Assembly: GCA_963765765.1 (NCBI GenBank)
Contig: CAVXYC010000030.1
Span: forward strand, 1 to 64,000
DNA from: an uncultured Chloroflexia bacterium
Lineage (GTDB): Bacteria; Chloroflexota; UBA6077; JACCZL01
Length of the DNA stretch: 64,000 nucleotides
Reading direction: 5' to 3'
This document shows, in pieces, positions 1-64,000 of the stretch. The translations under genes and the position numbers were made by a program. A model generated the notes under the pieces. The model searched no databases. It was not told the DNA's origin and saw nothing but the letters and a program-made list of their open reading frames with translations. Position 1 is the first letter of the stretch. Each line of letters begins with the position of its first letter.

Positions 1-582
1 GGGCGCATCGGCTACTCATTGGCCACGGGCCTGTGCATCGGTCTCGTTTGTCTGCTGGGCCTGGTGGCGCTGCTGCTGGCCGTAATTCCTTTGGTCGCGA
101 TTCTTCCGATCCTCCTCTACATCGGCGTGGTCATCGGTGCCCAAGCATTCCAGGTGACACCGCGTGAGCATGCACCGGCGATTATCCTGGCGCTCATTCC
201 GAATATCGCCTCCTGGGCGCAGAACACGGTGGATAGCGCGCTGAACGCCGCCGGAACGTCAGCGGCAAAGGTGGGCATGGATAAGCTCATGGACGCCGGC
301 GTCGTTTATCGCGGTATGGAGGTGCTTGGCGGGGGCGCCATTCTGGCAGGCATGATCCTGGCGTCAGTGGCGGCGTCTATCATCGACAAAAATTTCAAGC
401 TTGCCGCGATTTACGCACTCGCTGGTTCTGTCCTGTCGTACTTTGGATTCATCCACGGTGCCAAGCTGGGCATCGGGGAAGCAGCCGACGTTGCGCTCGG
501 CTACTTGCTGCTCGCGGGCATTTGCTATGGCATGGCGCGTCAGCAGCCCGCGGTGAGCGAAGAACCGAGCCGGTCTGGCTGA
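1..582 (+). CDS. NCS2/AzgA-like xanthine/uracil/vitamin C permease, C-terminal part (5' truncated by window)
   Basis: Multiple hydrophobic TM segments; PILLYIGVVIGAQAFQ and FGFIHG motifs typical of this permease family. Confidence 0.65.
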   Translation, partial: GRIGYSLATGLCIGLVCLLGLVALLLAVIPLVAILPILLYIGVVIGAQAFQVTPREHAPAIILALIPNIASWAQNTVDSALNAAGTSAAKVGMDKLMDAGVVYRGMEVLGGGAILAGMILASVAASIIDKNFKLAAIYALAGSVLSYFGFIHGAKLGIGEAADVALGYLLLAGICYGMARQQPAVSEEPSRSG

Positions 583-676
583 AGCGACTTGATCTTAATC
601 CCGGTGGCGCGGTCGCCGCCAGTCACGATGTTTTGTGCTGGCGGTTGCTAGACCGCACCACAGAGTGGTACGTCCC

Positions 677-1990
677 TTACGACGCCTCGTTCAAAACGAA
701 CAGCCAATCGAAGTCCGCGATGCTCTGAGGAGATAGCGGGACGTAGGTTGAGTTCTTGGTACTCCCGGATCGTGTGGCGAGGGCAGAGATGAGTTCCTGC
801 TCGAGGGCTTCGCCCCGATAGGTTGGAATGAAGCGAGCCGGGCCGGTGCTGCTCAGAAGCGCCTCCAGTGTTCCGGGCTCCGGTTGGTGGATGCCGTGGG
901 TGCCAGATCTCCCCACGGCCGAACCGATGACGGCATAGCCGGATCCAAACATCGCTTGAAGCTGTGCCCCTGCAGGCCACCACGAATGCATGCTGCTGCC
1001 AAGCTGCCATTGCGCCGGACCACGCTGAAGATGGATGTTGTGGGCGAAGGTAAACACGCGTCCGCCGTCAGCCTCGCATTGGGCAATGTACGCCAGATTG
1101 TCAGCCATCATGAGATCGCGCATGCCGAGGCCGCGGACCAGCCGATCGTCAGTGCTTGCGGCGATCGCGGCATGATAGGTCAGCATCTGCCGGGCCGATG
1201 ACGCGTAGTGCAGCGCTTCCAAGAAACTCGCCCGGTCACTACCTGCGATGAGCTCGGGGCGGCGGACCTCCAGTTCAACGATCAGCTCTTCCGTTGCGAT
1301 TCGCAATGCGGCGGCCTGCGGAGACAGGCCTACAGATTGCGTCGGGTCCAGCATCGCCGCGCGATTTTCCCAGGCGGCGTCTTCGCCAAGCAGTGGCTCG
1401 ATTCGTTGGCGATGTGCCTGGGCACTGGATGGATGCACTGAGTCGAGGTACTCGAGGACGAACGCTAAAAGCGGCCTCGGACTATCGGTGTGTGTCATCT
1501 CCGTAGGGCTATCGAATCCGTAGAACCGAAGCTTGATCGGATTGGATGTCCTGGCGTTGTATTCGCGCATCCACTCGACAAGCTCGCGATTCGCCTCCAG
1601 CCGCCCAAATCCGTGGCTGAATCCGGCGTCCTGCAGGGCGTCATAGGAAGTAGGACCCAGGCCGGCGACATATTCATTCACAATGCGCGCACGGGGAAAA
1701 CTGGATTCGAGAGCGATGGAAGTGAAGCCGTACGCACTCACCAATCGCTGGAAGAGCCGGTTTCGAAGCTTGAGGATGTCCTCGCTGCCGTGCATGGCTT
1801 CCCCGAAGCCAAGCAGCTTTACGGAATCACTCAATGACTTGATCACCTGATCAACCGTCGCGCTGAACGTCGCGCTGGAGTCTAAGGAGAAAGGAATCGA
1901 TTCGCGGGCGATCCATTTCTCGAGCGTGGGATAGATGGGCGCGGGACGAAGCGTGCGCTGAAGCTTCCTAACCTGGGGATTGGATTCCAT
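677..1990 (-). CDS. Erythromycin esterase family protein
   Basis: LGFGEAMHG, ALESSF, FYGFD, RDxxMADNL and AHNIH motifs of the EreA/EreB family. Confidence 0.85.
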   Translation of the reverse strand: MESNPQVRKLQRTLRPAPIYPTLEKWIARESIPFSLDSSATFSATVDQVIKSLSDSVKLLGFGEAMHGSEDILKLRNRLFQRLVSAYGFTSIALESSFPRARIVNEYVAGLGPTSYDALQDAGFSHGFGRLEANRELVEWMREYNARTSNPIKLRFYGFDSPTEMTHTDSPRPLLAFVLEYLDSVHPSSAQAHRQRIEPLLGEDAAWENRAAMLDPTQSVGLSPQAAALRIATEELIVELEVRRPELIAGSDRASFLEALHYASSARQMLTYHAAIAASTDDRLVRGLGMRDLMMADNLAYIAQCEADGGRVFTFAHNIHLQRGPAQWQLGSSMHSWWPAGAQLQAMFGSGYAVIGSAVGRSGTHGIHQPEPGTLEALLSSTGPARFIPTYRGEALEQELISALATRSGSTKNSTYVPLSPQSIADFDWLFVLNEAS

Positions 1991-2296
1991 GACCTCAGCT
2001 TAGCTGGCGGTACTCGTCGGCCCGGCCTTCCTGTCATCCTGAATCAGGGCTGTTGCGGGCAGGAGCGCGGCAGCGAGCGCAGCCCCTCATCATGATCTGT
2101 TTCAAGGCTGTCATAGCTGGGATGTGCCTCCAAACACATCGGCACGAGCCGATGCGCCGCAAATCATTGAAAACCATCACCCAGCGGCGTAGGCGATTCA
2201 ATGCAGTCAAAGGCGCAATCGCGTCTCGATCGTGCTACAGTGCCCGCCGGCGGTGGGTTGACATGCTCTCGCCCACAACACCTGGAGGTAACAACC

Positions 2297-3010
2297 ATGC
2301 CATTCCTCACTCGCGGCGACGCATCGCTCTACTACGAGGAGTACGGCTCAGGATATCCGGTGCTTCTTCTATCGCCAGGGTCCCTTCAATCAACGATTGA
2401 CGCCTGGCATCGGAGCCCCTGGGACCCGACGGTGGAGCTGCGCTCAGAGTATCGAGTCATCGCGATGGATCAGCGAAACGCTGGACAGTCGCATGCTCCT
2501 ATCACCGCTCAGGATGACTGGGAGACGTTTTACGCGGATCAAATTGCCCTGCTGGATCACCTTGGCATTGAGCGAGCGCACACGATGGGCGCCTGTATCG
2601 GCGTGTCGTTTGCGCTCAAGATCATGCAGCACCAGCCAGATCGGCTCACCTGCGCGGTGATGCAGCAGCCGATCGGCGCGAACACTCCCAGGACCGAGAG
2701 TGGCGGTTTCGATCGCTGGGTCGCGGCGCTGCCCGAGCATCCTGAGGCAACTCCTGAAGTCCTCAAGCAGTACCACGACAACCTCTACGGCCCGCTCTTC
2801 GTCTACAGCGTGGACCGCGATTTCGTCCGCTCCTGCAAGACTCCGATGATCGTGCTACCTGGAAACGATCAGGCACATCCCTACGAGATCGCGGAGGAGC
2901 TCGCTCAGCTTGCACCCAACGCGGAGTTCATCCCTGAGTGGAAAGAGGGTGAAGCCAAGACGAAGGCATTTGCACGGGTGCGGGAGTTTCTGAAGCAGCA
3001 CACACCGTAA
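2297..3010 (+). CDS. Alpha/beta hydrolase
   Basis: GGAGG RBS before ATG 2297; YYEEYGSG, MDQRNAGQS, nucleophile elbow GACIG (Cys in place of Ser). Confidence 0.8.
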   Translation: MPFLTRGDASLYYEEYGSGYPVLLLSPGSLQSTIDAWHRSPWDPTVELRSEYRVIAMDQRNAGQSHAPITAQDDWETFYADQIALLDHLGIERAHTMGACIGVSFALKIMQHQPDRLTCAVMQQPIGANTPRTESGGFDRWVAALPEHPEATPEVLKQYHDNLYGPLFVYSVDRDFVRSCKTPMIVLPGNDQAHPYEIAEELAQLAPNAEFIPEWKEGEAKTKAFARVREFLKQHTP

Positions 3011-3105
3011 CGAGGCGAACGAAGAATGAAAAATGAAGATTGGCGGGGTGACGGCCAAGCGTTCCCATCGCCACATTCTTAACTCTTCAATCGCTCTCGC
3101 GTTGG

Positions 3106-3134
3106 TTGACAGTCCTTCCCACCGGTGCTTGAAT
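3106..3134 (+). promoter_or_regulatory. Putative sigma70 promoter for the cupin gene
   Basis: TTGACA-17bp-TTGAAT with TG extension, 25 bp upstream of ATG 3160. Confidence 0.45.
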
Positions 3135-3159
3135 AGCCAGCGTCAACCGGGAGGCCCCT

Positions 3160-4275
3160 ATGCGCACCGTATCCGCTCCAGATCCCGAAGCGCTTTCAAC
3201 CTACTACAACGTCGATCCGTACGCGGACTTCCTGAAGACCGAAAGCGTGCCGGTTGTTGAAGGCTATGCGATCGATTGCAAAACCGTTGCCGTCGAGCCC
3301 TGGGAGCGAGTGGGCGGTTTAGGCGCGTACATTCATCTCACCGGCCGTGGCTGGGAAGTCACCAGCTATGTCTCCGAAATCCCGCCAGGCGGCAACCTCA
3401 AGCCCCAGCAGCACATGTACGACGAGAATGTGTACGTCGTTTCGGGGCGCGGCGCCACGACCATCGAGATGCCCAACGGCCGCAAGCACACGTTTGAGTG
3501 GAGCGAAGGCTCGGGCTTTGGCATTCCAATGAATGCCAAACACCAGCATTTCAACGGCTCGGGCACGGAGCCGGCTCGATTCGCGGGCGTTACTGACCTG
3601 CCCCTCATGATGAGCATCTTCCATGATGTGAACTTCGTCTTCGATAACTCAATGCAGTTACCGAAGCGATTTGGCGAGGAGCGATATTTCCAGGGTGACG
3701 GCGAGTTCCGGGCGGTACGCGCGGGCCGACACCAATGGGAAACGAACTTTGTGCCGGATCTGCGCACGTTTGAGCTGCCCGAGTGGCATGCCCGTGGGGC
3801 AGGCGGCAACAACATCAATTTCATCTTTGCCGACAGCACCATGCACGGGCACATCTCGGAGTTTCCGACTGGTACGTACAAGAAGGCGCATCGACACGAT
3901 GCCGGCGCGCACATTTTCCTTGTGACCGGCCGTGGTTACAGTCTGCTCTGGCTGGATGGAGAAGATCCGGTAGCGACAAACAAAGTGGATTGGTGGCCGG
4001 GCGTTCTCTTTGCACCACCTGACGGACCCACCTATCATCAGCATTTCAATACGTCGGACGTACCGGCGCGCTACCTCGTGTATCTCTTCGGGAACCGCCG
4101 TTATCCTATGTGGTCGCAGCGCGTAACCCGTGAAGGCGCCGACGTTTCCGTAAAGCAAGGCGGCATGCAAGTGGAGTACGAAGACGAGGACCCGCGCATT
4201 TTGGAGCTGTTCGAGCAGGAGTGTGCAAAATCTGGAACCGCGTCACAAATGCGTGAATTCCTTGGCCGCACCTAA
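3160..4275 (+). CDS. Bicupin (gentisate-dioxygenase-like) cupin-domain protein
   Basis: Two cupin repeats: QHMYDE...HQHFN and HRHDAG...HQHFN. Confidence 0.75.
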   Translation: MRTVSAPDPEALSTYYNVDPYADFLKTESVPVVEGYAIDCKTVAVEPWERVGGLGAYIHLTGRGWEVTSYVSEIPPGGNLKPQQHMYDENVYVVSGRGATTIEMPNGRKHTFEWSEGSGFGIPMNAKHQHFNGSGTEPARFAGVTDLPLMMSIFHDVNFVFDNSMQLPKRFGEERYFQGDGEFRAVRAGRHQWETNFVPDLRTFELPEWHARGAGGNNINFIFADSTMHGHISEFPTGTYKKAHRHDAGAHIFLVTGRGYSLLWLDGEDPVATNKVDWWPGVLFAPPDGPTYHQHFNTSDVPARYLVYLFGNRRYPMWSQRVTREGADVSVKQGGMQVEYEDEDPRILELFEQECAKSGTASQMREFLGRT

Positions 4276-4388
4276 CCTATAGATAGATAACAGAGATGCG
4301 CTCGTCAATCCTGCTGAGACGAGCGTTGCTGCCCGCCGTCGACGCGTTGCGTCGACACGCGGTGATACCTGCCAGCGGAGGAAGATGA

Positions 4389-5612
4389 TTGATGACGTTT
4401 GGTACATTGCCCAGGACTCTGGCGATCGGCATGATGCTCGCCGTGCTCGCCGGGTGCTCCCCGGCCGCGCCGGCCAGCCCGACCGCGGCGCCCGCCAAGC
4501 CGACCGATAAGCCCGCAGCAGCTGCTTCGCCGGCGGCCGCCGCGTCGCCCGCTGCCGCCGCTTCACCCGGCGCAGCGGCATCACCAGGAGCAGCCGTACC
4601 CGCTGCTAAGCCGGCCGCCGCTGCTTCAGCTCCCAGTCAAGCCGCCGTTCAGGCGCAGCTTGATCAGTACTATCAGGCTGCCAAGGCCTCCGGTGAGATG
4701 AAGGTCGTCCACTACGGCCTGTATCAGGAATATTTGCCGCTGGCGAAGGTGTTCATGGAGAAATTTCCAGGGACCACGGTTGAGCCAACAGGTATGCGCG
4801 GCGCCGAGATCATCCAGCGCATCGGCGCCGAGATGGCCAGTGGCAAGGGTGTTGCCAACGTCGCCGGCACCGGCGTGACCACGACGACCGAGATGGAGCG
4901 CCAGGGCATGTTCGTAAAGTGGCGTCCACCGACAGCGGACGCCCTTCCCGCGCCTGAAGGCGGCTCAGACGATCGTCGTTGGATCTTCACTGTCAGCATG
5001 TTCGGCAATGTGGTCAACACGCAGCTCGTGCCGCCGGACAAGTACCCAACGTCGCGGCAGCAGCTCCTGGATCCATTCTGGAAGGGCAAGGGGAAGATCT
5101 ACTCCGGCGATCCTCGCCAGGCGGGCGGCGGCCAGTCTTTCTGGGTGCTCACTGCGGAGGAGCTCGGTCAAACATATCTGGACGGCCTGAAGGCACAGGA
5201 GATCAGCTTCACGCGCGATGCTGAGGCGGCGCCAGCACAGGTGGCGCGTGGTGAATTCGCGATCTTCCTGGCCACCGGCGTTAACCAGGAGGCCATCGAG
5301 CTCGAGAAGAGCGCGCCGGTCAAGATGACCTTCTTCCGAGACGGCGGAGCTCATTTTACGGACATTACGGCCGGCGTTATCACCAATGCGCCTGGCCAGG
5401 ACGTCGCCAAGCTCTGGATTAGCTGGCTGACCTCACCTGAGGGTCAGCGGGAGCAGGTCGACAAGGTCAAGGTGTACCCCGTGCTAGAGGGAATCGAGGC
5501 ACCAGGCGGCTGGCCGTCGTTCGCGGAGCTTAAACCCAGCTCCCGTAACGAGACCCACCGAGCGAAGCAGAACGAGTACGTCGCGATGTTCGAGAACACG
5601 TTCTTCAAGTAG
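4389..5612 (+). CDS. ABC transporter substrate-binding lipoprotein (Fe3+/thiamine/polyamine-like class)
   Basis: Lipobox LAGC, AAASP-repeat linker, LLDPFWKGK and AKLWISWLTSPEGQ motifs; paralog of 52812..53960. Confidence 0.8.
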   Translation: MMTFGTLPRTLAIGMMLAVLAGCSPAAPASPTAAPAKPTDKPAAAASPAAAASPAAAASPGAAASPGAAVPAAKPAAAASAPSQAAVQAQLDQYYQAAKASGEMKVVHYGLYQEYLPLAKVFMEKFPGTTVEPTGMRGAEIIQRIGAEMASGKGVANVAGTGVTTTTEMERQGMFVKWRPPTADALPAPEGGSDDRRWIFTVSMFGNVVNTQLVPPDKYPTSRQQLLDPFWKGKGKIYSGDPRQAGGGQSFWVLTAEELGQTYLDGLKAQEISFTRDAEAAPAQVARGEFAIFLATGVNQEAIELEKSAPVKMTFFRDGGAHFTDITAGVITNAPGQDVAKLWISWLTSPEGQREQVDKVKVYPVLEGIEAPGGWPSFAELKPSSRNETHRAKQNEYVAMFENTFFK

Positions 5613-5760
5613 CTCGAGTCATCGGTGGCGCGGGTCTCCGTACCCGTGGGTGACCGACGACTGATGGAACGTCAAAGAAGGGATGAGCTCGGTATCGGGC
5701 TCATCCCTTCTTTGATTTACCGGCCCCGCCCACTGGTAGGCGCGCAGGGGCGTTGGATGT

Positions 5761-6124
5761 TCAGCCTCCCGCGAGCACTCGCCGGAAATTCTCGACGGTT
5801 CGCTGGTGCTCGTCGCGCGGGGCGACTTCCAGAAACTCGGTATCTCTCGGCCACGCCGGTGTGACCGGCGGGCATGTAATAGTAACCGCCGGCCTGCAGA
5901 ATTTCCTGGCTGTCGCCATAGTCCATTCGCAAGCGGCCTTTGAGCACGTATCCCCAATGTGGGCACTGGCACCGGTCGCCCGGAAGCCCCTGAAGGAGCG
6001 GGCCGAAGTCTGTGCCTGCAGGGACAGAAACAACGGCAACGCGCTGGCCGCCCCAATCCAGTCCTCGCACTGAAGCGGGCCCTGCCTCGACCAGAAGCGA
6101 AGACTCGTTTCTCGATGCACGCAT
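5761..6124 (-). CDS. Small cupin-domain protein (frameshift near 5845)
   Basis: CQCPHWGYVLKG...YYMPAGH motif; C-terminus DTEFLEVAP...VLAGG continues in another frame to stop at 5761. Confidence 0.7.
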
Positions 6125-6519
6125 GGTGTCCTCCATCGATGGTGTGAGATTGACGACATCGTCGCCGGCGATTCGTTCGCAACTCTGTCGCCATCGGACG
6201 GTCCGGACGACACGAGTCTAACAACATCCAGCATAAGCCAGGCTATTGCAGGGGAGATCACGGGTTTCCGTGATTTCGGGCATTCTATATCGGTGAGGGA
6301 CTCCCTCATGCCGGGGGAAGGGCCCGAATCTCGACTGGCCGGGGCCGTTCGAGCTCGCCGAACTGGCTCCGCGCACCTGGCTTCCGTCGACGCATGGTCG
6401 CAGCACTCGTCGGCTCCGGACCAATGTCACGTACCGAGGCAAAAGAAAGTGACCGGGCTCCAGAGCCCGGTCTGCTGTTCTCTTGCGCTGCGCGAAGCGT
6501 CCGCGTGTGTGGACCGCTG

Positions 6520-6949
6520 CTATTGAGTCGGCCTGAACCTCGGCAGCGCGTTTCCCTGCCCAGTATCGTGAAAGACCACTTCCACCGGTCTGCCCGATCG
6601 AGATAGAGTCAGGATCGCAGTCCACGATGTTTGTGAGCATGCGCGGGCCTTCTTCTAGCTCCACGTACGCCAGGACGAACGCGCCGGCGCCGCGATAGTC
6701 TGCAACGTCGCCAGCACCGCGACGATTCACCGTGTAGGTGTAGATCGTGCCGCGGCCTGACGATTGAATGTAGGTCACGTCCATGCTGCCGCAGTCGCCG
6801 CAGATGGGGCGTGGGTACCAGAAGACCGTGCCGCATCTCTGGCACTTCGGCAACAAGAGTTTGCCCTGGGCGGTGGCATCCCAGAATTCTTTGGACTCCG
6901 CTGTCACGACTGGTGCCGGTGCGGGAAGCTGATTCTCGGCCATGATCAA
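6520..6949 (-). CDS. Zn-ribbon/OB-fold (DUF35) protein, partner of the thiolase-like gene (+1 frameshift near 6590)
   Basis: CxxC...CxxC, VELEEGPRMLTNIV; shifted frame gives the canonical end VEVVFHDTGQGNALPRFRPTQ* at 6520. Confidence 0.85.
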
Positions 6950-8097
6950 GCGTCCTCCTGTCCCAGGATGAGTGTTGAGCTACCCATGCGCGTGCCGAGC
7001 GATCCGCCCGTTCCGTGGACAAGTGCGATCTGACAATCGGGCACCTGTACCTGTGGGGCGGTCTCACCACGGAGCTGGCGTACCGCCTCGATGATCTTGG
7101 TGATTCCCCCGCGCGACGGATGATTGCTGCACAGGCCACCGCCGTCGGTATTGAAGGGCAGCTTGCCGTGCGGCGACTGGAGCGCGCCGTCCATGACGAA
7201 CTTTCCCCCCTGACCCTTGTCGCAGAAGCCAAGGTCCTCGATTGTCTCGACCACCGTGATGGTGAACGAGTCGTAGATGGAGGCGTAGTCGATGTCAGCG
7301 TGGCTCACGCCAGCCTCCTCGAATGCACGCGGGCCGGACCATCGAGCGCCAGTGAACGTGAGATCGACGCGGCCATTCATCGTGTGCTTGGGCGCCTCAG
7401 CCTGGCCCAGGATCTTGACCTTATGGCGCGGCAGAGAGGCCGCCACCTCTGGACTCACGACGACGATCGCTCCTCCACCGTCAGTCACCACGCAGCAATC
7501 CAGGAGATGCAGCGGATCGCTCATCATCCGTGAGCTCACGACTTCTTCCACGGTGACGACGTTTTGAAGCAACGCATGCGGGTTGTACTGAGCATGCGTA
7601 GAAGCGGCGACCTTTACTTCGGCGAGCTGCTCGCTTGTGGTGCCGAACTCGTACATGTGGCGTTGAGCGGCCAGGGCGTACTGGCTAACGGTGTTGGTTC
7701 CGAATACGTCCACGAAGGAGTAGTCAGGAGAGAATGTCACAGGACGCGAGACATTGGCGCTTTTCGGCCGATTGGCCAACGTGATCAGCGCCACATTGCA
7801 CTTCCCCGCGGCAATCGCGGCGGCGGCGTGGCCCACGTGATACAGCGGAGATGATCCGCCCACATTCGTGGAGTCGATGTACTTCAGGTCAAGGCCGAGG
7901 TATTCGGCCATGACCAGTCCGCCCACCAGGAGGTCGCCACAATAGTAGTAAGCATCCACATCAGCGAGCGTAAGTCCCGCGTCGGTCAGTGCGCCGAGCG
8001 CGATCTCCGCCGTGACCTGGCTGGTGGACTTGTCCGGAATGATCCGGTCCGGATGCTCGTAGGCCCCTACGATGTAGGCCTTTCCGCGTATGGTCAT
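6946..8097 (-). CDS. Thiolase-like (SCP-x/Ltp2-type) protein
   Basis: LDCCVVTDGGGA, YDSFT, NTDGGGL motifs; no catalytic Cys at the GGSS site; overlaps the DUF35 gene. Confidence 0.85.
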   Translation of the reverse strand: MTIRGKAYIVGAYEHPDRIIPDKSTSQVTAEIALGALTDAGLTLADVDAYYYCGDLLVGGLVMAEYLGLDLKYIDSTNVGGSSPLYHVGHAAAAIAAGKCNVALITLANRPKSANVSRPVTFSPDYSFVDVFGTNTVSQYALAAQRHMYEFGTTSEQLAEVKVAASTHAQYNPHALLQNVVTVEEVVSSRMMSDPLHLLDCCVVTDGGGAIVVVSPEVAASLPRHKVKILGQAEAPKHTMNGRVDLTFTGARWSGPRAFEEAGVSHADIDYASIYDSFTITVVETIEDLGFCDKGQGGKFVMDGALQSPHGKLPFNTDGGGLCSNHPSRGGITKIIEAVRQLRGETAPQVQVPDCQIALVHGTGGSLGTRMGSSTLILGQEDA

Positions 8098-8192
8098 TCA
8101 TCCTCCCGCCGCGCTAAGCACCTGCATGCTCTTGCTCTGGCACGTTCGACAATCTATTTCGATGTATCTACTTGGTAAGGGGCGTGAAGCGC

Positions 8193-9587
8193 CTACCGCA
8201 TGATTCCAACGTGCTGTGACACGCGCACTTCCATATCCGTGAGCTGCAGCACTTCATCTACCGTATAGCCCGGCGCGATTGCTTCTACAGTAAACAGGTC
8301 GTCCGTGCGTCGAAGAAGGGCCAGGTCTGTCACCACGATGTCCACGCACCGAAGTCCGGTGAGCGGGTAGTCGCAGTGCCGTACCAGCTTGGCGCGGTCC
8401 TTACTATCGCGATGCTCCATGAGCACAATAAGCGCTTTGGCGCCAGCCACCAGATCCATGGCGCCGCCGATTCCGCCGCCGACCATTTCGGGCGTGCTCC
8501 AGTTGGCCAGATTTCCTTCCTGGTCTACCTGGTAGGCACCGAGAATGACCGCGTCCAGGAGCCCCCCGCGGGCGATCTCGAACGAGGTCACGCTATCGAA
8601 GAACGACGCGCCGGTCTGGAGCGATACGAACTCGCTGCCCGCGTTGTACACGTCCGGGTCGATGTCATCGCCGTCCACGATGGAGCCGTAGCCGAGAATG
8701 CCGTTCTCCGCGTGTAACAGCACGTCGCGGCCGCTGAGATGGTTGGATACCAGCGTGGGTAACCCCATACCCAGGTTCACTACCGAGCCGTCGGCGAGCA
8801 GGTTCGCCGCGCAGCGCGCCATCTTCGAGCGAGTGAGCCCGGGCTTGCCGAGGTAGGTCCGGGCGGTCTCCTCGGTGCGCCGCGCCGGCCGTCCCGCCCA
8901 CAACTCCTCCACACTCACCGTGCGAGTGGCTTGCACGACCCGGGAGACGAACACCCCGGGCAGATCAATCGCCTCAGGCGGAATGTCACCGACCTCCACG
9001 ATCTCGTCCACCTCGGCAACGGCCACACGCGCCGCCTTGGCGAAGCTAGGGTTGAAGTTCTGGCTGCCGCCGCGAAACTGGAGATTGCCCGCCCGGTCGC
9101 CACGCCATGCTCGGACCAGCGCATAGTCCACGGTGATGGCCTGCTCCAGGACGTACTTACGACCATTGAACTCGCGGACCTCTTTCCCCGCGGCAACGTC
9201 GGTTCCGACGGCCACAGGCGAGTAGAAGGCCGGGATGCCGGCGCCTCCGGCGCGGCAGCGCTCCACGAGCATGCCCTGCGGCACCATCTCCAGCTCGATC
9301 TCACCCGCCGCGATTTGCTCCTCAGCCGCTGAGCGGAGACCGGGTCGAGCGGAGAACGCCACCATCAGCTTGCGCACCTGGTGCCGCTCCACGAGCTGCT
9401 GGCGCACATCGTTCTTGCCGCCCAGCGAGTTGCACACCAGGCTGAGGTCGCGGGTGCCCCGGTCCCGGAGTGCCTCGAGCAAGCTAGTAGGGAACCGATG
9501 CCCCAACCCGAACCCGGCCACCGTCACCGTGGCCCCGTCCGGCATGTCCGCGATCGCTTCTTGTGGGGAGCCGACCACCTTGTTCAT
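8193..9587 (-). CDS. 3-oxoacid CoA-transferase, fused A+B subunits
   Basis: PQGMLVER, GGAGIPAF, NLGMGLP, HAENG (catalytic Glu), GIGGAMDL. Confidence 0.9.
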   Translation of the reverse strand: MNKVVGSPQEAIADMPDGATVTVAGFGLGHRFPTSLLEALRDRGTRDLSLVCNSLGGKNDVRQQLVERHQVRKLMVAFSARPGLRSAAEEQIAAGEIELEMVPQGMLVERCRAGGAGIPAFYSPVAVGTDVAAGKEVREFNGRKYVLEQAITVDYALVRAWRGDRAGNLQFRGGSQNFNPSFAKAARVAVAEVDEIVEVGDIPPEAIDLPGVFVSRVVQATRTVSVEELWAGRPARRTEETARTYLGKPGLTRSKMARCAANLLADGSVVNLGMGLPTLVSNHLSGRDVLLHAENGILGYGSIVDGDDIDPDVYNAGSEFVSLQTGASFFDSVTSFEIARGGLLDAVILGAYQVDQEGNLANWSTPEMVGGGIGGAMDLVAGAKALIVLMEHRDSKDRAKLVRHCDYPLTGLRCVDIVVTDLALLRRTDDLFTVEAIAPGYTVDEVLQLTDMEVRVSQHVGIMR

Positions 9588-9764
9588 CGCCCACCTCCGG
9601 GAGTGAGCAGTGTACACCCTGAGGACGCTCTGGAGGCCTGCGTTTATCTTGATAGTAGTTGCGCTCCGCCGTGCCAGTCAGGGTCACCTGGAGGAGGCGA
9701 GAATGATCGACGAGATCGCGCGGAACCCGCACTCGGAGTTCGTCTGGTAAGTCTCGGACCAGTA

Positions 9765-10162
9765 CTATCGCGGCCGGCGGCGCGGCCGATATCTCTGCGT
9801 CGACCGACGCACGCCAACGACTGAGCATGCTCGGCGTTCAGATACCCCGTATTGGTTTTGAAGGAAGCCCACCGCCTGGCGGCGCGCGGTGGGCTTCAGA
9901 AGTTTTTTTGGAGCAGCTCCCGGAGCATGGCATTGTCTTGCGACTGAGCCGCCAGCATCCGTTGTAGTCGTGCGTTCTCGCTCTGCAGGTCCTGTAGTCG
10001 CTGCGCCTCGCCAGCTTCCAGGCCCGCGTACCTCTGCTTCCACCGGTAAAGGGTGGGCTCACTAATGTCGTACTTACGACAGAGCTTGGCAGCAGGTACG
10101 CCATCGTCATGCTGCCTGAGGATGTCCATGATCTGGTCCACGCTGAATCTACTCAATCGCAT
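9765..10162 (-). mobile_element. IS3-family (IS407-like) orfA (9896..10162) plus -1 frameshift into a truncated orfB stub (stop 9765); no DDE domain; copy 1
   Basis: HTH RFSVDQI...LCRKYDISEPTLYRWK, leucine zipper ENARLQRML, A7C slippery site plus 12-bp hairpin, stub GVSERRACSVVGVRRSTQRYR. Confidence 0.9.
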
Positions 10163-10355
10163 TGTCGGCCTCCCGAAATGACCGTGAACAACACTCTCAC
10201 AATTATTGGACCAATCAAGTCCTTGAATCTCCCATGGTTATTAGACACCATGTGTTCAGAGAATATATTTGTGACCAACCTCTATGCTGCGGCGAATTTT
10301 CTTGTGCGCTCTGCATCATTGAGTGGCTCAGATCTGCTGGTAACATGCCTATGTC
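10163..10355. promoter_or_regulatory. Conserved non-coding region upstream of IS3 stub, copy 1
   Basis: Blocks ATTGGACCAAT (10205-10215), ATTAGACACCATGTGTT (10240-10256), ATTTGTGACCAACCTCTATG (10267-10286) identical to copy 2, with diverged linkers. Confidence 0.65.
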
Positions 10356-10585
10356 GATGTTGGAAACACAGATCGTTGATTGCTAATTAGCAGTTCAATA
10401 CGCAAATTGTGCGTGCTATATAGGTATTGTTTGATTTTTCCAGAATGAGTTTGAAGTAGCAGTAACGTAATAGTTATCAAAATACATTTGAAGCTGAATT
10501 CTTTATATGAATAGTTACTTCGATTGGATTGGAGTATCTGAAGAATTTGACCGATATGCATGCATCTCGTTAATGCGAAGCTACT

Positions 10586-10670
10586 CCGGGATGCTGGTTC
10601 GCGTCGGGGTGTGCATTGGCCCAGGAGCATGCTGGGAGTCACTATCAGCCTCAGCTCGCTGACCGCAATG
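10586..10670 (+). pseudogene. Degenerate remnant of OppD/DppD ATPase C-terminus
   Basis: Reads PGCWFASGCALAQEH; aligns to GCAFAPRCALAQEQC at ~16108-16155. Confidence 0.65.
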
Positions 10671-10809
10671 CACCTCCCCCGCTCCTCGCCAGCGAGTCGC
10701 AAAGCAACCACCTGTCCTCCACGGATGAGCTAGCGGTACTCGAATGGGAGGTGGTACCGCTTGTCGCGCCATTGCCACCAAATACGGGTAAGTCGAACAA
10801 GGAGAACCG

Positions 10810-12387
10810 ATGTACGCAGTACCAAGTGTTGAAGATGTCCTGGAAACGGCAAAGTCCTTGGGGATCCACCTGGGGGCCGACGAAGCCGTCCTATACCGCA
10901 AATATCTCATCGAGCAGCTCGACCAATTCGACGCCTTCGTTCAGTCGCGCATCGAAGGTGAGGAGACGCCGCCGAGGTATCCCGGAGCGCGCGAGCCTGG
11001 ATATAGGCCCAGCGCCCAGGAAGACCCCCTGAATGCCTGGATGTGGAAGTGCATGATCCCGGGCGCAGACTCGGGTCTGCTGGCGGGTAAATCAGTCAGC
11101 TTCAAAGACCACACCGCTGTCGCCAGCATCCCGATGAGTTTTGGCACCTTCGCGCTTGACGGGTTCATACCGGACTTTGACGCCACCATAGTCCGTCGCG
11201 TGCTCGAATCCGGCGGCACGATTATCGGCAAGAACGTGATGAACGGCCTTGCTGGCGGATTCGGCTCGGGCGGTGGAATCGGCGATTACGGTCGGCCGCT
11301 CAACCCGCACAACACTGCGCATCTGACCGGCGGCTCCTCTTCCGGTTCCGGCGCCGCCGTGGCTAATGGCGAGGTGGATATCTCCTACGGTGGTGACCAG
11401 GGTGGCTCTATCCGAAGCCCCGCCGCGTGGTGCGGCATCCTTGGTCTCAAGCCGACTTTCGGTTTGATCTCGCACTTTGGTATCGGGTTCGGGTCAGATC
11501 AGAGCATCGACTACACTGGTCCAATGGCCCGAACGGCCGAGGATCTGGCAGCGGCCCTCCAGGCAACAGCCGGATATGATGCGCTCGATCCGCGCTCAAC
11601 GCGCAACGTGCCGTTAACCATGGACGTGCTGGATGGTCTGCAGGGCGGCGTGGATGGACTGCGCATCGGGATCATCAAGGAAGGTACGGATCCCGCTTCT
11701 GCGGACGTCAAGGAGCAGATGATGGCTGCGCTTGACGTGCTGACCGGCAATGGGGCCACCGTCACGGAGGTCTCGGTCCCAAGCTTCTATGAGACGCGGA
11801 CGGCGCAGAACGCGCTCGCCGAGGGCCCACTCTCGCTGTTCAAGACCGGCTTTTTCGGGGCGTTCACACGCACGTACTATCCGCCGGCGTTGATCGCCGC
11901 GATCAATGAGATGTGGGCTTCTCATGCGGATACCCTGGCGCCGCGCACCAAGTTGTCGTTGATAGCGGCGGAGATCGCGCGCAGGAATTACAACGGCCGC
12001 GTGTACGCGAAGGGGCAGAACGCGCGCGCCGCGTTCATCAAGATGTTCGACGCGGCGTTAGAGGATGTGGACGTGCTGGTGTTGCCGACGCGCCTCACGA
12101 CCGCACCTAAATACGATCGACCGACGACGTTCATGGAATCCGTCGAGGACAACCTAGCTTACAACGGTCCAAGTACGCTCCAGAACACCCAGCAGTTCGA
12201 TTACACGGGCCACCCAGCGCTGGCCATGCCAGTGGGCAAGTCCGCCGCAGGCATGCCGGTGAGCATGCAGCTTGTGGGTAAGTTCTTCGATGACCCGTTG
12301 CTGCTACGGGTGGCGTACGCCTTCGAGCACTCGGTTGATTGGAACGCCGTCATTGGCGTCGGATCCACTGAGCTCGTCACCGCTTAG
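10810..12387 (+). CDS. Amidase (amidase-signature family), copy 1
   Basis: SFKDH (Lys), GGSSSGS, GDQGGSIRSPAAWCG, GLKPT. Confidence 0.92.
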   Translation: MYAVPSVEDVLETAKSLGIHLGADEAVLYRKYLIEQLDQFDAFVQSRIEGEETPPRYPGAREPGYRPSAQEDPLNAWMWKCMIPGADSGLLAGKSVSFKDHTAVASIPMSFGTFALDGFIPDFDATIVRRVLESGGTIIGKNVMNGLAGGFGSGGGIGDYGRPLNPHNTAHLTGGSSSGSGAAVANGEVDISYGGDQGGSIRSPAAWCGILGLKPTFGLISHFGIGFGSDQSIDYTGPMARTAEDLAAALQATAGYDALDPRSTRNVPLTMDVLDGLQGGVDGLRIGIIKEGTDPASADVKEQMMAALDVLTGNGATVTEVSVPSFYETRTAQNALAEGPLSLFKTGFFGAFTRTYYPPALIAAINEMWASHADTLAPRTKLSLIAAEIARRNYNGRVYAKGQNARAAFIKMFDAALEDVDVLVLPTRLTTAPKYDRPTTFMESVEDNLAYNGPSTLQNTQQFDYTGHPALAMPVGKSAAGMPVSMQLVGKFFDDPLLLRVAYAFEHSVDWNAVIGVGSTELVTA

Positions 12388-12407
12388 CTCGCGAAAGGGA
12401 CCCCACT

Positions 12408-14111
12408 GTGGCCGTGAATAGCCGATCTCTTCTTCGCACCAGCGCCGCGATTACCCTCGTGGTGCTGGGCGCAAGCCTCGCGGCGGCATGCCGGCCGGCC
12501 GCTAACCCCAGCGCATCCAGCAGCTCCGGTTCCGCAAGGACCGGGGCTGCGCCAAACGAGGCAGCCGCGACCTTCAACACTCGCACCATTGCCGGTAACG
12601 GCAACGGCGGAATTCTCCGCATCGGTATGACTGCCGGCAACGTCCCGATCCCTGACACGCCCACCAATGAAGGCGGTGAAGGTCGGCGCTTCGTCGGCTC
12701 GCAGATCTACGAGGGGCTCACTCGTCTCAACACGGAGCAGGATGCCACGTGGACCCAGCCCGTTCCTGGCATGGCTGAGTCCTGGACGGTGTCCGACGAC
12801 AAGCTCACCTGGACCTTCAAGCTCCGCCAGGGACAGAAGTTCCACGATGGCACGCCTTTCAATGCCGATGCAGTCAAATTCGGGCTCGATCGCGTGATCG
12901 ATAAGGGCGCACCACAGTACAACGCGGCCCTCGCCTCGGCCGCGGCGCAAAACACGGTCGGCATCGCAAGCGTGGCGGTGATCGATGACTCCACCGTTTC
13001 TATCACAACCAGGGCGCCGTACTCCTTTCTGCTCTGGGACCTGACAGTTTTGCTGCTGCCCAGTCCAACCGCCGTTCAGCAGTGGGGCAAGGATTACGTC
13101 CAGCACGCCTCCGGCACTGGCCCCTTCAAAATGACCAAATACGTGGACGGTCAGGTGATGGAGTTGGAGCCGAACCCGGACTACTGGCAGGGCAAGCCGA
13201 AGCTGGACAAGCTGGTGCTGCTCCCAATGCCTGAGCCCGCCGCACGTCTGGCCGGGATTCAGGCGGGCGATATTGACTGGGCGGAGATCCCGCCCCCGAA
13301 CGCCGTGCCTCAGCTCAAGGACATGGGCTTCCAGATCATCACTGGCCCATACCCCCACATCATGACGTACAAGCTCAACATCGACCGGCCACCGTTCAAC
13401 GACGTACGCGTTCGGCAAGCCGTGAACTACGCCGTGAACCGCGATTCTCAGGTGGCCGTCATCGATGGATTCGGCTTTCCAGCCGGCCAATACATTCACA
13501 AGGGCCATCCGTACTACGACGACTCCTGGGAAGGCTTCACCTACAACCCTGCCAAGGCGAAGGAGCTCCTGGCCGCCGCCGGCTATGCGGACGGCTTCAA
13601 GGCCCGCATGGCGTATCCAACAAGCGGCTCGGGGAACATGTGGCCCGGCCCAATGAACGAGCGGCTCAAGGCCGACTTAAAGGCGTTCAACATCGATGTG
13701 GAGCTGGTACCACTGGAGTGGAACACCATCACGACGGCCAACCGAGCCGGGTTCAAAAACCCTGACTGGTCCGGCTACGACATGATCCACATCTCGCAGA
13801 GCCTGTCAACGCCGGCCATGGTGCGGAGCTTCACGTCCTTCGCCGTCCAGCCGCAGGGCTGCTGCAATCCATCCGGCTGGTCAACTCCGGAAGCGGACGC
13901 GATGTGGGTGGAAGCGGAGCGCACGTTCGACCTCGACAAGCAGAACGAGCTCCTGCGCCGCATCCAATCGGCCGCCATGCAGGATGGTTACGCGCTCATC
14001 ACCGTGCACGACAAGAACCTTCGGGTGATGAACAACAACGTTCGCAACTTCATCCAGCCGCAGTCGTGGACGGTTGATCTCTATGGCGTTTATATGGACA
14101 AGAGCACCTGA
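12408..14111 (+). CDS. Family-5 (Opp/Dpp) ABC substrate-binding lipoprotein
   Basis: Lipobox LAAAC, WTFKLRQGQKFHDGTPFNADAV, GTGPF, DVRVRQAVNYAVNR. Confidence 0.9.
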   Translation: MAVNSRSLLRTSAAITLVVLGASLAAACRPAANPSASSSSGSARTGAAPNEAAATFNTRTIAGNGNGGILRIGMTAGNVPIPDTPTNEGGEGRRFVGSQIYEGLTRLNTEQDATWTQPVPGMAESWTVSDDKLTWTFKLRQGQKFHDGTPFNADAVKFGLDRVIDKGAPQYNAALASAAAQNTVGIASVAVIDDSTVSITTRAPYSFLLWDLTVLLLPSPTAVQQWGKDYVQHASGTGPFKMTKYVDGQVMELEPNPDYWQGKPKLDKLVLLPMPEPAARLAGIQAGDIDWAEIPPPNAVPQLKDMGFQIITGPYPHIMTYKLNIDRPPFNDVRVRQAVNYAVNRDSQVAVIDGFGFPAGQYIHKGHPYYDDSWEGFTYNPAKAKELLAAAGYADGFKARMAYPTSGSGNMWPGPMNERLKADLKAFNIDVELVPLEWNTITTANRAGFKNPDWSGYDMIHISQSLSTPAMVRSFTSFAVQPQGCCNPSGWSTPEADAMWVEAERTFDLDKQNELLRRIQSAAMQDGYALITVHDKNLRVMNNNVRNFIQPQSWTVDLYGVYMDKST

Positions 14112-14223
14112 CCATCTTCACGTGTCAATGAAGAGGCGATTGTCCCCGGTGGGGCGGGCAGAAACGCCCGTCCCGCTAAGGTATCGTCTCGGCAATTCAC
14201 CGTCTCGGACGGCGGATATGTTC

Positions 14224-14693
14224 TCACGCTCTGCTAGACGTTACCCCTTCTGGCCGGGCGGTCTCGTTCCGATACCCGCCATTAGCGTAACCGAGCTTCG
14301 TGGGCGCGCGCATCTGTCGATATCTCTGCGTTGACTGACGGACGCCGACCACTGAGCACGCTCGCCGTTCCGATGCTCCGTACTGGACCTGAAGAAAGCC
14401 CACCGCGCGGCGATACGCGGCGGGCTTCAGAAGTTTTTTGGAGTCAGATCCCGGAGCATGGCGTTGTCTTGCGACTGGGCTGTCAGCAGTCGCTGCAGTC
14501 GCGCGTTCTCCTCCTGGAGATGCTGGAGCCGCTCAGCCTCGCTCACGTTCAGGCCTGAGTACTTCTGCTTCCACCTATAGAAGGTGGGCTCGCTGATTCC
14601 GTGTCTACGGCAGAGATCGGCAGCAAGAACGCCAGCTTCGTGCTGCCTGAGGATGTCCATGATCTGGTCCACGCTGAATCGACTCACTCGTAT
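14224..14693 (-). mobile_element. IS3-family orfA (stop 14427; ATA at the position of the copy-1 ATG, GTG at 14687) plus -1 frameshift into truncated orfB stub (stop 14224); copy 2
   Basis: About 65/88 aa identical to copy 1 by manual alignment; A6C slippery site plus 13-bp hairpin; stub GASERRACSVVGVRQSTQRYR then unrelated tail. Confidence 0.88.
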
Positions 14694-14890
14694 TGTCGGC
14701 CTCCCGAAACGACCGTGAACAACACACTCTCACAATAATTGGACCAATAGTTTCCTATTGCCACCATCAATATTAGACACCATGTGTTGTTGCCAGAGAC
14801 ATTTGTGACCAACCTCTATGATGCGATCAATTTTATTGTGCGCCCGACATCAATGACCGGCTGGACGTGAGTGCTACGATGCCTATGTTG
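14694..14890. promoter_or_regulatory. Conserved non-coding region upstream of IS3 stub, copy 2
   Basis: ATTGGACCAAT 14738-14748, ATTAGACACCATGTGTT 14772-14788, ATTTGTGACCAACCTCTATG 14801-14820. Confidence 0.65.
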
Positions 14891-15218
14891 AATTAGTCAA
14901 CCGACTCATGAATCGACACTTGCACAGAAGTAAGTTGCGCATACAGAGAGTTCATGGGGAATACTAATCATCGATTATCAACCGATGCTCTTTCCAATAA
15001 CTATTATGAATCGATGTTGAAGCATTCAAAATATTAATAGTGAATTATAGTCACTCAGCACTCGAAAGAATGAACGAGCTAATGGCGATGTATTTAATCA
15101 AGAAATCAAATTCTGTTTTGCAACAACGCGGAACCAATCGATGAAGAAAGGTCGTTTAAATGAAGCACCTTCCCGCGCCGTCCATTCTTGAATTCACGCG
15201 ACTCAGGGAGTACGCATC

Positions 15219-16225
15219 ATGAGCCTGGTTATGGAACGCCCCGCGGCGGTCAAGCCGACCACATCGGAGTCGCCGGTGCTGGACGTCCGCCGATTGACGA
15301 CTGAGTTCAATACCTACGCCGGACCTTTGCGAGCGGTGAATGAGATGTCTTTCACGCTCCAGCGCGGTCGGGTTCTGGCGATCATCGGGGAGTCTGGCTC
15401 TGGTAAGAGCGCGCTCCTGCGCACGATTCTCGGGATTCAGCCCCACAATGCCCGCATCGACGGCGAGATCTTCCTCAACGGCGTGGACCTTCTAAGGCTC
15501 CCGGCGAGCGAGCGCGAGGACATCCGCGGCGGCGTGGTGTCGATGGTCTTCCAGGACCCAATGACGGCATTGGACCCGATCTACACCGTTGAGCAGCAGC
15601 TTGTGGAGACCATTCGTCGCCACTCGCCGATGAACGCAGGGGAAGCGAAGGCGCGAGCGCTCGAACTCCTCGAGCTGGTGCAGATCCCATCGCCAGAACG
15701 ACGACTCAAGGCATTCCCATTCGAGCTGAGCGGTGGCATGCGTCAGCGCATCGTTATTGCGATGGCGTTGGCTTCTACGCCCAGCCTGCTGCTCGCGGAT
15801 GAGCCGACCACGGCGCTGGACGTCACGGTCCAGGGGCGAATATTGCGGCTTCTCGCTGACCTTCAGCGGCAGCTCGGCATGAGTGTTGTCTTTGTCACGC
15901 ACGACCTCGCCGTGGCTGCCCAGATCGCGGATGACTTGATCGTGATGTACGCCGGTCGGGTCGTTGAATCGGGACTCGCATCCGAGATCGTTCGCTCGCC
16001 ATCGCATCCGTACACTCGGGGGCTATTGGCCGCGAATGTCCAGCCCGGGCAAAAGGAGCGGCCAGCAGTTATTCCGGGCTCACCGCCCAATATGGTGCGC
16101 CTTCCCCGGGTTGTGCTTTCGCTCCGCGGTGCGCGTTGGCCCAAGAGCAGTGCTGGGAATCCATGCCGGATCTGAGCTCGCTGTCAGCAACGCATTTTGC
16201 GCGCTGCGTCGTAACTGAGTCGTAA
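15219..16225 (+). CDS. Oligopeptide/dipeptide ABC ATPase (OppD/DppD-like), frameshift near 16107
   Basis: GESGSGKS, LSGGMRQR, DEPTTALD, HPYT; shifted frame gives GCAFAPRC...ARCVVTES* ending 16225. Confidence 0.88.
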
Positions 16226-16338
16226 GCGCCCAAGCTCGAAGCGCCACCTGAAGAGATAGCGATACACGAATGGGAGGCGGTTTCGTTCGATCCAACGTCG
16301 ACTGTTAAGCACGGATAACTTGAAAGAGGAAAAACCAG

Positions 16339-17913
16339 ATGTACGCAGTACCGAGTGTTGAAGAAGTAGTGGAAGTCGCCAGGTCACTGGGGATTCACCT
16401 GGGAGCTGACGAGGCCGCGCTGTATCAAAAATATCTCCTGGCGCAGCTCGATGAGTTCGACGCCTTTGTGCAGTCGCGGATCGCGGAAGACGCGCCGCCC
16501 ATGTACTCGCCGGCTCGCGCGCCGGGCTATAGGCCAAGCGCGGATGAAGATCCGCTGAACGCCTGGATGTGGAAGTGCATGATCCCCGGCGCGGACTCAG
16601 GTCTTCTATCCGGCAAGACTGTGAGCTTCAAAGACCATGTCGCCGTTGGCGGCATCCCCATGAGCTGGGGGACCTTCGCGCTGGATGGCTTCATTCCTGA
16701 CTTCGATGCCACCATCGTCAATCGGGTGCTCGAGGCGGGCGGCACGATCATCGGCAAGAACGTGATGAATGGTCTGGCAGGTGGTTTTGGGACAGGCGGT
16801 GCGATCGGCGACTACGGTCGTCCGCTGAACCCTCATAACACAGAGCACGTCACCGGCGGCTCATCCGCTGGCTCAGGCGCCGCCGTGGCGGCCGGTGAAG
16901 TGGACATCTCCTTTGGTGGTGACCAGGGCGGCTCCATCCGAATTCCCGCCGCCTTCTGCGGCATTCTGGGCCTCAAGCCCACCTTCGGACTCATCTCCCA
17001 TTTCGGCATCGGCTTCGGCTCGGACCAGAGCATCGATTACACGGGACCGATGGCCCGAACCGCGGAAGAGACAGCGGCGGCTCTCCAGGCAACAGCCGGA
17101 TATGACGCGTACGATCCACGCTCCACGCGCGACGTTCCGGAGACCATGGACGTGCTCAGCGGCCTGAGGGATGGTGTGGATGGCCTGCGCATCGGCATCG
17201 TCAAGGAGGGGACCGATAGCGCGACCGACGAAGTCAAAGACATGTTCATGGCAGCCATTGATGTGCTGACGAAAAATGGCGCCACGGTGACCGAGCTCTC
17301 GATTCCTGAGCACATCGGGATGCGCGCAGCACAGAACGCGCTGGGCGAGGGGCCACTCTCGCTGTTCAAGACCGGCTTCTTCGGCGCATTCACTCGGACG
17401 TACTACCCGTCCTCGTTGATTGCCGCGATCAACCAAATGTGGGCGTCACACGCGGACACGCTTGCGCCGCGCACGAAGATGTCGCTGATCGCCGCGGAGA
17501 TGGCGCGGAAGAACTACAACGGGCGCGTCTACGCCAAGGGCCAGAACGCGCGCAATGCCTTCATCAAGGCGTACGACGCGGCGTTGCAGGATGTGGACGT
17601 GCTGGTGATGCCCACCTGCTTGATGACCGCGCCGAAGAACCATCGTCCGGAGACGTTCCTTGAGGCTGTCGAGGACAACCTCTCGGCGATGAGTCGCAGC
17701 GCGTCAACAAACACGCAGCCATTCAATTACACGGGTCATCCAGCGTTGTCTATGCCAGTGGGCAAGTCCGCCGCGGGACTGCCCGGCAGCATGCAGATCA
17801 TCGGTCGCTTCTTCGACGATCCGCTGGTCATGCGCGTCGCCTACGCCTTCGAGCATTCCGTTGACTGGGACGCCGTTGTGGGCGTCAAGTCCACTGAGCT
17901 AGTCAGCGTCTAG
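16339..17913 (+). CDS. Amidase (amidase-signature family), copy 2
   Basis: SFKDH, GGSSAGS, GDQGGSIRIPAAFCG; close paralog of 10810..12387. Confidence 0.92.
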   Translation: MYAVPSVEEVVEVARSLGIHLGADEAALYQKYLLAQLDEFDAFVQSRIAEDAPPMYSPARAPGYRPSADEDPLNAWMWKCMIPGADSGLLSGKTVSFKDHVAVGGIPMSWGTFALDGFIPDFDATIVNRVLEAGGTIIGKNVMNGLAGGFGTGGAIGDYGRPLNPHNTEHVTGGSSAGSGAAVAAGEVDISFGGDQGGSIRIPAAFCGILGLKPTFGLISHFGIGFGSDQSIDYTGPMARTAEETAAALQATAGYDAYDPRSTRDVPETMDVLSGLRDGVDGLRIGIVKEGTDSATDEVKDMFMAAIDVLTKNGATVTELSIPEHIGMRAAQNALGEGPLSLFKTGFFGAFTRTYYPSSLIAAINQMWASHADTLAPRTKMSLIAAEMARKNYNGRVYAKGQNARNAFIKAYDAALQDVDVLVMPTCLMTAPKNHRPETFLEAVEDNLSAMSRSASTNTQPFNYTGHPALSMPVGKSAAGLPGSMQIIGRFFDDPLVMRVAYAFEHSVDWDAVVGVKSTELVSV

Positions 17914-17933
17914 CTCTCGGAAGGACGGTAGAG

Positions 17934-18203
17934 GTGACAACGAATCGTCGATCTTTTCTTCGCACCGCGGCCCTGATGGGCCTCGGTGCCCTGAGCGTGG
18001 ACCTGCTGGCCGCTTGTCGGCCAGCGGCCCCTAGCTCGTCGACTGGCGCGGCCCCCAAAGTCGCGGCACCGGCCGGCGGCGCGCAGGCACCGGTGTTCAA
18101 CACTTATTCGCTCAAGGGCACGGGCAGCGGTGGAGTCTTGCGTATCGGCATGAGCGCCACCAACATCCCAATCCCTAACGTCTACATGGAGAAGAGCGCG
18201 TGA
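17934..18203 (+). pseudogene. Family-5 SBP with large in-frame internal deletion (89-aa mini-lipoprotein)
   Basis: NRRSFL Tat-like signal, LAAC lipobox, LRIGMSATNIPIPN joined directly to VYMEKSA* (paralog ends VYMDKST*). Confidence 0.8.
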
Positions 18204-19147
18204 GTATCTCTGCACTACTCCGCCGTGTGGGAATGGGCTTTCTCACAGCGTTCGGCGTGTCCATCGTTATCTTCGTGCTGCTCTCGGTACTTCCTGGAGA
18301 CCCACTCGCGGGGCTCCTTCCTGAGAGCGCGCAGCCGAAAGATCGGGAAGAGCTTGCCCAGCAGCTTGGTTTGGACAAGCCCCTACCTGTGCGCTACGTG
18401 AACTGGATCAGTGATCTGGCCCGTGGGGACTTCGGCTACTCGCCGTTCAGACGCCGCAACGTTTCCGATCTGATCGCTGCCGCATGGCAGAACACCGCCG
18501 TCCTGGCGATCGCGTCCGCGGTCGTTGGATTGGGGATGGGAATCATTGCGGGCATCACCGCCGCGGTGTTCCACGGACGTTGGCCTGACCGGGTGGTCTC
18601 GACACTGGCACTCACGGGTCTTAGCGTCCCCTCGTACTTCATAGCGATTCTGCTGATCATCGTGTTCTCCGCGCAGCTCAAGGTTCTGCCTGGGTCGGGG
18701 ATGCACGGCTCGGAAGGCGGTGCGCTCGATTTCCTGAGTCACCTGATCATGCCGCTCATTGCGGGCTCGCTGGTGACGCTGGGCGTAACGGCCCGGGTTA
18801 CTCGTGCGAGTGTGACGGAGACCTTTGGCGCTGACTTCGTCGAATTGCTGCGAGCCAAGGGGTTGCGCGCGTATCAGGTGCTGCCCCACGTCATCAAGAA
18901 TGCCGCGTCGCCAGTGCTGACGACGTCTGGCCTACAAGTGGGAAATTTGTTGGGCGGCGCCGTGCTCATTGAAACGATTTTCAGCTGGCCAGGCATTGGC
19001 TCGCTCGTCTACACGGCAATCAGCGCCCGAGACCTGCGTGTGGTGCAGGGCGCCACGCTTGTCATCGCGATGACGTTTGTGGTGCTCAATGTACTGGTTG
19101 ACCTCCTGCAGATGATGATCGATCCGCGCCAGCGCGGGACGACTTAA
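18200..19147 (+). CDS. Opp/Dpp ABC permease (B-type)
   Basis: PGDP, GLDKPLPVRY, RAKGL, ETIFSWPGIG, IDPR. Confidence 0.9.
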   Translation: MSISALLRRVGMGFLTAFGVSIVIFVLLSVLPGDPLAGLLPESAQPKDREELAQQLGLDKPLPVRYVNWISDLARGDFGYSPFRRRNVSDLIAAAWQNTAVLAIASAVVGLGMGIIAGITAAVFHGRWPDRVVSTLALTGLSVPSYFIAILLIIVFSAQLKVLPGSGMHGSEGGALDFLSHLIMPLIAGSLVTLGVTARVTRASVTETFGADFVELLRAKGLRAYQVLPHVIKNAASPVLTTSGLQVGNLLGGAVLIETIFSWPGIGSLVYTAISARDLRVVQGATLVIAMTFVVLNVLVDLLQMMIDPRQRGTT

Positions 19148-19166
19148 GGAGAGGAGGTAGCGTCAA

Positions 19167-20111
19167 ATGGCAACAACATTTCCAACTCGGGAATTGCCGG
19201 CAACACTGCCGACTGGTACTCCCTCAGCGATTGCGCAAGCGTGGGCTGAGTCGGATGTTCCGGTCGCACCGCGCTCCTACTGGGCGGATGTGCGAAGCCG
19301 ACTCCGGCGCAACCGAATCGCGGTTGCCTCCATGTCAGTCTTAGCCGTGCTGGTGTTGACTTGTGTTGCGGCCGGTTTGATCTCACCATATGACCCCAAC
19401 GTGGGCGAGGTGTCCGATCGGCTGCTGCCGATCGGCGATCCGGACCATATCTTAGGCACGGACGACCAGGGCCGCGACATGCTTTCGCGACTTCTCTGGG
19501 GTGGGCAGCTTTCCCTGCTGGCGGGTTTCGCTCCGGTGCTGATCGCCACTGCCATCGGCACGGCCATTGGAGCGTTCGCCGGATATGTCGGCGGCGCGGT
19601 TCGGTCAGGCCTCATGCGCAGCCTGGACATCTTTTACGGACTCCCGGCAATTCTGCTGGCGATTGCCATCGGCGCGTCACTTGGACCGGGCCTGCTCAAT
19701 GTGATCATTTCGGTCAGCATCGTGTACATCGCTCCAATAGCTCGTGTTGCCGAAGCGGCCACGCGCAGGGCGATGGTGGATGAGTACATCGAGGCAGCTC
19801 GATTGAGCGGTGCTGGAGCTCCCGCAATCATTTTCTCGGAGCTACTGCCGAACATCTTCAATCCGATCTTCGTGTACTCGGCGGGCCTGGTGGGCCTGAG
19901 CATGATCATCGCCTCGAGCCTCAGCTTCCTTGGCCTCGGCTCGCGTCCTCCCACTCCGGAGTGGGGCTACATGCTCAACTCGCTGCGACCGATGATCTAC
20001 ATGAACCCGTGGGTGGTGGCGCTGCCGGGATTGATGATTTTCATTACTTCGGTCGCATTTAACACTCTGAGCGACGCAATTCGCGACGCGATGGATATCA
20101 AGAGCTCCTGA
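19167..20111 (+). CDS. Opp/Dpp ABC permease (C-type)
   Basis: HILGTDDQGRDMLSRL, EYIEAARLSGA, LSFLGLG, PEWG. Confidence 0.9.
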   Translation: MATTFPTRELPATLPTGTPSAIAQAWAESDVPVAPRSYWADVRSRLRRNRIAVASMSVLAVLVLTCVAAGLISPYDPNVGEVSDRLLPIGDPDHILGTDDQGRDMLSRLLWGGQLSLLAGFAPVLIATAIGTAIGAFAGYVGGAVRSGLMRSLDIFYGLPAILLAIAIGASLGPGLLNVIISVSIVYIAPIARVAEAATRRAMVDEYIEAARLSGAGAPAIIFSELLPNIFNPIFVYSAGLVGLSMIIASSLSFLGLGSRPPTPEWGYMLNSLRPMIYMNPWVVALPGLMIFITSVAFNTLSDAIRDAMDIKSS

Positions 20112-21217
20112 TGACGATTGCCACAGATAACGTAACGACCAATGCGTCGATCGACGCTCCCAGCGCCACCGCGCTCCTCGAAGTAAGTGAGCTCAGCAAG
20201 GCATTCCCGGTAAGTACCGGGTTTCGCAAAACGAGCTACCTATCCGCCGTGGACAAGGTCTCGTTCGAGGTTGAAGCTGGCACCACGATGGGCATCGTGG
20301 GCGAGTCCGGGTGCGGTAAGTCCACGCTGGCTCGGCTCATTCTAGGGCTGGTGGACGCCGACTCAGGCGAGATCAAAATAGAGCAACAGGCGATTGACTG
20401 GCGGAAGAGCGCGGGCCGCAAGCAGCTTCGACGAAACATGCAAATGGTGTTTCAAAACCCGTACTCGTCGCTGAATCCGCGCAGCTCGATTGGCGAGATC
20501 ATCGCTTTCCCTATGCGCGCGCAGGGCATTGACAAGGCTGACATCGCCGAGCGCACGGTAAGTTTGCTGGAGCAGGTCGGTTTACATGGGAATCACGCGT
20601 CGTATTACCCACATCAACTCAGTGGTGGTCAGCGGCAGCGGGTCAATATCGCGCGAGCCCTGGCGCTGCATCCCAAGCTCGTGATCTGCGATGAAGCCGT
20701 CGCCGCGCTCGATAAATCGGTGCAGGCGCAGGTGCTGAGTCTCCTGCAGGACCTGCAACAGTCGCATGGGTTAACGTATCTCTTCATCAGTCATGACCTG
20801 AACGTCGTTGAGTACATGAGCGACCGCGTCTCGGTGATGTACCTGGGTCACATCGTCGAGTCGGCTGCCGCGGATCAGCTCTACCGCCGTCCGCTTCACC
20901 CCTACACCCAGGCGTTGCTCGCCGCCAGCCCGCGGTTGGACCTCGACCACAGGCTGAACGACGAGGATCTTATTGAGGGAGAGCTGCCCAGCGCTCTGAA
21001 TCCTCCGAGCGGCTGCCGATTCCGTACGCGCTGTCCACATGCAATGGATGTATGCGCTGAGTCTCGCCCGCCGCTACTCCAGCTCGAATCCGGGCACCGC
21101 GTTGCCTGTCATCTCTACTCGGAGGATGGCGATGCCGCGGGCGCAGCACGAGTCCCTGGGAGCGCGGGCGTCCCGCCCGTCCCGGACCTAGAGGTCGTTC
21201 AGGTTCGCAATTCATGA
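20111..21217 (+). CDS. Opp/Dpp ABC ATPase (F-type)
   Basis: GESGCGKST, LSGGQRQR, HPYT, PPSGCRFRTRCP, VACH. Confidence 0.9.
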   Translation: MTIATDNVTTNASIDAPSATALLEVSELSKAFPVSTGFRKTSYLSAVDKVSFEVEAGTTMGIVGESGCGKSTLARLILGLVDADSGEIKIEQQAIDWRKSAGRKQLRRNMQMVFQNPYSSLNPRSSIGEIIAFPMRAQGIDKADIAERTVSLLEQVGLHGNHASYYPHQLSGGQRQRVNIARALALHPKLVICDEAVAALDKSVQAQVLSLLQDLQQSHGLTYLFISHDLNVVEYMSDRVSVMYLGHIVESAAADQLYRRPLHPYTQALLAASPRLDLDHRLNDEDLIEGELPSALNPPSGCRFRTRCPHAMDVCAESRPPLLQLESGHRVACHLYSEDGDAAGAARVPGSAGVPPVPDLEVVQVRNS

Positions 21218-21242
21218 AAGAAGCTTTAGGAGGCTTTTCAAA

Positions 21243-21443
21243 ATGACAACTGCACAGACTACCGACGTACGGACGACGGTGAAAGCGTTACTCGACGCGG
21301 CCCAGATCACGATGAGCGATGAAGAGCTCGATCTCTTCGTCAGAATCTACCCGGCCATGAGAGCGGGCGCCGACAGTCTGTACATCCCCGAAACACGCTA
21401 CGAAGACCCGGCGCTGATCTTCGACGCGTCCTGGGAGAAGTAA
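21243..21443 (+). CDS. Small 66-aa protein, candidate GatC/AtzG-like amidase accessory subunit
   Basis: AGGAGG RBS; helical N-terminus, EDPALIF-type C-terminus; immediately upstream of two amidases. Confidence 0.6.
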   Translation: MTTAQTTDVRTTVKALLDAAQITMSDEELDLFVRIYPAMRAGADSLYIPETRYEDPALIFDASWEK

Positions 21444-21505
21444 GCGTAGCTCGCCGACGTGGCGCCCTGGCTTCGCCACATACGTATTTATGAAAGGGAC
21501 GCGGA

Positions 21506-22918
21506 ATGACTGACATTCCCCTCACAATTAAAGACGCTGCCGCCGCATTGCGCGACGGTCTACTCACCAGCGAAACGCTCACCACAGAGATGCTCGAGCG
21601 GATCGAGCATCTGAACCCCACCCTTGGTGCGTTTATCGCCGTCTCCGGCGAGGCTGCTCTCGAGGCCGCGAAGGAAGCTGATCGAGACCTGGATCGAGGC
21701 ATCGACAAAGGTCCGCTGCAGGGCATTCCTCTGGGCGTCAAAGACATCATCGCCACGCGTGATGCACCGACAACGGCCAATAGCCACATTCTCGATCGGA
21801 GCTGGGGGGCGCACTGGGACGCCCCTGTCGTGGAGCGACTTCGGAACGCCGGCGCGGTGATCATGGGCAAAACTGTTACCAGTGAATTCGCGTGCGGGCT
21901 GCCTGATCCCGACAATGGCTTTCCGATGCCCAAGAATCCCTGGAACATCGAGCATTCGGCAGCCGGCTCCAGCGCAGGCACCGGAATTGGCGTCGCCGCG
22001 GGGATGATCCTAGGGGGGCTAGGCACAGACACGGGCGGATCCGTTAGAGCACCTGCCTCCGCCAATGGTCACACGGGACTCAAGGTCACCTTCGGGCGGG
22101 TTCCAAAGTACGGTTGCGTGGCTCTCGGATATAGCCTTGACAGCATTGGTCCTATGGCTCGCACGGCCTGGGATTGCGCGGCCCTGCTCTCAGTAATGGC
22201 CGGCTACGATCCACGCGATCCAACGGTCGCGGATGAGCCGGTACCAGACTACACCGCGACGCTGACTGGAGACATCGAGGGCTTGCGTATTGGCGTGCCG
22301 AGTACCTATTTCTTCGATGCCCCCACGCTCGACCCGGAGATCAAGGCAGCGGTACTCGAGGGTATCGAAGTCCTCAAGTGCGCTGGCGCTATCGTGAGTG
22401 AGATCACGATTCCGCACTGCGACATAGCCAAGAGCGCCAACAACCTGATTTGGGCCAGTGAAGGTTTGGCATACCACCACGACGATTTGCGAGATCGCTG
22501 GAAGCTGTACGGCCAGTACACACGTACGGCCATCGCTCGAGGAGCGCTGTTCAATGGCCCGGATTACGTCCAGGCACAGCGATTCCGGTCCTACTTCAAG
22601 AAGTCCGTCATGGCGGCCATGGCCGATGTGGACGTGCTGATAACCCCGACCTCGCCAACTCCGGCAGACAAAATCTCCGAAATGAGTCACGAGACGCGAC
22701 TGCTCATGCCGGTCAGTTTCACGGGTATGTGGAACCTCATCGGCATCCCGGCCGTGGCCTTGCCGTGTGGTTTCAGCTCAACTGGCCTGCCGCTCTCCAT
22801 GCAGATCGTGGGCAAGCCCTTTGAGGAGGCAACCATCTTGAAAGCAGGCGACGTGTATCAGCAGGCAGTTGACTGGCAGCTGAAGGTTCCCCTGATGGCA
22901 CAGGCGGTGGCATCGTGA
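21506..22918 (+). CDS. Amidase (GatA/AtzE-like)
   Basis: GPLQGIPLGVKDII, AGSSAG, GTDTGGSVRAPAS, GLKVT. Confidence 0.9.
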   Translation: MTDIPLTIKDAAAALRDGLLTSETLTTEMLERIEHLNPTLGAFIAVSGEAALEAAKEADRDLDRGIDKGPLQGIPLGVKDIIATRDAPTTANSHILDRSWGAHWDAPVVERLRNAGAVIMGKTVTSEFACGLPDPDNGFPMPKNPWNIEHSAAGSSAGTGIGVAAGMILGGLGTDTGGSVRAPASANGHTGLKVTFGRVPKYGCVALGYSLDSIGPMARTAWDCAALLSVMAGYDPRDPTVADEPVPDYTATLTGDIEGLRIGVPSTYFFDAPTLDPEIKAAVLEGIEVLKCAGAIVSEITIPHCDIAKSANNLIWASEGLAYHHDDLRDRWKLYGQYTRTAIARGALFNGPDYVQAQRFRSYFKKSVMAAMADVDVLITPTSPTPADKISEMSHETRLLMPVSFTGMWNLIGIPAVALPCGFSSTGLPLSMQIVGKPFEEATILKAGDVYQQAVDWQLKVPLMAQAVAS

Positions 22919-24308
22919 CAGAGCTGCCAGTCACGATCTCGGATGCTGCCGCTGCCCTGCGAAGTGGCAGGCTGACTAGCGTCGAGCTCACCCAGGAGAC
23001 GTTCAAACGAGCCGATCGACTCGATGATGCGCTTGGCGTCTATTTGCGACGAATGGATGAGTCAGCGTTGGTAGAGGCGGCCCAAGCAGACAAAGAGCTG
23101 GCGGCCGGCGTCGATAAAGGGCCACTTCAAGGCATCCCCCTGGGAATCAAGGACATCATCGCCACGGACAATGCTCCGACCACCGCGCAGAGCCTGGTGC
23201 TGGATCCTGCCTGGGGCAACGAGGCGATGCGCCCGTGATTGCTCGGCTGCGAGCAGCCGGCGCTGTCATTACCGGCAAGACGACGACGATGGAGTTTGCC
23301 ACCGGACTTCCTGATCCAGACAAGCCGTTTCCAGTACCACGCAACCCGTGGAACGAGGGGCATTGGCCGGGCGGCTCTAGCTCGGGCACTGGCTCAGGAG
23401 TCGCGGCGGGTATGTTCCTCGGCGGTCTTGGAACCGATACTGGCGGCAGCATTCGTGGACCAGCCGCGTACTGCGCCATTAGCGGACTCAAGCAGACGTT
23501 TGGGCTCGTGCCCAAGTCAGGCTGTGTCCCGCTCGGCTTCAGTCTCGATCACATTGGACCAATGGCGCGGAGCGCGCGGGATTGCGCGATGATTCTGCAG
23601 GTCATCGCCGGATACGATCCGAGCGATCCAACCTGTCAGAACGTACCCATTCCGGATTACCTGGCAGCGCTCACTGGGACCTCGCGGGTGTGAAAATCGC
23701 CATCGAACGCGAGCATCACACACGAGTGGCAGGTGTACTCCCGGAGTCCGTGGAGGCATTCGAGCAGGCGGTTTCGGTACTGGTTGCAGCCCGGTGCCAG
23801 CACAATCGAGGTGACCATTCCTCATTACGACGAAATCGCGTTCGCCGGTCGCGTGCAGAGTCGATGCGAGGGCGCGTCCTTCCATATGGTCGACCTGCGT
23901 GAGAAGTGGGGTGACTACGGCATTCACACTCGCGATGCGGTTGGCAGCTCAGTAATGTACAGCGCCTCAGACGTGGTTCAGGCGCAGCGCGTGCGACAGT
24001 ATGGACAGAAAACGATCCGCGAGCTGATGCGGCCGTTTGACGTCATGGTGATGCTCAGCCGTGGAACTGGTGCGCCAGAGATCGATGGGCTGACCTTCGA
24101 GTCCTACGCGAAGGTGCCATCGTTCACGTCGATCTGGAACGTGATGGGCCTGCCCGCGTTGTGTATCCCGATGGGGTTCACCAACGATGGTCTGCCCCTC
24201 TCCCTACAGATCGTGGGCAAGCCATTTGATGAGGCAACCGTGCTCCGTGTGGGTGATGTGTTCCAACAGCTCACCGATTGGCACTTGAAGGTAGCGCCCG
24301 TCGTCTGA
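22915..24308 (+). CDS. Amidase (GatA/AtzE-like), split by ~3 frameshifts
   Basis: Fragments 22915..23238, 23235..23693 and 23733..24308 carry consecutive amidase motifs (GIKDII; GGSSSG, GTDTGGSIR; GLPLSLQIVG). Confidence 0.82.
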
Positions 24309-24317
24309 GCAAGTTGC

Positions 24318-24350
24318 GGTTGGGTGGGTTGCTCAGCGACCCGCTCAACC
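24318..24350 (+). terminator. Hairpin downstream of the amidase operon
   Basis: GGTTGGGTGGGTTGC-TCA-GCGACCCGCTCAACC stem with G-U pairs; no U-tract. Confidence 0.35.
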
Positions 24351-24547
24351 ACGGCCCCTGCTCTCTGGTATTCGGTAGCAAAGCGCTCGCCGCGAGGGCA
24401 TGCTCATCGCGAGCGGTCGTAGGCTGCTGAGCGCGATGCGCCATCGAGCCAGTGGGTCCATACTAGCGGCGGCTCTGTTCTTTCTTCAAAGAGGGTCTGA
24501 ATGCCGCCGTCCGGGGCGTCGCCCAATGCATTGAAAGAAGGAGTCAT

Positions 24548-25918
24548 GTGGAGCCTGTAAGCGAAGCCGCTCCGCTGGTCAGCGATGCTCTCGGACGGGC
24601 ACCCGCTCCGATCCGCCCGGCTACTATCACTCCGCCCGTACTGGCATCAGCTCCATCGGCGGACAGAAGCCAGGATGATGCGTCCACAAGACAGCCTCGC
24701 GGCTTCAGCCTGATCTTCTCGTCGCTACGTCATCGAAACTATCGTCTCCTCTGGATCGGCACGCTGCTTATGAGCGCCGGCCAGTGGATTCAGGAAGTCA
24801 CGCTTGGCTGGCTGATGTACGACCTGACAGGATCGGCCGCGCTGCTGGGCGCGCTCAACGGATTCCGGGCCGTCCCGTTTCTCGTCTTTGGGCCGCTGGC
24901 GGGTGTGGCCGCGGATCGACTGGATCGACGCGGCCTGCTTCTCTTCACGCAGCCAATTCTGGCGATCACTACTGGTGTCATGGGCTTGCTGGTGCTCTCC
25001 GGCATGGTGCAAGTCTGGCACCTGTTCCTCTTCACGTTTCTCACCGCGTCGATGTGGTCTATCACGCAGCCCGTCCGGCAAACGCTTGTGCCAAACCTTG
25101 TCCCCAAGCGCGACCTTGTCAATGCGCTCTCGCTCAACTCGATGGGCTTCAACATCATGAAGGTGGTAGGGCCGGCCCTGGGCGGCTTGCTCATCGCTGG
25201 GTTCGGAGCGGCCGGCAACTATTTCGTTCAGGCATTCGCCTATAGCCTGCTGATGTTTACCGTGTACTTCATGCAAGCGCCTCCAACACCGGCGAACGCT
25301 CGAAATTCATCCGCGCTGGCCAATTTGCGCGAAGGATTGAAGTACGTCAGGTCAACGCCGCTGGTGCTGGGCCTTATCCTCATCACGCTCATCCCGCACA
25401 TGCTCTCGTTGCCGATCACTAGTGCCCTGATGCCGGTCTTTCAGAAGGACGTGCTAGGCGTCGGCCCCGATGGGCTCGGATTGCTCCTGGCCGCTCCGGG
25501 CATTGGGGCGGTCATCACGACATTTCTCATGGCGGCTGGCGGCAATCGCATGAAGCGCAAAGGCATGCTCATGCTGGGTGAGCTCATGTTGTTGGGCGCT
25601 TCGATTATCGTCTTCGCGCACATGCAAACGCTGCCATCGGCCATGTTGGCGCTGCTCTTTATGGGGGCATTCCAAATGTCCTACATGACCACGGCCAACA
25701 TGCTTGTCCAGGTGGTGGTGCCGGATCAGCTTCGCGGGCGAGTCATGAGCATCTGGATGGTGAACCAGGGGCTAGGACCAATTGGCGCGCTCTTCGCCGG
25801 CGTCAGTACGGAATTCATAGGTGCGCCCAATACGGCTACCTGGATGGGAGCCACAGTCGTCGTCCTGGCGCTCGTCATTGCCTGGCGCGTGCCGCGGATC
25901 AGGCTCATCGAGGTATAG
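24548..25918 (+). CDS. MFS transporter (MFS_3/EntS-like)
   Basis: SSLRHRNYRLLW, AGVAADRLDRR, VPDQLRGRVMS; ~12 TM segments. Confidence 0.85.
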   Translation: MEPVSEAAPLVSDALGRAPAPIRPATITPPVLASAPSADRSQDDASTRQPRGFSLIFSSLRHRNYRLLWIGTLLMSAGQWIQEVTLGWLMYDLTGSAALLGALNGFRAVPFLVFGPLAGVAADRLDRRGLLLFTQPILAITTGVMGLLVLSGMVQVWHLFLFTFLTASMWSITQPVRQTLVPNLVPKRDLVNALSLNSMGFNIMKVVGPALGGLLIAGFGAAGNYFVQAFAYSLLMFTVYFMQAPPTPANARNSSALANLREGLKYVRSTPLVLGLILITLIPHMLSLPITSALMPVFQKDVLGVGPDGLGLLLAAPGIGAVITTFLMAAGGNRMKRKGMLMLGELMLLGASIIVFAHMQTLPSAMLALLFMGAFQMSYMTTANMLVQVVVPDQLRGRVMSIWMVNQGLGPIGALFAGVSTEFIGAPNTATWMGATVVVLALVIAWRVPRIRLIEV

Positions 25919-25984
25919 GAGCGTTGGCAGTATAGAATCTCTCATACAGTTTGTCCTGAGCCTGGATGAGCGGAGGGTGTTTCC

Positions 25985-27339
25985 GTGCTGAGTAAGGAAG
26001 ACAACGAGCGTCTTACGCGTGTAGGCCCCGGCACAGTCATGGGCGACTTGATGCGGCAGTACTGGCTCCGGCCATGTACTCCTGGGAGCTGACGCCCGAT
26101 GGCGCGCCTGAGCGCGTGCGATTGCTGGGCGAAGACTTGATCGCGTTCCGTGACACTAACGGCAATCTGGGCCTGGTTGCCGAGAATTGCCCGCATCGCG
26201 GCGCGTCACTCTTTTTCGGTCGCAATGAGGAAGCGGGGCTCCGCTGTGTGTACCACGGCTGGAAGTTCGATACCTCAGGCGCGTGTGTGGACATGCCGAA
26301 CGAGCCCCCGGAATCCAACTTCAAGCACAAGGTCAAGGTCACCGCGTACCGAATGGCTGATTGGGGCGGACTTCTCTGGGCGTATATGGGGCCCCGACAG
26401 GACAATCCGCCGGAGCTCCCCCAATTCGAGTGGTGTCGGCTGCCTGAGACTCAGGTCCACCACGCCTTCAAGGGGATCTACCACTGCAACTGGATGCAGG
26501 GGCTCGAGGGTGACATCGACACGAGCCACCTCTACTTCCTGCACGGACGACTCTCGGCCGACGACCCGGCCACATATGGGGTGTTCCACAAGGACAAAGC
26601 GCCGCGTCTGGAGATCGTGAATACCCCGCACGGGTTGCTCTACGGCGCGCGCCGGGTGGAGAACGACGACGCGGTCTACTGGCGTACGACGCAGTTCCTG
26701 ATGCCCATCTTCACCATGTTCCCGGGCACGGAGGATGGCTTCGTCCCGTCGCATATGTACACGCCGATCGACGATGAGACCACCATGCACTGGGGCATTC
26801 GCTGGCATCCCTTCCGGGACATGCCGGGCGATCGAAAGGTCGTGCAAGAGGCTCACAAAGTGCCGGATGTGAATGGCATGGGGCCCATGAAGCCGACCCA
26901 GTATGGTAAGCCGTTCCCTAACTGGTGGCCGGTGGCCAACCCGGAGAATGACTTCCTGATGGACCGCGAGGTCCAGAAGACCATGAACTTCACCGGGATT
27001 CCCACGGTGCGGCTGCAGGATGGCGCCATGACCGCTAGCATGGGTCGGATCGTTGATCGCACGCGCGAGCATCTCGGTACGACGGACACCATGATCATCC
27101 AGACGCGCCGGCGGCTGGTCAACGCGGCCAAGGCACTGCGCGAGCGCGGCGAAGTGCCACCCGGCGTCGAAGACGCGAGCGTGTACTCAGCCCGTTCGGC
27201 TTCGGCGGTGCTACCGGCTGATGTGGACTGGAAGGTGGCCCTGGCCGACTGGCACACAGCCAGGACTCTGGAGCTTCCGTCCGACCGCGTGGCTATCGAC
27301 CGCGGGTATTCCGAGCGCAATACGCTGACCCAAGCTTAG
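25985..27339 (+). CDS. Rieske non-heme iron oxygenase alpha subunit (phthalate-4,5-dioxygenase-like), frameshift near 26068
   Basis: GTG 25985 gives MLSKEDNERLTRVGPGT; CPHR...CVYHGW Rieske motif; EGDIDTSHLYFLH iron motif. Confidence 0.88.
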
Positions 27340-27534
27340 AGTCCGGCCCCGGAGCGCGCCTCTCGTGCTCCGGGACCGGGGCACGTGTGCCGGACTGCCT
27401 GAAATCACCGAGAGCCCTGTCCCGTCTGCAAGGCGGAGACGGATTCTCCCGAAGCCGGAGCGTATCCTATAGCGAGTAGCTGCCGTCAATGGATGCGTGG
27501 CAGGATGCTACCGCGCAGCTCGAGATCAGCGAGC

Positions 27535-28278
27535 TCACTGATCAAACAGCGGCATCTGGCCGTGGTCCGCTCGCGCGGGATAGTCGGTATCGGTGATCGC
27601 TCGAGCGCCCAGTTCGAGCAGCGGCGTGTTCTCCGCTGCGCCATGGGTAAGGAGTGGTTTACCGCCTGCTGCTAAAGAGTGAGCGAAGCTCAGCGTAGCG
27701 CTCTCCGGCGCGGCATAGGCGATGAACACCTCGGTAGCCAGCGCTCCCACAAAGCGATTCCTGCGTTGGGCCAGCTCGGAGGTCACACGGCGCTCGTCAG
27801 GCCCAAATGGCGAGAGCACGAGGAGCCTGGCGCTTAGGGCGTGTTGCCATTCAGATGGAATGCGGTAGCTCTGGATCCCGCGCGCCGGGCAGATGATGAG
27901 GGGCTGCGAGCCGCTGAACAGGAGCCGCAGACATTCTCGCTCCATGGGTGAATGGAATCCACCGACCACGGTGATGCCGGCGTCGCGCAGGCGCTGCGCC
28001 AGACGGTAGGTCTCGTTCACCAGCCGCCCGGGGCACTGAACGGAGCAGAACAGGCCAATGGATGGCTTGCGGAGCAATTCGATATTGCCGACGTAGGTGA
28101 TCGTTGGCTGAGCATCAAGGAGGGGCGGATACAGGGGATCGCCTGGACCGAGCTGAACCGGTGCGGCCCGGAGTCCTGTCGATGCTTTCACGTGCGCCCT
28201 TCTCCCGATGCGATTGGGCATGGTAGCAAACGCGGGCGGCATGGAAGCGTGCGGGGGAGATGTGAATGTTTGCTGCAT
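27535..28278 (-). CDS. Short DprA/Smf-like (SLOG, DNA_processg_A) protein; start uncertain
   Basis: LFCSVQCPG, VVGGFHSPMERECL, IICPAR, RNRFVGALA. Confidence 0.75.
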   Translation of the reverse strand: MQQTFTSPPHASMPPAFATMPNRIGRRAHVKASTGLRAAPVQLGPGDPLYPPLLDAQPTITYVGNIELLRKPSIGLFCSVQCPGRLVNETYRLAQRLRDAGITVVGGFHSPMERECLRLLFSGSQPLIICPARGIQSYRIPSEWQHALSARLLVLSPFGPDERRVTSELAQRRNRFVGALATEVFIAYAAPESATLSFAHSLAAGGKPLLTHGAAENTPLLELGARAITDTDYPARADHGQMPLFDQ

Positions 28279-28298
28279 CGCCGTCGATGTGGGGAACG

Positions 28299-29663
28299 CT
28301 AGCGACGCAGCGCCGGTGAGATGGTTGGTTCCATTTCCGTGAGTCCCACCACTTCTTCGGGGGTGAACCCGGGCGCCACGTCCTCGAGCACGAACTGCCC
28401 ATCACGCCGGATGAGGACCGCCAGGTCCGTCACCACGATATCCACGCACCGGCTTCCGGTGAGCGGATAGGTGCAGCGCCTCACCAGCTTGGCATGATCG
28501 CGACTATCCCGATGCTCCAGTAGGATCATCACCGTGGCACCACCGGCCACCATGTCCATGGCCCCGCCAATACCGCCGCCAACCATGCCCGGCGTGCTCC
28601 AGTTCGCCACGCTGCCCTCGGCATCCACCTGGTACGCGCCGAGCGCTACCACCTGAACTCGACCCGACCGCACCATCTCGAACGCGGTGACGCTATCGAA
28701 GAACGAGATGCCCGGTCGAGGCTCCACGAACTGCCCGCCGGCATTGAACGTCTCTGACTCGGTCGCGTCATCGCTCATCGCCTGGCCGTAACCCAGAATG
28801 CCGTTTTCACCGTGCAGGATGATGTCACGACCGCCAATGAAGTTCGAGACGAGCGTGGGAATGCCCAACCCGAGATTGACGTACGCATGCTCCGGGAGGA
28901 GTGCAGCCGCGCGCTCGGCCATCTGAGAACGAGTCCAGGCCGTCTTGCCGAGATACTGTCGAGGTACGTCGGCAGGGCGTCGCTCGGGCTTGGAGAACGG
29001 CGGACGGCGAGTTTTCTCCACGACGCGATGGACGAAGATACCGGGCAAGCCCGATGCGCTCTGGTGGGATGTCGCCAGGCTCGACGATCTCGTCGACCTC
29101 CACGATCGTGACCGTGGCGGCCTTGGCGAAGCTCGGTCCAAAGTGGTGGTTGCTGCCCTTGAACTCCACGTTTCCGAGCGGTCCGCGCGATAGCCGGTGA
29201 TGAACGCGTAGTCTACGCGGATGGCCGTCTCGAGCAGGTATGGGCGGCCATCGAAGTACCGCACTTCCTTGCCGTCCGCTACCGGAGTATCGATGCCGGT
29301 GGGCGTGTAGATCGCGGCGAGTCCGGCGCCGCCCGCGCGCAGACGCTCCACCAGCGTGCCCTGAGGAATCATCTCGAAGGTCATCGCGCCAGCCGCGATA
29401 CGGTCCTCGGCCGGTGAGCGGGTACCCGCGCGGGCTGTGAACGAGACCATCACGTGCGCAACCTGATCGTTGGTGACCAGATCGTTGCTGCCTGACCCGA
29501 GCGTGTTGCCAACGAGGGTGAGACCGCGTGTGCCGCGTTCGCGCACGGCCTGAAGTAGGCTAGCCGGAATTCCCGCCCACGGTCCAAAGCCGGAGATCGC
29601 GATGCGAGCTCCGTCGGCAAGATCAGCGATTGCCTCTGCGGGCGACGCGACAACCTTGTCCAT
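28299..29663 (-). CDS. 3-oxoacid CoA-transferase, fused A+B (compensating frameshifts ~29055-29175)
   Basis: PQGTLVER, HGENG, GIGGAMD; alternate frame supplies FKGSNHHFGPSFAKAA...VEVDEIV; paralog of 8193..9587. Confidence 0.87.
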   Translation of the reverse strand: MDKVVASPAEAIADLADGARIAISGFGPWAGIPASLLQAVRERGTRGLTLVGNTLGSGSNDLVTNDQVAHVMVSFTARAGTRSPAEDRIAAGAMTFEMIPQGTLVERLRAGGAGLAAIYTPTGIDTPVADGKEVRYFDGRPYLLETAIRVDYAFITGYRADRSETWSSRAATTTLDRASPRPPRSRSWRSTRSSSLATSHQSASGLPGIFVHRVVEKTRRPPFSKPERRPADVPRQYLGKTAWTRSQMAERAAALLPEHAYVNLGLGIPTLVSNFIGGRDIILHGENGILGYGQAMSDDATESETFNAGGQFVEPRPGISFFDSVTAFEMVRSGRVQVVALGAYQVDAEGSVANWSTPGMVGGGIGGAMDMVAGGATVMILLEHRDSRDHAKLVRRCTYPLTGSRCVDIVVTDLAVLIRRDGQFVLEDVAPGFTPEEVVGLTEMEPTISPALRR

Positions 29664-29734
29664 GTCCACCTCTGCACTGCGAAACGTTCGCAGCAATGTC
29701 ACCAAGTGTAGTGTGTACGATGCCGGCCAAACGC

Positions 29735-29752
29735 ATCAATCAAATGTTTGAT
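29735..29752. promoter_or_regulatory. Candidate TetR (KstR2-like) operator
   Basis: ATCAATCAAATGTTTGAT containing palindrome ATCAAA-TG-TTTGAT, between divergent genes; matches sites at 36437 and 36601. Confidence 0.55.
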
Positions 29753-29877
29753 CGAAGTTGTTTTCCCTGCAATACTCTGTCCCCAGCGAAGGCATCGAAC
29801 GAGCACAGCATGCCCGGCGGGGCATGCACCGGCCCGATCGAGCGGCATCGGTCGAACAACGAAGCGGGAGCTCTGCC

Positions 29878-31608
29878 ATGAATCATTGGCCAGTCCATTT
29901 GCATCCGCGCTACGCGGTCCTCCTAACCGTGATGCTCCTGGCCGCCTGCGCGCCAGTGGCGCCCACGCCCGCTCAGCAATCGGCGCCGACAGCGCAGTCA
30001 CAGGCATCCGCCCCGACCGTCGCGAGCGTGCCGCCGACCGCCGTACCCGCGGCGCAGCCTGTGACGAAGCCGGCCGTGAACCGCCTTGTGCTCGCACTCA
30101 ACCCTCCTCTGACCGAGCACAACGACGTGCGGCACCTCGGGCAGTTCGATACCTGGCAGATCAAGCCGATCTACGAGTACTTGATTGGTACGGATCCCAA
30201 CACTGGCGGCTTGGTTCCTCAGCTTGCGACCGAGTGGCGCATCGAGGACAACGGCACCTCGGTGCGCTTCCTGCTACGGAAGGGCGTTCAATTCCAGAAA
30301 GGCTTTGGTGAATTCACCGCGGCTGACGTCGTTTTCTCCTGGCAAGACGTGGCAAGGGAGGATTCGCTGCACGGTGAGTCCCGCTACTGGCGCACGCTGG
30401 TGAAGCAGATCGACGTGATCAACGACCATGAGGTGGTTTTCAGACTTGCTCGGCCGGATGGCAATTTCATACCCGGTATCTCGGAGGCACAAAGCGGGAT
30501 GGAGATGCGTAGCAAGGCGCACTTCGATTCCCGGGGGGCCCCGACGATGGAGACAGAACCGCTCGTGGGAACTGGCCCCGTTCAGTACAAAGAGCGTCGT
30601 CAGGCCTCAATGGTGCTGTTCGAGCAAACGCCAGGTCCGCACTGGCGGCAGTCCTTTGAGTTTCCGGAGCTCGAGCTGCGCTTCCAGCGCGAGGCGTCCA
30701 CGCGTCTGGCCGGTCTCCTCGCCGGAGAGATCCACGGAACCACACTTTCTCAGGACCTGATGGCGGAAGCTCAGACAAAGGGGTTTCAGGTACTGCGTAA
30801 CCGTGCGCCGCTTCTGCGGGCCTATCTGGGCATGTCGTGCTGCTTCGTAAACCAGCCAGGCGACCCTGCACAGGGCTACAAGAATCCAGATAGCCCGCTC
30901 ATGGACGTGCGCGTTCGTCGTGCCTTGAACAAAGCGATCAACCGGGATGAGCTCAACAAGGCGTTCTTCGCGGGGAAGGGTGAGACGATGGTCAACAGTC
31001 ATTTCCATCCTACCTGGCCCGGTTGGAACCCGGAGTGGGAGAAGCGATTCCCTGATGAGTATGGCTACGATCCGGCGAAGGCGCGCGAGCTGCTCACCGA
31101 GGCCGGCAAGGTCGGACTCACGACAAATGTCTTCGTGCACTCCGTGCCACAGTATGCAGGGGCGGAGGACGTAGTTGAGTCAATCGCGGGCTACTGGGAC
31201 AAGATAGGTATCAAGGTCGAGCGCCTTCAGATGGACACGGCTCAGATCGCCGCTGGTCAGCGGGAGTTCAAGTTCACGAACCATCTGCGACCAGCCGGAA
31301 CGCAGGCGTCGCAGCTGCTTTCCATCACGGTATTCGCAACGTCCTACGGACCCCGCGGTGGCGCCTATGAGGACCCTAGCATCGATGCGCCTTTCTTACA
31401 GCTTCGCGACGTTATCGATCCGAGCAATCAGGGCCCATACTTCCGCGCCGTGGGCGACGCGATGTTCGAGCAACATGGCTCCATTCCGCTTTACTGGCTA
31501 CCATCAGAAATCCTGGTGAGCCCTCGAGTCATTGGTGAGTACGTGTTTCCGGGCGCCGTCGCTTCCAACGGCGGACATATCACAAACATCAAACCGGCGC
31601 GGAGCTAG
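29878..31608 (+). CDS. Family-5 ABC substrate-binding lipoprotein
   Basis: LAAC lipobox, LRKGVQF..FTAADVVF, DVRVRRALNKAINR. Confidence 0.88.
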   Translation: MNHWPVHLHPRYAVLLTVMLLAACAPVAPTPAQQSAPTAQSQASAPTVASVPPTAVPAAQPVTKPAVNRLVLALNPPLTEHNDVRHLGQFDTWQIKPIYEYLIGTDPNTGGLVPQLATEWRIEDNGTSVRFLLRKGVQFQKGFGEFTAADVVFSWQDVAREDSLHGESRYWRTLVKQIDVINDHEVVFRLARPDGNFIPGISEAQSGMEMRSKAHFDSRGAPTMETEPLVGTGPVQYKERRQASMVLFEQTPGPHWRQSFEFPELELRFQREASTRLAGLLAGEIHGTTLSQDLMAEAQTKGFQVLRNRAPLLRAYLGMSCCFVNQPGDPAQGYKNPDSPLMDVRVRRALNKAINRDELNKAFFAGKGETMVNSHFHPTWPGWNPEWEKRFPDEYGYDPAKARELLTEAGKVGLTTNVFVHSVPQYAGAEDVVESIAGYWDKIGIKVERLQMDTAQIAAGQREFKFTNHLRPAGTQASQLLSITVFATSYGPRGGAYEDPSIDAPFLQLRDVIDPSNQGPYFRAVGDAMFEQHGSIPLYWLPSEILVSPRVIGEYVFPGAVASNGGHITNIKPARS

Positions 31609-31655
31609 CACATGCACCCGGCGGTCATCGTATCGCCGATCTCAGGAGAACTCTG

Positions 31656-32822
31656 ATGGATTTCAGCCTCTCGTCCGAACAGAAGATGATTCTCCAGACC
31701 GTTCGCGAGTTCGTCCGACGCGAGCTCATGCCGCTGGAGGCGGAAGTCCAGAAGGCCGACGCCGAAGGACGCGTCTTCATGGACCGAGCGCGGCTGCAGG
31801 CGCTTCAAGCGCGGGCCAGGACCGCTGGTCTCTGGGGCCTGATGACGCCCGAAGAGTATGGCGGAGCCGACGTGGGGCGCTTGATGACCGCGCTCATCGC
31901 CATGGAGACGGCGCATGCACTGGTGCCCTTTCAGTATGGCGGCAGCGCGGACAACATTCTCTTCGCCGGGAATGACGAGCAAAAGGAGCGTTACCTTCTA
32001 CCCGTGATCGCCGGCGAGCGCCTGAGCTGCTTCGCCCTGACGGAGCCGGGTGGTGGCTCGGATGCCACGAATATTCAGACGATGGCCGTGCGGGATGGCT
32101 CGGGCTGGGTCATCAACGGGCGGAAGATCTTCATCTCCAACGGCAGCGATGCCGACTTCGCGATCATATTCGCGGTGACGGACAAGGAGAAGCGACATCG
32201 CGGCGGCATCACCGCGTTTCTCGTGGATCGAGAGATGGGCTGGTCCAGCACGCCCATGAAATTCATGAGTGCGTGGGCCGCGGCGGAGATTGAGCTTGTC
32301 GACGTCCGCGTCCCGGATTCGGCGGTGCTGGGCGAAGTAGGCGGCGGATTCGATCTGGCGATGCGCTGGATCGGAAACGGTCGCATCCAGATACCGGCGC
32401 GGTCCGTTGGCACAGCCCAGCGCTTGCTGGAGATGGGCATCGACTTCGCCCGTCAGCGGGTTGCCTTCGGGTCGCCGATCGCTGATTACCAGGCGATCCA
32501 GTGGATGATCGCTGACAGCGCCATCGAGATCGAACAGGTCAAATGGGTGACGCTCCACACCGCCTGGAAGGCCGACACAGGCGCCGACGTGCGGCATGAC
32601 CAGTCGATTGCCAAGATCAGCGGCGCTCAGATGGTCTGGCGGGTGGTCGATCGTGTCATGCAGATCCACGGGGGCACAGGATACACGCGCGATCTGCCGA
32701 TTGAGCGGATCATGCGCGAAGTGCGGGTGCTGCGCATCTTCGAAGGCACGGATGAGATCCAGAAGCGCACCATCGCCCGGAACCTCATTCGCGGCCACGT
32801 CCCTGTGAATTCGTGGGATTGA
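31656..32822 (+). CDS. Acyl-CoA dehydrogenase
   Basis: FALTEPGGGSDA, NGRKIFISN, QIHGGTG, RIFEGTDEIQ. Confidence 0.93.
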   Translation: MDFSLSSEQKMILQTVREFVRRELMPLEAEVQKADAEGRVFMDRARLQALQARARTAGLWGLMTPEEYGGADVGRLMTALIAMETAHALVPFQYGGSADNILFAGNDEQKERYLLPVIAGERLSCFALTEPGGGSDATNIQTMAVRDGSGWVINGRKIFISNGSDADFAIIFAVTDKEKRHRGGITAFLVDREMGWSSTPMKFMSAWAAAEIELVDVRVPDSAVLGEVGGGFDLAMRWIGNGRIQIPARSVGTAQRLLEMGIDFARQRVAFGSPIADYQAIQWMIADSAIEIEQVKWVTLHTAWKADTGADVRHDQSIAKISGAQMVWRVVDRVMQIHGGTGYTRDLPIERIMREVRVLRIFEGTDEIQKRTIARNLIRGHVPVNSWD

Positions 32823-33256
32823 TATCCGCAGATTTACGCAGATGAACACAGATTATTTAGGGGTTAGAACGAGGCGTTTGTACTGGAGGCTTGGCGTGCC
32901 GAAGTTGAGAAGAACGGCGCGCTCAAGACGTGTGATTCGAAGATAATTAATCACCTGGGCAGCCTCGATGCCGGTAAGCGCCTGGAGCGCCTTGCACTCC
33001 ACCAGGACCATCCCGAAGCACACGAAGTCTGCGCGATAGTAGCTCGGAAGCACGCGGTCTTTGTAATGGACCGGCAGCAGCTTCTCTCGCTCGAATGGAA
33101 TTGCCTGTGCGGCAAACTCGACGCTCAGCGCATCCTGGTAAACGGCCTCAAGAAAACCGTGACCCAGCTCACGATGCACTTCCATCGCGGCGCCGATCAC
33201 AGCGTAAGTCTCTGAATCCCTCTCTATCTGTGTAAATCTGCGTGAATCTGCGGATA
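32823..33256. mobile_element. Candidate mini-element: GxxExxY gene bounded by 31-bp inverted repeats
   Basis: Left TATCCGCAGATTTACGCAGATGAACACAGAT (32823-32853); right (reverse complement of 33226-33256) TATCCGCAGATTCACGCAGATTTACACAGAT; 28/31 identical. Confidence 0.75.
32853..33227 (-). CDS. GxxExxY protein (PD-(D/E)XK-like nuclease fold); start uncertain (ATA 33227 or GTG 33200)
   Basis: ETYAVIGAAMEVHRELGHGFLEAVYQDAL, YRADFVC, VECKA, AQVINYL, LLNFG. Confidence 0.9.
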   Translation of the reverse strand: MERDSETYAVIGAAMEVHRELGHGFLEAVYQDALSVEFAAQAIPFEREKLLPVHYKDRVLPSYYRADFVCFGMVLVECKALQALTGIEAAQVINYLRITRLERAVLLNFGTPSLQYKRLVLTPK

Positions 33257-33258
33257 AC

Positions 33259-33673
33259 TCAGCGTGGGCGAAAGCGAGGGCAGCGTCATGGAGTCGGTCA
33301 CGTCATCGTAGACGACTTGCACCGGGATGCCCACGCGGACGGCTTCGGGCGTGGGGTCCACGTCGACCAGATTGGTCAGCATGCGGGCCCCCTCCTCGAG
33401 CTCGATAAGCGCGACGACATAGGGGACCTCGGCGCCAAAGGCCGGATTGGGATGTCGATGTGGGATGGTGAACGCGTGCACCACGCCACGACCTGAGACG
33501 GGCATCCAGACGAGCTCCTCGGACATGCAGCTCGGACACAAAGACCGCGGGTAGAAGATGTACTGCCCGCAGCCGCCACACCGCTGGATCTGCATGGCGT
33601 GCGCCTTGACGCTCTCCCAGAACGGGGCGGTGACCGGGTCTGGAGTGGGGAGCGGCTTCGTATAGTCGGCCAT
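33259..33673 (-). CDS. Zn-ribbon/OB-fold (DUF35) protein (+1 frameshift near 33279)
   Basis: CGGC..CPSC, IELEEGARMLTNLV; corrected end TLPRFRPR* at 33259. Confidence 0.87.
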
Positions 33674-33675
33674 GG

Positions 33676-34834
33676 CTAGACCCTCCCGAGAATGGCTGTG
33701 CCGGTAGCCGAGAGCACGCCACCAGTACCGTGAACCAGCCCGATCCGCGCGTCCTTGACCTGACGACTCCCCTGGTCGGCGTAATCGTGTCGGAGCTGCC
33801 GTACCGCCTCGATGAGCAGGAAGATCCCGAACATGCCAGGGTGCGTGTAGGAGAGCCCGCCGCCGCTCGTATTGAGCGGGAAATCTCCGCCGGGCGCCGT
33901 GCGTTGGCCGCTGACGAACGCCCCGCCCTCGCCCTTTGCGCAGAAACCCAGGTCTTCCAGACTGAGGAGCACCGTGTAGGTGAACGAGTCGTAGACCTCG
34001 ACTACATCAATGTCATCGTGCTTTACGCCGGCCATGCTAAAGGCGCGCGGAGCGGAGATGCGCCCCGGCCCATGCGTGAGGTCCGGGCATCTGGCTGATC
34101 ATCGAGTGGTCATGGCCTTCGCCGAACCCCAGCACGGCGATCGGCGTGCGCGGGAGATCCCGGGCGCGCTCCATGCTGGTCAGCACGACGGCGCCGGCAG
34201 CGTCCGTGACCAGGCAGCAGTCCAGCAGGTTGAACGGCCAGGTGATCATGCGCGAGGAGAGCACATCCTCGATTGTGAGAGGCTCCCGCATCAAGGCCTT
34301 GGGATTGAGCGTCGCCCACGCGCGGGTGGCAACGGCGATCTCGGCAAGCTGCTCCTTCGTTGTTCCGTACTGGTACATGTGTCGGCTACAGGCCAGGGCA
34401 TACGAGCCTGCCGGGCTGGGAATGCCATACGGCTCCTCGAACTGGGACCGCAGGCCACCGGAGCGCATCCCCGGCATCCCAACTCGCGACTTGCCGCTTT
34501 CACCATGAGTGATGAGTGCCACGTCGCACAGTCCGTGGGCAATGGCCAACGCGGCGTGACCGACGTGAATCACGAAGGATGAGCCGCCCACGCTCGTGCT
34601 GTCGGTGTAGCGTGGTTGGATGCCCAGATATTCGGCGATCTCGACGCTGGCAAACCCACCGCCCAGCGCGGACGAGAAGACCCCGTCCACATCACGGAGC
34701 GTCAGGCCAGCGTCACGTAGCGCATTACGGGCGGCTTCTGCCTGAAGCTGGACTGCCGGCTTATTCGGGATGATCCCGATCTCGTCGGACTCGTCGACGC
34801 CGACGATCGCGACCTTGCCTGAAATCTCGCTCAT
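33676..34834 (-). CDS. Thiolase-like (SCP-x/Ltp2-type) protein, frameshifted near 34040-34085
   Basis: DSTSVGGSS, LDCCLVTD, then YDSFT, NTSGGGLSYTHPG in the second fragment. Confidence 0.85.
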
Positions 34835-35826
34835 GGCTCAGCGTGCGGCGATTCCCAGAAGCGCCGTCCTCCGCCGAGGTCCGTCCAAGGACCTTCTTCG
34901 TGCTTGTTCCAGACGTTCATGAAGGTACTCCCCGTTGGCGGCTGGAGATTCTTACCAAGCGTCTCTGGGAAAATACGCGCAAGCTCATTCGCATCCCACC
35001 GCCCGGTCGACTGGACGGCGCGCACCGCCGTCGGTTGCTGCAGGATCCCGTAGCTGTAGCCCTGTGAGTAAAACGTCTGGCCGGTCACCTCCGCCGCGGC
35101 GTCGCTGGAGAGGTAGACGACCAGGGGCGCTACGTTGTCGGGGTCACGCTCTGTGCCGATAGCCAGCTCACTGGGCCATTTGCCGGTCTCTTCGAATACT
35201 TTCTTTCCGCGCGGGGTGGTGTCGGTCATGCGGGTGGCGGCCGTCGGAATGATGGAGTTGGCGGTAACGCCGTAGCGTCCCATTCCGAGCGCGGTGGACC
35301 ACATCAGGCCCATGATGCCAGCCTTCGCAGGGCCGTAATTCGGCTGGCCGGCGCTGCCCAGCGCGGCGGGTGACGACATGCTAATCACCCGACCGTTCTG
35401 CTGCTCCCGCATGTGGATGCAGGCCGCTCGGGTGCAGTTGAACGAGCCCTTGAGGTGGACGGCCACCACCGCGTCGAACTCTTCCTCGGTCATGTTGAAG
35501 ATCATGCGGTCGCGCAGGATGCCGGCGACGTTGACCAGGATGTCGATCCGACCGAACGTGTCCACTACCTGCTGGACCATCGCCGTGGCGGCGTCGAAAT
35601 CGGCCACGGAGTCGTAGTTGGCCACGGCCTGGCCGCCGGTGACTTCGATCTCGTCAACCACTTGTTGCGCCGGTGACCGTTCTTCGCCTTCGCCCGTGAG
35701 GTGAACGCCGAGATCGTTGACAACCACGCGGGCACCCTCGAGCGCCAGTGCTATAGCGATCCCGCGACCGATGCCACGCCCGGCGCCGGTGACCAGCGCC
35801 GCTTTCCCATCTAACATTCCCACCAT
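34831..35826 (-). CDS. Short-chain dehydrogenase/reductase
   Basis: TGAGRGIG, NVAGILRD, YGPAK catalytic YxxxK; GGAGG RBS before ATG 35826. Confidence 0.9.
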   Translation of the reverse strand: MVGMLDGKAALVTGAGRGIGRGIAIALALEGARVVVNDLGVHLTGEGEERSPAQQVVDEIEVTGGQAVANYDSVADFDAATAMVQQVVDTFGRIDILVNVAGILRDRMIFNMTEEEFDAVVAVHLKGSFNCTRAACIHMREQQNGRVISMSSPAALGSAGQPNYGPAKAGIMGLMWSTALGMGRYGVTANSIIPTAATRMTDTTPRGKKVFEETGKWPSELAIGTERDPDNVAPLVVYLSSDAAAEVTGQTFYSQGYSYGILQQPTAVRAVQSTGRWDANELARIFPETLGKNLQPPTGSTFMNVWNKHEEGPWTDLGGGRRFWESPHAEP

Positions 35827-35911
35827 AATCCTCCAGACGAATGCCACCCTCTGCGTGCGTTGAATGAGCTCTTATACGGCCCGTTCCGCCATGATGCCTC
35901 CCGGTCGCTGA

Positions 35912-36391
35912 CTATGCCTCGAGATAGTGGCGCCCTATCCACTCCGAGACGAGCGCCGGCTTCTCCGAGCCCTCGATCTCCACCGTGTGCTGATAGGTGA
36001 GCTGCGCTATATCCGGGCCGGGCTCTTCCACATTGACCAGCTTGCTACGCAGTCGGATGCGCTTACCCACGGGGACCGGCGAGACAAAGCGCACGCGGTT
36101 GAGGCCGTAGTTCACGCTCATCTTGCTCTTGAGGCTGATCTTGATGCCTTCCATCTCCCGGCCTAGCAGCAGGGTGAGCGAAAGCGTCAGGTAGCCGTGG
36201 GCGATAGTGCCACCGAACGGGCCCTTGGCCGCGCGCTCCGGGTCCACGTGGATCCACTGATGATCGCCGGTAGCATCCGCGAAGGCGTTGACCCGCTCCT
36301 GGGTCATCTCGAACCACGGCCCCACGCCCAGCTCCTGTCCCACCAGGGGCTTGGCATCAGCGACCGATTCAACGACGCGCGACTCAGGCAT
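35912..36391 (-). CDS. MaoC-family (R)-hydratase
   Basis: FADATGDHQWIHVD, TIAHGYLTL, NYGLNRVRF. Confidence 0.9.
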   Translation of the reverse strand: MPESRVVESVADAKPLVGQELGVGPWFEMTQERVNAFADATGDHQWIHVDPERAAKGPFGGTIAHGYLTLSLTLLLGREMEGIKISLKSKMSVNYGLNRVRFVSPVPVGKRIRLRSKLVNVEEPGPDIAQLTYQHTVEIEGSEKPALVSEWIGRHYLEA

Positions 36392-36436
36392 GTTGCTCCT
36401 CCGGGCGTTCTCGGTTTACCCCTGCGGGTTCCAGGT

Positions 36437-36456
36437 AATCAAGCGATCGATTGATT
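36437..36456. promoter_or_regulatory. Candidate TetR operator upstream of the maoC operon
   Basis: Reverse complement AATCAATCGATCGCTTGATT matches the other two sites. Confidence 0.55.
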
Positions 36457-36600
36457 CTAGGGAGCGTCGTCGGCTGAGTCAATCTTCTGTTGCTCGGCAT
36501 TCAACGCGTGAACTCGACGCGGCGGAATCGTACGGCGAAGGCCCGCGCCTGCGAAGTCAGATCCAGTCGCAGGGGAGTGTCGTAGGGCACGCGAAGGCTA

Positions 36601-36619
36601 ATCAATCAAACGCTTGACA
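36601..36619. promoter_or_regulatory. Candidate TetR operator overlapping a TTGACA -35 for the CoA ligase gene
   Basis: ATCAATCAAACGCTTGACA; TTGACA at 36614-36619. Confidence 0.55.
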
Positions 36620-36699
36620 GAGTGGCTTACTTTGCGTAATCGTTATCCAGCGCAGATTTAGCCGTCTGAGCGGCTCGAGAGATTGCTCGAGGAGGGTGC

Positions 36700-38248
36700 A
36701 TGCCTGTTCCCAACTTCTGGACGCGAGCTGAAGCGGATCCTGCACCACGTGGCGATCATCGATCCCGCGGGGCGGGAGGTGAGCGCCGGCGAGCTTCTCG
36801 TCAGCGTGAACCAGGTGGTTCACGGACTCCGTGGGCTAGGACTCGAGCCGGGAGATTCCATCGCCGCGATGCTCCCCAACTCAATCGAGGCGTTTGAGCT
36901 GCAGCTCGCCATCATGCAAGCCGGCTGGTACATGACGCCGATTAACTATCATCTGGTCGGCCCGGAAGTCGCCTACATCGTCAACGACTGCGAAGCCAAG
37001 GCGTTCTTCGCCCACGCGCGCTTCGCGGAGGCGGTTCAGAACGCCGCCCCGGAGCTCAATGTGTCCGCTCGGGGGCGCTTCTCTGTGGGGGAGATTGCCG
37101 GGTTTCGCGCGTACGGCGAGCTGAAGTCGGGCATGCCCACGACGCGGCCCCAGGCCACTACGGCCGGCCGCATGATGATGTATACGTCTGGTACGACCGG
37201 TCGCTCCAAGGGTGTTCGCCGCCCGTTGCCGACTCTGGCGCCAGACGAATTCGAGGGCTTTTCCACGGGCCTGCAGCACTATCGGATCGCGCCTGCTCCC
37301 GACCACGTCCACCTTCTCGCCTGTCCCTGGTATCACACTGCCCCAAACGTGATGGCCTCGGCGTCGCTCCATCTGGGCCACACCCTGCTCGAGATGGATA
37401 GGTGGGACGCCGAGCATGCGCTGGCGCTGATCGAAGAGCGGCGCGTCACCCTCTCGCACCTCGTTCCCACGCAATTTGCCCGGCTGCTGGCGCTGCCCGA
37501 TGAGGTTAAGTCCCGCTATGACTTGTCCTCGTTGCGCAACATCATCCACGGGGCCGCGCCGTGCCCGCCAGAAGTCAAACGTCGGATGTTGGAATGGTGG
37601 GGGCCAATCATTTACGAGTACTACTCGTCCACTGAGGGTGGCGGGACGGTCGGCTTTCCCGAAGATTGGCTGTCCCGACCAGGGACGGTGGGCAAGCCCT
37701 GGCCTGGGGCGGAGATCGTCATCCTGGACGATGACGGCCAGCCGCAACCGCCGGGCGCGGTGGGGACCGTGTGCTTTGTGGGCTCCGGGGGACCGTTCCA
37801 GTATTTCAAGGATCCGGAGAAATCCAGCCAGGCGCGGCGCGGAAAGTACACGACCGTCGGGGACATCGGCTACTTCGACGAGGACGGGTTTCTCTTCCTG
37901 TGCGATCGCAAGGCCGACATCGTGGTCTCCGGCGGTGTGAACATCTACCCGGCGGAGATCGAAGCCGTGCTCATCACACATCCGCGCGTCGTAGACGTCG
38001 GGGTCTTCGGCGTTCCTAACGCGGAGTGGGGCGAGGAGGTCAAGGCGGTCATCGAGCTGAATCCGTCGGACACGGGCTCGTCGGATCTCGCGGACGAGCT
38101 GCTGCGCTTCTGCGAGGGCAAGCTCGCCCGCTTCAAGCTCCCCAAATCATTCGAATTTACGAACCAGCTTCCGCGTGATCCAAGCGGCAAGCTCTACCGT
38201 CGCAAGCTTCGGGAGCCGTACTGGGCTGCCCTGCCGAAATCGATCTGA
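36700..38248 (+). CDS. Acyl-CoA synthetase (AMP-binding), frameshift near 36741
   Basis: ATG 36700 after GGAGG gives MPVPNFW; YTSGTTGRSKG, YSSTEGG, GDIGY, SGGVNIYPAEIE, GKL. Confidence 0.9.
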
Positions 38249-38410
38249 GGTGCGCAAAAGAGGAGCAGTGGAGGCACTGCGCCACGTTCAGAATCAACTG
38301 GTGAAAGGGATCCAATCGGCTGTCTTTGATCCATCGTGAGTGCCCCGGTCCGGGTCCGTGTGATCGTCGCGTAGGGACGATCAGTCTCATCGTTCGATGG
38401 GAGGTTCACT

Positions 38411-40149
38411 GTGTCTCGATCGTCTGGTATCCGCCGCTTCGTGCGGCTCGCGGGGTGTCTCGGCGCTGTCGCGCTCACGGCATGCTCCGGCGCGGCTCCG
38501 GCAGCATCGCCAACTGCATCGAAGCCCGCCACCACCGCGCCCGTCGCGGCGTCTAAGAGTGAGCCCGCCAATCCGGCAGCCGTCCCGCCGGTAGCTGAGA
38601 ACCCGCCTGGCCAGCCCACGGTACAGAGGCTCGTTATGAGCCTGGTAGGTCCCGGGCGTGAGAGCAATGACGTCCGCTTGGACGGGAACCTGGACGTCTG
38701 GCAGCACAAGCCGATGTACGAGTATCTCATCGGCTACGACCCCCAGACGGGCAAGTACATCCCTCAGCTGGCCACGGAGTGGGCTCTCGAGCCGGACCAG
38801 CTCTCGTTCCGAATGAAGCTCAGACCAGGCGTGCAGTTCCATAAGAACATGGGTGAGTTCACCGCCCGGGACGTCGTCTTCACCTGGCAGGAGATGAAAA
38901 AGGACGACACCCTGAATGGCTGGGTTCCCTGGTATCAGAACACTGTGACGGATATCGAGGTCGTCAACGACCACGAGGTGGTCTTCCACCTCAACCGGGA
39001 GGACAGCAATTTCGTCAATATCCTCTCCGAGGCTGATGCGGGCTTCGAGATCCGCAGCAAGGCCCACGCGGACGCCATGGGTGCCCCCATGATGGAAGGA
39101 CAGCCGTACGCCGGAACCGGCCCTTATCAGTACAAGGAGCGGGTGCAGGCTCAATACATTCGCTACGAGCGTGTGCCGTACCAGCACTGGCGCGTCCAGA
39201 CCGCGTATCCGGAGTTCGAGTATCGCTTCCAGCGAGAGGCTTCTACACGACTCGCTGGTCTCCTGGCCGGCGAGTTGCACCTGGCTCAGCTTCCCCAGGA
39301 TCTCCTGGCCGAGGCGGAGAAGAAGGGCTTCACCTCTATAAGCAGTAGCCTGCCCGGGCTGCGGGCGTTCATCCAGACCTATTGTTGCCAGGTTGTGGAC
39401 CCAGCGGATCCGACCAAAGGCTATCAGGCCACGGGCTCACCGCTCCTGGATGGGCGCGTTCGAATGGCGCTCAATAAGGCAATCAATCGCGACGAGCTCA
39501 ATAAGTCACTCCTGGCCGGTAAGGGTGAGCGGATGATGATCCAGGCTCATCACCCCAGCCGGCCCGCTGGGACCCCGGTTGGGAGCAGCGCTGGCCGGAG
39601 CTCTACGGCTACGATCCAGCGGCTGCGCGAGCCTTGCTGGCCGAGGCCGGATATGGGCCTGGAAAGCCAGTGCCAACCAATATTCTCATGGAGCCACAGC
39701 CGTCCATTCCGGCCGCCGAGGATATGCTGGAGGCGATTGCCGGATACTGGCGAGCCGTTGGAGTTCAGCCGGAGCTTTTGCAGGTGGATCCTACGGAGAT
39801 CCGGAACGCGGCTCGGCAGCGGAAATACACCAACCACTTCTCCATGCGGTCGAGCAACGGCGCGATGTACACCACCATCAACGGGTTCTTCCTGATCGGT
39901 GGCTCTCGGTCCAGTTATTTCGAGGATTTCGATCTGGACACGGCGGTGAACGCCGCGGTGAGCACGTACGACGAGAAGAAGCAGGATGAGGCCTGGCGGC
40001 AGGCTGGCGAGGTGATGTTCTCACGCCACTCGCACATTCCACTTTTCTGGATTCCCGCCCAGATCGTCGCCAATCCGAAGGTGGTGTCCGAATACATCTT
40101 CCCGGGAAACGTGAGCGGGACGTGGTCGCACGTCTACACGATGAAGTAG
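38411..40149 (+). CDS. Family-5 ABC substrate-binding lipoprotein, frameshift near 39560
   Basis: LTAC lipobox; fragments 38411.. and 39634..40149 align to paralog 41114..42865. Confidence 0.85.
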
Positions 40150-40328
40150 GTCCGGATGGGGTGGAGCTGTCTAACGAGCACCGCGCTGCTTGGACGGCTC
40201 CACCTAATCCGGAGGCACGCAGTCCTGACGCCGCCGCACGGTCGGCCGGCTCGCCGCGGCTTACAGGCAAGTACATAGAATAGTGGAATGGACGTGAGCT
40301 CCGTGGAGACTCGTGAAGGCAGAGCGTC

Positions 40329-40928
40329 GTGAAGAGCAGTACTGAGCGCGATGCCCCGGTCAGCCGACTGAATCAGATACGTCAGGCCGCGCGTCAGCAC
40401 TTCGCTGCTCGCGGTTATGAAGCGGCTTCCATGCGAGACATCGCGGCGGAGACCGGGATCAACATCGCCACGCTGTACTTCTACTGCTCCACGAAGGAGC
40501 AGCTTCTGTTCGACGTGCTCCAGGAGGCGATGCTCGACCTGCTCAACGGGTTTCGGTCAACGCTGGAAACGGCCGGGCCTACCTGGACGGATAAGCTGAC
40601 CGCCGCCATCGAATTCCACGTTGGGTTCTGCGCTGAGCGGGCGTTCGGTACCACCATGAGCATGGCCGACCTCCACCGCCTCACGGACGAGCATCAAGCG
40701 GAGCATTTCGCCGCGCGTGATGAGTATGACCGGGAGCTTCGGGCGGTCCTCCAGGAGGGCATCGACGCCGGTGAATTCCGGCCGCTGGACGCCAAACTCG
40801 TGACGTTTGCCATCATCGGAATCGGCTTGAGCGCAGGCCGTTGGTATCGTCCCAACGGCCCGTTGACCCCAAAGGAGATTGCCGCTCAGTACGTCGACAT
40901 GATCCTGGGTGGGCTAACTCCCCGATAA
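40329..40928 (+). CDS. TetR-family regulator (KstR2-like)
   Basis: GYEAASMRDIAAETGINIATLYFY..KEQLL HTH; GIDAGEF, WYRPNGPL C-terminus. Confidence 0.88.
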   Translation: MKSSTERDAPVSRLNQIRQAARQHFAARGYEAASMRDIAAETGINIATLYFYCSTKEQLLFDVLQEAMLDLLNGFRSTLETAGPTWTDKLTAAIEFHVGFCAERAFGTTMSMADLHRLTDEHQAEHFAARDEYDRELRAVLQEGIDAGEFRPLDAKLVTFAIIGIGLSAGRWYRPNGPLTPKEIAAQYVDMILGGLTPR

Positions 40929-41113
40929 GGCGCCGACCGCGTGGAGGCAAGTGGCATGGTGTCAGGATCCCCACTGCTCGGGTAACTGTTCAGATTCGCG
41001 CCATCCATCGTTTAAATCCTTGCGCCATCCTCATCGGCGCGCAATACTGGCCTCATCACGGTTCGGAGCCTCAGGCGCTCGATAGTTAGAGCGCGGTCCC
41101 GTGGGGGTGACCC

Positions 41114-42865
41114 ATGCACGGCAACGATCTCCGTTTTGGACTCCATAAGTCCGCTCAGCTTGCGGCCGCGGCGCTTTTCGCCGCCGCGTGCAGTGCCCCG
41201 TCCGCGCCTCCCAGCGCGCCGACGGCCGTGCCGAAAAGTGAGGCGGCTCAACCTACCCAATCGGCGGTTGCGCCTGCCGTCGGGGCGGCAGGCGAATCGA
41301 AGCCTCAGCAGCAGACGCAACCCAGCACCAATCGCGTCGTTATCGCGCTTGCTCCGCCTGCCCGCGAATCCAACGATGTGAAGTTCACCGGCAATACCGA
41401 CCTCTGGGCGCTGCGCCCGATGTACGAGTTCCTCGTTGGAGTGGACCCGCAGACCGGGAAATACACCCCGCAACTCGCCACCGAGTGGCAATTTGACGAG
41501 GCGACATCCTCGGTGCGCTTCAAGCTCCGTCAGAGTGTGCAGTTCCATGGCGGCAACGGCGAGTTCACCGCGAAAGACGTTGTCTTCACCCGTGAGCAAA
41601 TGCGCACGGAGGATGTGATCAACGGCTGGCGCACCTTCTTTGACTCAGCAATTAAGGATATCGAGGTTGTGAACGATTACGAGGTGGTGTTTCACCTCTC
41701 GCGGTCGGACCCGAACCTGCTGAACATCATTTCCGAGGGTGAGAACGGCTTCGAGATCCGCAGTAAGGCCCATTTTGACAAGCTGGGCGCGCCCGCGATG
41801 GAGGGCCAGCCGCTGGCCGGTACGGGCCCCTACCAGTTCAAGGAGCGAGCTCAATCCCAGTACATCCGCTACGAACGAGTGCCGTATCAGCACTGGCGGA
41901 TCACACCGGATTTCCCCGAGCTTGAGTACCGATTCTCGCGTGAGGCGTCCACGCGCCTGGCCGCGCTCCAGGCAGGTGAGGTGCATCTCACGGTCCTTCC
42001 GGACGATCTGGTCGTCGATGCGGAGCGGAAGGGCTTCAAGACGCTCAGCAGCACGCTGCCCGGGTTGCGCACGTTCATGCGTTACTACTGCTGCGTTCTG
42101 AAGGACCCGAAGAATCCGGACGCTGGCTGGGAGTATCCAGACAGTCCACTCATGGACGTACGGGTACGCAAGGCGCTCAACAAAGCGATCAATCGCGATG
42201 AGATCAACAAGGCGTTCTTTGGTGGCAAGGCTGAGCTGATGATGCTGACGATGCATCACCCAACTCGCCAGGGATGGGACCCTTCCTGGGTGCAGCGTTG
42301 GCCAGAGGAGTACGGATACGACCCCGCCGCCGCGCGGGCATTGCTGGCGGAAGCGGGTTTCGGTGCCAACAAGCCGCTGACGACGAATCTGTTCGTCCAA
42401 ACGCTTCCGTCCATCGGCCCTGCCACCGATGTGCAGGAATCGGTGGGCGGCTTTTGGCGGGCCATTGGCGTGCAAGTGGAGCTGCTCTCCACCGACCCGA
42501 CGGAGATTAGCAACAACACCCGCCAGCGTAAGTACTCCAACCACATCCAGATGAATTCCACCAACTCCTCTATGTTCACGGGTTTGACCGGCTACTTCCT
42601 CACATGGGGTGGTCGGAATAACGGCTACGAGGATGTAGACGTGGACCGCTACACGCTTGACGCGGTTAGCACGTTCGATGAAGGGAAGCAGGAGGAGGCG
42701 TATCGCAAGGTTGGCGAGTCGATGTTCACCAAGCAGCCCGCGATACCCCTCTTCTGGCTGCCCGCCCTGTCAGTCGCCAATCCGAAGATTGTGTCGGAGT
42801 ACACCTACCCGGGTAATATCACCGGCACCTGGACGCACCAGTACACGATCAAGGCGGCGAAATAG
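41114..42865 (+). CDS. Family-5 ABC substrate-binding lipoprotein
   Basis: AAAC lipobox, GTGPY, DVRVRKALNKAINR. Confidence 0.88.
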   Translation: MHGNDLRFGLHKSAQLAAAALFAAACSAPSAPPSAPTAVPKSEAAQPTQSAVAPAVGAAGESKPQQQTQPSTNRVVIALAPPARESNDVKFTGNTDLWALRPMYEFLVGVDPQTGKYTPQLATEWQFDEATSSVRFKLRQSVQFHGGNGEFTAKDVVFTREQMRTEDVINGWRTFFDSAIKDIEVVNDYEVVFHLSRSDPNLLNIISEGENGFEIRSKAHFDKLGAPAMEGQPLAGTGPYQFKERAQSQYIRYERVPYQHWRITPDFPELEYRFSREASTRLAALQAGEVHLTVLPDDLVVDAERKGFKTLSSTLPGLRTFMRYYCCVLKDPKNPDAGWEYPDSPLMDVRVRKALNKAINRDEINKAFFGGKAELMMLTMHHPTRQGWDPSWVQRWPEEYGYDPAAARALLAEAGFGANKPLTTNLFVQTLPSIGPATDVQESVGGFWRAIGVQVELLSTDPTEISNNTRQRKYSNHIQMNSTNSSMFTGLTGYFLTWGGRNNGYEDVDVDRYTLDAVSTFDEGKQEEAYRKVGESMFTKQPAIPLFWLPALSVANPKIVSEYTYPGNITGTWTHQYTIKAAK

Positions 42866-42879
42866 CTCGCTTTTCCTCG

Positions 42880-42904
42880 GTGGGACAGGCGTCTCGCCTG
42901 TCCC
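42880..42904 (+). repeat. REP-like palindrome
   Basis: GTGGGACAGGCG-TCT-CGCCTGTCCC: GTGG start plus perfect stem, between convergent genes. Confidence 0.6.
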
Positions 42905-42957
42905 AGCCCCCTGGGACTTGCAAGCTGATTTGCAATTTCGCGGGGGTGAGCGACGGC

Positions 42958-43203
42958 TTAGCGTGAACGCCAGGCCATACGCATGTACACGTCCCTCTGG
43001 CGTAGCTCGTCCAGCATCTGTTGCAGTCGCTTCGCTCGAGTCTCCTCGCGCTTGGCACGCATGATCCAGCCGATGTAGTCGTTGCGCTGATATTCGGGGC
43101 GCGCATCGTAAGCACCCATGAGCTCATTCGCCATCAGAGCTTCGCGGACAAATTCTGGCATGGGATTGATCGAGCGAGTGAGGCGCGATGGTGTCTCGGG
43201 CAT
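42958..43203 (-). CDS. YdeI/OmpD-associated family small protein
   Basis: YDARPEYQRNDYIGWIMRAKREETRAKRL. Confidence 0.75.
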   Translation of the reverse strand: MPETPSRLTRSINPMPEFVREALMANELMGAYDARPEYQRNDYIGWIMRAKREETRAKRLQQMLDELRQRDVYMRMAWRSR

Positions 43204-43243
43204 GATCTGAAATCATAACGCTCGCTGACCTCAGCCCCTGGGT

Positions 43244-43357
43244 CCGCCGACATCGTGTCGACCCGGCCCACGAGGGCCGCTCGAGACGACTCCGACGCTA
43301 GACGTCTTGGTGTGCGTGAGGCGGCCCTCGTGGGCCGGGTCGACACGATGTCGGCGG
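43244..43357. repeat. Perfect 37-bp inverted repeat pair (REPIN-like)
   Basis: 43244-43280 is the exact reverse complement of 43321-43357; 40-bp spacer. Confidence 0.85.
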
Positions 43358-43479
43358 TCCCGGTCACTGATTTCACCGCAGTTTTGGTCTGGTCAAACTG
43401 GCGGCCAGCGGGTGCGGAGACCCGCGCACAGGGTTGAGTCCGCGCTCGCCTGCTGCTCAGCGGTACACTCAGCCTTGAT

Positions 43480-44694
43480 ATGAGTGTTCCTTCACCCTCC
43501 GGAAGCGCGGAGACCGAGGCCGGCTCCGCCACCCGCACTCGCACACTGGGCGTCGCGCTCCTTGCCGGATCGCACGCGATCAATGACTCCTATGCGTTTG
43601 TGCTGCCGGCTCTGCTGCCGGTGCTCTTGCCCGGCCTCGGCATAAGTCTCAGCCTGGCCGGTGTGCTGGTGATGATCCAGCAGATTACATCGTCATTTGT
43701 CCAGCCGCTTCTGGGTCACGCGGCAGACCGCGCCCATGGCGGGCGCTGGATGTCCTGGACTGGAGTTCTTCTCTGCGGCCTCTCCGCCTCGGCATTGGGC
43801 CTGGTATCAGGGTTCCCCATCCTGGCGCTTCTGATGTTCCTCAACGGATTGGGCACCGCGTTATGGCATCCGGTCAGTGCGGGGCTCGTATCGGTATCCG
43901 CGCCGCCGGATCGGCGTGGCCTCTGGATGAGCGTGTATATCAGCGCAGGCAATTTTGGCCTTGGGCTTGGTCCGCTGATGGTGGGATTGGTCGTAAGCCA
44001 GACGGGCCTCGGCGGTACCTGGATTCTCGCCATCCCCGCGCTGATCTGTGGAGCGCTGGTCTGGAAATTTGCCCCGGTAAGGCCTGCATCAGTTCGGCCA
44101 ACGCAGGATTCGCTCTGGACAATTCTGAAGCGCCACCGAAGAATACTCGGCGGGCTCATCGCGGTTGTCACAACGCGCTCCTGGGCCGTCACCGCGTTCC
44201 AGACATTTCTCCCGCTCTATGCTGCGGGGAAAGGCGCCAATTCGTTGGAGGCGGCTCAAACCCTCACCGTCTATCTCGTTGCTGGCGCTGTCGGGGGACT
44301 TGTGGGCGGCTCAATTGCTGATCGACTCGGTCGAGATCGTGTGATCATTGGCAGCATGCTCTTGAGTGCGCCGTTTTCGTTGGCGCTGGCCTTTCAGAAT
44401 GAAGTGGGTCCAACGTTCTGGATATGCGCGGCGATGAGTGGCTTCCTACTCAATGGCTCGTTCGTGGTGCTCACGGTACGCGGCCAGGAGAGCATCCCCG
44501 GGAGCGTAAGCATGATGAGCGGTATGATGCTCGGACTCTCCATCGGCCTGGGTGCGATCATCGTGACGCCGATGGCCGCGGCGGCGGAGCAGGTGGGACT
44601 TGCGCCAATGATCGTTTTCTCGGCTTTGCTCGCACCCATCGGCGCGGCGTTGATGACGTTGGTTCCCAAGGCGCCGAGCCAGAACAGCGCATAA
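43480..44694 (+). CDS. MFS transporter (Fsr-like)
   Basis: HAINDSY, QPLLGHAADR, GTALWHP, GNFGLGLGP. Confidence 0.85.
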   Translation: MSVPSPSGSAETEAGSATRTRTLGVALLAGSHAINDSYAFVLPALLPVLLPGLGISLSLAGVLVMIQQITSSFVQPLLGHAADRAHGGRWMSWTGVLLCGLSASALGLVSGFPILALLMFLNGLGTALWHPVSAGLVSVSAPPDRRGLWMSVYISAGNFGLGLGPLMVGLVVSQTGLGGTWILAIPALICGALVWKFAPVRPASVRPTQDSLWTILKRHRRILGGLIAVVTTRSWAVTAFQTFLPLYAAGKGANSLEAAQTLTVYLVAGAVGGLVGGSIADRLGRDRVIIGSMLLSAPFSLALAFQNEVGPTFWICAAMSGFLLNGSFVVLTVRGQESIPGSVSMMSGMMLGLSIGLGAIIVTPMAAAAEQVGLAPMIVFSALLAPIGAALMTLVPKAPSQNSA

Positions 44695-44753
44695 TTTCAG
44701 ACGATGAGGTGGGGATCCTCCCCGCCTATACTGGGGCTTGAAAGGAAATCCTG

Positions 44754-46072
<1,319 letters not shown>

Positions 46073-46099
46073 TTATCGCGCGTTCGAGGGTTGATCTGA

Positions 46100-46417
46100 A
46101 TGAGTGCTACGTTCGTACCCGTGGCTGAGCTCGATGAGCTCACGGAATTGAACATGAAGGTCGTCAAGGTGGGGGGGCGAGATGTCATCGTCACGCTCGT
46201 AGACGGCAAGCCGATTGCTTTTGAGCGAAGCTGTCCTCATGAAGGTGGGCTTCTGGAGCAAGGGGTTATCTACAAGGGCTCCGTCTATTGTGACGACCAC
46301 GGCTGGGCGTTTGACGTGGAGACTGGTACGTGTACGCAGCCGAAGGGGGGACCAACGATGGCCGTCTTCCCCATCGAGGAGCACGATGGCAAATGGTGCG
46401 TGCGGGTGGACGGCTAA
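46100..46417 (+). CDS. Rieske [2Fe-2S] ferredoxin
   Basis: CPHE...CDDHGWAFDVETG. Confidence 0.85.
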   Translation: MSATFVPVAELDELTELNMKVVKVGGRDVIVTLVDGKPIAFERSCPHEGGLLEQGVIYKGSVYCDDHGWAFDVETGTCTQPKGGPTMAVFPIEEHDGKWCVRVDG

Positions 46418-46649
46418 CACTCAGCGCGAAAGCTGCCCTGAGGGCGCGACACACCGCGCTCGTCTTCGCTCCAGGATCTGACGCAGTGACCCTTACGGGC
46501 GTTAGCTAGATCGCTCCACTCCTCGAGATCGCCTGAGGGAGGTCTCGGCGCCGTAAAGGGACGCGCCGTCCGTCACTTTGGCCCTCCTGGACCAGCATTG
46601 ATGTCACTATCATGCGGTGACCAGTTAGGATCGACAGGGGGTTGCTGAC

Positions 46650-47567
46650 ATGAAGATCGTACTCTATGACGACTATCGAGTGGGACTGTTGCGCAACGAT
46701 GAGGTGGTGGACGTCAATGATGTGGTGAAGCCCGTCGCTGGACCGACGCCACAGCTCACCGTTGAAGGACTCATCACGAACTTCATGACCGTACGGTCCG
46801 ATCTGCTGGCTCGGCTCGAGAGTGGAAGCGGTGTTCCATTGTCTTCAGTGAAATTGCGGCCGCCAGTCCCGAAGCCTGGCAAGATCGTCGCCATGGGCGG
46901 GAACTTTGGTGAGGGCGTTGGCAAGAAGGGCGAGATGTGGGGATTCCTCAAGTCACCGGATGGGGTGATAGGCGACGGCGATATCGTGACGCTGCCTCCG
47001 CACGACGCAAACATATTTCATCACGAGGCGGAGCTCGTTGCGGTCATCGGCCACACGGTCAAGAACGTCAAGCGGGACGATGCGCTCAAGGCGATCTTTG
47101 GCTACACCTGTGGTGTGGACGTGTCAGGCAGATTCCCGCCGAGCGCCAGGCAGCAGTTCGCGAAGTCGTTCGATACGTTTGCGCCGATCGGACCTTGCAT
47201 TGCCACCTGGGATGAGGTTCCCGATCCGCATGCTTTGCAGGTGCGGCTCTGGGTGGACGGCCAGCCGCGGCATGATTACCCGATGAACGACATCGCCCAC
47301 TCCATCGAAGAGAGCATCGAATGGATGACGGGTATCCTGACGCTCCATCCGGGCGACCTCTTCTTCCTGGGCACCAACCACCAGGGGATCGGGCCGCTCC
47401 AGGACGGCGAGCACGCCGAGATCGAGATCAGCCAAATCGGCCGCTTCGGGTTCAACGTCTCCGATCCGCTCAAGCGCCGTTGGCCCGTGGGTGTGGACCA
47501 GGATTCCGCGGATGACGTGCGCCTTGGAAAGGGCGGGCCTGGCATGCGAGCGCGGCCGCTGGGGTAA
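46650..47567 (+). CDS. Fumarylacetoacetate hydrolase family protein
   Basis: HHEAEL, GYTCGVDVS, KSFDTFAPIGP, LHPGD. Confidence 0.88.
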   Translation: MKIVLYDDYRVGLLRNDEVVDVNDVVKPVAGPTPQLTVEGLITNFMTVRSDLLARLESGSGVPLSSVKLRPPVPKPGKIVAMGGNFGEGVGKKGEMWGFLKSPDGVIGDGDIVTLPPHDANIFHHEAELVAVIGHTVKNVKRDDALKAIFGYTCGVDVSGRFPPSARQQFAKSFDTFAPIGPCIATWDEVPDPHALQVRLWVDGQPRHDYPMNDIAHSIEESIEWMTGILTLHPGDLFFLGTNHQGIGPLQDGEHAEIEISQIGRFGFNVSDPLKRRWPVGVDQDSADDVRLGKGGPGMRARPLG

Positions 47568-47600
47568 GGCGCCGAGCCGGTACGCTCGAGAAGATAGCTC

Positions 47601-49099
47601 ATGAAGCTGCTCAGCGGCTCGCCAAGCGTGGCGCTGATCTCACTGACCATACTGCTGGTCCATCTCGCGGCGAATCACCAGTACGGCTTCCATCGCGACG
47701 AGCTCGGGTTTCTGGATGATGGCCGCTTCCTCGACTGGGGCTACGTCTCATATCCACCGGTCACGCCGTTCTTAGCCCGCGTTACCACCGAGCTGCTGGG
47801 CACATCGCCGACCGCGCTTCGGGCTCTTCCGTCACTGGCCCAGGCGACGGCGGTGCTTCTCTCAGGGTTGATCGCCCTCGAGCTTGGCGGTGGTCTCAGG
47901 GCTCAGGCGATAGCTGCATCGGCGGTAGCGATCGCGCCATTTTCGGTACTCATGGGCGGGCTGTTTCTCTACGTCTCGTTTGAGTACCTCCTCTGGGTTG
48001 CCATTGCGTACTCCGTTGTTCGCCTGCTCAAGTCAGAAAATGAGGTCTGGTGGGTACCAATTGGCGTGCTGTTTGGCCTCGGCATGATGACCAAGTACAG
48101 CATTGCCGTGTGCGCGCTTGGGCTGGCAGTCGGTCTTCTTCTCACCCGGCTCGGCGTCTGCTGCGATCAGGCTGGCTGCTCGTCGGAGCGCTGATTGCGC
48201 TCGTGATCGTTACGCCGAACCTCATCTGGCAGGCGCAACACGGGTTCGTGTCGCTCGAGTTCTTGCGCAGCATTCACGATCGTGATGTGCGCATCGGACG
48301 CACGCAATCGTACCTGTCGGATCAGCTCTTCGTCGGCGCCAGTGTGGTCACGCTGCCACTCTGGCTCGGTGGGCTCTGGTTCTACCTTCGTTCGGCATCG
48401 GGCGCACCGTTTCGAACGCTGGGCTGGATGTACGTCGTTCCGTTCGTCGTGTTTCTGGTGTCACAGGGCCGCGGGTATTACCTGGCTCCGGCCTACCCGA
48501 TGCTCCTGGCGGCAGGTGCCGTGGTGTTGGACGACGTAATTGCTCGAAGATCGAGAAACATGAGGCGTCTGGCTACCATCGGTGTTGGACTGCTGATGGC
48601 CGTTGGTGGGCTGGTGAGCGCCGCTCTGATGCTCCCGATCGCTCCGGTGGGCTCGTCACTGTGGGAGATCTCGTCGAAGGTCCACGACAACTTTGCTGAG
48701 CAGATTGGCTGGGAGGAGCTGACCCAGATCACTGCCGACGTGTACTTCTCGATACCCGAAACAGAACGGCCGGCCACCGCGATACTCGCTGCCAATTACG
48801 GCGAAGTGGGAGCGCTGAATCTGTACGGCCCGAGCCGTGGATTGCCTGCTCCACTGAGCGGCGTCAACACGTCCTGGTACCGCGGGCTGGGCACTCCCGA
48901 GCCGGCGCGGCTCATCTTGTTGGGATACCGACGGGAAGCCGCACTTACCTTCTTCGAACAGTGCGAGCTCGCGGCCCTTGTCTCTTTCGCATCCGGAATC
49001 AAGAACGAGGAGAGCCGTGACCACCCCGAGATATTCCTGTGTCAGGGTCTTCGTCAACCGTGGCCCGAGACCTGGGCTGCGCTGCGTCATTTCGGCTGA
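47601..49099 (+). CDS. Glycosyltransferase family 39 (PMT/ArnT-like) membrane protein, frameshift near 48145
   Basis: YGFHRDE, LDWGYV..PP, GMMTKY, PNLIWQ, NYGEVGAL. Confidence 0.8.
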
Positions 49100-49222
49100 C
49101 GAATCCAGGAAGGCCGACGCGCAGTCGCCCGAGCCGTCAGGAGAGCCACCGAAGTGATTCCCAGTCTGTCTAACGACTCCTCACCCCGCCGCGGCGCGCT
49201 GGGTCGGAAACAAGTACTCCGG

Positions 49223-49390
49223 TGCATGTAGTGAGCGCTTCAGCGCTTTTTCGCGGATGGCAGAAAGCGAGCGGAGCGATGCGGATTTCGGCAGAGGAGA
49301 TTAACCGGTAGCCTCCCAGTGATCGAAGTCCGCATCGCTTCGCTCGCTCACGGATTCCATGAAAAAGCGCTGAAGCGCTCACTACATGCA
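49223..49390. repeat. REPIN-like nested inverted repeat
   Basis: Perfect 30-bp IR 49223-49252/49361-49390 (GTAG plus AGCGCT-TC-AGCGCT) enclosing a 25-bp IR 49266-49290/49324-49348 (23/25). Confidence 0.85.
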
Positions 49391-49467
49391 GCGGGAGTCA
49401 GAGCCTGCTTAGCGGACTGACAGGATGCCGGCGATCCCGGACACTCGCGAACGTCCATAGGATTTAC

Positions 49468-49496
49468 TTGACGACTGGACCCATTGCCAGTAGCCT
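49468..49496 (+). promoter_or_regulatory. Putative sigma70 promoter for the Rieske oxygenase gene
   Basis: TTGACG-17bp-TAGCCT upstream of TTG 49531. Confidence 0.45.
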
Positions 49497-49530
49497 GCTT
49501 TCAACTCGGCGGTGGGAGAGGAACTGGGTC

Positions 49531-50823
49531 TTGCTAAGCGAGAAAGAGAATGAGCAGCTAACCGGCGTCGGGCCCGGTACACCGGGAGGCGAGCTGCTGC
49601 GACGCTACTGGCATCCCGTTGCGGCAAGTGTGGAGCTCGACGAGAGCCCCTTCCGCACCAAGGAGCTCATGATCCTCGGCGAAGAGCTGGTGCTCTACCG
49701 AGATCGGAGCGGCACCCTTGGACTCCTGGATCGCTATTGCACTCATCGGCGGGTCAATCTCGCCATAGGCGTGGTTGAGAATGATGGCATCCGATGCCAG
49801 TATCACGGTTGGAAGTTCAACGAGACGGGTGCGTGTATCGAGCAGCCATTCGAGGACACGGTTCACCCCGAGGCCCTCTTTCGGCAGAAGTGCGGCATCA
49901 AGAGCTATCCGGTACGAGAGCTCGCCGGGCTTATCTTCGCCTACATGGGGCCGCTCCCCGCGCCGGAGCTGCCACAGTGGGAGCCGCTTACCTGGACGAA
50001 CGCCGTTCGCGATATCGCGGTGACGGAGCTGCCGTGCAACTGGTTGCAGTGCCAGGAGAACTCCGTGGATCCCATTCACAATGAGTGGCTCCACAACTAC
50101 TTCGGCAACTACGTAGCCACTATGCGCAAGGAGCAGAGCTTCGCGTATATCGGCACTGCCGGGCGCCCTACCAGGAAGATCGCGTTCGATCAGTTTGAGT
50201 ATGGAATCATCAAGCGCCGCATGGTGGAAGGCGATACCGGTGAGGAAGAGGACTGGAAGGTCGGTCACCCCATCCTTTTCCCCAACGTGCTGCTCACGGG
50301 CAACCAATTTGGTTACACGATGCAGTTTCGCGTGCCTATCGACGATGAGCGGACGTATCACGTCTCGCAGTACATTTTTCCCGCGGCACCGGGGCAGGAA
50401 GCACCAGAGCAGGAGAGTGTGCCGTGTCGCGTGGTGCCGCTACGAGAAGACGAGAAGAACTGGATCTTGAACTACACCTTTAACCAGGACTACATGGCCT
50501 GGTTCACTCAGGGCGCCATTGCCAAGCGGCATCTGGAAAAGCTGGGAGAATCGGATCGAGGCGTGATCCTGTTCCGGTTCATGCTCCAGCAGCAGATGGA
50601 GCGCGTGCGCGAGGGTGAGGATCCAATCAATGTATTCCGCGACGCGCACAAGGCCTCGTTTCTGAGCTTCCCCATGGAGAAGGTAAAGCACGGTCGCACG
50701 CGTCGACCGACCTATCGGCCCGGTGAGGCCGGGTACAGCCGAGATGCGGAGCTCATCGAGGCAACGTTGGCCACCTGGGACGCCATTCCCGAGCATCGCC
50801 GCGAGCCGGTGGGCGCTCGCTGA
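49531..50823 (+). CDS. Rieske non-heme iron oxygenase alpha subunit
   Basis: MLSEKENEQLTGVGPGTPGG; CTHR...CQYHGW; ENSVDPIHNEWLH. Confidence 0.88.
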   Translation: MLSEKENEQLTGVGPGTPGGELLRRYWHPVAASVELDESPFRTKELMILGEELVLYRDRSGTLGLLDRYCTHRRVNLAIGVVENDGIRCQYHGWKFNETGACIEQPFEDTVHPEALFRQKCGIKSYPVRELAGLIFAYMGPLPAPELPQWEPLTWTNAVRDIAVTELPCNWLQCQENSVDPIHNEWLHNYFGNYVATMRKEQSFAYIGTAGRPTRKIAFDQFEYGIIKRRMVEGDTGEEEDWKVGHPILFPNVLLTGNQFGYTMQFRVPIDDERTYHVSQYIFPAAPGQEAPEQESVPCRVVPLREDEKNWILNYTFNQDYMAWFTQGAIAKRHLEKLGESDRGVILFRFMLQQQMERVREGEDPINVFRDAHKASFLSFPMEKVKHGRTRRPTYRPGEAGYSRDAELIEATLATWDAIPEHRREPVGAR

Positions 50824-50840
50824 ACACGGGAGGATTGTTG

Positions 50841-52101
50841 ATGAAGACAAATCCGCCGCTCTCACGTCGAGAGCTTCTTCGCCTGGTCGGTATGAGCAGT
50901 GCCGCGGCATTAGTGGCGGCCTGCTCGCCGGCTGCGCCGGCCGCGCCCACCGCCGCACCGGCTAAGCCAACAGAGGCGGCGGCTACAGCCGGCGGGCTCG
51001 CCTGCCGCTGCGGCTTCACCGGCGGCTTCACCCGCTGCCTCTCCGGCGGCGCAGGCCGCTCCAGCGTCAGCCGGCGCATCCACGGCGGAATGGAACGCGG
51101 TCATTGACGCGGCAAAGAAAGAGGGCTCGGTTGCCGTAGCTACATACGCGGGGACCGGCTATCGAAAAGTGATGGATGACTTCGAAGCAGCATACCCGGG
51201 TGTCAAAGTCGAGCACACCCAGTTTCAGTCATCGTCACGCGATTACGTGCCGCGCCTGCTGCAGGAGCGCAAGGCCAATCTCTACGCCTGGGATGTGGCC
51301 TTAATGCCGGCCCCGGAGATGCTTCGGCAGGTCAAGCCCAATGGAGGTCTAGCGCCCATTCGACCGCTGCTTGTTCACCCTGAAGTGGTCAAGGACAGCA
51401 ACTGGATGGACGGCTTCGAAAGCGGCTTCCTGGACAAGGACAAAGGCTATAACTACGCAATTACTCGGGCGCTCTCACAGTCGCTATGGGTGGATTCCAA
51501 CCAGGTAAGGGATGGCGAGATCAAGACGTTTAAAGATCTGCTGGATCCCAAGTGGAAGGGCAAAATCCTGGCTGGCGATCCCCGGACTAAGGGCTCCGGA
51601 TTCAACCTGGCTACCACACTACGGCTGCGCGTCAAAGATGACAGCATCATCCGCCAACTGTGGCTCGACCAGGAAGCTGTGCTCAACACCGATGCGCGTC
51701 AGCTTACCGAGCAGGTTGCTCGGGGTCGCTACGCGATAGGTCTGGGAGCCATTAGCACGCCCATTCTCCAGGACATGCAGGCGCTGGACGTAGGCAAGAA
51801 CGTGAAATGGATCCCGATGCAGGAGCTGGACTATCTCTATAGCGGCTCGAGCATCCTGCACTATCTCGAGAGCGCACCCCACCCCGCAGCGGCGAAGCTT
51901 TTCATCAATTGGGTGCTTACGAAGGAAGGCAGTACCTCCTTTGGCAAGAACATCCAGGACAACAGCCGTCGGGTAGATGTGGAGCCATTCGATCCCGGCG
52001 TCATTCCGCCAAAGGGCCAGGATTTCGTCTTGCTGGATCTGGAGGAGATTCTTCCCGAGATCGAGAAGAGTCAGGAGATCGCAAAAGCGGTATTGAATTA
52101 G
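50841..52101 (+). CDS. ABC substrate-binding lipoprotein (Fe/thiamine-like class), frameshift near 50995
   Basis: SRRELL Tat-like signal, VAAC lipobox; DLLDPKWKGKI, APHPAAAKLFINW. Confidence 0.82.
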
Positions 52102-52124
52102 GCGATGCCCTGTTCACAGCCGAC

Positions 52125-52154
52125 AGGCCCTGACGGCAGAACACGTCAGGGCCT
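52125..52154. terminator. Hairpin between convergent genes
   Basis: AGGCCCTGACG-N8-CGTCAGGGCCT perfect 11-bp stem. Confidence 0.55.
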
Positions 52155-52218
52155 CTTGTGCCTACCGAGGGCTGGCAGACTAGACCAGGCAGGGTAGCGC
52201 GGCGTCGATGTTGAACGC

Positions 52219-52644
52219 CTAAAGGCGCCCTTCGGTGGCCGAGTCGACTCGGCCACCGAAAAACTTGTCGAGCACCTGCTTGAACAATGGCTCGTCGGGA
52301 GCCGCTCGCAGAAACAACGTCATCGAGGAATGCAGTTTCTGCGCGTCGATGCCACCGAAAATCTGCTCCGCGCCCTGACTCTGCGCCTGGAGAACGAGCT
52401 TCGAGCACTCTTTGAGCCGCGGGCCGAGCACCGGGTGCTCCAAATATGCGATGGCCTCATCCAGCGATGAGATTGCGAACCGGCGCGACATCTCGCTGCT
52501 CCCAAGGCCGGTGATCTGCGGGAACACGAACCACATCCAATGGGTTGCTTTTCGGCCACGACGAAGCTCGTCGACTGCACGGTCCTACGTACCGTTCGCG
52601 TTCTGGGCATCGACGAATCGCTCGAGATCATACGAGTGTGCCAA
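52219..52644 (-). pseudogene. DUF1810-family gene with in-frame TAG at 52587-52585
   Basis: YDLERFVDAQ..GT*DRAVDELRRGRK..HWMWFVFPQI..EAIAYLEHPVLGPRL. Confidence 0.8.
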
Positions 52645-52811
52645 GGCATAGTCCTGTCTGGTCGTCGCTCTGTCCCTCCGCACCAACCAGAAGCCGTGTT
52701 TCGGGCCACTGGTATCAGGTGTAACCGGGCCTGGGCTAAACGAGTGATCGTGATGAGTCGCGGCCAATCGTTCCCATTCATCTTCCATGATGCACCACAT
52801 ATCATTTCGCG

Positions 52812-53960
52812 CTATTTAAAGAACATCTGGTCGAACTTCTCGGCGTACTCATTGTTTCGATTGATCTGATCTGACGTGCGCCGCTGGGGCTTGATGTCGT
52901 TAATCGATGGCCAACCGGGCGGAGCTGGAGCCGTCCGGAGCGCCGGGTACACCTGCACCTTCTCGGCGATGACCTGCTGGCCCTCCGGCGAGGTCCAGTA
53001 GCTCACGTAGAGCTTGGCCAGGTCCTGGCCAGGCGCGTCCTTGACCACACCGAGGTTGGTGGTGACGTTGGTGGAGCCGCCGTCCTGAAGCCAGCTCACC
53101 TTCACAGGACCATTCTTCTCCAGATCGAAGATCTCCTTCGTGATGGAGACGGGCATGAACATCGCGTATTCGCCGCGTGCAATCTGCGCGGGAGCGGCGT
53201 CTCGTTCTCGAACGAATGTGGGCTCCTGCGCCTTGAGCTTCTCGAGGTAGTCGGAGCCAAGCTCGTCATAGGTGATGGTGAAGAACTCGATGCCCGGACC
53301 GCCCGCGCGCGGGTCCTCGATGAGGAGTTTGCCCTTGCCTTTCCAGAACGGATCTAGAAGATCCTGGCGAGACTTCGGGAGCTTTTCGGCGGGTACGAGG
53401 TTGGTGTTGATCACGAGGCCGTAAACGCCTTCGCTGTATCCCCAGCGGGTCTTATCGGCCGTAAGAGGCAGCTCCGGGAGATCAGACTTGTTCGGCGGCC
53501 CTTCCCACTCCGCGAGGAACCCGGGTTGTTCTACACCCAGCATCGTGGTGGCGCCGGCGCTGGCAACGTTGGCGATATATTTGCCGCTACTTGATTCTGC
53601 GGTCAATCGTTGAATCAGTTCCGGACCTCGGAGACTGACCATCTCCACTTCGGTGCCCGGGTATTTCTGACGGAAGGCCGCGGCCATGGGCTCGTACTCG
53701 GGGCCGACGCCTCCGCCGTAGTGAACGATCTTCATCTCGCCGCTAGTCTTGGCACGCTGGTAGTACTCATCCAGCTTGCTAGTTGGCTCGGCTTTCGGCT
53801 GCGCCGCCTGCGGCGCAGGGGCTGAAGCAGCGGCTGGATTGGCAGTCGTCTGGGCCGGCTTGCTTGGCGCCGAGGTGGGCGCCGGAGCGGCGGCGGGGGA
53901 GCAGGCACTGGCAGCAACGGCGAGGATTGCGATCGCTTTCAGCGAGGAAGTCCGAAACAT
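52812..53960 (-). CDS. ABC substrate-binding lipoprotein (paralog of 4389..5612)
   Basis: ASAC lipobox, LLDPFWKGKGK, APAQIARGE, FDQMFFK. Confidence 0.85.
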   Translation of the reverse strand: MFRTSSLKAIAILAVAASACSPAAAPAPTSAPSKPAQTTANPAAASAPAPQAAQPKAEPTSKLDEYYQRAKTSGEMKIVHYGGGVGPEYEPMAAAFRQKYPGTEVEMVSLRGPELIQRLTAESSSGKYIANVASAGATTMLGVEQPGFLAEWEGPPNKSDLPELPLTADKTRWGYSEGVYGLVINTNLVPAEKLPKSRQDLLDPFWKGKGKLLIEDPRAGGPGIEFFTITYDELGSDYLEKLKAQEPTFVRERDAAPAQIARGEYAMFMPVSITKEIFDLEKNGPVKVSWLQDGGSTNVTTNLGVVKDAPGQDLAKLYVSYWTSPEGQQVIAEKVQVYPALRTAPAPPGWPSINDIKPQRRTSDQINRNNEYAEKFDQMFFK

Positions 53961-53974
53961 CAGGAACCTCCGTC

Positions 53975-54059
53975 TTAGGGGCTAAGGGCTGAGGGCCAGG
54001 AGCAGGAGGAGCGATGAATTCAACGTCCCCTAGCCCCTCATCTCTAACTCCTAATTCCC
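53975..54059. repeat. Inverted pair of heptamer-periodic tracts
   Basis: + strand TTAGGGG CTAAGGG CTGAGGG CCAGGAG; - strand GAATTAG GAGTTAG AGATGAG GGGCTAG. Confidence 0.6.
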
Positions 54060-55145
54060 ATTGGGATAAATGACTGCCTTTACCACCTCATACTTAGCCA
54101 TCGCCTGGATGGCATCGTTGACCTCGTCCAGCGAGTAGCTGGCGCTAATCATCTGCTCAAAGGGGTACTTGTCGCGTCGCGATGCCAGGAAGTCCAGCGC
54201 CTGGAGCCAGTGGCGCGGCTCTCCAGACATGATCGTGTAAACGGTGCCTTCGCGCGGGAGCTGGTTCACGTCGATGGACGCTTTACCACCGCCGCCGATG
54301 TTGACATAGCGACCGCCTGTGCGGAGCATATTCAGGCCTTCGGGCACGGCCAGTGAGTTGGCAACCTGAATGACCACGTCCGCGCCACGACCGTCGGTGT
54401 GGTCGCGGACCCAAGTGCGACGGTCTGCCGGGTCTGTCACGTCTTCCAGGTCCAGCACGTCATCGGTGCCCATCTCTCGAGCCACATGCAGGCGTGCCGC
54501 TGGTGCGCCGATCATCAGGACCTGCTTGGCGCCGTGATCGCGTGCCACGGCAGCGGCAAAGTTGCCCAGAGGACCGCTGCCCTGAATCACCACCGTCTCG
54601 TGCGGCTTGACCGCGCCCAGGTTATCGAAGCCGTGCATCACCGTTCGGAATGAGCACGCCGCGGCCGCCGCCAACGGAGACGAGACCGCGTCAGGCACCT
54701 TGACGATGAGGCATTCCTTGGGAACGTACATGTACTCGCTGACGCTGCCAAGCAGATAGGGTGCCTCATCGCTGCGATGATGGCCCCATGACATGCGACC
54801 GGGGCAGGCGCACGGCTGGCAGGCCACGGCGCACCAGTAGCAGGATCCGCAGGCGACGTAGCTCCAGATCACCCGGTCGCCTTTCTTCAGTGGCTGACCG
54901 AGAATGTCGGTGCGCTCGCCGGCAATGTCTTCGATGAAGCCACACGGTTCATGCCCGGTGATCATCGGCAGCGTATCGCCCTGTGCCAGCGGTCCATGCC
55001 ATCGATGCACGTCCGTGCCGCAGATGGTGGATGCGTCGATTTTGACCAGGAGCGATCCGGGGTTGAGATCCGGGATCGGAACGTTTTGAATCTGGAGCGG
55101 CTCGTTGAGTGCGGTGATAATGGCCGCGCGCGAAAATTCTGGCAT
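54051..55145 (-). CDS. Zn-dependent alcohol dehydrogenase (MDR)
   Basis: CGTD, GHE, CGSCYWC...C, GSGPLG. Confidence 0.9.
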   Translation of the reverse strand: MPEFSRAAIITALNEPLQIQNVPIPDLNPGSLLVKIDASTICGTDVHRWHGPLAQGDTLPMITGHEPCGFIEDIAGERTDILGQPLKKGDRVIWSYVACGSCYWCAVACQPCACPGRMSWGHHRSDEAPYLLGSVSEYMYVPKECLIVKVPDAVSSPLAAAAACSFRTVMHGFDNLGAVKPHETVVIQGSGPLGNFAAAVARDHGAKQVLMIGAPAARLHVAREMGTDDVLDLEDVTDPADRRTWVRDHTDGRGADVVIQVANSLAVPEGLNMLRTGGRYVNIGGGGKASIDVNQLPREGTVYTIMSGEPRHWLQALDFLASRRDKYPFEQMISASYSLDEVNDAIQAMAKYEVVKAVIYPNGN

Positions 55146-55297
55146 GTGTCCTCCCTGGTTACCACGGTTGCGTGTTCGGCCGATGCCGAATGCGCAGCGA
55201 CGAGGCCATCATAGCGCCGCTGAGATACTCAGTCACTCTTGATCGCCCCAGCATCTGAAAACCTGTCAAGAGCCCACGAGATCCGCCGTTAGCGGCT

Positions 55298-56251
55298 TTA
55301 CAGCACCCCGATCTCTTTGTAGTACTGCCGGGCTCCATCATGGAGAGGGGCGCCAGTGATCTTCTCATCCCACTGACGATCGATCTGACCCGTAAGGGAG
55401 GTCCAATAGGTGGGCTCGATGATGGGCAGCACCCCACGCACCCCGTAGTCCATCTGGATTGAGGAGAGCTCAATGTCGCGTTTCTTGAGATCGATCGCTT
55501 TGGCCAGGCTGTAGGCGATCTCATCGTCCAGCCGTTCGTGGCAGCTTACGACGATATGCGAGTCGTCGGGCGAGATGAGGTTTGTGGTGATGCCGGGAAG
55601 GAACCCGACGGGCGTGGTGATACGCCGCAGGCCTAGCTCTGACTCGAGCTTGGCCATCACGTCTTCGCGGAGATCGAGGAATCGGTATCCGTGCTGAGCA
55701 ACCCAGGTCCACGCGGAGAAGTCGTAGGCGCTGCCATCGCCGAAGAACGCATCGAGCTCACCGCGATCACGTCGCTCTTTGGCGTCACGCGCCGTATGCT
55801 CCATGGAGCCAATGCTCCCACCCCAGGAACGGATGTCTCCGTAAGAGAAGCCGTAGGCCTTGAGGAACGGCTCGGTGGAGCCCGTCTGTGCGACCATTTT
55901 GAGCGCGGGCTTCCGTTCAGCCAGCTCTTCGAACGTGGAGATATTCAGCTCGGGCGCCACGGCAAAGAGTAGTCGGTCTTCCTGAGGCAGCCAGGCGATA
56001 GTCCTCAGCCAGGGCCTGGCAGGCCCGTTGCTGAAGAAGCCGCGCCCGTTGAACTGATGCTCATTGTTCACCGACTTCGTGTAGACGATATCGACCTCGC
56101 CCTCAGCCAGCCCTTCATCCCCGCGACGGCCGACGAGCACCGTTGCGGTCACCGACATCAGCTCGGAGAGACCTCTGCCGATAGCCTGAGTGAAGCGGAA
56201 CTGCGTGGACCACGATGCATTGAATCGAATTGGTTTCGGTGCCTCGGCCAT
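55298..56251 (-). CDS. TAXI-like substrate-binding-fold protein with no evident signal peptide
   Basis: C-terminal APLHDGARQYYKEIG and AYSLAKAI resemble TAXI receptors; hydrophilic N-terminus. Confidence 0.6.
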   Translation of the reverse strand: MAEAPKPIRFNASWSTQFRFTQAIGRGLSELMSVTATVLVGRRGDEGLAEGEVDIVYTKSVNNEHQFNGRGFFSNGPARPWLRTIAWLPQEDRLLFAVAPELNISTFEELAERKPALKMVAQTGSTEPFLKAYGFSYGDIRSWGGSIGSMEHTARDAKERRDRGELDAFFGDGSAYDFSAWTWVAQHGYRFLDLREDVMAKLESELGLRRITTPVGFLPGITTNLISPDDSHIVVSCHERLDDEIAYSLAKAIDLKKRDIELSSIQMDYGVRGVLPIIEPTYWTSLTGQIDRQWDEKITGAPLHDGARQYYKEIGVL

Positions 56252-56388
56252 GACGGTCTCCTTTGGTCAACAGTGACGGTCACTATTTAACACAGTGCGC
56301 CGAATGTGGCGCCGCGAGTACGGTGTCTCGCGACTCGATACCCGGCAACCGGATGATGCCAGGCGGCGACAACACCTGAGGTCGACCC

Positions 56389-58685
56389 TCAGCGAGATCG
56401 CCCGCGGCGCGGCGGATGCAGCTCCATGGAAACCGTGAGTGGGCCTCGGAGACCAAGCACGTCTACAGCCACGTTGCCATTGGCTGCCCGGTCGAATCGT
56501 AAATCGACGCTGCAATCGGCGACTTGAAGCCGGTGGACTTCGAGGTGATGAACGAATTCGGGCAGTACGGGCCGAACGATGCGAAGCCGACGCTCGAAGC
56601 CGTCCGCTACCAGTCCGAGCATCGTTCGAACGAGATAAGGGACGCTGCCGGCGGCCCAGGCCTGAGGACGACATGCCACGGGATAGCTCACCGGCACTCC
56701 GTATTCGCTGCGTGAAAAGCCCATGAACAGCTCGGGAAGCCGGTAGTCAGAGAAGAGCATCGCGGCGCCAATGACGCCGTCAACGAGCTTCATGGTCTCC
56801 TCATTGAACCCGTAGCGCTTGAATCCGGCAGCAATGATCGAGTTGTCGTGGGGCCAGACCGTGCCCAGGTGGTACCCGGTTGGGTTGTAGGTTATCTCGC
56901 GATCTGAGAGTGTCCTGACACCCCAGCCGGAGAACATGTCAGGCGACATGAGCCTCCTGACTGTTTTCTCCGCTTTGTCCTCCTCCGCTATTCCGGACCA
57001 GAGTACGTGACCGGGGTTGGACGTGAACGAGTCTACGGGCTCCTTGCTGGCCTGCAGCGCGAGCGCGTAAAAGCCCTTATCCTCCAGCCAGAAGTCGCGG
57101 TTGAGGCGGAGGCGCAGGTCCTCCGCCTCACGAAGCAAACTCTTGGCCCGTTCTGGATCACCGGCTCGGTGGAATAGATCGGCCAGATCCACCTTGGCAC
57201 GATAAACGTAGGCTTGGGCCTCCAGCGCCGCTATCGGCGGGCGAGCCAGTGTGCCATCCGCGTTTGGCATGCCGTCCCACGAGTCGCGCCACCCCTGGTT
57301 GGTGAGCCCCACGCCCGATCGCCGTTCATATTCGATGTAGCCATCCTGGTCAGGATCGCCAAATGTGGAGATCCAGGTCAGCGCGCGCTCGATGTTCTCC
57401 CGCGTTCGTGAAAAAGCGACAAACTTCCCGTCCACGAAGCATGCCAGGCGATAAGCAGAAGAAACAGAGGTGTGGCATCCACTGATCCGTAATACGGTGT
57501 ATGTGGAACCTCCCCAGTGCGAGCCATTTCGCCCGTGCGAAGCTCGTGAAGGATCTTGCCAGGTTCTTCGTCGCGCCATTCATTCACTTCGCGTCCCTGG
57601 TAGCTGGCCAGAACCCGCAAAGTCTGTTCGGCGATGCGAGGATCGAAGGCGAGTGTCTGGAGAGCGGTGATCAGACTATCGCGACCGAAGAGCGTGGCGA
57701 ACCACGGAACCCCCGCCGCGAAGTACTCATGATCGCCTACTTTGCTGCGGAGCATGCGCAAGTCGCGCAGTGAGCGATCCACGATGGCATTGAGCGTGAG
57801 GCTGCTGCCGCCGATCTGGGTCTCACCCGCACGCCAATCATCAGACGCACGCCGCAAGTGAGCCTGGAATCCACGCAGGTCCGGTGACCGGTTCGGCAGA
57901 CTTCTCACTTCGTGAGGCAGTTCGGACGCCGCAAGTGAGACGAGCAGCTTTTTACTACTGCGCGGTCCCAGCATGATGCGGAAGTTCCCGGTATTAGACG
58001 TCGGTCGTCGAGGCTGTACCGAGAAACTAATGGCCAGGCTGCGGTGGAGTCCATCTGTTCCGTTGTAGGTAAAGAGCAATTGATGATTTTGCCAGCGTGG
58101 AGGCTTGAGCGATCCTCGGCGCTCGCTGATGGCGCCCCGCACGGCAAACACATCTTCGAAGCCGGCCTGAAATGTCAGTGCGAGCGGGAAGGAGATCGGC
58201 TCGGCACCGTAATTGTGAAAGGTGAACAGATCGTGAACGACGAGCTCATCATGTTGGATAGTCCGCTCCCGCTCGATAGCGAGGTGCTCCTTGTTCAGCA
58301 TCCGTCCATCAGGAAGCAGAATCTCCTGAATCGAAAGCTGCGAGATTGACATATATCCGTGCTGGGTGCTCGAAAGCAGCGTATCCGGGCGAGCACCCGC
58401 GATCGTGATCTCCTATCCATTGAGATATCTGCAATCGTGGTAGTAGAGGCCGAGGCCGTGTGGTCCCCCCAGCGGGATCAGACCTCCCCGTTCGCTCAGA
58501 AGGAAGATGTCACCTTCCTTGAGCGTGACGGCATCGGCGATGCTGCGAGTGATCGACGCGGTCTCCGCGAGCACGCGCTGCCGACGCGCCAGCTCGGTGT
58601 CCCCACCCGACAACTCGGAGCCGTTGACCTCTGTTGCTATCTGGAGACTTCTACCAGCCAGGAGATCATCGGACGACTGAAGCAT
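56389..58685 (-). CDS. Amylo-alpha-1,6-glucosidase / glycogen debranching family, multiply frameshifted
   Basis: GLYYHDCRYL; AGVPWFATLFGRDSLI, EEPGKILHELR, YYGSVDATPL; NQGWRDS, YHLGTVWPHDN, CRPQAWA. Confidence 0.85.
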
Positions 58686-59002
58686 GAATACCCTTGCGCT
58701 GGAACGTAGTTGTCATGTCGAAATTTCCTGGGAGATCATCACGGCTGTTTCCCGACATAGCTGGCTGCTGGCAGAACTAAAGGATTGGTCGAGTGGTGCA
58801 GGCACATCCGGAGCGCCGTCGCACATGAGAGTTCGCACTTCCCGCGCCACACGGATGGATCGTGTGACCCCGTGCCATGGCGCAGATTTTGCGCCTGTCG
58901 GCCAAGCGAGGTGCGCGAGAACCGCCCTGGCGTGGATTCTTCAGGCGCGGCCCTGATCCCGTAATCGCACGTCGTTCATTCAGGAACTCGAGGTGACCGC
59001 AG

Positions 59003-60175
59003 ATGATTCGGCCGCTCCCGCTGTTCAGCTTACTGGGCCTATTGGCAATCTTCGTAGCCGCCTGCTCAGGCGGGGCTGGTGCGACGCCCACTACTGCATC
59101 CAAGGCGGACGCCAAGCCGACGCAGGGCGCCGCCGCCGCTGGAAGTCCCGCGGCAGCCGCGGCATCTCCCGCGGCGGTGGCATCTCCAGCGGCAGCCGCC
59201 GCGTCTTCGAGTGCCTCGGGCGCCCGCCCGGCGCAGGATCCCGGGCCGTGCGTATCAGCAAATGCCACGAAGCCTGTACCGAGTGGCAAGGCGCGCATGG
59301 TCATAGCCACGGGCGGCACGGGGGGCGTGTACTTTCCTTATGGTGGCGGACTGGCGCGTATCGTCACAGCCAAAATGCCGAACACCGAGATGACCGCGGA
59401 AGTCACCGGCGGCTCCGTGGACAACATGAAGCTGATCAACAATGGTGATGCCGATGTGGGAATGACCACGGCGGACTCTGCTTACGATGCGTTCAATGGA
59501 ACCGACGTCTACAAGGACACGGGCAAGATTCCCGCATGCGCCGTGGCCTCGCTTTATCAGAGCTACATTCACATCATCTCTCTCACGGATTCCAATATCA
59601 GGACCGTGCAAGACATGAAGGGCAAGCGGATCTCGGTCGGATCCGCGGGGAGTAGCACCGAGGGGGCAGCGGACCGTATTCTGGAGGTTGCTGGACTGGA
59701 TCCTCGTCGCGATATCACGCGAGACAACCTGGGTGTTGCTGAATCGGCCGCGGCGATGAAAGACCGAAAGGTCGAAGCAATGTTCTGGATTGGCGGTCTA
59801 CCAACGGCGGCTGTGACTGACCTGGTGACATCCCCGGGGATTCGCGTCACGTTCGTTCCTGGTGTGCCATACATCCAACCGCTCAATGCAAAGTTCGGCC
59901 CGCTCTACACGTCGTTTGCCCTGCCCCGCGCTACGTATGCGGGTCTGGACGCCGATGTCCCCGGTATCGGCATTGCGAATATCCTCTTCGTCAACGCCAA
60001 CATGAACGAGGGCCAGGTCGGCGAGTTTCTCAAGACGATCTTCGACAACCTCGCTGAGGTATCCCAGATCCACCCCGAAGCCCGGTCTCTGAATCTGAAG
60101 GACGCCGCAACGCCCACGTCCATCCCATTCCATCCCGGCGCGATCAAGTTCTATCAAGAGCGCGGTGTCTGGTGA
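59003..60175 (+). CDS. TAXI-family TRAP transporter solute receptor (lipoprotein)
   Basis: VAAC lipobox, IATGGTGGVYFPYGGG, TGGSVDN, PFHPGAIKFYQE. Confidence 0.9.
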   Translation: MIRPLPLFSLLGLLAIFVAACSGGAGATPTTASKADAKPTQGAAAAGSPAAAAASPAAVASPAAAAASSSASGARPAQDPGPCVSANATKPVPSGKARMVIATGGTGGVYFPYGGGLARIVTAKMPNTEMTAEVTGGSVDNMKLINNGDADVGMTTADSAYDAFNGTDVYKDTGKIPACAVASLYQSYIHIISLTDSNIRTVQDMKGKRISVGSAGSSTEGAADRILEVAGLDPRRDITRDNLGVAESAAAMKDRKVEAMFWIGGLPTAAVTDLVTSPGIRVTFVPGVPYIQPLNAKFGPLYTSFALPRATYAGLDADVPGIGIANILFVNANMNEGQVGEFLKTIFDNLAEVSQIHPEARSLNLKDAATPTSIPFHPGAIKFYQERGVW

Positions 60176-60295
60176 TCAGCGAATCCACAGGGACGGCGGC
60201 CAGTCATCCGTGGGGGAGTGTGTGAGCTCGCTCACCTGGAATCGGCCGATAGAGACATCAATCACGATTCGGGTCGTGGTGTAGTCGGCCCGCTC

Positions 60296-62667
60296 ATGGC
60301 CGCACGCGGACGGACCGAGGCCCCCGGCGAGGTTGATGACGCGATCTCGAATGATCGCGTCAATCAAATTATCGAAGAGTACGAGTCCGAGTCACGCACG
60401 GAGCGTCGGACCGGTTTCTGGGGTCTGCTGGCTTGGGTGCTGGCCGCGGCTATCTCGATCTACGCGCTGTATTGGACTCAGTACAGCGTCACCACCCACG
60501 TATATCGCGCCACATTCCTCCTGCTGGTGCTGGTGCTTTCGTTCGTGCTCTATGCCATTCATGGTCGTCGGAGCTTGATCGAGTTTCTCGTCACGGTGGG
60601 GATCGGCGTCGGGCTTTTCGGCGTTTACTGGCCGACCGCGCCCGCCGCTGCTAAAGCGCGCTTTTTTGAGGATCTCACCCAACCAGCGGTGCTTGGTGGG
60701 ATCATCATCACGCTGGCCGGGTTAGCCCTGTACGCGTATCGAACTCGACGAGATAGTCGCGCGGTACCCGCGTATGACGTAGCCCTATGTCTTGCTTCGA
60801 TCGTTAGCCTGACGTTTCTCGTGATGAACTACGAGTCCGCGCTTCAGCGCATTGTGAATCCCACGGCCATGGAAGTGTCCATGGGTATCTTGCTGGTTGT
60901 GGTGATCCTGGAGGCCACGCGACGGACTGCGGGATGGGCCCTTCCACTCACCGGGGTGCTCTTCCTTCTATACGGATTTCTCGGCCCATATGTGCCCGAG
61001 CCGTTCGACCATCGCGGATACGCAGTACCGAGGATCATCGGTCAGAATTTCCTGACGCTTGAAGGCATTTTTGGCGTCCCGCTGGATGTGGCCGCGACGT
61101 TCATCGTCCTTTTTACGATCTACGGCGCGGTGCTCGAGTACAGCGGCGCGGGCAAGTTCTTTATCGACTGGTCGTTCGCGGCACTCGGAAACTCACGCAG
61201 CGGCTCCGGGCCCGGACGTACGACGGTGGCCGACCGGATTCCTCCTGGGGACGGTCTCCGGTAGCGGTGTAGCAACCACAGTCACGTTGGGCTCCCTTGC
61301 GTGGCCGATGCTCCGCCGAGCGGGCTACGACCGCGATACCGCTGGCGGTGTTCTGGCAGCCTCGGGTCTGGGCGCGATTCTCTCGCCGCCTACACTGGGT
61401 GCGGCGGCTTTCTTGATCGCCGAGTACTTGCGCATCTCATATCTCGAAGTGCTCGTCATGGCTATCGTCCCGACGATCCTCTATTACCTGTCCTGCCTGC
61501 TGATGATTGAGGCGGACTCTCGGCGCATGGGTACACGGGCCGTGGAAGTGCAGTCCATGGCGCTCGGCGAGCTCACGCTGAAGTACGGCTACCACTTCTC
61601 ATCACTCGTCGCCGTCGCCATCTTAATGGCAATTGGGCTTACGCCGTACATGGCCGTGTTCTGGTCCATCGTTGTGGCGTTCACTCTGAGCTTTGTACGA
61701 CCCGAGACACGCTTGACGTCACTGGGCGCGCTCGCGGTCGGCTGCGTCGTTGGCGTGGTGGTCCTTGTGACCGGTGAAATTCCTTCGCGTGCCGCCTTCT
61801 GGGCCATGATGACCGCGGCGGGGGTTGTGACTGTCATAGCTGTGCTGAGGGCTCTGAACGTAGGCGTTGCGATCCCCGCATTCGGCGCACCCGGATCTGG
61901 TGACTTCCGCTTGCTCAAAGCGTTCGAGTCGGGCGGGCGAGGGACGCTCTCAGTTGCTGCCACGACAGCCGCGGCTGGACTGATCGTCTCCATCGTCACA
62001 CTCACCGGACTTGGACTGAAGATCTCCGGAATCATCGTGGCGCTATCAGGCGGTATTCCGCTGCTGACCGTTCTGTATGCAGCACTGGCCGTATGGGTGC
62101 TGGGTCTGGCAGTACCAGTCACTGCTTCCTACATCATCGCGGCGGTGATGATCGTACCGGCGCTTCGAGAGATTGGCGTGCCGGAGGCGGCCGCACATAT
62201 GTTCATCTTCTACTACGCGGTTCTCTCGGATGTCTCCCCGCCTACGGCGCTCTCTCCATTTGCCGCCGCCGCGATCACGGGTGGCAATCCCTTCCGCACA
62301 ATGATGCGCACCTGGAAGTACTGCCTGCCCGGCATTCCTTGTGCCATTCATGTTCACGCTGAACCGCGATGGCGCCACTCTGTTGCTCCTAGGTGATGGC
62401 GGTGTCCTATCAGCGAACCCCCTGATCGCTATCTGGACCTTCCTCACCGCATGCATCGCCGTGGCGGCGTTGGCCGTCACGTTCGGCGGATGGTTCATCC
62501 ATCAGGCAACCATGCCGGAGCGCGTGCTCATGGCCGCGGGCGGTCTTGCGCTGCTCTACGCCAGTACGACGACAGACCTTATTGGGGCGGCTTTGCTGCT
62601 CCTCGCCGCTGCCTTGCATATCATGCGCCCGCGAAGAAGCCAACCGTCACTCACGCCGTCAACGTAG
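60296..62667 (+). CDS. TRAP transporter 4TM/12TM fused permease, frameshifts near 61230 and 62330
   Basis: LEATRRTAG, EGIFGVP, GTVSGSGVA, PPTLGAAAF, HMFIFYYA..SPPTAL. Confidence 0.85.
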
Positions 62668-62704
62668 GCATTGGTTCTTCTCCTGCTAGAGGCCGCGTAC
62701 GGGG

Positions 62705-62899
62705 TTAGTGCCAGGTGCCCAGGATGGCGCCCATCATGGTGAAGGTCACTACGTGATACCTGGCGTCAATGGCCAGCAGTCTGAGAGGGCGTCGCGCGAA
62801 CATGAATGTGGTTCCGAGCGACGTGGCCACCTAAGTGAACCCGACGAGGAAGCCGGCGGTTATGCCGAATGCGAGATCCGCGGATGGACCAAGAAACAT
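62705..62899 (-). pseudogene. DUF1761-like membrane protein C-terminal fragment with TGG->TAG stop
   Basis: MFLGPSADLAFGITAGFLVGFT*VATSLG..FARRPLRLLAID..MGAILGTWH*. Confidence 0.6.
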
Positions 62900-63324
62900 G
62901 GTCGGGCTCACCCCGGCAACGCGATGGATGACCGCCGGTGTGGCCTCGCCGGGCAGGACGTCACACTCCCGAGACGCTCCAGCAGTTCGGGGAGAAAGGG
63001 CGCGAGGCGTTTGCCACAGCCCGTCGGTGACCTCCAAGCAGGTTGCAGGAGTCGGACGTCGGCCGCCGTGGAGCGACGTGGGCGCCCGTGGGAGGTCCCG
63101 GCCCGGCCGCCTCCGCGGCCGGGCCGCGCAGCAACGCTCGGGCATAGACGCGATGGTAGCCGGTCGCCGCGCAGAACTCATCGAGGACGCGGCCCCGGTC
63201 CGATTTGGGACCACGCCGCTAGCGTGGCCGCACCGCCGCCGCATCGTCGCGCACGGTTGCTCGCTGCACGAATCCGGCCTCCCGTTCGAGAAGAAAACTT
63301 GTGATGCAATTCGAATCGTTGACA
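62900..63324 (-). mobile_element. Decayed ISNCY-like transposase N-terminal remnant with possible left end
   Basis: GTG 63269: ..VRPR*RRGPKSDRGRVLDEFCAATGYHRVYARALL..CGKRLAPFLPELLERL; TGTCAAC..TTGCATCAC end-like motif near 63324. Confidence 0.65.
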
Positions 63325-63390
63325 ACCCGGACTCACGGGCCTACGCTGCTTGAGCCCAAAGCCAGCAAGTAGAATGGGAAGTGAAACGCA

Positions 63391-64000
63391 TTGGCAACGA
63401 TCACACTGGGGCTCGCTACATCGCGCAGTCCCATGCTCAGCATGCCGCCAGATCTCTGGAATCATCTGTGGGAGCGGGACACAAAGAGCTCGCGCCTTCT
63501 GGATCGGGACGGACAGTCGATCACATACGATGAGCTTCTGGCCTCGGCGGACCCGAAGATCGCCGACCTGGTCACGCAGCCAGCCTGGAATGAGACGTAC
63601 TCGGTAAGCCAGCGAGACCTGGAGACGCTGAAGACGCGACTGGCGGAGAGCCGGCCGGACGTCATCTTATTCATCGGCGACGATGAAGACGAGATCATCC
63701 ACGAGGACAATCGTCCGGCCATCCTGGTCTACACTGCCAGCGAGTGTCCGATCGTTCCAAGAACCATCGCTGATCCGTCAGACATCGTGGCCCGAGAGTC
63801 TTCCTGGCAATGGGGCTCTCAACCAGGCGTCTATCCCGTGGCGTCCGACTTGTGTTTGAGCCTGCTCCGCTCGCTGATCGAGCAAGACTTCGATGTTGCG
63901 CACTCGTCGGGATTCAACTCCGAAAAAGGCATGAGTCACGGCTTTGGGTTCCTCTATGAGCGGCTCATGCCTAAACCGATCGTGCCTATCGTTCCGCTCA
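63391..64000 (+). CDS. LigB-superfamily extradiol dioxygenase-like protein (DesZ/PhnC-like), 3' truncated by window
   Basis: MATITLGLATSRSPML..PDVILFIGDDE..FDVA..GMSHGFGF..PIVP. Confidence 0.72.
   Translation, partial: MATITLGLATSRSPMLSMPPDLWNHLWERDTKSSRLLDRDGQSITYDELLASADPKIADLVTQPAWNETYSVSQRDLETLKTRLAESRPDVILFIGDDEDEIIHEDNRPAILVYTASECPIVPRTIADPSDIVARESSWQWGSQPGVYPVASDLCLSLLRSLIEQDFDVAHSSGFNSEKGMSHGFGFLYERLMPKPIVPIVPL

Follow-up and report, generated by a model that had tools for sequence, protein, structure and literature searches.

It is textbook knowledge that eukaryotic regulators can arise from domesticated transposases, and the remnants of insertion sequences (IS) are usually dismissed as junk. 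To our knowledge, documented bacterial cases are few, for example the REP-associated Y1 transposases and the TnpB-derived TldR. In mammals, PEG10 is a domesticated retroelement gene that keeps its -1 frameshift and makes two products; it is eukaryotic and gag-pol-derived. A literature search found no bacterial counterpart of such a frameshift-retaining domesticated gene. TldR proteins are nuclease-dead repressors derived from TnpB, and are called a domesticated transcription factor in the relevant passages of the preprint (bioRxiv 10.1101/2023.11.30.569447). A derivative of the IS911 transposase without its catalytic domain, OrfAB[149], is described in the corresponding passages as binding the inverted repeats, bending DNA and pairing two ends (PMC1636345).

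The present window, a stretch of 64,000 nucleotides from an uncultured Chloroflexia bacterium to which all positions refer, contains two truncated IS3-family stubs, copies A and B. The closest IS3 elements found are unnamed, ~1.2 kb long, and come from Alphaproteobacteria and metagenomes; in plasmid records the label is 'IS3 family transposase'. Like these relatives, the stubs have an 88-aa OrfA with HTH_Tnp_1 and a heptad helix, the HTH of the OrfB N-terminus, a slippery A-run 2-3 codons ahead of the OrfA stop with a hairpin after it, and the inner motif of the left inverted repeat (IRL), CTGGTCCA, ~55 nt upstream of orfA. Unlike them, they are at most 56% identical in amino acids to any element compared with its DNA, have an omega (dN/dS) of 0.24 rather than 0.00-0.08, lack HTH_21, the rve/DDE domain and the right inverted repeat (IRR), show a decayed IRL tip, and exist as two copies from one tandem duplication. 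Other truncated IS3 elements, for example the pairs L092/L093, L100/L142 and L115/L121, have in common just the left part or a form with an internal deletion, and are recent copies, 91-99% identical, whereas the stubs are 80% identical with coding-type substitutions in two frames.

The predicted frameshift product of the stub, OrfAB', would share the domain logic of IS911 OrfAB[149], namely an HTH, a zipper and the OrfB N-terminal segment with no catalytic domain, and would be its natural counterpart. OrfAB[149] is a laboratory truncation, whereas the truncation of the stub is natural and evolutionarily retained. Like TldR, as the above preprint passages present it, the stub is a bacterial transposon protein minus catalysis. 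In contrast, TldR is RNA-guided, originates from the TnpB of IS200/IS605, recurs as a family and is experimentally supported; the stub would be a protein-only HTH module of DDE transposase origin, found in two copies in one genome. By analogy, it resembles PEG10 in being a former mobile-element gene that appears to carry the programmed frameshift of the element. The features of the locus are as follows.

9765-9911, minus strand: OrfB' stub of copy A, -1 frame, slippery site to stop
9864-9897, minus strand: copy A stem-loop, 4 nt past the heptamer, a 10-nt loop closed by 12 perfect pairs
9902-9908, minus strand: slippery heptamer of copy A (A AAA AAC), phased for a -1 shift
9896-10162, minus strand: copy A OrfA, 88 aa, ATG start, HTH_Tnp_1 at 62.9 bits
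10163-10216, minus strand: copy A 5' leader and inner IRL, containing the palindrome ATTGGACCAAT
10217-10239, minus strand: terminal part of the copy A IRL, decayed, identity to copy B about 0.63
10240-10357, no strand assigned: non-IS flank on the copy A side, block-wise conserved between A and B, with 3 small indels
~10568-10700: relic of the 3' end of a lost ATPase, unit A
10810-14111, plus strand: unit A cargo, comprising amidase A (10810-12387) and an intact family-5 solute-binding protein, SBP_A (12408-14111)
14224-14442, minus strand: OrfB' stub of copy B, -1 frame, slippery site to stop
14388-14431, minus strand: copy B stem-loop, -33.1 kcal/mol, z -5.5
14433-14439, minus strand: slippery heptamer of copy B (A AAA AAC), likewise in phase
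14427-14693, minus strand: copy B OrfA, HTH_Tnp_1 at 67.6 bits, with the same Shine-Dalgarno sequence as copy A
14694-14891, no strand assigned: copy B leader, inner IRL (ending at 14748), IRL tip and flank blocks
15219-21217, plus strand: unit B cargo and shared transporter (ATPase, amidase, SBP fragment, permeases, second ATPase)
15219-16175, plus strand: OppD-like ATPase, unit B
16339-17913, plus strand: amidase B, unit B
17934-18203, plus strand: SBP fragment, unit B
18200-19147 and 19167-20111, plus strand: two permeases of the shared transporter
20111-21217, plus strand: second ATPase of the shared transporter

A preliminary description of this DNA had reported two OrfA copies, 65/88 identical in amino acids and free of internal stops, one of them with ATA in place of ATG. 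Both are present on the minus strand as described, and the ATA is codon 1 of copy B (14691-14693). In this copy a GTG at codon 3, 12 nt from the Shine-Dalgarno sequence, opens an 86-aa ORF; in copy A the Shine-Dalgarno sequence GGGAGG lies six bases 5' of the ATG. The HTH_Tnp_1 scores of both copies compare with a Pfam cut-off of 24.1 bits. An AF2 model of copy A OrfA (pLDDT 90.3) places helices at residues 8-19, 24-30, 35-45 and 50-87, so that the protein is predicted to be a three-helix HTH followed by one 38-residue heptad (zipper) helix. All 17 family-invariant residues are found in copy A and 16 of them in copy B, Met1 being the sole loss. Copy A is free of lesions: the ATG, the Shine-Dalgarno sequence, both open frames, the heptamer and the hairpin are all present.

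In the -1 frame the homology between A and B stops at STQRYR, where the preliminary description had put its end: DNA identity drops from 0.73-0.87 to 0.37-0.43 at 9787/14318, and beyond it the tails of the two copies differ. The shared segment (~42 codons) corresponds to the first 42-45 residues of a genuine IS3 OrfB (55% identity, E 2e-11), that is, to a second HTH located before the HTH_21 and rve core of the full protein. The heptamer of copy A lies three codons ahead of the OrfA stop, and 5 of the 6 related full-length IS checked have an A-run at the equivalent site. The stem-loop of copy A has a folding energy of -26.4 kcal/mol (z -3.0). The stem of copy B is longer, and differs from that of A by one change from A-U to G-U that preserves pairing. 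Both copies preserve the heptamer and hairpin of a predicted IS3-type programmed -1 frameshift signal.

The catalytic part of the transposase and the element ends had been reported as missing, and the search for them agrees. No rve/DDE domain follows either copy, the -1 products have no Pfam match, and tblastn with two true OrfBs gave matches confined to residues 1-45. No terminal pair of inverted repeats was found, nor any IRR-like sequence beside the truncation in A or B. A full-length parent IS, sought in the 6.49-Mb assembly (a draft, 91.8% complete, in 33 contigs), was not found either: the assembly has no rve match, its HTH_Tnp_1 matches are these two alone, further OrfA/OrfB matches amount to one distant hit, and there are no dispersed copies besides the two tandem-duplicate stubs. 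Two candidate identities were rejected, that of an autonomous IS3 element, for want of HTH_21, DDE core, terminal repeats and dispersed copies, and that of a MITE-like non-autonomous IS, which would retain both element ends. Lacking the DDE core and the IRR, with the IRL tip decayed and no parent IS in the assembly, the stubs are, by their structure, immobile.

On the left side, the leader and inner-IRL windows of copy A are 83-93% identical to copy B, and OrfA codons 1-17 are conserved at the nucleotide level too (dS 0.11). The near-identity of 10102-10218 could represent a gene-conversion patch rather than an operator. Related IS end 78-81 nt upstream of orfA. Aligned to the left ends of 9 related IS, copy A lacks a recognisable form of the TGATCC... 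tip expected there; the tip of copy B (14749-14769) still reads TGAT... on the minus strand and is more IS-like than that of A. A sigma-70-like promoter that could drive the stub was looked for on the minus strand and not found, and none of the RNA runs contains the locus. Separately, a GGACCAG occurs at 9759-9765 in direct, not inverted, orientation.

The gene order in this genome is stub A-[ATPase relic]-amidase A-SBP_A-stub B-ATPase-amidase B-[SBP fragment]-permeases, and both stubs are divergent from the amidase/ABC genes, as had been noted. The only same-genus genome (G001) has ATPase-amidase-SBP-permease-permease in single copy on one contig. The ancestral unit is ATPase-amidase-SBP, which was tandemly duplicated with a stub heading each copy. 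Amidase dS is 1.14 (0.92-1.44) between A and B, 2.30 between A and G001, and 1.65 between B and G001; because it is lower for A-B, the duplication postdates the split from G001. The two stub loci align by blastn over 581 nt at 79.3% identity (E 4e-138), above chance, and the A/B homology extends ~115 nt past the IS end and also into the amidase. Within the copy A flank, windows at 10263-10307 are 83-87% identical to copy B, and the flank blocks are found at no genomic site besides the two stub loci. No transcription-factor Pfam domain was found in the 33 larger ORFs scanned, a subset of those between 1 and 33 kb. The synteny of the stub with the operon in relatives, a check proposed in the preliminary description, gave a mixed picture. 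A close relative, described below, has copy B at the same flank. No DNA match to the stub was found in any of 20 relatives, and the operon of G001 has none in the 1331 nt upstream of it. Its absence from this orthologous operon suggests that the stub is young and lineage-specific, and not a conserved regulator.

Selection was assessed on one pair, copies A and B of one genome. Their coding alignment is gap-free over 376 nt with 75 differences, and the adjoining 195 nt of non-coding DNA have 3 indels. For OrfA, dS is 0.65 and dN 0.153, with 15, 9 and 30 differences at codon positions 1, 2 and 3; the omega of 0.24 (0.12-0.44; p(neutral) 2.8e-5) is not near 1. For the -1 stub, over its 35 codons past the OrfA stop, omega is 0.185 (p 0.004; 3, 5 and 13 differences), and in the remaining sense frames it is 1.35-2.1. 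The A/B replacements concentrate at columns that are variable in the family (Mann-Whitney p 0.002). The argument of the preliminary description that neutral remnants should have decayed like their flanks is sustained, given the dS of the amidase pair and an identity of 40-63% in presumably neutral pieces. The substitution pattern indicates purifying selection after immobilisation, in exactly the two frames that IS3 uses.

The above observations can be put together as follows. An element of the IS3 family inserted itself ahead of an ATPase-amidase-SBP-permease operon and then lost everything past OrfB residue ~45, HTH_21 and the DDE core as well as its right end. The truncated stub and the head of the operon were then tandemly duplicated, and OrfA, the heptamer, the hairpin and the first OrfB HTH were held by purifying selection, while neutral neighbours decayed. 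Each stub may now make two DNA-binding products, OrfA and a frameshifted OrfAB' (HTH, heptad helix, second HTH), that would bind the retained inner IRL. The latter lies in the AT-rich DNA that separates the stub from the divergent amidase/peptide-ABC genes and may now be an operator there, one that would make the stub autoregulated and would probably modulate the promoter region of the operon or organise its architecture. Copy A would be the intact working copy, and copy B, with its ATA start, seems to be drifting toward loss. This explanation as a whole, a duplicated and selected stub with two DNA-binding products and an IRL operator, is the one we favour, tentatively and at slightly less than even chances.

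The strongest competitor, which we consider rather unlikely, is that the stubs are a slowly dying relic, constrained or homogenised after truncation and without present function, with B already a pseudogene and A to follow. Among 7 active relatives (Afipia/Nitrobacter-type IS), 20 of 21 OrfA pairs have an omega of 0.00-0.08 at dS 0.31-0.84, so by this measure the constraint on the stub is ~3- to 10-fold weaker at similar dS; the value of 0.24 could average over a first period of constraint and a neutral one after it. Copy B, besides its ATA start, has in this genome 4 private replacements in 62 codons relative to A and to P0006, a protein of a close relative. P0006 and P0007 from that relative are 56/62 and 55/62 identical to copy B and run at OrfA codon ~62 directly into the flank at window position 14210 (VRDGELPRR). 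The copy B of the close relative has the same flank and an in-frame deletion of ~285 nt, which takes out the zipper end, the shift site, the hairpin and the second HTH. Soil contigs 95-97% identical to parts of both stubs, from runs of at least two studies, differ from the stubs by 2.8-4.5% and from the amidase pieces by 0.7-3.2%, a rough comparison between different runs. Truncation, in some copies down to OrfA alone, is also frequent among relatives, a complete OrfB being missing at 22/99 related loci with enough downstream DNA. However, early constraint on an immobile, DDE-less copy would already be host-level selection. Moreover, copy A has no lesion, indels are confined to the adjacent non-coding DNA, and in 20,000 trials placing 75 substitutions randomly both frames stay open in just 3.4%.

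It is improbable, in our judgement, that the host retains the stubs as an inhibitor of transposition. OrfA and OrfAB' would then block incoming IS3 elements in trans, by occupying their inverted repeats or by poisoning multimers via the heptad helix, and the adjacent operon would be irrelevant. In the passages concerned, upstream-frame products of the IS3 family are stated to be able to regulate alone (PMC5009743), and the catalytic-domain-less IS911 derivative to bind inverted repeats (PMC1636345). The assembly is also free of rve-type transposases, yet full-length IS3 elements are harboured by the family relatives G001 and G007. Such absence is weak evidence in a draft of this completeness and contig number; metagenome-built draft assemblies often miss IS contigs. 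Furthermore, an inhibitor leaves the two diverged copies, the conserved cis inner IRL and the non-IS flank blocks unexplained.

Less probable still is an imported dN/dS signal, in which conversion by different active IS copies, or descent from two IS lineages, has left a record of transposon-level selection. Copies A and B and the metagenome proteins P0003-P0005 lie at roughly equal distances from one another (identities out of 88: A-B 65, B-P0003 66, A-P0003 63, A-P0004 62), copy B matches P0003 at 10/11 of residues 44-54 where A differs, and the IRL tip is the more IS-like in B. However, these residues are the linker between HTH and zipper, a variable stretch throughout the family, and just two of the states shared by B and P0003 are derived. 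The truncation point is common to A and B within a few bases, and they remain homologous past the IS end and in the amidase. The assembly holds no donor, and the dS of OrfA codons 18-88, 0.82 (0.46-1.71), overlaps that of the amidase.

Finally, a role of the remnant as DNA only, as a promoter, terminator or insulator between the units with the protein frames irrelevant, is very improbable: the hairpin with T6-7 on the plus strand 285 nt past the SBP_A stop (not called a terminator, because the T-run begins 6 nt past the stem), the plus-strand promoter-like site at 10242-10269 on the IS/flank junction of copy A (10/12 positions, and not reported in copy B) and the nucleotide-level conservation of the leader would fit it, but the third-position excess and the omega of 0.18-0.24 in precisely the two IS3 frames are left unexplained.

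We therefore return to re-use by the host: the stubs are probably an exapted, DNA-binding IS3 remnant with its frameshift retained. Of the domesticated transposase proposed in the preliminary description, immobility, purifying selection and the frameshift signal stand; the weak constraint, the lesions of copy B and the stub-less same-genus operon weigh against it. As for the proposed control of amide catabolism, genomic position is the sole tie between the stub protein and the operon. That the OrfA and OrfAB' isoforms act on the inner IRL, maybe bridging remnants 4.5 kb apart, and so control the amidase/peptide-ABC locus is possible but doubtful.

The locus offers a simple test bed, with two diverged paralogues, each with a retained putative binding site, beside assayable catabolic genes. 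If the proposal is true, a programmed frameshift and the half of a DDE transposase that binds DNA can both be recruited by a bacterial host, in this case a soil bacterium. It would be a bacterial parallel to frameshift-retaining domesticated retroelement genes, and the first DDE-transposase-derived regulator of such a kind. In that case, annotations as 'partial transposase' may conceal regulators.

The two IS3 remnants on the minus strand, stubs (copies) A and B, represent an immobile IS3 N-terminal module without the DDE core, in which the two reading frames have been preserved since a tandem duplication, together with the recoding signal and the inner part of the left terminal inverted repeat (IRL). 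Each consists of an OrfA gene and a short N-terminal portion of OrfB in the -1 frame. The OrfA genes are:

9896-10162, minus strand: OrfA of copy A, 88 aa, ATG start with GGGAGG ahead of it
14427-14693, minus strand: OrfA of copy B, ATA as codon 1 and GTG as codon 3, Shine-Dalgarno sequence identical to that of A

The preliminary description of the stubs was accurate in every point (coordinates, OrfA pair, -1 frame, no integrase, no inverted repeats), as the stub genes, the extent of the -1 frame and the lack of a core and of terminal repeats were all found as stated. The two OrfA proteins are identical at 65 of 88 residues and match the Pfam domain HTH_Tnp_1 with 62.9 (A) and 67.6 bits (B; cut-off 24.1). 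In both copies, the heptamer A AAA AAC lies in phase three codons ahead of the OrfA stop, and the strong hairpin 3′ of it (-26.4 kcal/mol, z -3.0 in A; -33.1 kcal/mol, z -5.5 in B) differs between the copies at a single stem position (A-U to G-U). An A-run occupies the same position in 5 of the 6 related full-length IS examined; the closest of them, L009, has the identical heptamer and then a GC hairpin. Past the heptamer, the -1 frame is homologous to residues 1 to 42-45 of bona fide OrfBs (55% identity, E 2e-11), which carry HTH_28 at 5-41, HTH_21 at 42-99 and the rve (DDE integrase) core at 113-210. Nothing is left of OrfB past residues 42-45 (HTH_21, rve) in either copy. The best relatives of the -1 stub are OrfB-type proteins only 55-60% identical to it. 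The AlphaFold model of OrfA A (pLDDT 90.3) contains 3 short helices and one 38-residue helix. A PDB sequence search gave a single weak match (E 0.0011), and the predicted complex of two OrfA chains (score 0.18, mark 0.42) counts neither way.

The stubs are part of a larger duplication. In blastn, 9787-10357 aligns with 14318-14891 (79.3%) and 10598-12440 with 16118-17966 (75.5%). Each stub lies beside one of two tandem copies, units A and B, of the head of an amidase/peptide-transporter operon. Unit A has lost the ATPase, except for a relic of ~100 nt of its 3′ end at about 10568-10700, but still has amidase A and, in intact form, the solute-binding protein (SBP); unit B retains the ATPase, amidase B and an 89-codon SBP fragment, followed by permeases and a second ATPase. 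The units have thus lost complementary parts. In G001, the one further genome from this genus, the order ATPase-amidase-SBP-permease-permease is found on a single 8.6-kb contig, with no stub within 1331 nt 5′ of the operon's ATPase; the single OrfA match there (47%) lies inside a full-length IS on a different contig. As to the synteny suggested as a check, the stub is absent at the G001 operon, and two related database proteins, P0006 and P0007, run into the same flank as copy B. The amidase dS values (A-B 1.14, A-G001 2.30, B-G001 1.65), together with the stub-less G001, place insertion, truncation and duplication all later than the split from G001. The A/B homology extends ~115 nt past the inferred IS end, in blocks unique to the two loci genome-wide, which indicates that both stubs come from a single already inserted copy; most simply, this ancestral stub would have been truncated before the duplication. 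In relatives, IS left ends lie 78-81 nt upstream of orfA. Alignment to nine related left ends shows that the stubs retain the inner repeat motif (CTGGTCCA-like), with the terminal ~20 nt of the IRL hardly recognisable in B (TGAT... remains) and unrecognisable in A.

Between 18179 and 18188 in the SBP fragment of unit B (17934-18203), ~2.2 kb of the G001 locus L175 (G001:C582) is missing. Near 16105, after NMVRLP, the reading frame of unit B's OppD-like ATPase (15219-16175) shifts; the conserved Cys-rich C-terminal segment (PGC..F.PRC...), which matches the protein of G001, lies in another frame with a stop near 16222 (region 16040-16225). Either the gene has recently suffered a true frameshift or the assembly is wrong here. 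Directly 3′ of the intact third amidase gene (21506-22918), a fourth (22915-24308) is a frameshifted pseudogene in three pieces, 22915-23238, 23235-23693 and 23733-24308 (Pfam Amidase positions 1-72, 84-225 and 342-445). The CoA-transferase gene at 8193-9617, which adjoins stub A, is paralogous to one at 28299-29705 (9031-9487 vs 29117-29563, 66.6% nucleotide identity over 464 nt); after the latter comes a further family-5 binding protein (29758-31608). This arrangement may represent a second, older segmental duplication.

The coding parts of A and B align over 376 nt with zero gaps and 75 differences; the neighbouring 195 nt of non-coding homology contain three small indels. By the Nei-Gojobori method, applied to this single pair from one genome, OrfA gives dS 0.65 (0.40-1.11), dN 0.153 and omega (dN/dS) 0.24 (0.12-0.44; binomial test against equal rates, p 2.8e-5), with 0.23-0.24 in each half of the gene and 1.35 and 1.52 in the two other sense frames. 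In the 35 codons 3′ of the OrfA stop, omega is 0.185 in the -1 frame (p 0.004) and 2.1 and 1.5 in the 0 and +1 frames. The comparison of copy with copy proposed in the preliminary description thus reveals a purifying pattern in OrfA and the -1 stub, and its argument that neutral remnants should have decayed like their flanks holds as well: identity is 37-43% left of 9787 and ~63% at the IRL tip, and amidase synonymous sites are near saturation. Differences by codon position number 15/9/30 in OrfA and 3/5/13 in the -1 stub, and both frames stay open in 3.4% of 20,000 trials with the 75 substitutions placed randomly. Replacements between A and B favour family-variable columns (p 0.002; 130 unique stop-free OrfAs from 154 matches spanning residues 6-85 or more, plus P0003-P0005, database proteins similar to the stub OrfAs). 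Across a family alignment of 40 sequences, 17 residues never vary; A has all of them and B has 16, with Met1 alone missing. Family-consensus positions are kept at 29/54 in A and 30/54 in B (others 28-54, median 51), but these counts say little, since one IS subgroup dominates the sample. The dS ranges of OrfA codons 18-88, 0.82 (0.46-1.71), and of the amidase pair, 1.14 (0.92-1.44), overlap, in keeping with a common age. The segment 10102-10218 (first 17 codons, leader and inner IRL) shows 83-100% A/B identity, with dS 0.11 in those codons, and reflects either a site that functions at the nucleotide level or a patch of gene conversion.

Among seven active IS of the Afipia/Nitrobacter type, picked for gapless alignment, 20 of 21 OrfA pairs have omega 0.00-0.08 at dS 0.31-0.84, and the remaining pair 0.38 at dS 0.05. 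Constraint on the stubs is therefore several-fold weaker than on relatives that still transpose. Copy B is without an ATG. P0006 and P0007, from a close relative (73 aa, M start), are identical to B at 56/62 and 55/62 residues; they follow OrfA to codon ~62 and then run directly into VRDGELPRR, whose coding sequence lies, in the same frame, at window position 14210, in the DNA that separates SBP_A from stub B. To judge from this junction, they are products of a ~285-nt deletion that keeps the frame and whose endpoints seem to be two GAGAAC repeats; with it went the terminal part of the heptad helix, the frameshift site and its hairpin, and the second HTH. Relative to A and P0006, copy B itself has 4 private replacements in 62 codons (M1I, D19E, D20A, D58H). 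Together with the deletion in the relative, these make copy B look dispensable in two lineages, as would suit a relic whose constraint has lapsed. Copy A has no lesion, and we consider such a relic possible, if rather unlikely. Among the sequencing runs listed for the locus, 19 are DNA and none is RNA, which says nothing about expression. Soil-metagenome contigs from runs of at least two studies, 95-97% identical to the window, span parts of both stubs (run X2, 9917-10124; run X6, 9723-9980, 10120-10227 and 14651-14760). One X6 contig lacks 3 nt, in frame, at 14641, within OrfA of copy B.

The draft assembly (6.49 Mb, 33 contigs, 91.8% complete, 6.9% contaminated; the window covers nucleotides 1-64,000 of its contig C30) contains zero rve matches, no HTH_Tnp_1 matches but the two stubs, and no further OrfA/OrfB relatives but one distant match; a full-length parent IS, sought as the preliminary description proposed, is thus not present in it. 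Terminal inverted repeats were not found around the stubs. An autonomous IS3 element is ruled out, since the stubs have no DDE core, no right terminal repeat and no dispersed copies, and a MITE or mini-IS derivative is ruled out by the absence of terminal inverted repeats. As would be the case for an exapted gene, the stubs are immobile and show purifying selection. The absence of rve transposases would also suit an inhibitor that acts in trans on related IS3 elements; however, IS are often missing from metagenome-derived draft assemblies, and we regard such an inhibitor as improbable.

Truncated IS3 copies are common among relatives: of 160 loci with an OrfA match, 61 were set aside for too little downstream DNA, and 22 of the 99 with at least 1.1 kb downstream are without a complete OrfB. 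In other genomes, the IS3 pairs L092/L093, L100/L142 and L115/L121 share the left end and OrfA only, or an internally deleted form, and the left-end-plus-OrfA segments (324-615 nt) are 97-99% identical; OrfA-only derivatives thus seem to have been copied repeatedly in the related IS group. The stubs are unusual in that they combine old divergence with a substitution pattern of the coding type in both overlapping frames and with a recoding signal that has been kept. OrfAs with DNA in hand from the metagenome and genome scans are at most 56% identical to the stubs; P0003-P0007, known as proteins alone, are 68-76% identical. The copies and P0003-P0005 are about equidistant, and B is like P0003 across linker residues 44-54, as might be expected if conversion from an active IS had imported the seemingly selected differences, which we hold to be very improbable. 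A role of the DNA only, which would leave the frame-specific substitution pattern unexplained, deserves hardly any credence.

The retained inner-IRL site sits in a region of 36-45% GC between each stub and the divergent operon, and the AT-rich operon leader is also present in G001. These stretches (10200-10600, 14700-15200 and the reverse strand of L175) are 400-700 nt long in genomic DNA of ~62% GC, and the leaders of units A, B and G001 are mutually unalignable outside the blocks adjoining the stubs. Outside the two stub loci, the genome has no copy of the long blocks from leader, IRL and flank. A promoter/terminator scan found a single promoter-like site, on the plus strand in A; B has none, and the strand of the stubs themselves gave no match. 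The Rfam scan of 9000-19000 gave a single sub-threshold match, within the SBP gene. The 11-nt palindrome ATTGGACCAAT occurs 5 times genome-wide, twice on other contigs and once at 23553, within the amidase pseudogene, at a place that codes for a GPM motif in amidases A and B. Before each amidase lies a short upstream ORF starting MGGG (10744-10791, 15 codons; 16270-16308, 12 codons), conserved between the copies only at its start and the preceding ~25 nt; the G001 spacer is just 43 nt.

The evidence for an exapted module is thin, comprising one genome, one pair and one copy with signs of decay. Among the literature matches listed (the top 15 of 112, the top 15 of 8,748 and 5 of 6), none describes a domesticated IS3 OrfA; the nearest bacterial precedent listed is TldR, a family derived from TnpB. 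OrfA and a frameshift product carrying an HTH, a heptad helix and a second HTH would be made from the stubs and, by analogy with IS911 OrfAB[149], both would bind the inner IRL. In the passages of PMC1636345 that concern it, OrfAB[149], which is without the catalytic domain, binds, bends and pairs IS911 ends; likewise, the relevant text of PMC5009743 has IS3-type upstream-frame products able to regulate by themselves. None of the 33 larger ORFs scanned in 1-33 kb has a Pfam transcription-factor domain. Given the retained site in the AT-rich region, the IS911 and IS3 analogies and the lack of such domains among the scanned ORFs, the most economical reading is that the stubs, linked to the amidase genes by position alone, have a local regulatory or architectural role.

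Follow-up and report, generated by a model that had tools for sequence, protein, structure and literature searches.

A GxxExxY nuclease gene between inverted arrays of phased heptamers: probably a mobile cassette of an apparently undescribed bacterial family

The element, its gene and its neighbours

The window, a 64-kb stretch of DNA from an uncultured Chloroflexia bacterium that was analysed at its full length, contains a 434-bp element (32823..33256, minus strand) located between an acyl-CoA dehydrogenase gene and a DUF35/ChsH2 OB-fold gene and composed of a 3' arm, a GxxExxY gene and a 5' arm. The left arm, 3' of the gene (32823..32853), starts with a terminal TATC followed by CRCAGAT cores at 32827, 32837 and 32847, and the right arm, 5' of the gene (33226..33256), contains three inverted cores and then a terminal GATA. 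In a repeat search of the window, the arms, 31 nt each and 372 nt apart, were complementary at 28 of 31 positions (90%), with the three cores of each arm spaced by 10 nt, which confirms the initial annotation of inverted arms built of three units of about 10 bp. Four occurrences of the two-core pattern were counted in the 64-kb window, all of them inside the two arms, versus 0.13 expected, and none of 100 shuffles of the window reached this number. A contig from run X3 agrees with the window up to 33257 and continues into unrelated DNA. The sole ORF within the 434 bp is the GxxExxY gene, with no DDE, HUH, serine or tyrosine recombinase, and the view of the element as a discrete, transposase-free unit bounded by inverted repeats at gene ends is supported.

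Both neighbouring genes end next to the arms. The TGA stop of the acyl-CoA dehydrogenase gene (32820..32822, plus strand) abuts the left arm, which begins with the next base, as had been claimed. On the other side, the ancestral TGA of the DUF35/ChsH2 gene (33259..33261, minus strand) lies 2 nt from the right arm and is out of frame in the assembly. The DUF35/ChsH2 protein of four same-family relatives has 137 aa and ends in TLP(R/K)F(R/K)P(R/A) followed by the stop. In the window, an additional base (33277) located six codons ahead of TGA 33259-33261 shifts the frame, so that the DUF35 ORF as assembled reads into and through the right arm to TAG 33224-33226 and has 149 aa. A run X1 contig, which belongs to a related strain and over about 430 bases differs by 22 letters and 3 gaps (roughly 94% alike), reads from the gene across the right arm into DUF35; base 33277 is missing from it, and the element occupies the identical site. 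Because the relatives end at 137 aa and the X1 contig is without 33277, TGA 33259-33261 is taken as the ancestral DUF35 stop; the 'corrected' OB-fold TGA proposed earlier was right.

The GxxExxY gene (32853..33200, minus strand) encodes, from GTG 33200, a protein of 115 aa with a PD-(D/E)XK fold. Its translation contains GFLEAVY, matching GxxExxY, and scores 138.1 bits with TIGR04256 (cut-off 35) and 127.7 bits with PF13366 (cut-off 22), confirming a GxxExxY nuclease-like ORF between the arms. The TAA stop (32855-32853) covers the inner base of the left arm, so the overlap described for this end stands. The designation of ATA 33227 as the first in-frame codon was wrong, since the open frame extends across the entire right arm and further. 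This open frame has 149 aa and holds no in-frame ATG, GTG or TTG upstream of GTG 33200. The short leader from the arm to the conserved domain (33201..33225, minus strand) is out of frame relative to the arm-encoded leader of the close homologues P0004 and P0005; arm leader and domain of the window copy are offset by 2 bases, and the related strain of run X1 has TT inserted behind 33222 and the in-frame form. Lacking an ATG and having its arm leader out of frame, the element in the window may be a weakened copy. An internal Met is also the called start of the two database proteins most similar to the window protein (90-92% identical).

Alignment of 39 family members reveals invariant D62, E72 and N103 and nearly invariant E22 (in GxxExxY), K74, Q86 and Y90, among which E22, D62, E72 and K74 are, as judged from the alignment, the PD-(D/E)XK catalytic set. 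Structure searches with the AlphaFold model (pLDDT 95.9, pTM 0.88) returned neighbours that are all restriction-endonuclease-like nucleases, including Cas4 SSO0001 (4ic1; Foldseek E 5e-5), 3ijm (Z 8.2), AF1548 (Z 8.0), the nuclease domain of BpuSI (Z 7.9) and Hjc (Z 6.3). For the modelled protein these searches confirm a restriction-endonuclease-like fold and point to no functional subfamily. A sequence search of the PDB with E up to 1 matched no chain. The GxxExxY/PF13366 family is very large, with more than 8000 candidates in a protein search. In the available part of PMC3424549, the one classification paper found, PF13366/PDDEXK_3 is listed with unknown function and multiple transfers, and in the available part of one paper the GxxExxY domain is mentioned merely as a reverse-transcriptase neighbour.

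Recurrence of the arms and their heptamer words

The best 80 relatives of the protein in contigs of one genome per species (56-79% identity, 78 with full flanks) come from Verrucomicrobiota, Chloroflexota, Planctomycetota, Acidobacteriota, Treponema, Bacteroidota, Nitrospinota, Gammaproteobacteria and others. A flanking inverted repeat with a score of at least 14 is present at 63 of the 78 homologues versus 1 of 284 controls displaced by 600-900 bp. The initial annotation had suggested looking for CAGAT-periodic repeats at the flanks of homologues, and such arms recur: at least two phased CRCAGAT cores are found in both arms at 66 of the 78 genomic loci, with exactly 3+3 cores at 53. In an independent set of metagenome contigs, 49 of 67 loci have 2+2 cores or more and 39 have 3+3, compared with none of 83 displaced controls. 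The best relative in the metagenome scan is 76% identical, the 90-92% identical P0002 and P0003 not being returned. Elements measure 419-646 bp (median 465, n=66), a range that includes the 434 bp of the window element.

Closer to the source genome, denoted G000, the GxxExxY gene has a patchy distribution, being present in nine of the 41 closest genomes, with other word types. Periodic inverted arms accompany it in seven of these nine (G000, G001, G004, G013, G016, G017 and, with degenerate arrays, G010), and none were found at the genes of G024 and G040.

Across the family, core periods are 9 nt in 153 intervals, 10 nt in 99 and 8 nt in 2. The one-helical-turn spacing emphasised in the initial annotation is therefore correct for the window arms, but in the family 9 nt is more common than 10 nt. 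The terminus before the first core is also conserved, with A in 54, T in 55 and C in all of 64 cases. A stop codon built into this terminus (T-R-A before TCC) was considered and dropped, since position -4 is A, T, C or G with no stop preference. Of 98 spacer pairs, each taken from both arms of a single element, only 23 are identical, and the mean identity of the pairs is 0.53, versus 0.44 for arms of different elements. Because the spacers are not kept, selection acts on the heptamers themselves, on how many there are and on the terminus rather than on stem pairing.

The arms also contribute to the reading frames. At the 66 arrayed loci, a CAGATG core supplies an in-frame ATG in 23, the ATG lies between arm and domain in 33 and only upstream of the arm in 3, and no ATG is present in 7, the class to which the window belongs. 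Thus, the proposal that a CAGATG unit serves as start codon applies to 23 of the 66 loci, whereas 33 have an ATG just inside the arm. The stop codon is found before the 3' arm at 20 of these loci, inside it at 23 and beyond it at 23. The arm-derived N- and C-terminal tails of database homologues are explained by these start and stop positions. Of 115 flanking frames facing the element, as measured roughly on stop-to-stop frames, 30 end inside an arm, 18 at a distance of 0-5 nt and 20 at 6-20 nt, which suggests that abutting gene ends are typical of the family.

Around paralogues with 27-49% identity, the arms carry different CRCRRAN words, such as CACAGAG in the same-genus genome G001 and CGCAGAG-type words in G004. 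Among 20 further genes from the phylum, 12 have CACGAAG, CACGAAT, CACGAAA, CACRGAA, CGCGAAT or CRCAGAG, and the other 8 are without clear arms. A FastTree phylogeny was built from 82 proteins, namely, the window protein, those of 64 arrayed loci without in-frame stops, 12 phylum genes and 5 relatives. On this tree, 10 changes suffice for the 10 word labels, where 9 is the minimum and shuffled labels need 14.9 on average, with none of 200 shuffles as low, and 66 of the 67 CRCAGAT rows are on one side of a branch with support 86. Heptamer type follows the protein tree. This agreement alone is no proof of recognition, because co-inheritance of gene and arms gives the same pattern.

Arrays and gene were also compared over a phylum sample of 401 genomes, in which genomes with at least 8 array matches were considered array-rich, a threshold set after seeing the data. 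A GxxExxY match (E up to 1e-5) is present in 28 of 34 array-rich genomes versus 49 of 367 others, in counts where kin are not independent and families f23, f27 and f41 give most positives. The largest number of array matches, 269, is in G096, together with 2 gene matches. Six array-rich genomes have no GxxExxY match (G033, G158, G182, G224, G242 and G378; completeness 80-97%), and six others (G230, G307, G063, G319, G046 and G091) have a gene of at least 50% identity and 0-7 array matches. Within genus g52, array counts range from 1 to 159. Among the 41 relatives, only G000, G010, G016, G033 and G035 have at least 5 array matches. The unpublished genomes G006, G251, G199, G293 and G075 enter as rows in the 41- and 401-genome tallies only. 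No description of the gene-plus-arms unit was found in literature on GxxExxY, PF13366/PDDEXK_3 and TIGR04256 other than subscription journals. The element belongs to a large cassette family in many bacterial phyla, which is apparently undescribed and probably mobile.

Gene-less copies, selection and tests for movement

The source genome (6.49 Mb, 33 contigs, 91.8% complete) holds one GxxExxY gene, that of the window. The two-core pattern has 26 matches in this genome (15 exact and 11 with one mismatch), and the reversed control pattern has none. Six further loci have such arms: four gene-less inverted pairs of about 100-172 bp (C2:35412-35511, C2:180437-180608, C19:33982-34105 and C19:228388-228512), one degenerate pair (C14, near 348380-348480) and a single arm with a stump of the 5' end of the gene (C18, about 110782-110885; 74% identity over about 155 bases). 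The four gene-less pairs are repeat-only copies of the kind that the initial annotation had proposed to scan for. Their loops are unrelated to one another, arguing that they are not copies of one spreading hairpin. As read by eye, the leader after the 5' arm is retained at C2:35412 and at the C14 locus, which suggests that these two are internal-deletion derivatives of gene-bearing units.

Gene-less arrays are also found in relatives. In G016, ten or more homologous gene-less palindromes, each about 100 bp long, have their arm spacers, a loop motif and an outer inverted repeat in common and thus form an amplified family. The sole gene copy of G016 is truncated after about 50 codons. The 3+3 hairpins of G033 are compact, their loops spanning 9-28 nt, and this genome, at 80% completeness, yielded no gene.

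In genus g75, the cassette is present at one orthologous site, and a 3-kb query matches five other species at 88-96%. In the four species aligned over the element, dN/dS for the gene is 0.07-0.12, with dS reaching 0.51. All four share one sequence of the 33-nt left arm, and the adjacent intergenic DNA is variable; one g75 species has lost a right-arm unit. The low dN/dS and the identical left arm show that protein and arms were kept over speciation times. Gene conversion could contribute to the arm identity, since those genomes contain many related arrays. Many word families fill the intergenic DNA of g75, and many arrays are paired with arrays of an unlike word. The orthologous intergenic regions of G096 and G132 are scrambled by repeat-module indels, with no clean insertion sites there.

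Direct traces of movement were sought in several ways. Short direct repeats (2-8 nt long), scored in 62 elements at each of the six boundary offsets from 2 to 7, did not exceed chance. The empty-site orthologue envisaged earlier, with the acyl-CoA dehydrogenase gene convergent with DUF35 and no insert, was not found in the 40 relatives searched. The acyl-CoA dehydrogenase gene adjoins DUF35 in none of them, that side being non-syntenic, and the gene downstream of DUF35 is different in each of four same-family genomes. No clean orthologous empty site was found for two gene-less loci of the source genome; the same-genus G001 has no CRCAGAT arrays and no hairpin at the sole alignable flank. No excision joints were present in four runs, all four of which are contigs.

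Possible mechanisms and comparison with known systems

The reading that we favour, with chances that appear evenly balanced, is that of a compact selfish cassette, in which the nuclease recognises its own arms and leaves gene-less derivatives. The cassette unit would comprise an ATCC-type terminus and typically three heptamers per arm, 9-10 nt apart. The arms would then represent arrays of putative binding sites for the encoded nuclease, which may act at or near the element ends, resulting in the spread or maintenance of the gene-bearing cassette, and may serve the gene-less derivatives (arm, short loop, arm) in trans. We infer that the protein binds the heptamers and cuts there, and that the cassette moves as DNA. 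Counting for this reading are the anatomy of the element, its cross-phylum recurrence, the gene-less and decayed copies, the constraint on the cores, the agreement of heptamer type with the protein tree, the enrichment of arrays together with the gene, the amplified G016 palindromes, purifying selection in g75 and the nuclease fold with its conserved catalytic residues. Counting against it are the lack of an empty site, joint or target duplication, the layout of PF05635 genes described below, the genomes with arrays and no gene or with a gene and few arrays, the fixed g75 locus and the pairing of unlike arrays there, the unrelated loops of the gene-less pairs in the source genome and the missing ATG of the window gene and of 7 of the 66 homologous loci. 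PD-(D/E)XK enzymes are, in addition, hydrolases, which also counts against the cassette, and none is known to perform transposition alone.

It is also conceivable, if unlikely, that the arms are the active module, moved or generated by a host process or another enzyme, and that the nuclease is cargo, maybe beneficial to the host. The source genome encodes four proteins of PF05635 (23S rRNA IVS protein family), and inverted arrays of other heptamers, repeating about every 7 nt, box in three of the four genes; the arms measure 27, 21 and 18 nt and are separated by 449, 448 and 399 nt, respectively. Because PF05635 genes have the same layout, a boxed arrangement needs no nuclease, which weighs for the cargo explanation as well as for the RNA-level one considered below. 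Cargo is further favoured by the array-rich genomes without a GxxExxY gene, by the g75 intergenic DNA full of word families that pair with unlike arrays, by purifying selection on the gene at its fixed g75 site and by three Y1 (HUH) transposase (Y1_Tnp) matches in the source genome, away from the element. However, the word type follows the nuclease tree, one-word arrays are enriched where the matching gene clade is present, and no candidate trans-acting enzyme is linked to the arms.

Homing is distinctly unlikely. The nuclease would cut gene-less hairpins, repair would copy the gene in via arm homology, and the separated arms would protect occupied sites. Such a process would fit the position of the gene exactly between the arms, with both ends overlapping them, the fixed and symmetric 3+3 architecture, the lack of target duplication and the existence of gene-less hairpins with the same arms. 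Yet genes are few and hairpins many, as in G096, the gene-less hairpin has been amplified in G016, and some gene-less copies appear to be deletion derivatives rather than virgin sites.

Quite improbable is an element acting at the RNA level in the manner of an intervening sequence (IVS), in which read-through transcripts fold by pairing of the arms, the resulting stem is cleaved (e.g. by RNase III) or hides the start, and the heptamers are merely stem sequence. A predicted terminal stem closes the entire gene (minimum free energy -182.4 kcal/mol, z -6.0), and pairing of the arms in RNA, raised in the initial annotation, is to that extent borne out, as for any inverted repeat; its weak point is that the spacers are barely kept complementary. 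In favour of this explanation, a promoter scan of 32600-33500 detected no promoter-like site, the gene lies downstream of the DUF35 operon on the same strand, and neighbours on the strand of the gene show a modest bias at the family level (51 of 76 loci upstream, 51 of 72 downstream). The PF05635 cassettes, with their same layout, point in this direction too. A stem nevertheless fails to account for cores that are invariant, in phase and fixed at three in number, and an Rfam search with E up to 1 found nothing for the arms, its lone chance snoRNA-like match being outside the element. The lack of cover over the element in a single RNA run, also on the negative side, is uninformative. Finally, an immobile gene with its own operators, where the arrays are regulatory sites on both sides and the gene-less copies are relics, would suit the conserved cores and the fixed, orthologous g75 locus but is hardly credible, given the unrelated genomic contexts across many phyla at 56-79% protein identity, the patchy distribution among relatives with other word types even in the same genus and the amplified hairpin family of G016.

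The selfish cassette can be extended to a bolder proposal, which we put forward tentatively and would sooner doubt than accept. GxxExxY cassettes would constitute a new class of autonomous mobile elements, in which the sole protein is a PD-(D/E)XK nuclease of roughly 115-130 aa that recognises three phased heptamers per end in clade-specific CRCRRAN 'dialects'; the element would move without target duplication and spawn REPIN-like hairpin populations. If so, bacteria would have no known self-encoding mobile DNA smaller than these elements of about 430-470 bp, which would also account for a large part of the short periodic repeats between genes in Chloroflexota, Verrucomicrobiota and other phyla. 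If the nuclease mobilises the arms, an enzyme class would be added to bacterial transposition or homing and a new lower limit set for autonomous size. The phased heptamer arrays that follow the protein clade would give GxxExxY/PF13366 a candidate DNA partner and thereby a directly testable biochemical hypothesis, and the cassettes may offer an origin for abundant short periodic intergenic repeats.

Several known systems have features in common with the element. I-Ssp6803I is a PD-(D/E)XK homing endonuclease, and the catalytic domain of another homing endonuclease, I-Bth0305I, matches the GxxExxY model with Z 5.5. A small nuclease of the same superfamily located inside its possible own symmetric target is the shared trait; unlike in those systems, the element lies outside an intron or conserved host gene and is flanked by repeat arrays, and the likeness of the modelled protein is at the fold level only. 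The intervening sequences of 23S rRNA carry an S23p/PF05635 ORF within terminal inverted repeats that can form a long stem. A small ORF within inverted repeats able to form such a stem is found here as well, and the PF05635 genes of the source genome are themselves boxed in inverted heptamer arrays. The differences are that the element is located between acyl-CoA dehydrogenase and DUF35 genes, not in rRNA, that its ORF belongs to PF13366 and that its arms consist of phased heptamers with spacers not kept paired. With IS/MITE pairs the family shares terminal inverted repeats around its own gene and shorter gene-less derivatives, some formed by internal deletion and one family of them amplified (G016). 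Unlike IS/MITE pairs, it has no DDE, HUH, serine or tyrosine recombinase and no target-site duplication, and its ends are made of phased repeats; at 434 bp, the element is below any autonomous IS known to us.

REPIN/RAYT systems, as described in the available parts of PMC3116915 and PMC3337134, consist of REP doublets and REP-associated tyrosine transposases. Here, too, inverted copies of a palindromic repeat that is dispersed in the genome stand on both sides of one small gene, gene-less inverted doublets are intergenic, and repeats outnumber the gene; within one genus (g75), the gene shows vertical inheritance and purifying selection. Unlike the HUH Y1 transposase of RAYT systems, the enzyme here is a PD-(D/E)XK nuclease, each arm has three phased heptamers in place of one REP hairpin, and the distribution is patchy across phyla with a low copy number in the source genome (7 loci). 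By analogy, the layout resembles REPIN/RAYT or IS/MITE pairs, but the fold of the enzyme is another one.

Flanking genes at the two ends of the element

At the left boundary of the element (window position 32823), where the left arm abuts the acyl-CoA dehydrogenase gene, the synteny shared with same-family genomes, comprising the DUF35 gene and a thiolase-like gene, comes to an end. A counterpart of the acyl-CoA dehydrogenase side was found beside DUF35 in none of 40 relatives, and the neighbor of DUF35 on that side is different in all four same-family genomes inspected. At the opposite end, the 3' end of the DUF35/ChsH2 OB-fold gene is altered (window 33277 and 33224-33261). A single additional base at 33277 shifts the frame of the last six codons, and the shifted frame runs on into the right arm, reaching a stop 12 codons later than normal. 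Since this base is absent from a contig of a related strain, it reflects either variation between strains or a mistake in the assembly.

Other sequences elsewhere in the genome

On contig C18 of the same genome, outside the window, a match to a Y1 (HUH) transposase with an in-frame TGA (C18:113651-113884) lies approximately 3 kb from the locus carrying a single arm and a GxxExxY stump. A different palindromic repeat, approximately 110 bp long, is located, also outside the window, at C19:32523-32638 (positions 38-153 of extracted locus L008). It matches more than 20 further places in the genome with 80-93% identity, in many cases on both strands.

GxxExxY genes and intergenic arrays in genus g75

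In two species of genus g75, the orthologues of the GxxExxY gene at L145:1594-1932 (L179 and L180, from G173:C5 and G247:C1, respectively) contain an in-frame stop at one shared Trp codon, TGA in one species and TAG in the other. Despite these stops, dN/dS between the two genes is 0.066. Intergenic DNA of another genome of this genus, G096, is a mosaic of numerous phased short-word arrays (loci L132-L155), with the word types CACGAAG, CACGAAT, CACAGAT, CGCAGAG, CATAGAA, GGATGAA and CCAATAGC; a frequent partner of the CACAGAT array is an inverted CGCAGAG array. Entire modules differ between orthologous spacers of genus g75 species with a gene identity of ~90-96%.

Comparison with PF05635 genes

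Three of the four genes of the 23S rRNA IVS protein family (PF05635) in the genome carrying the element are boxed by inverted arrays of heptamers other than CRCAGAT, with a period of ~7 nt (L188:1430-1940, L189:1370-1859 and L190:1341-1775, on contigs C2, C7 and C19, outside the window). The GxxExxY gene and these three PF05635 genes have the same layout, namely, a gene between inverted heptamer arrays.
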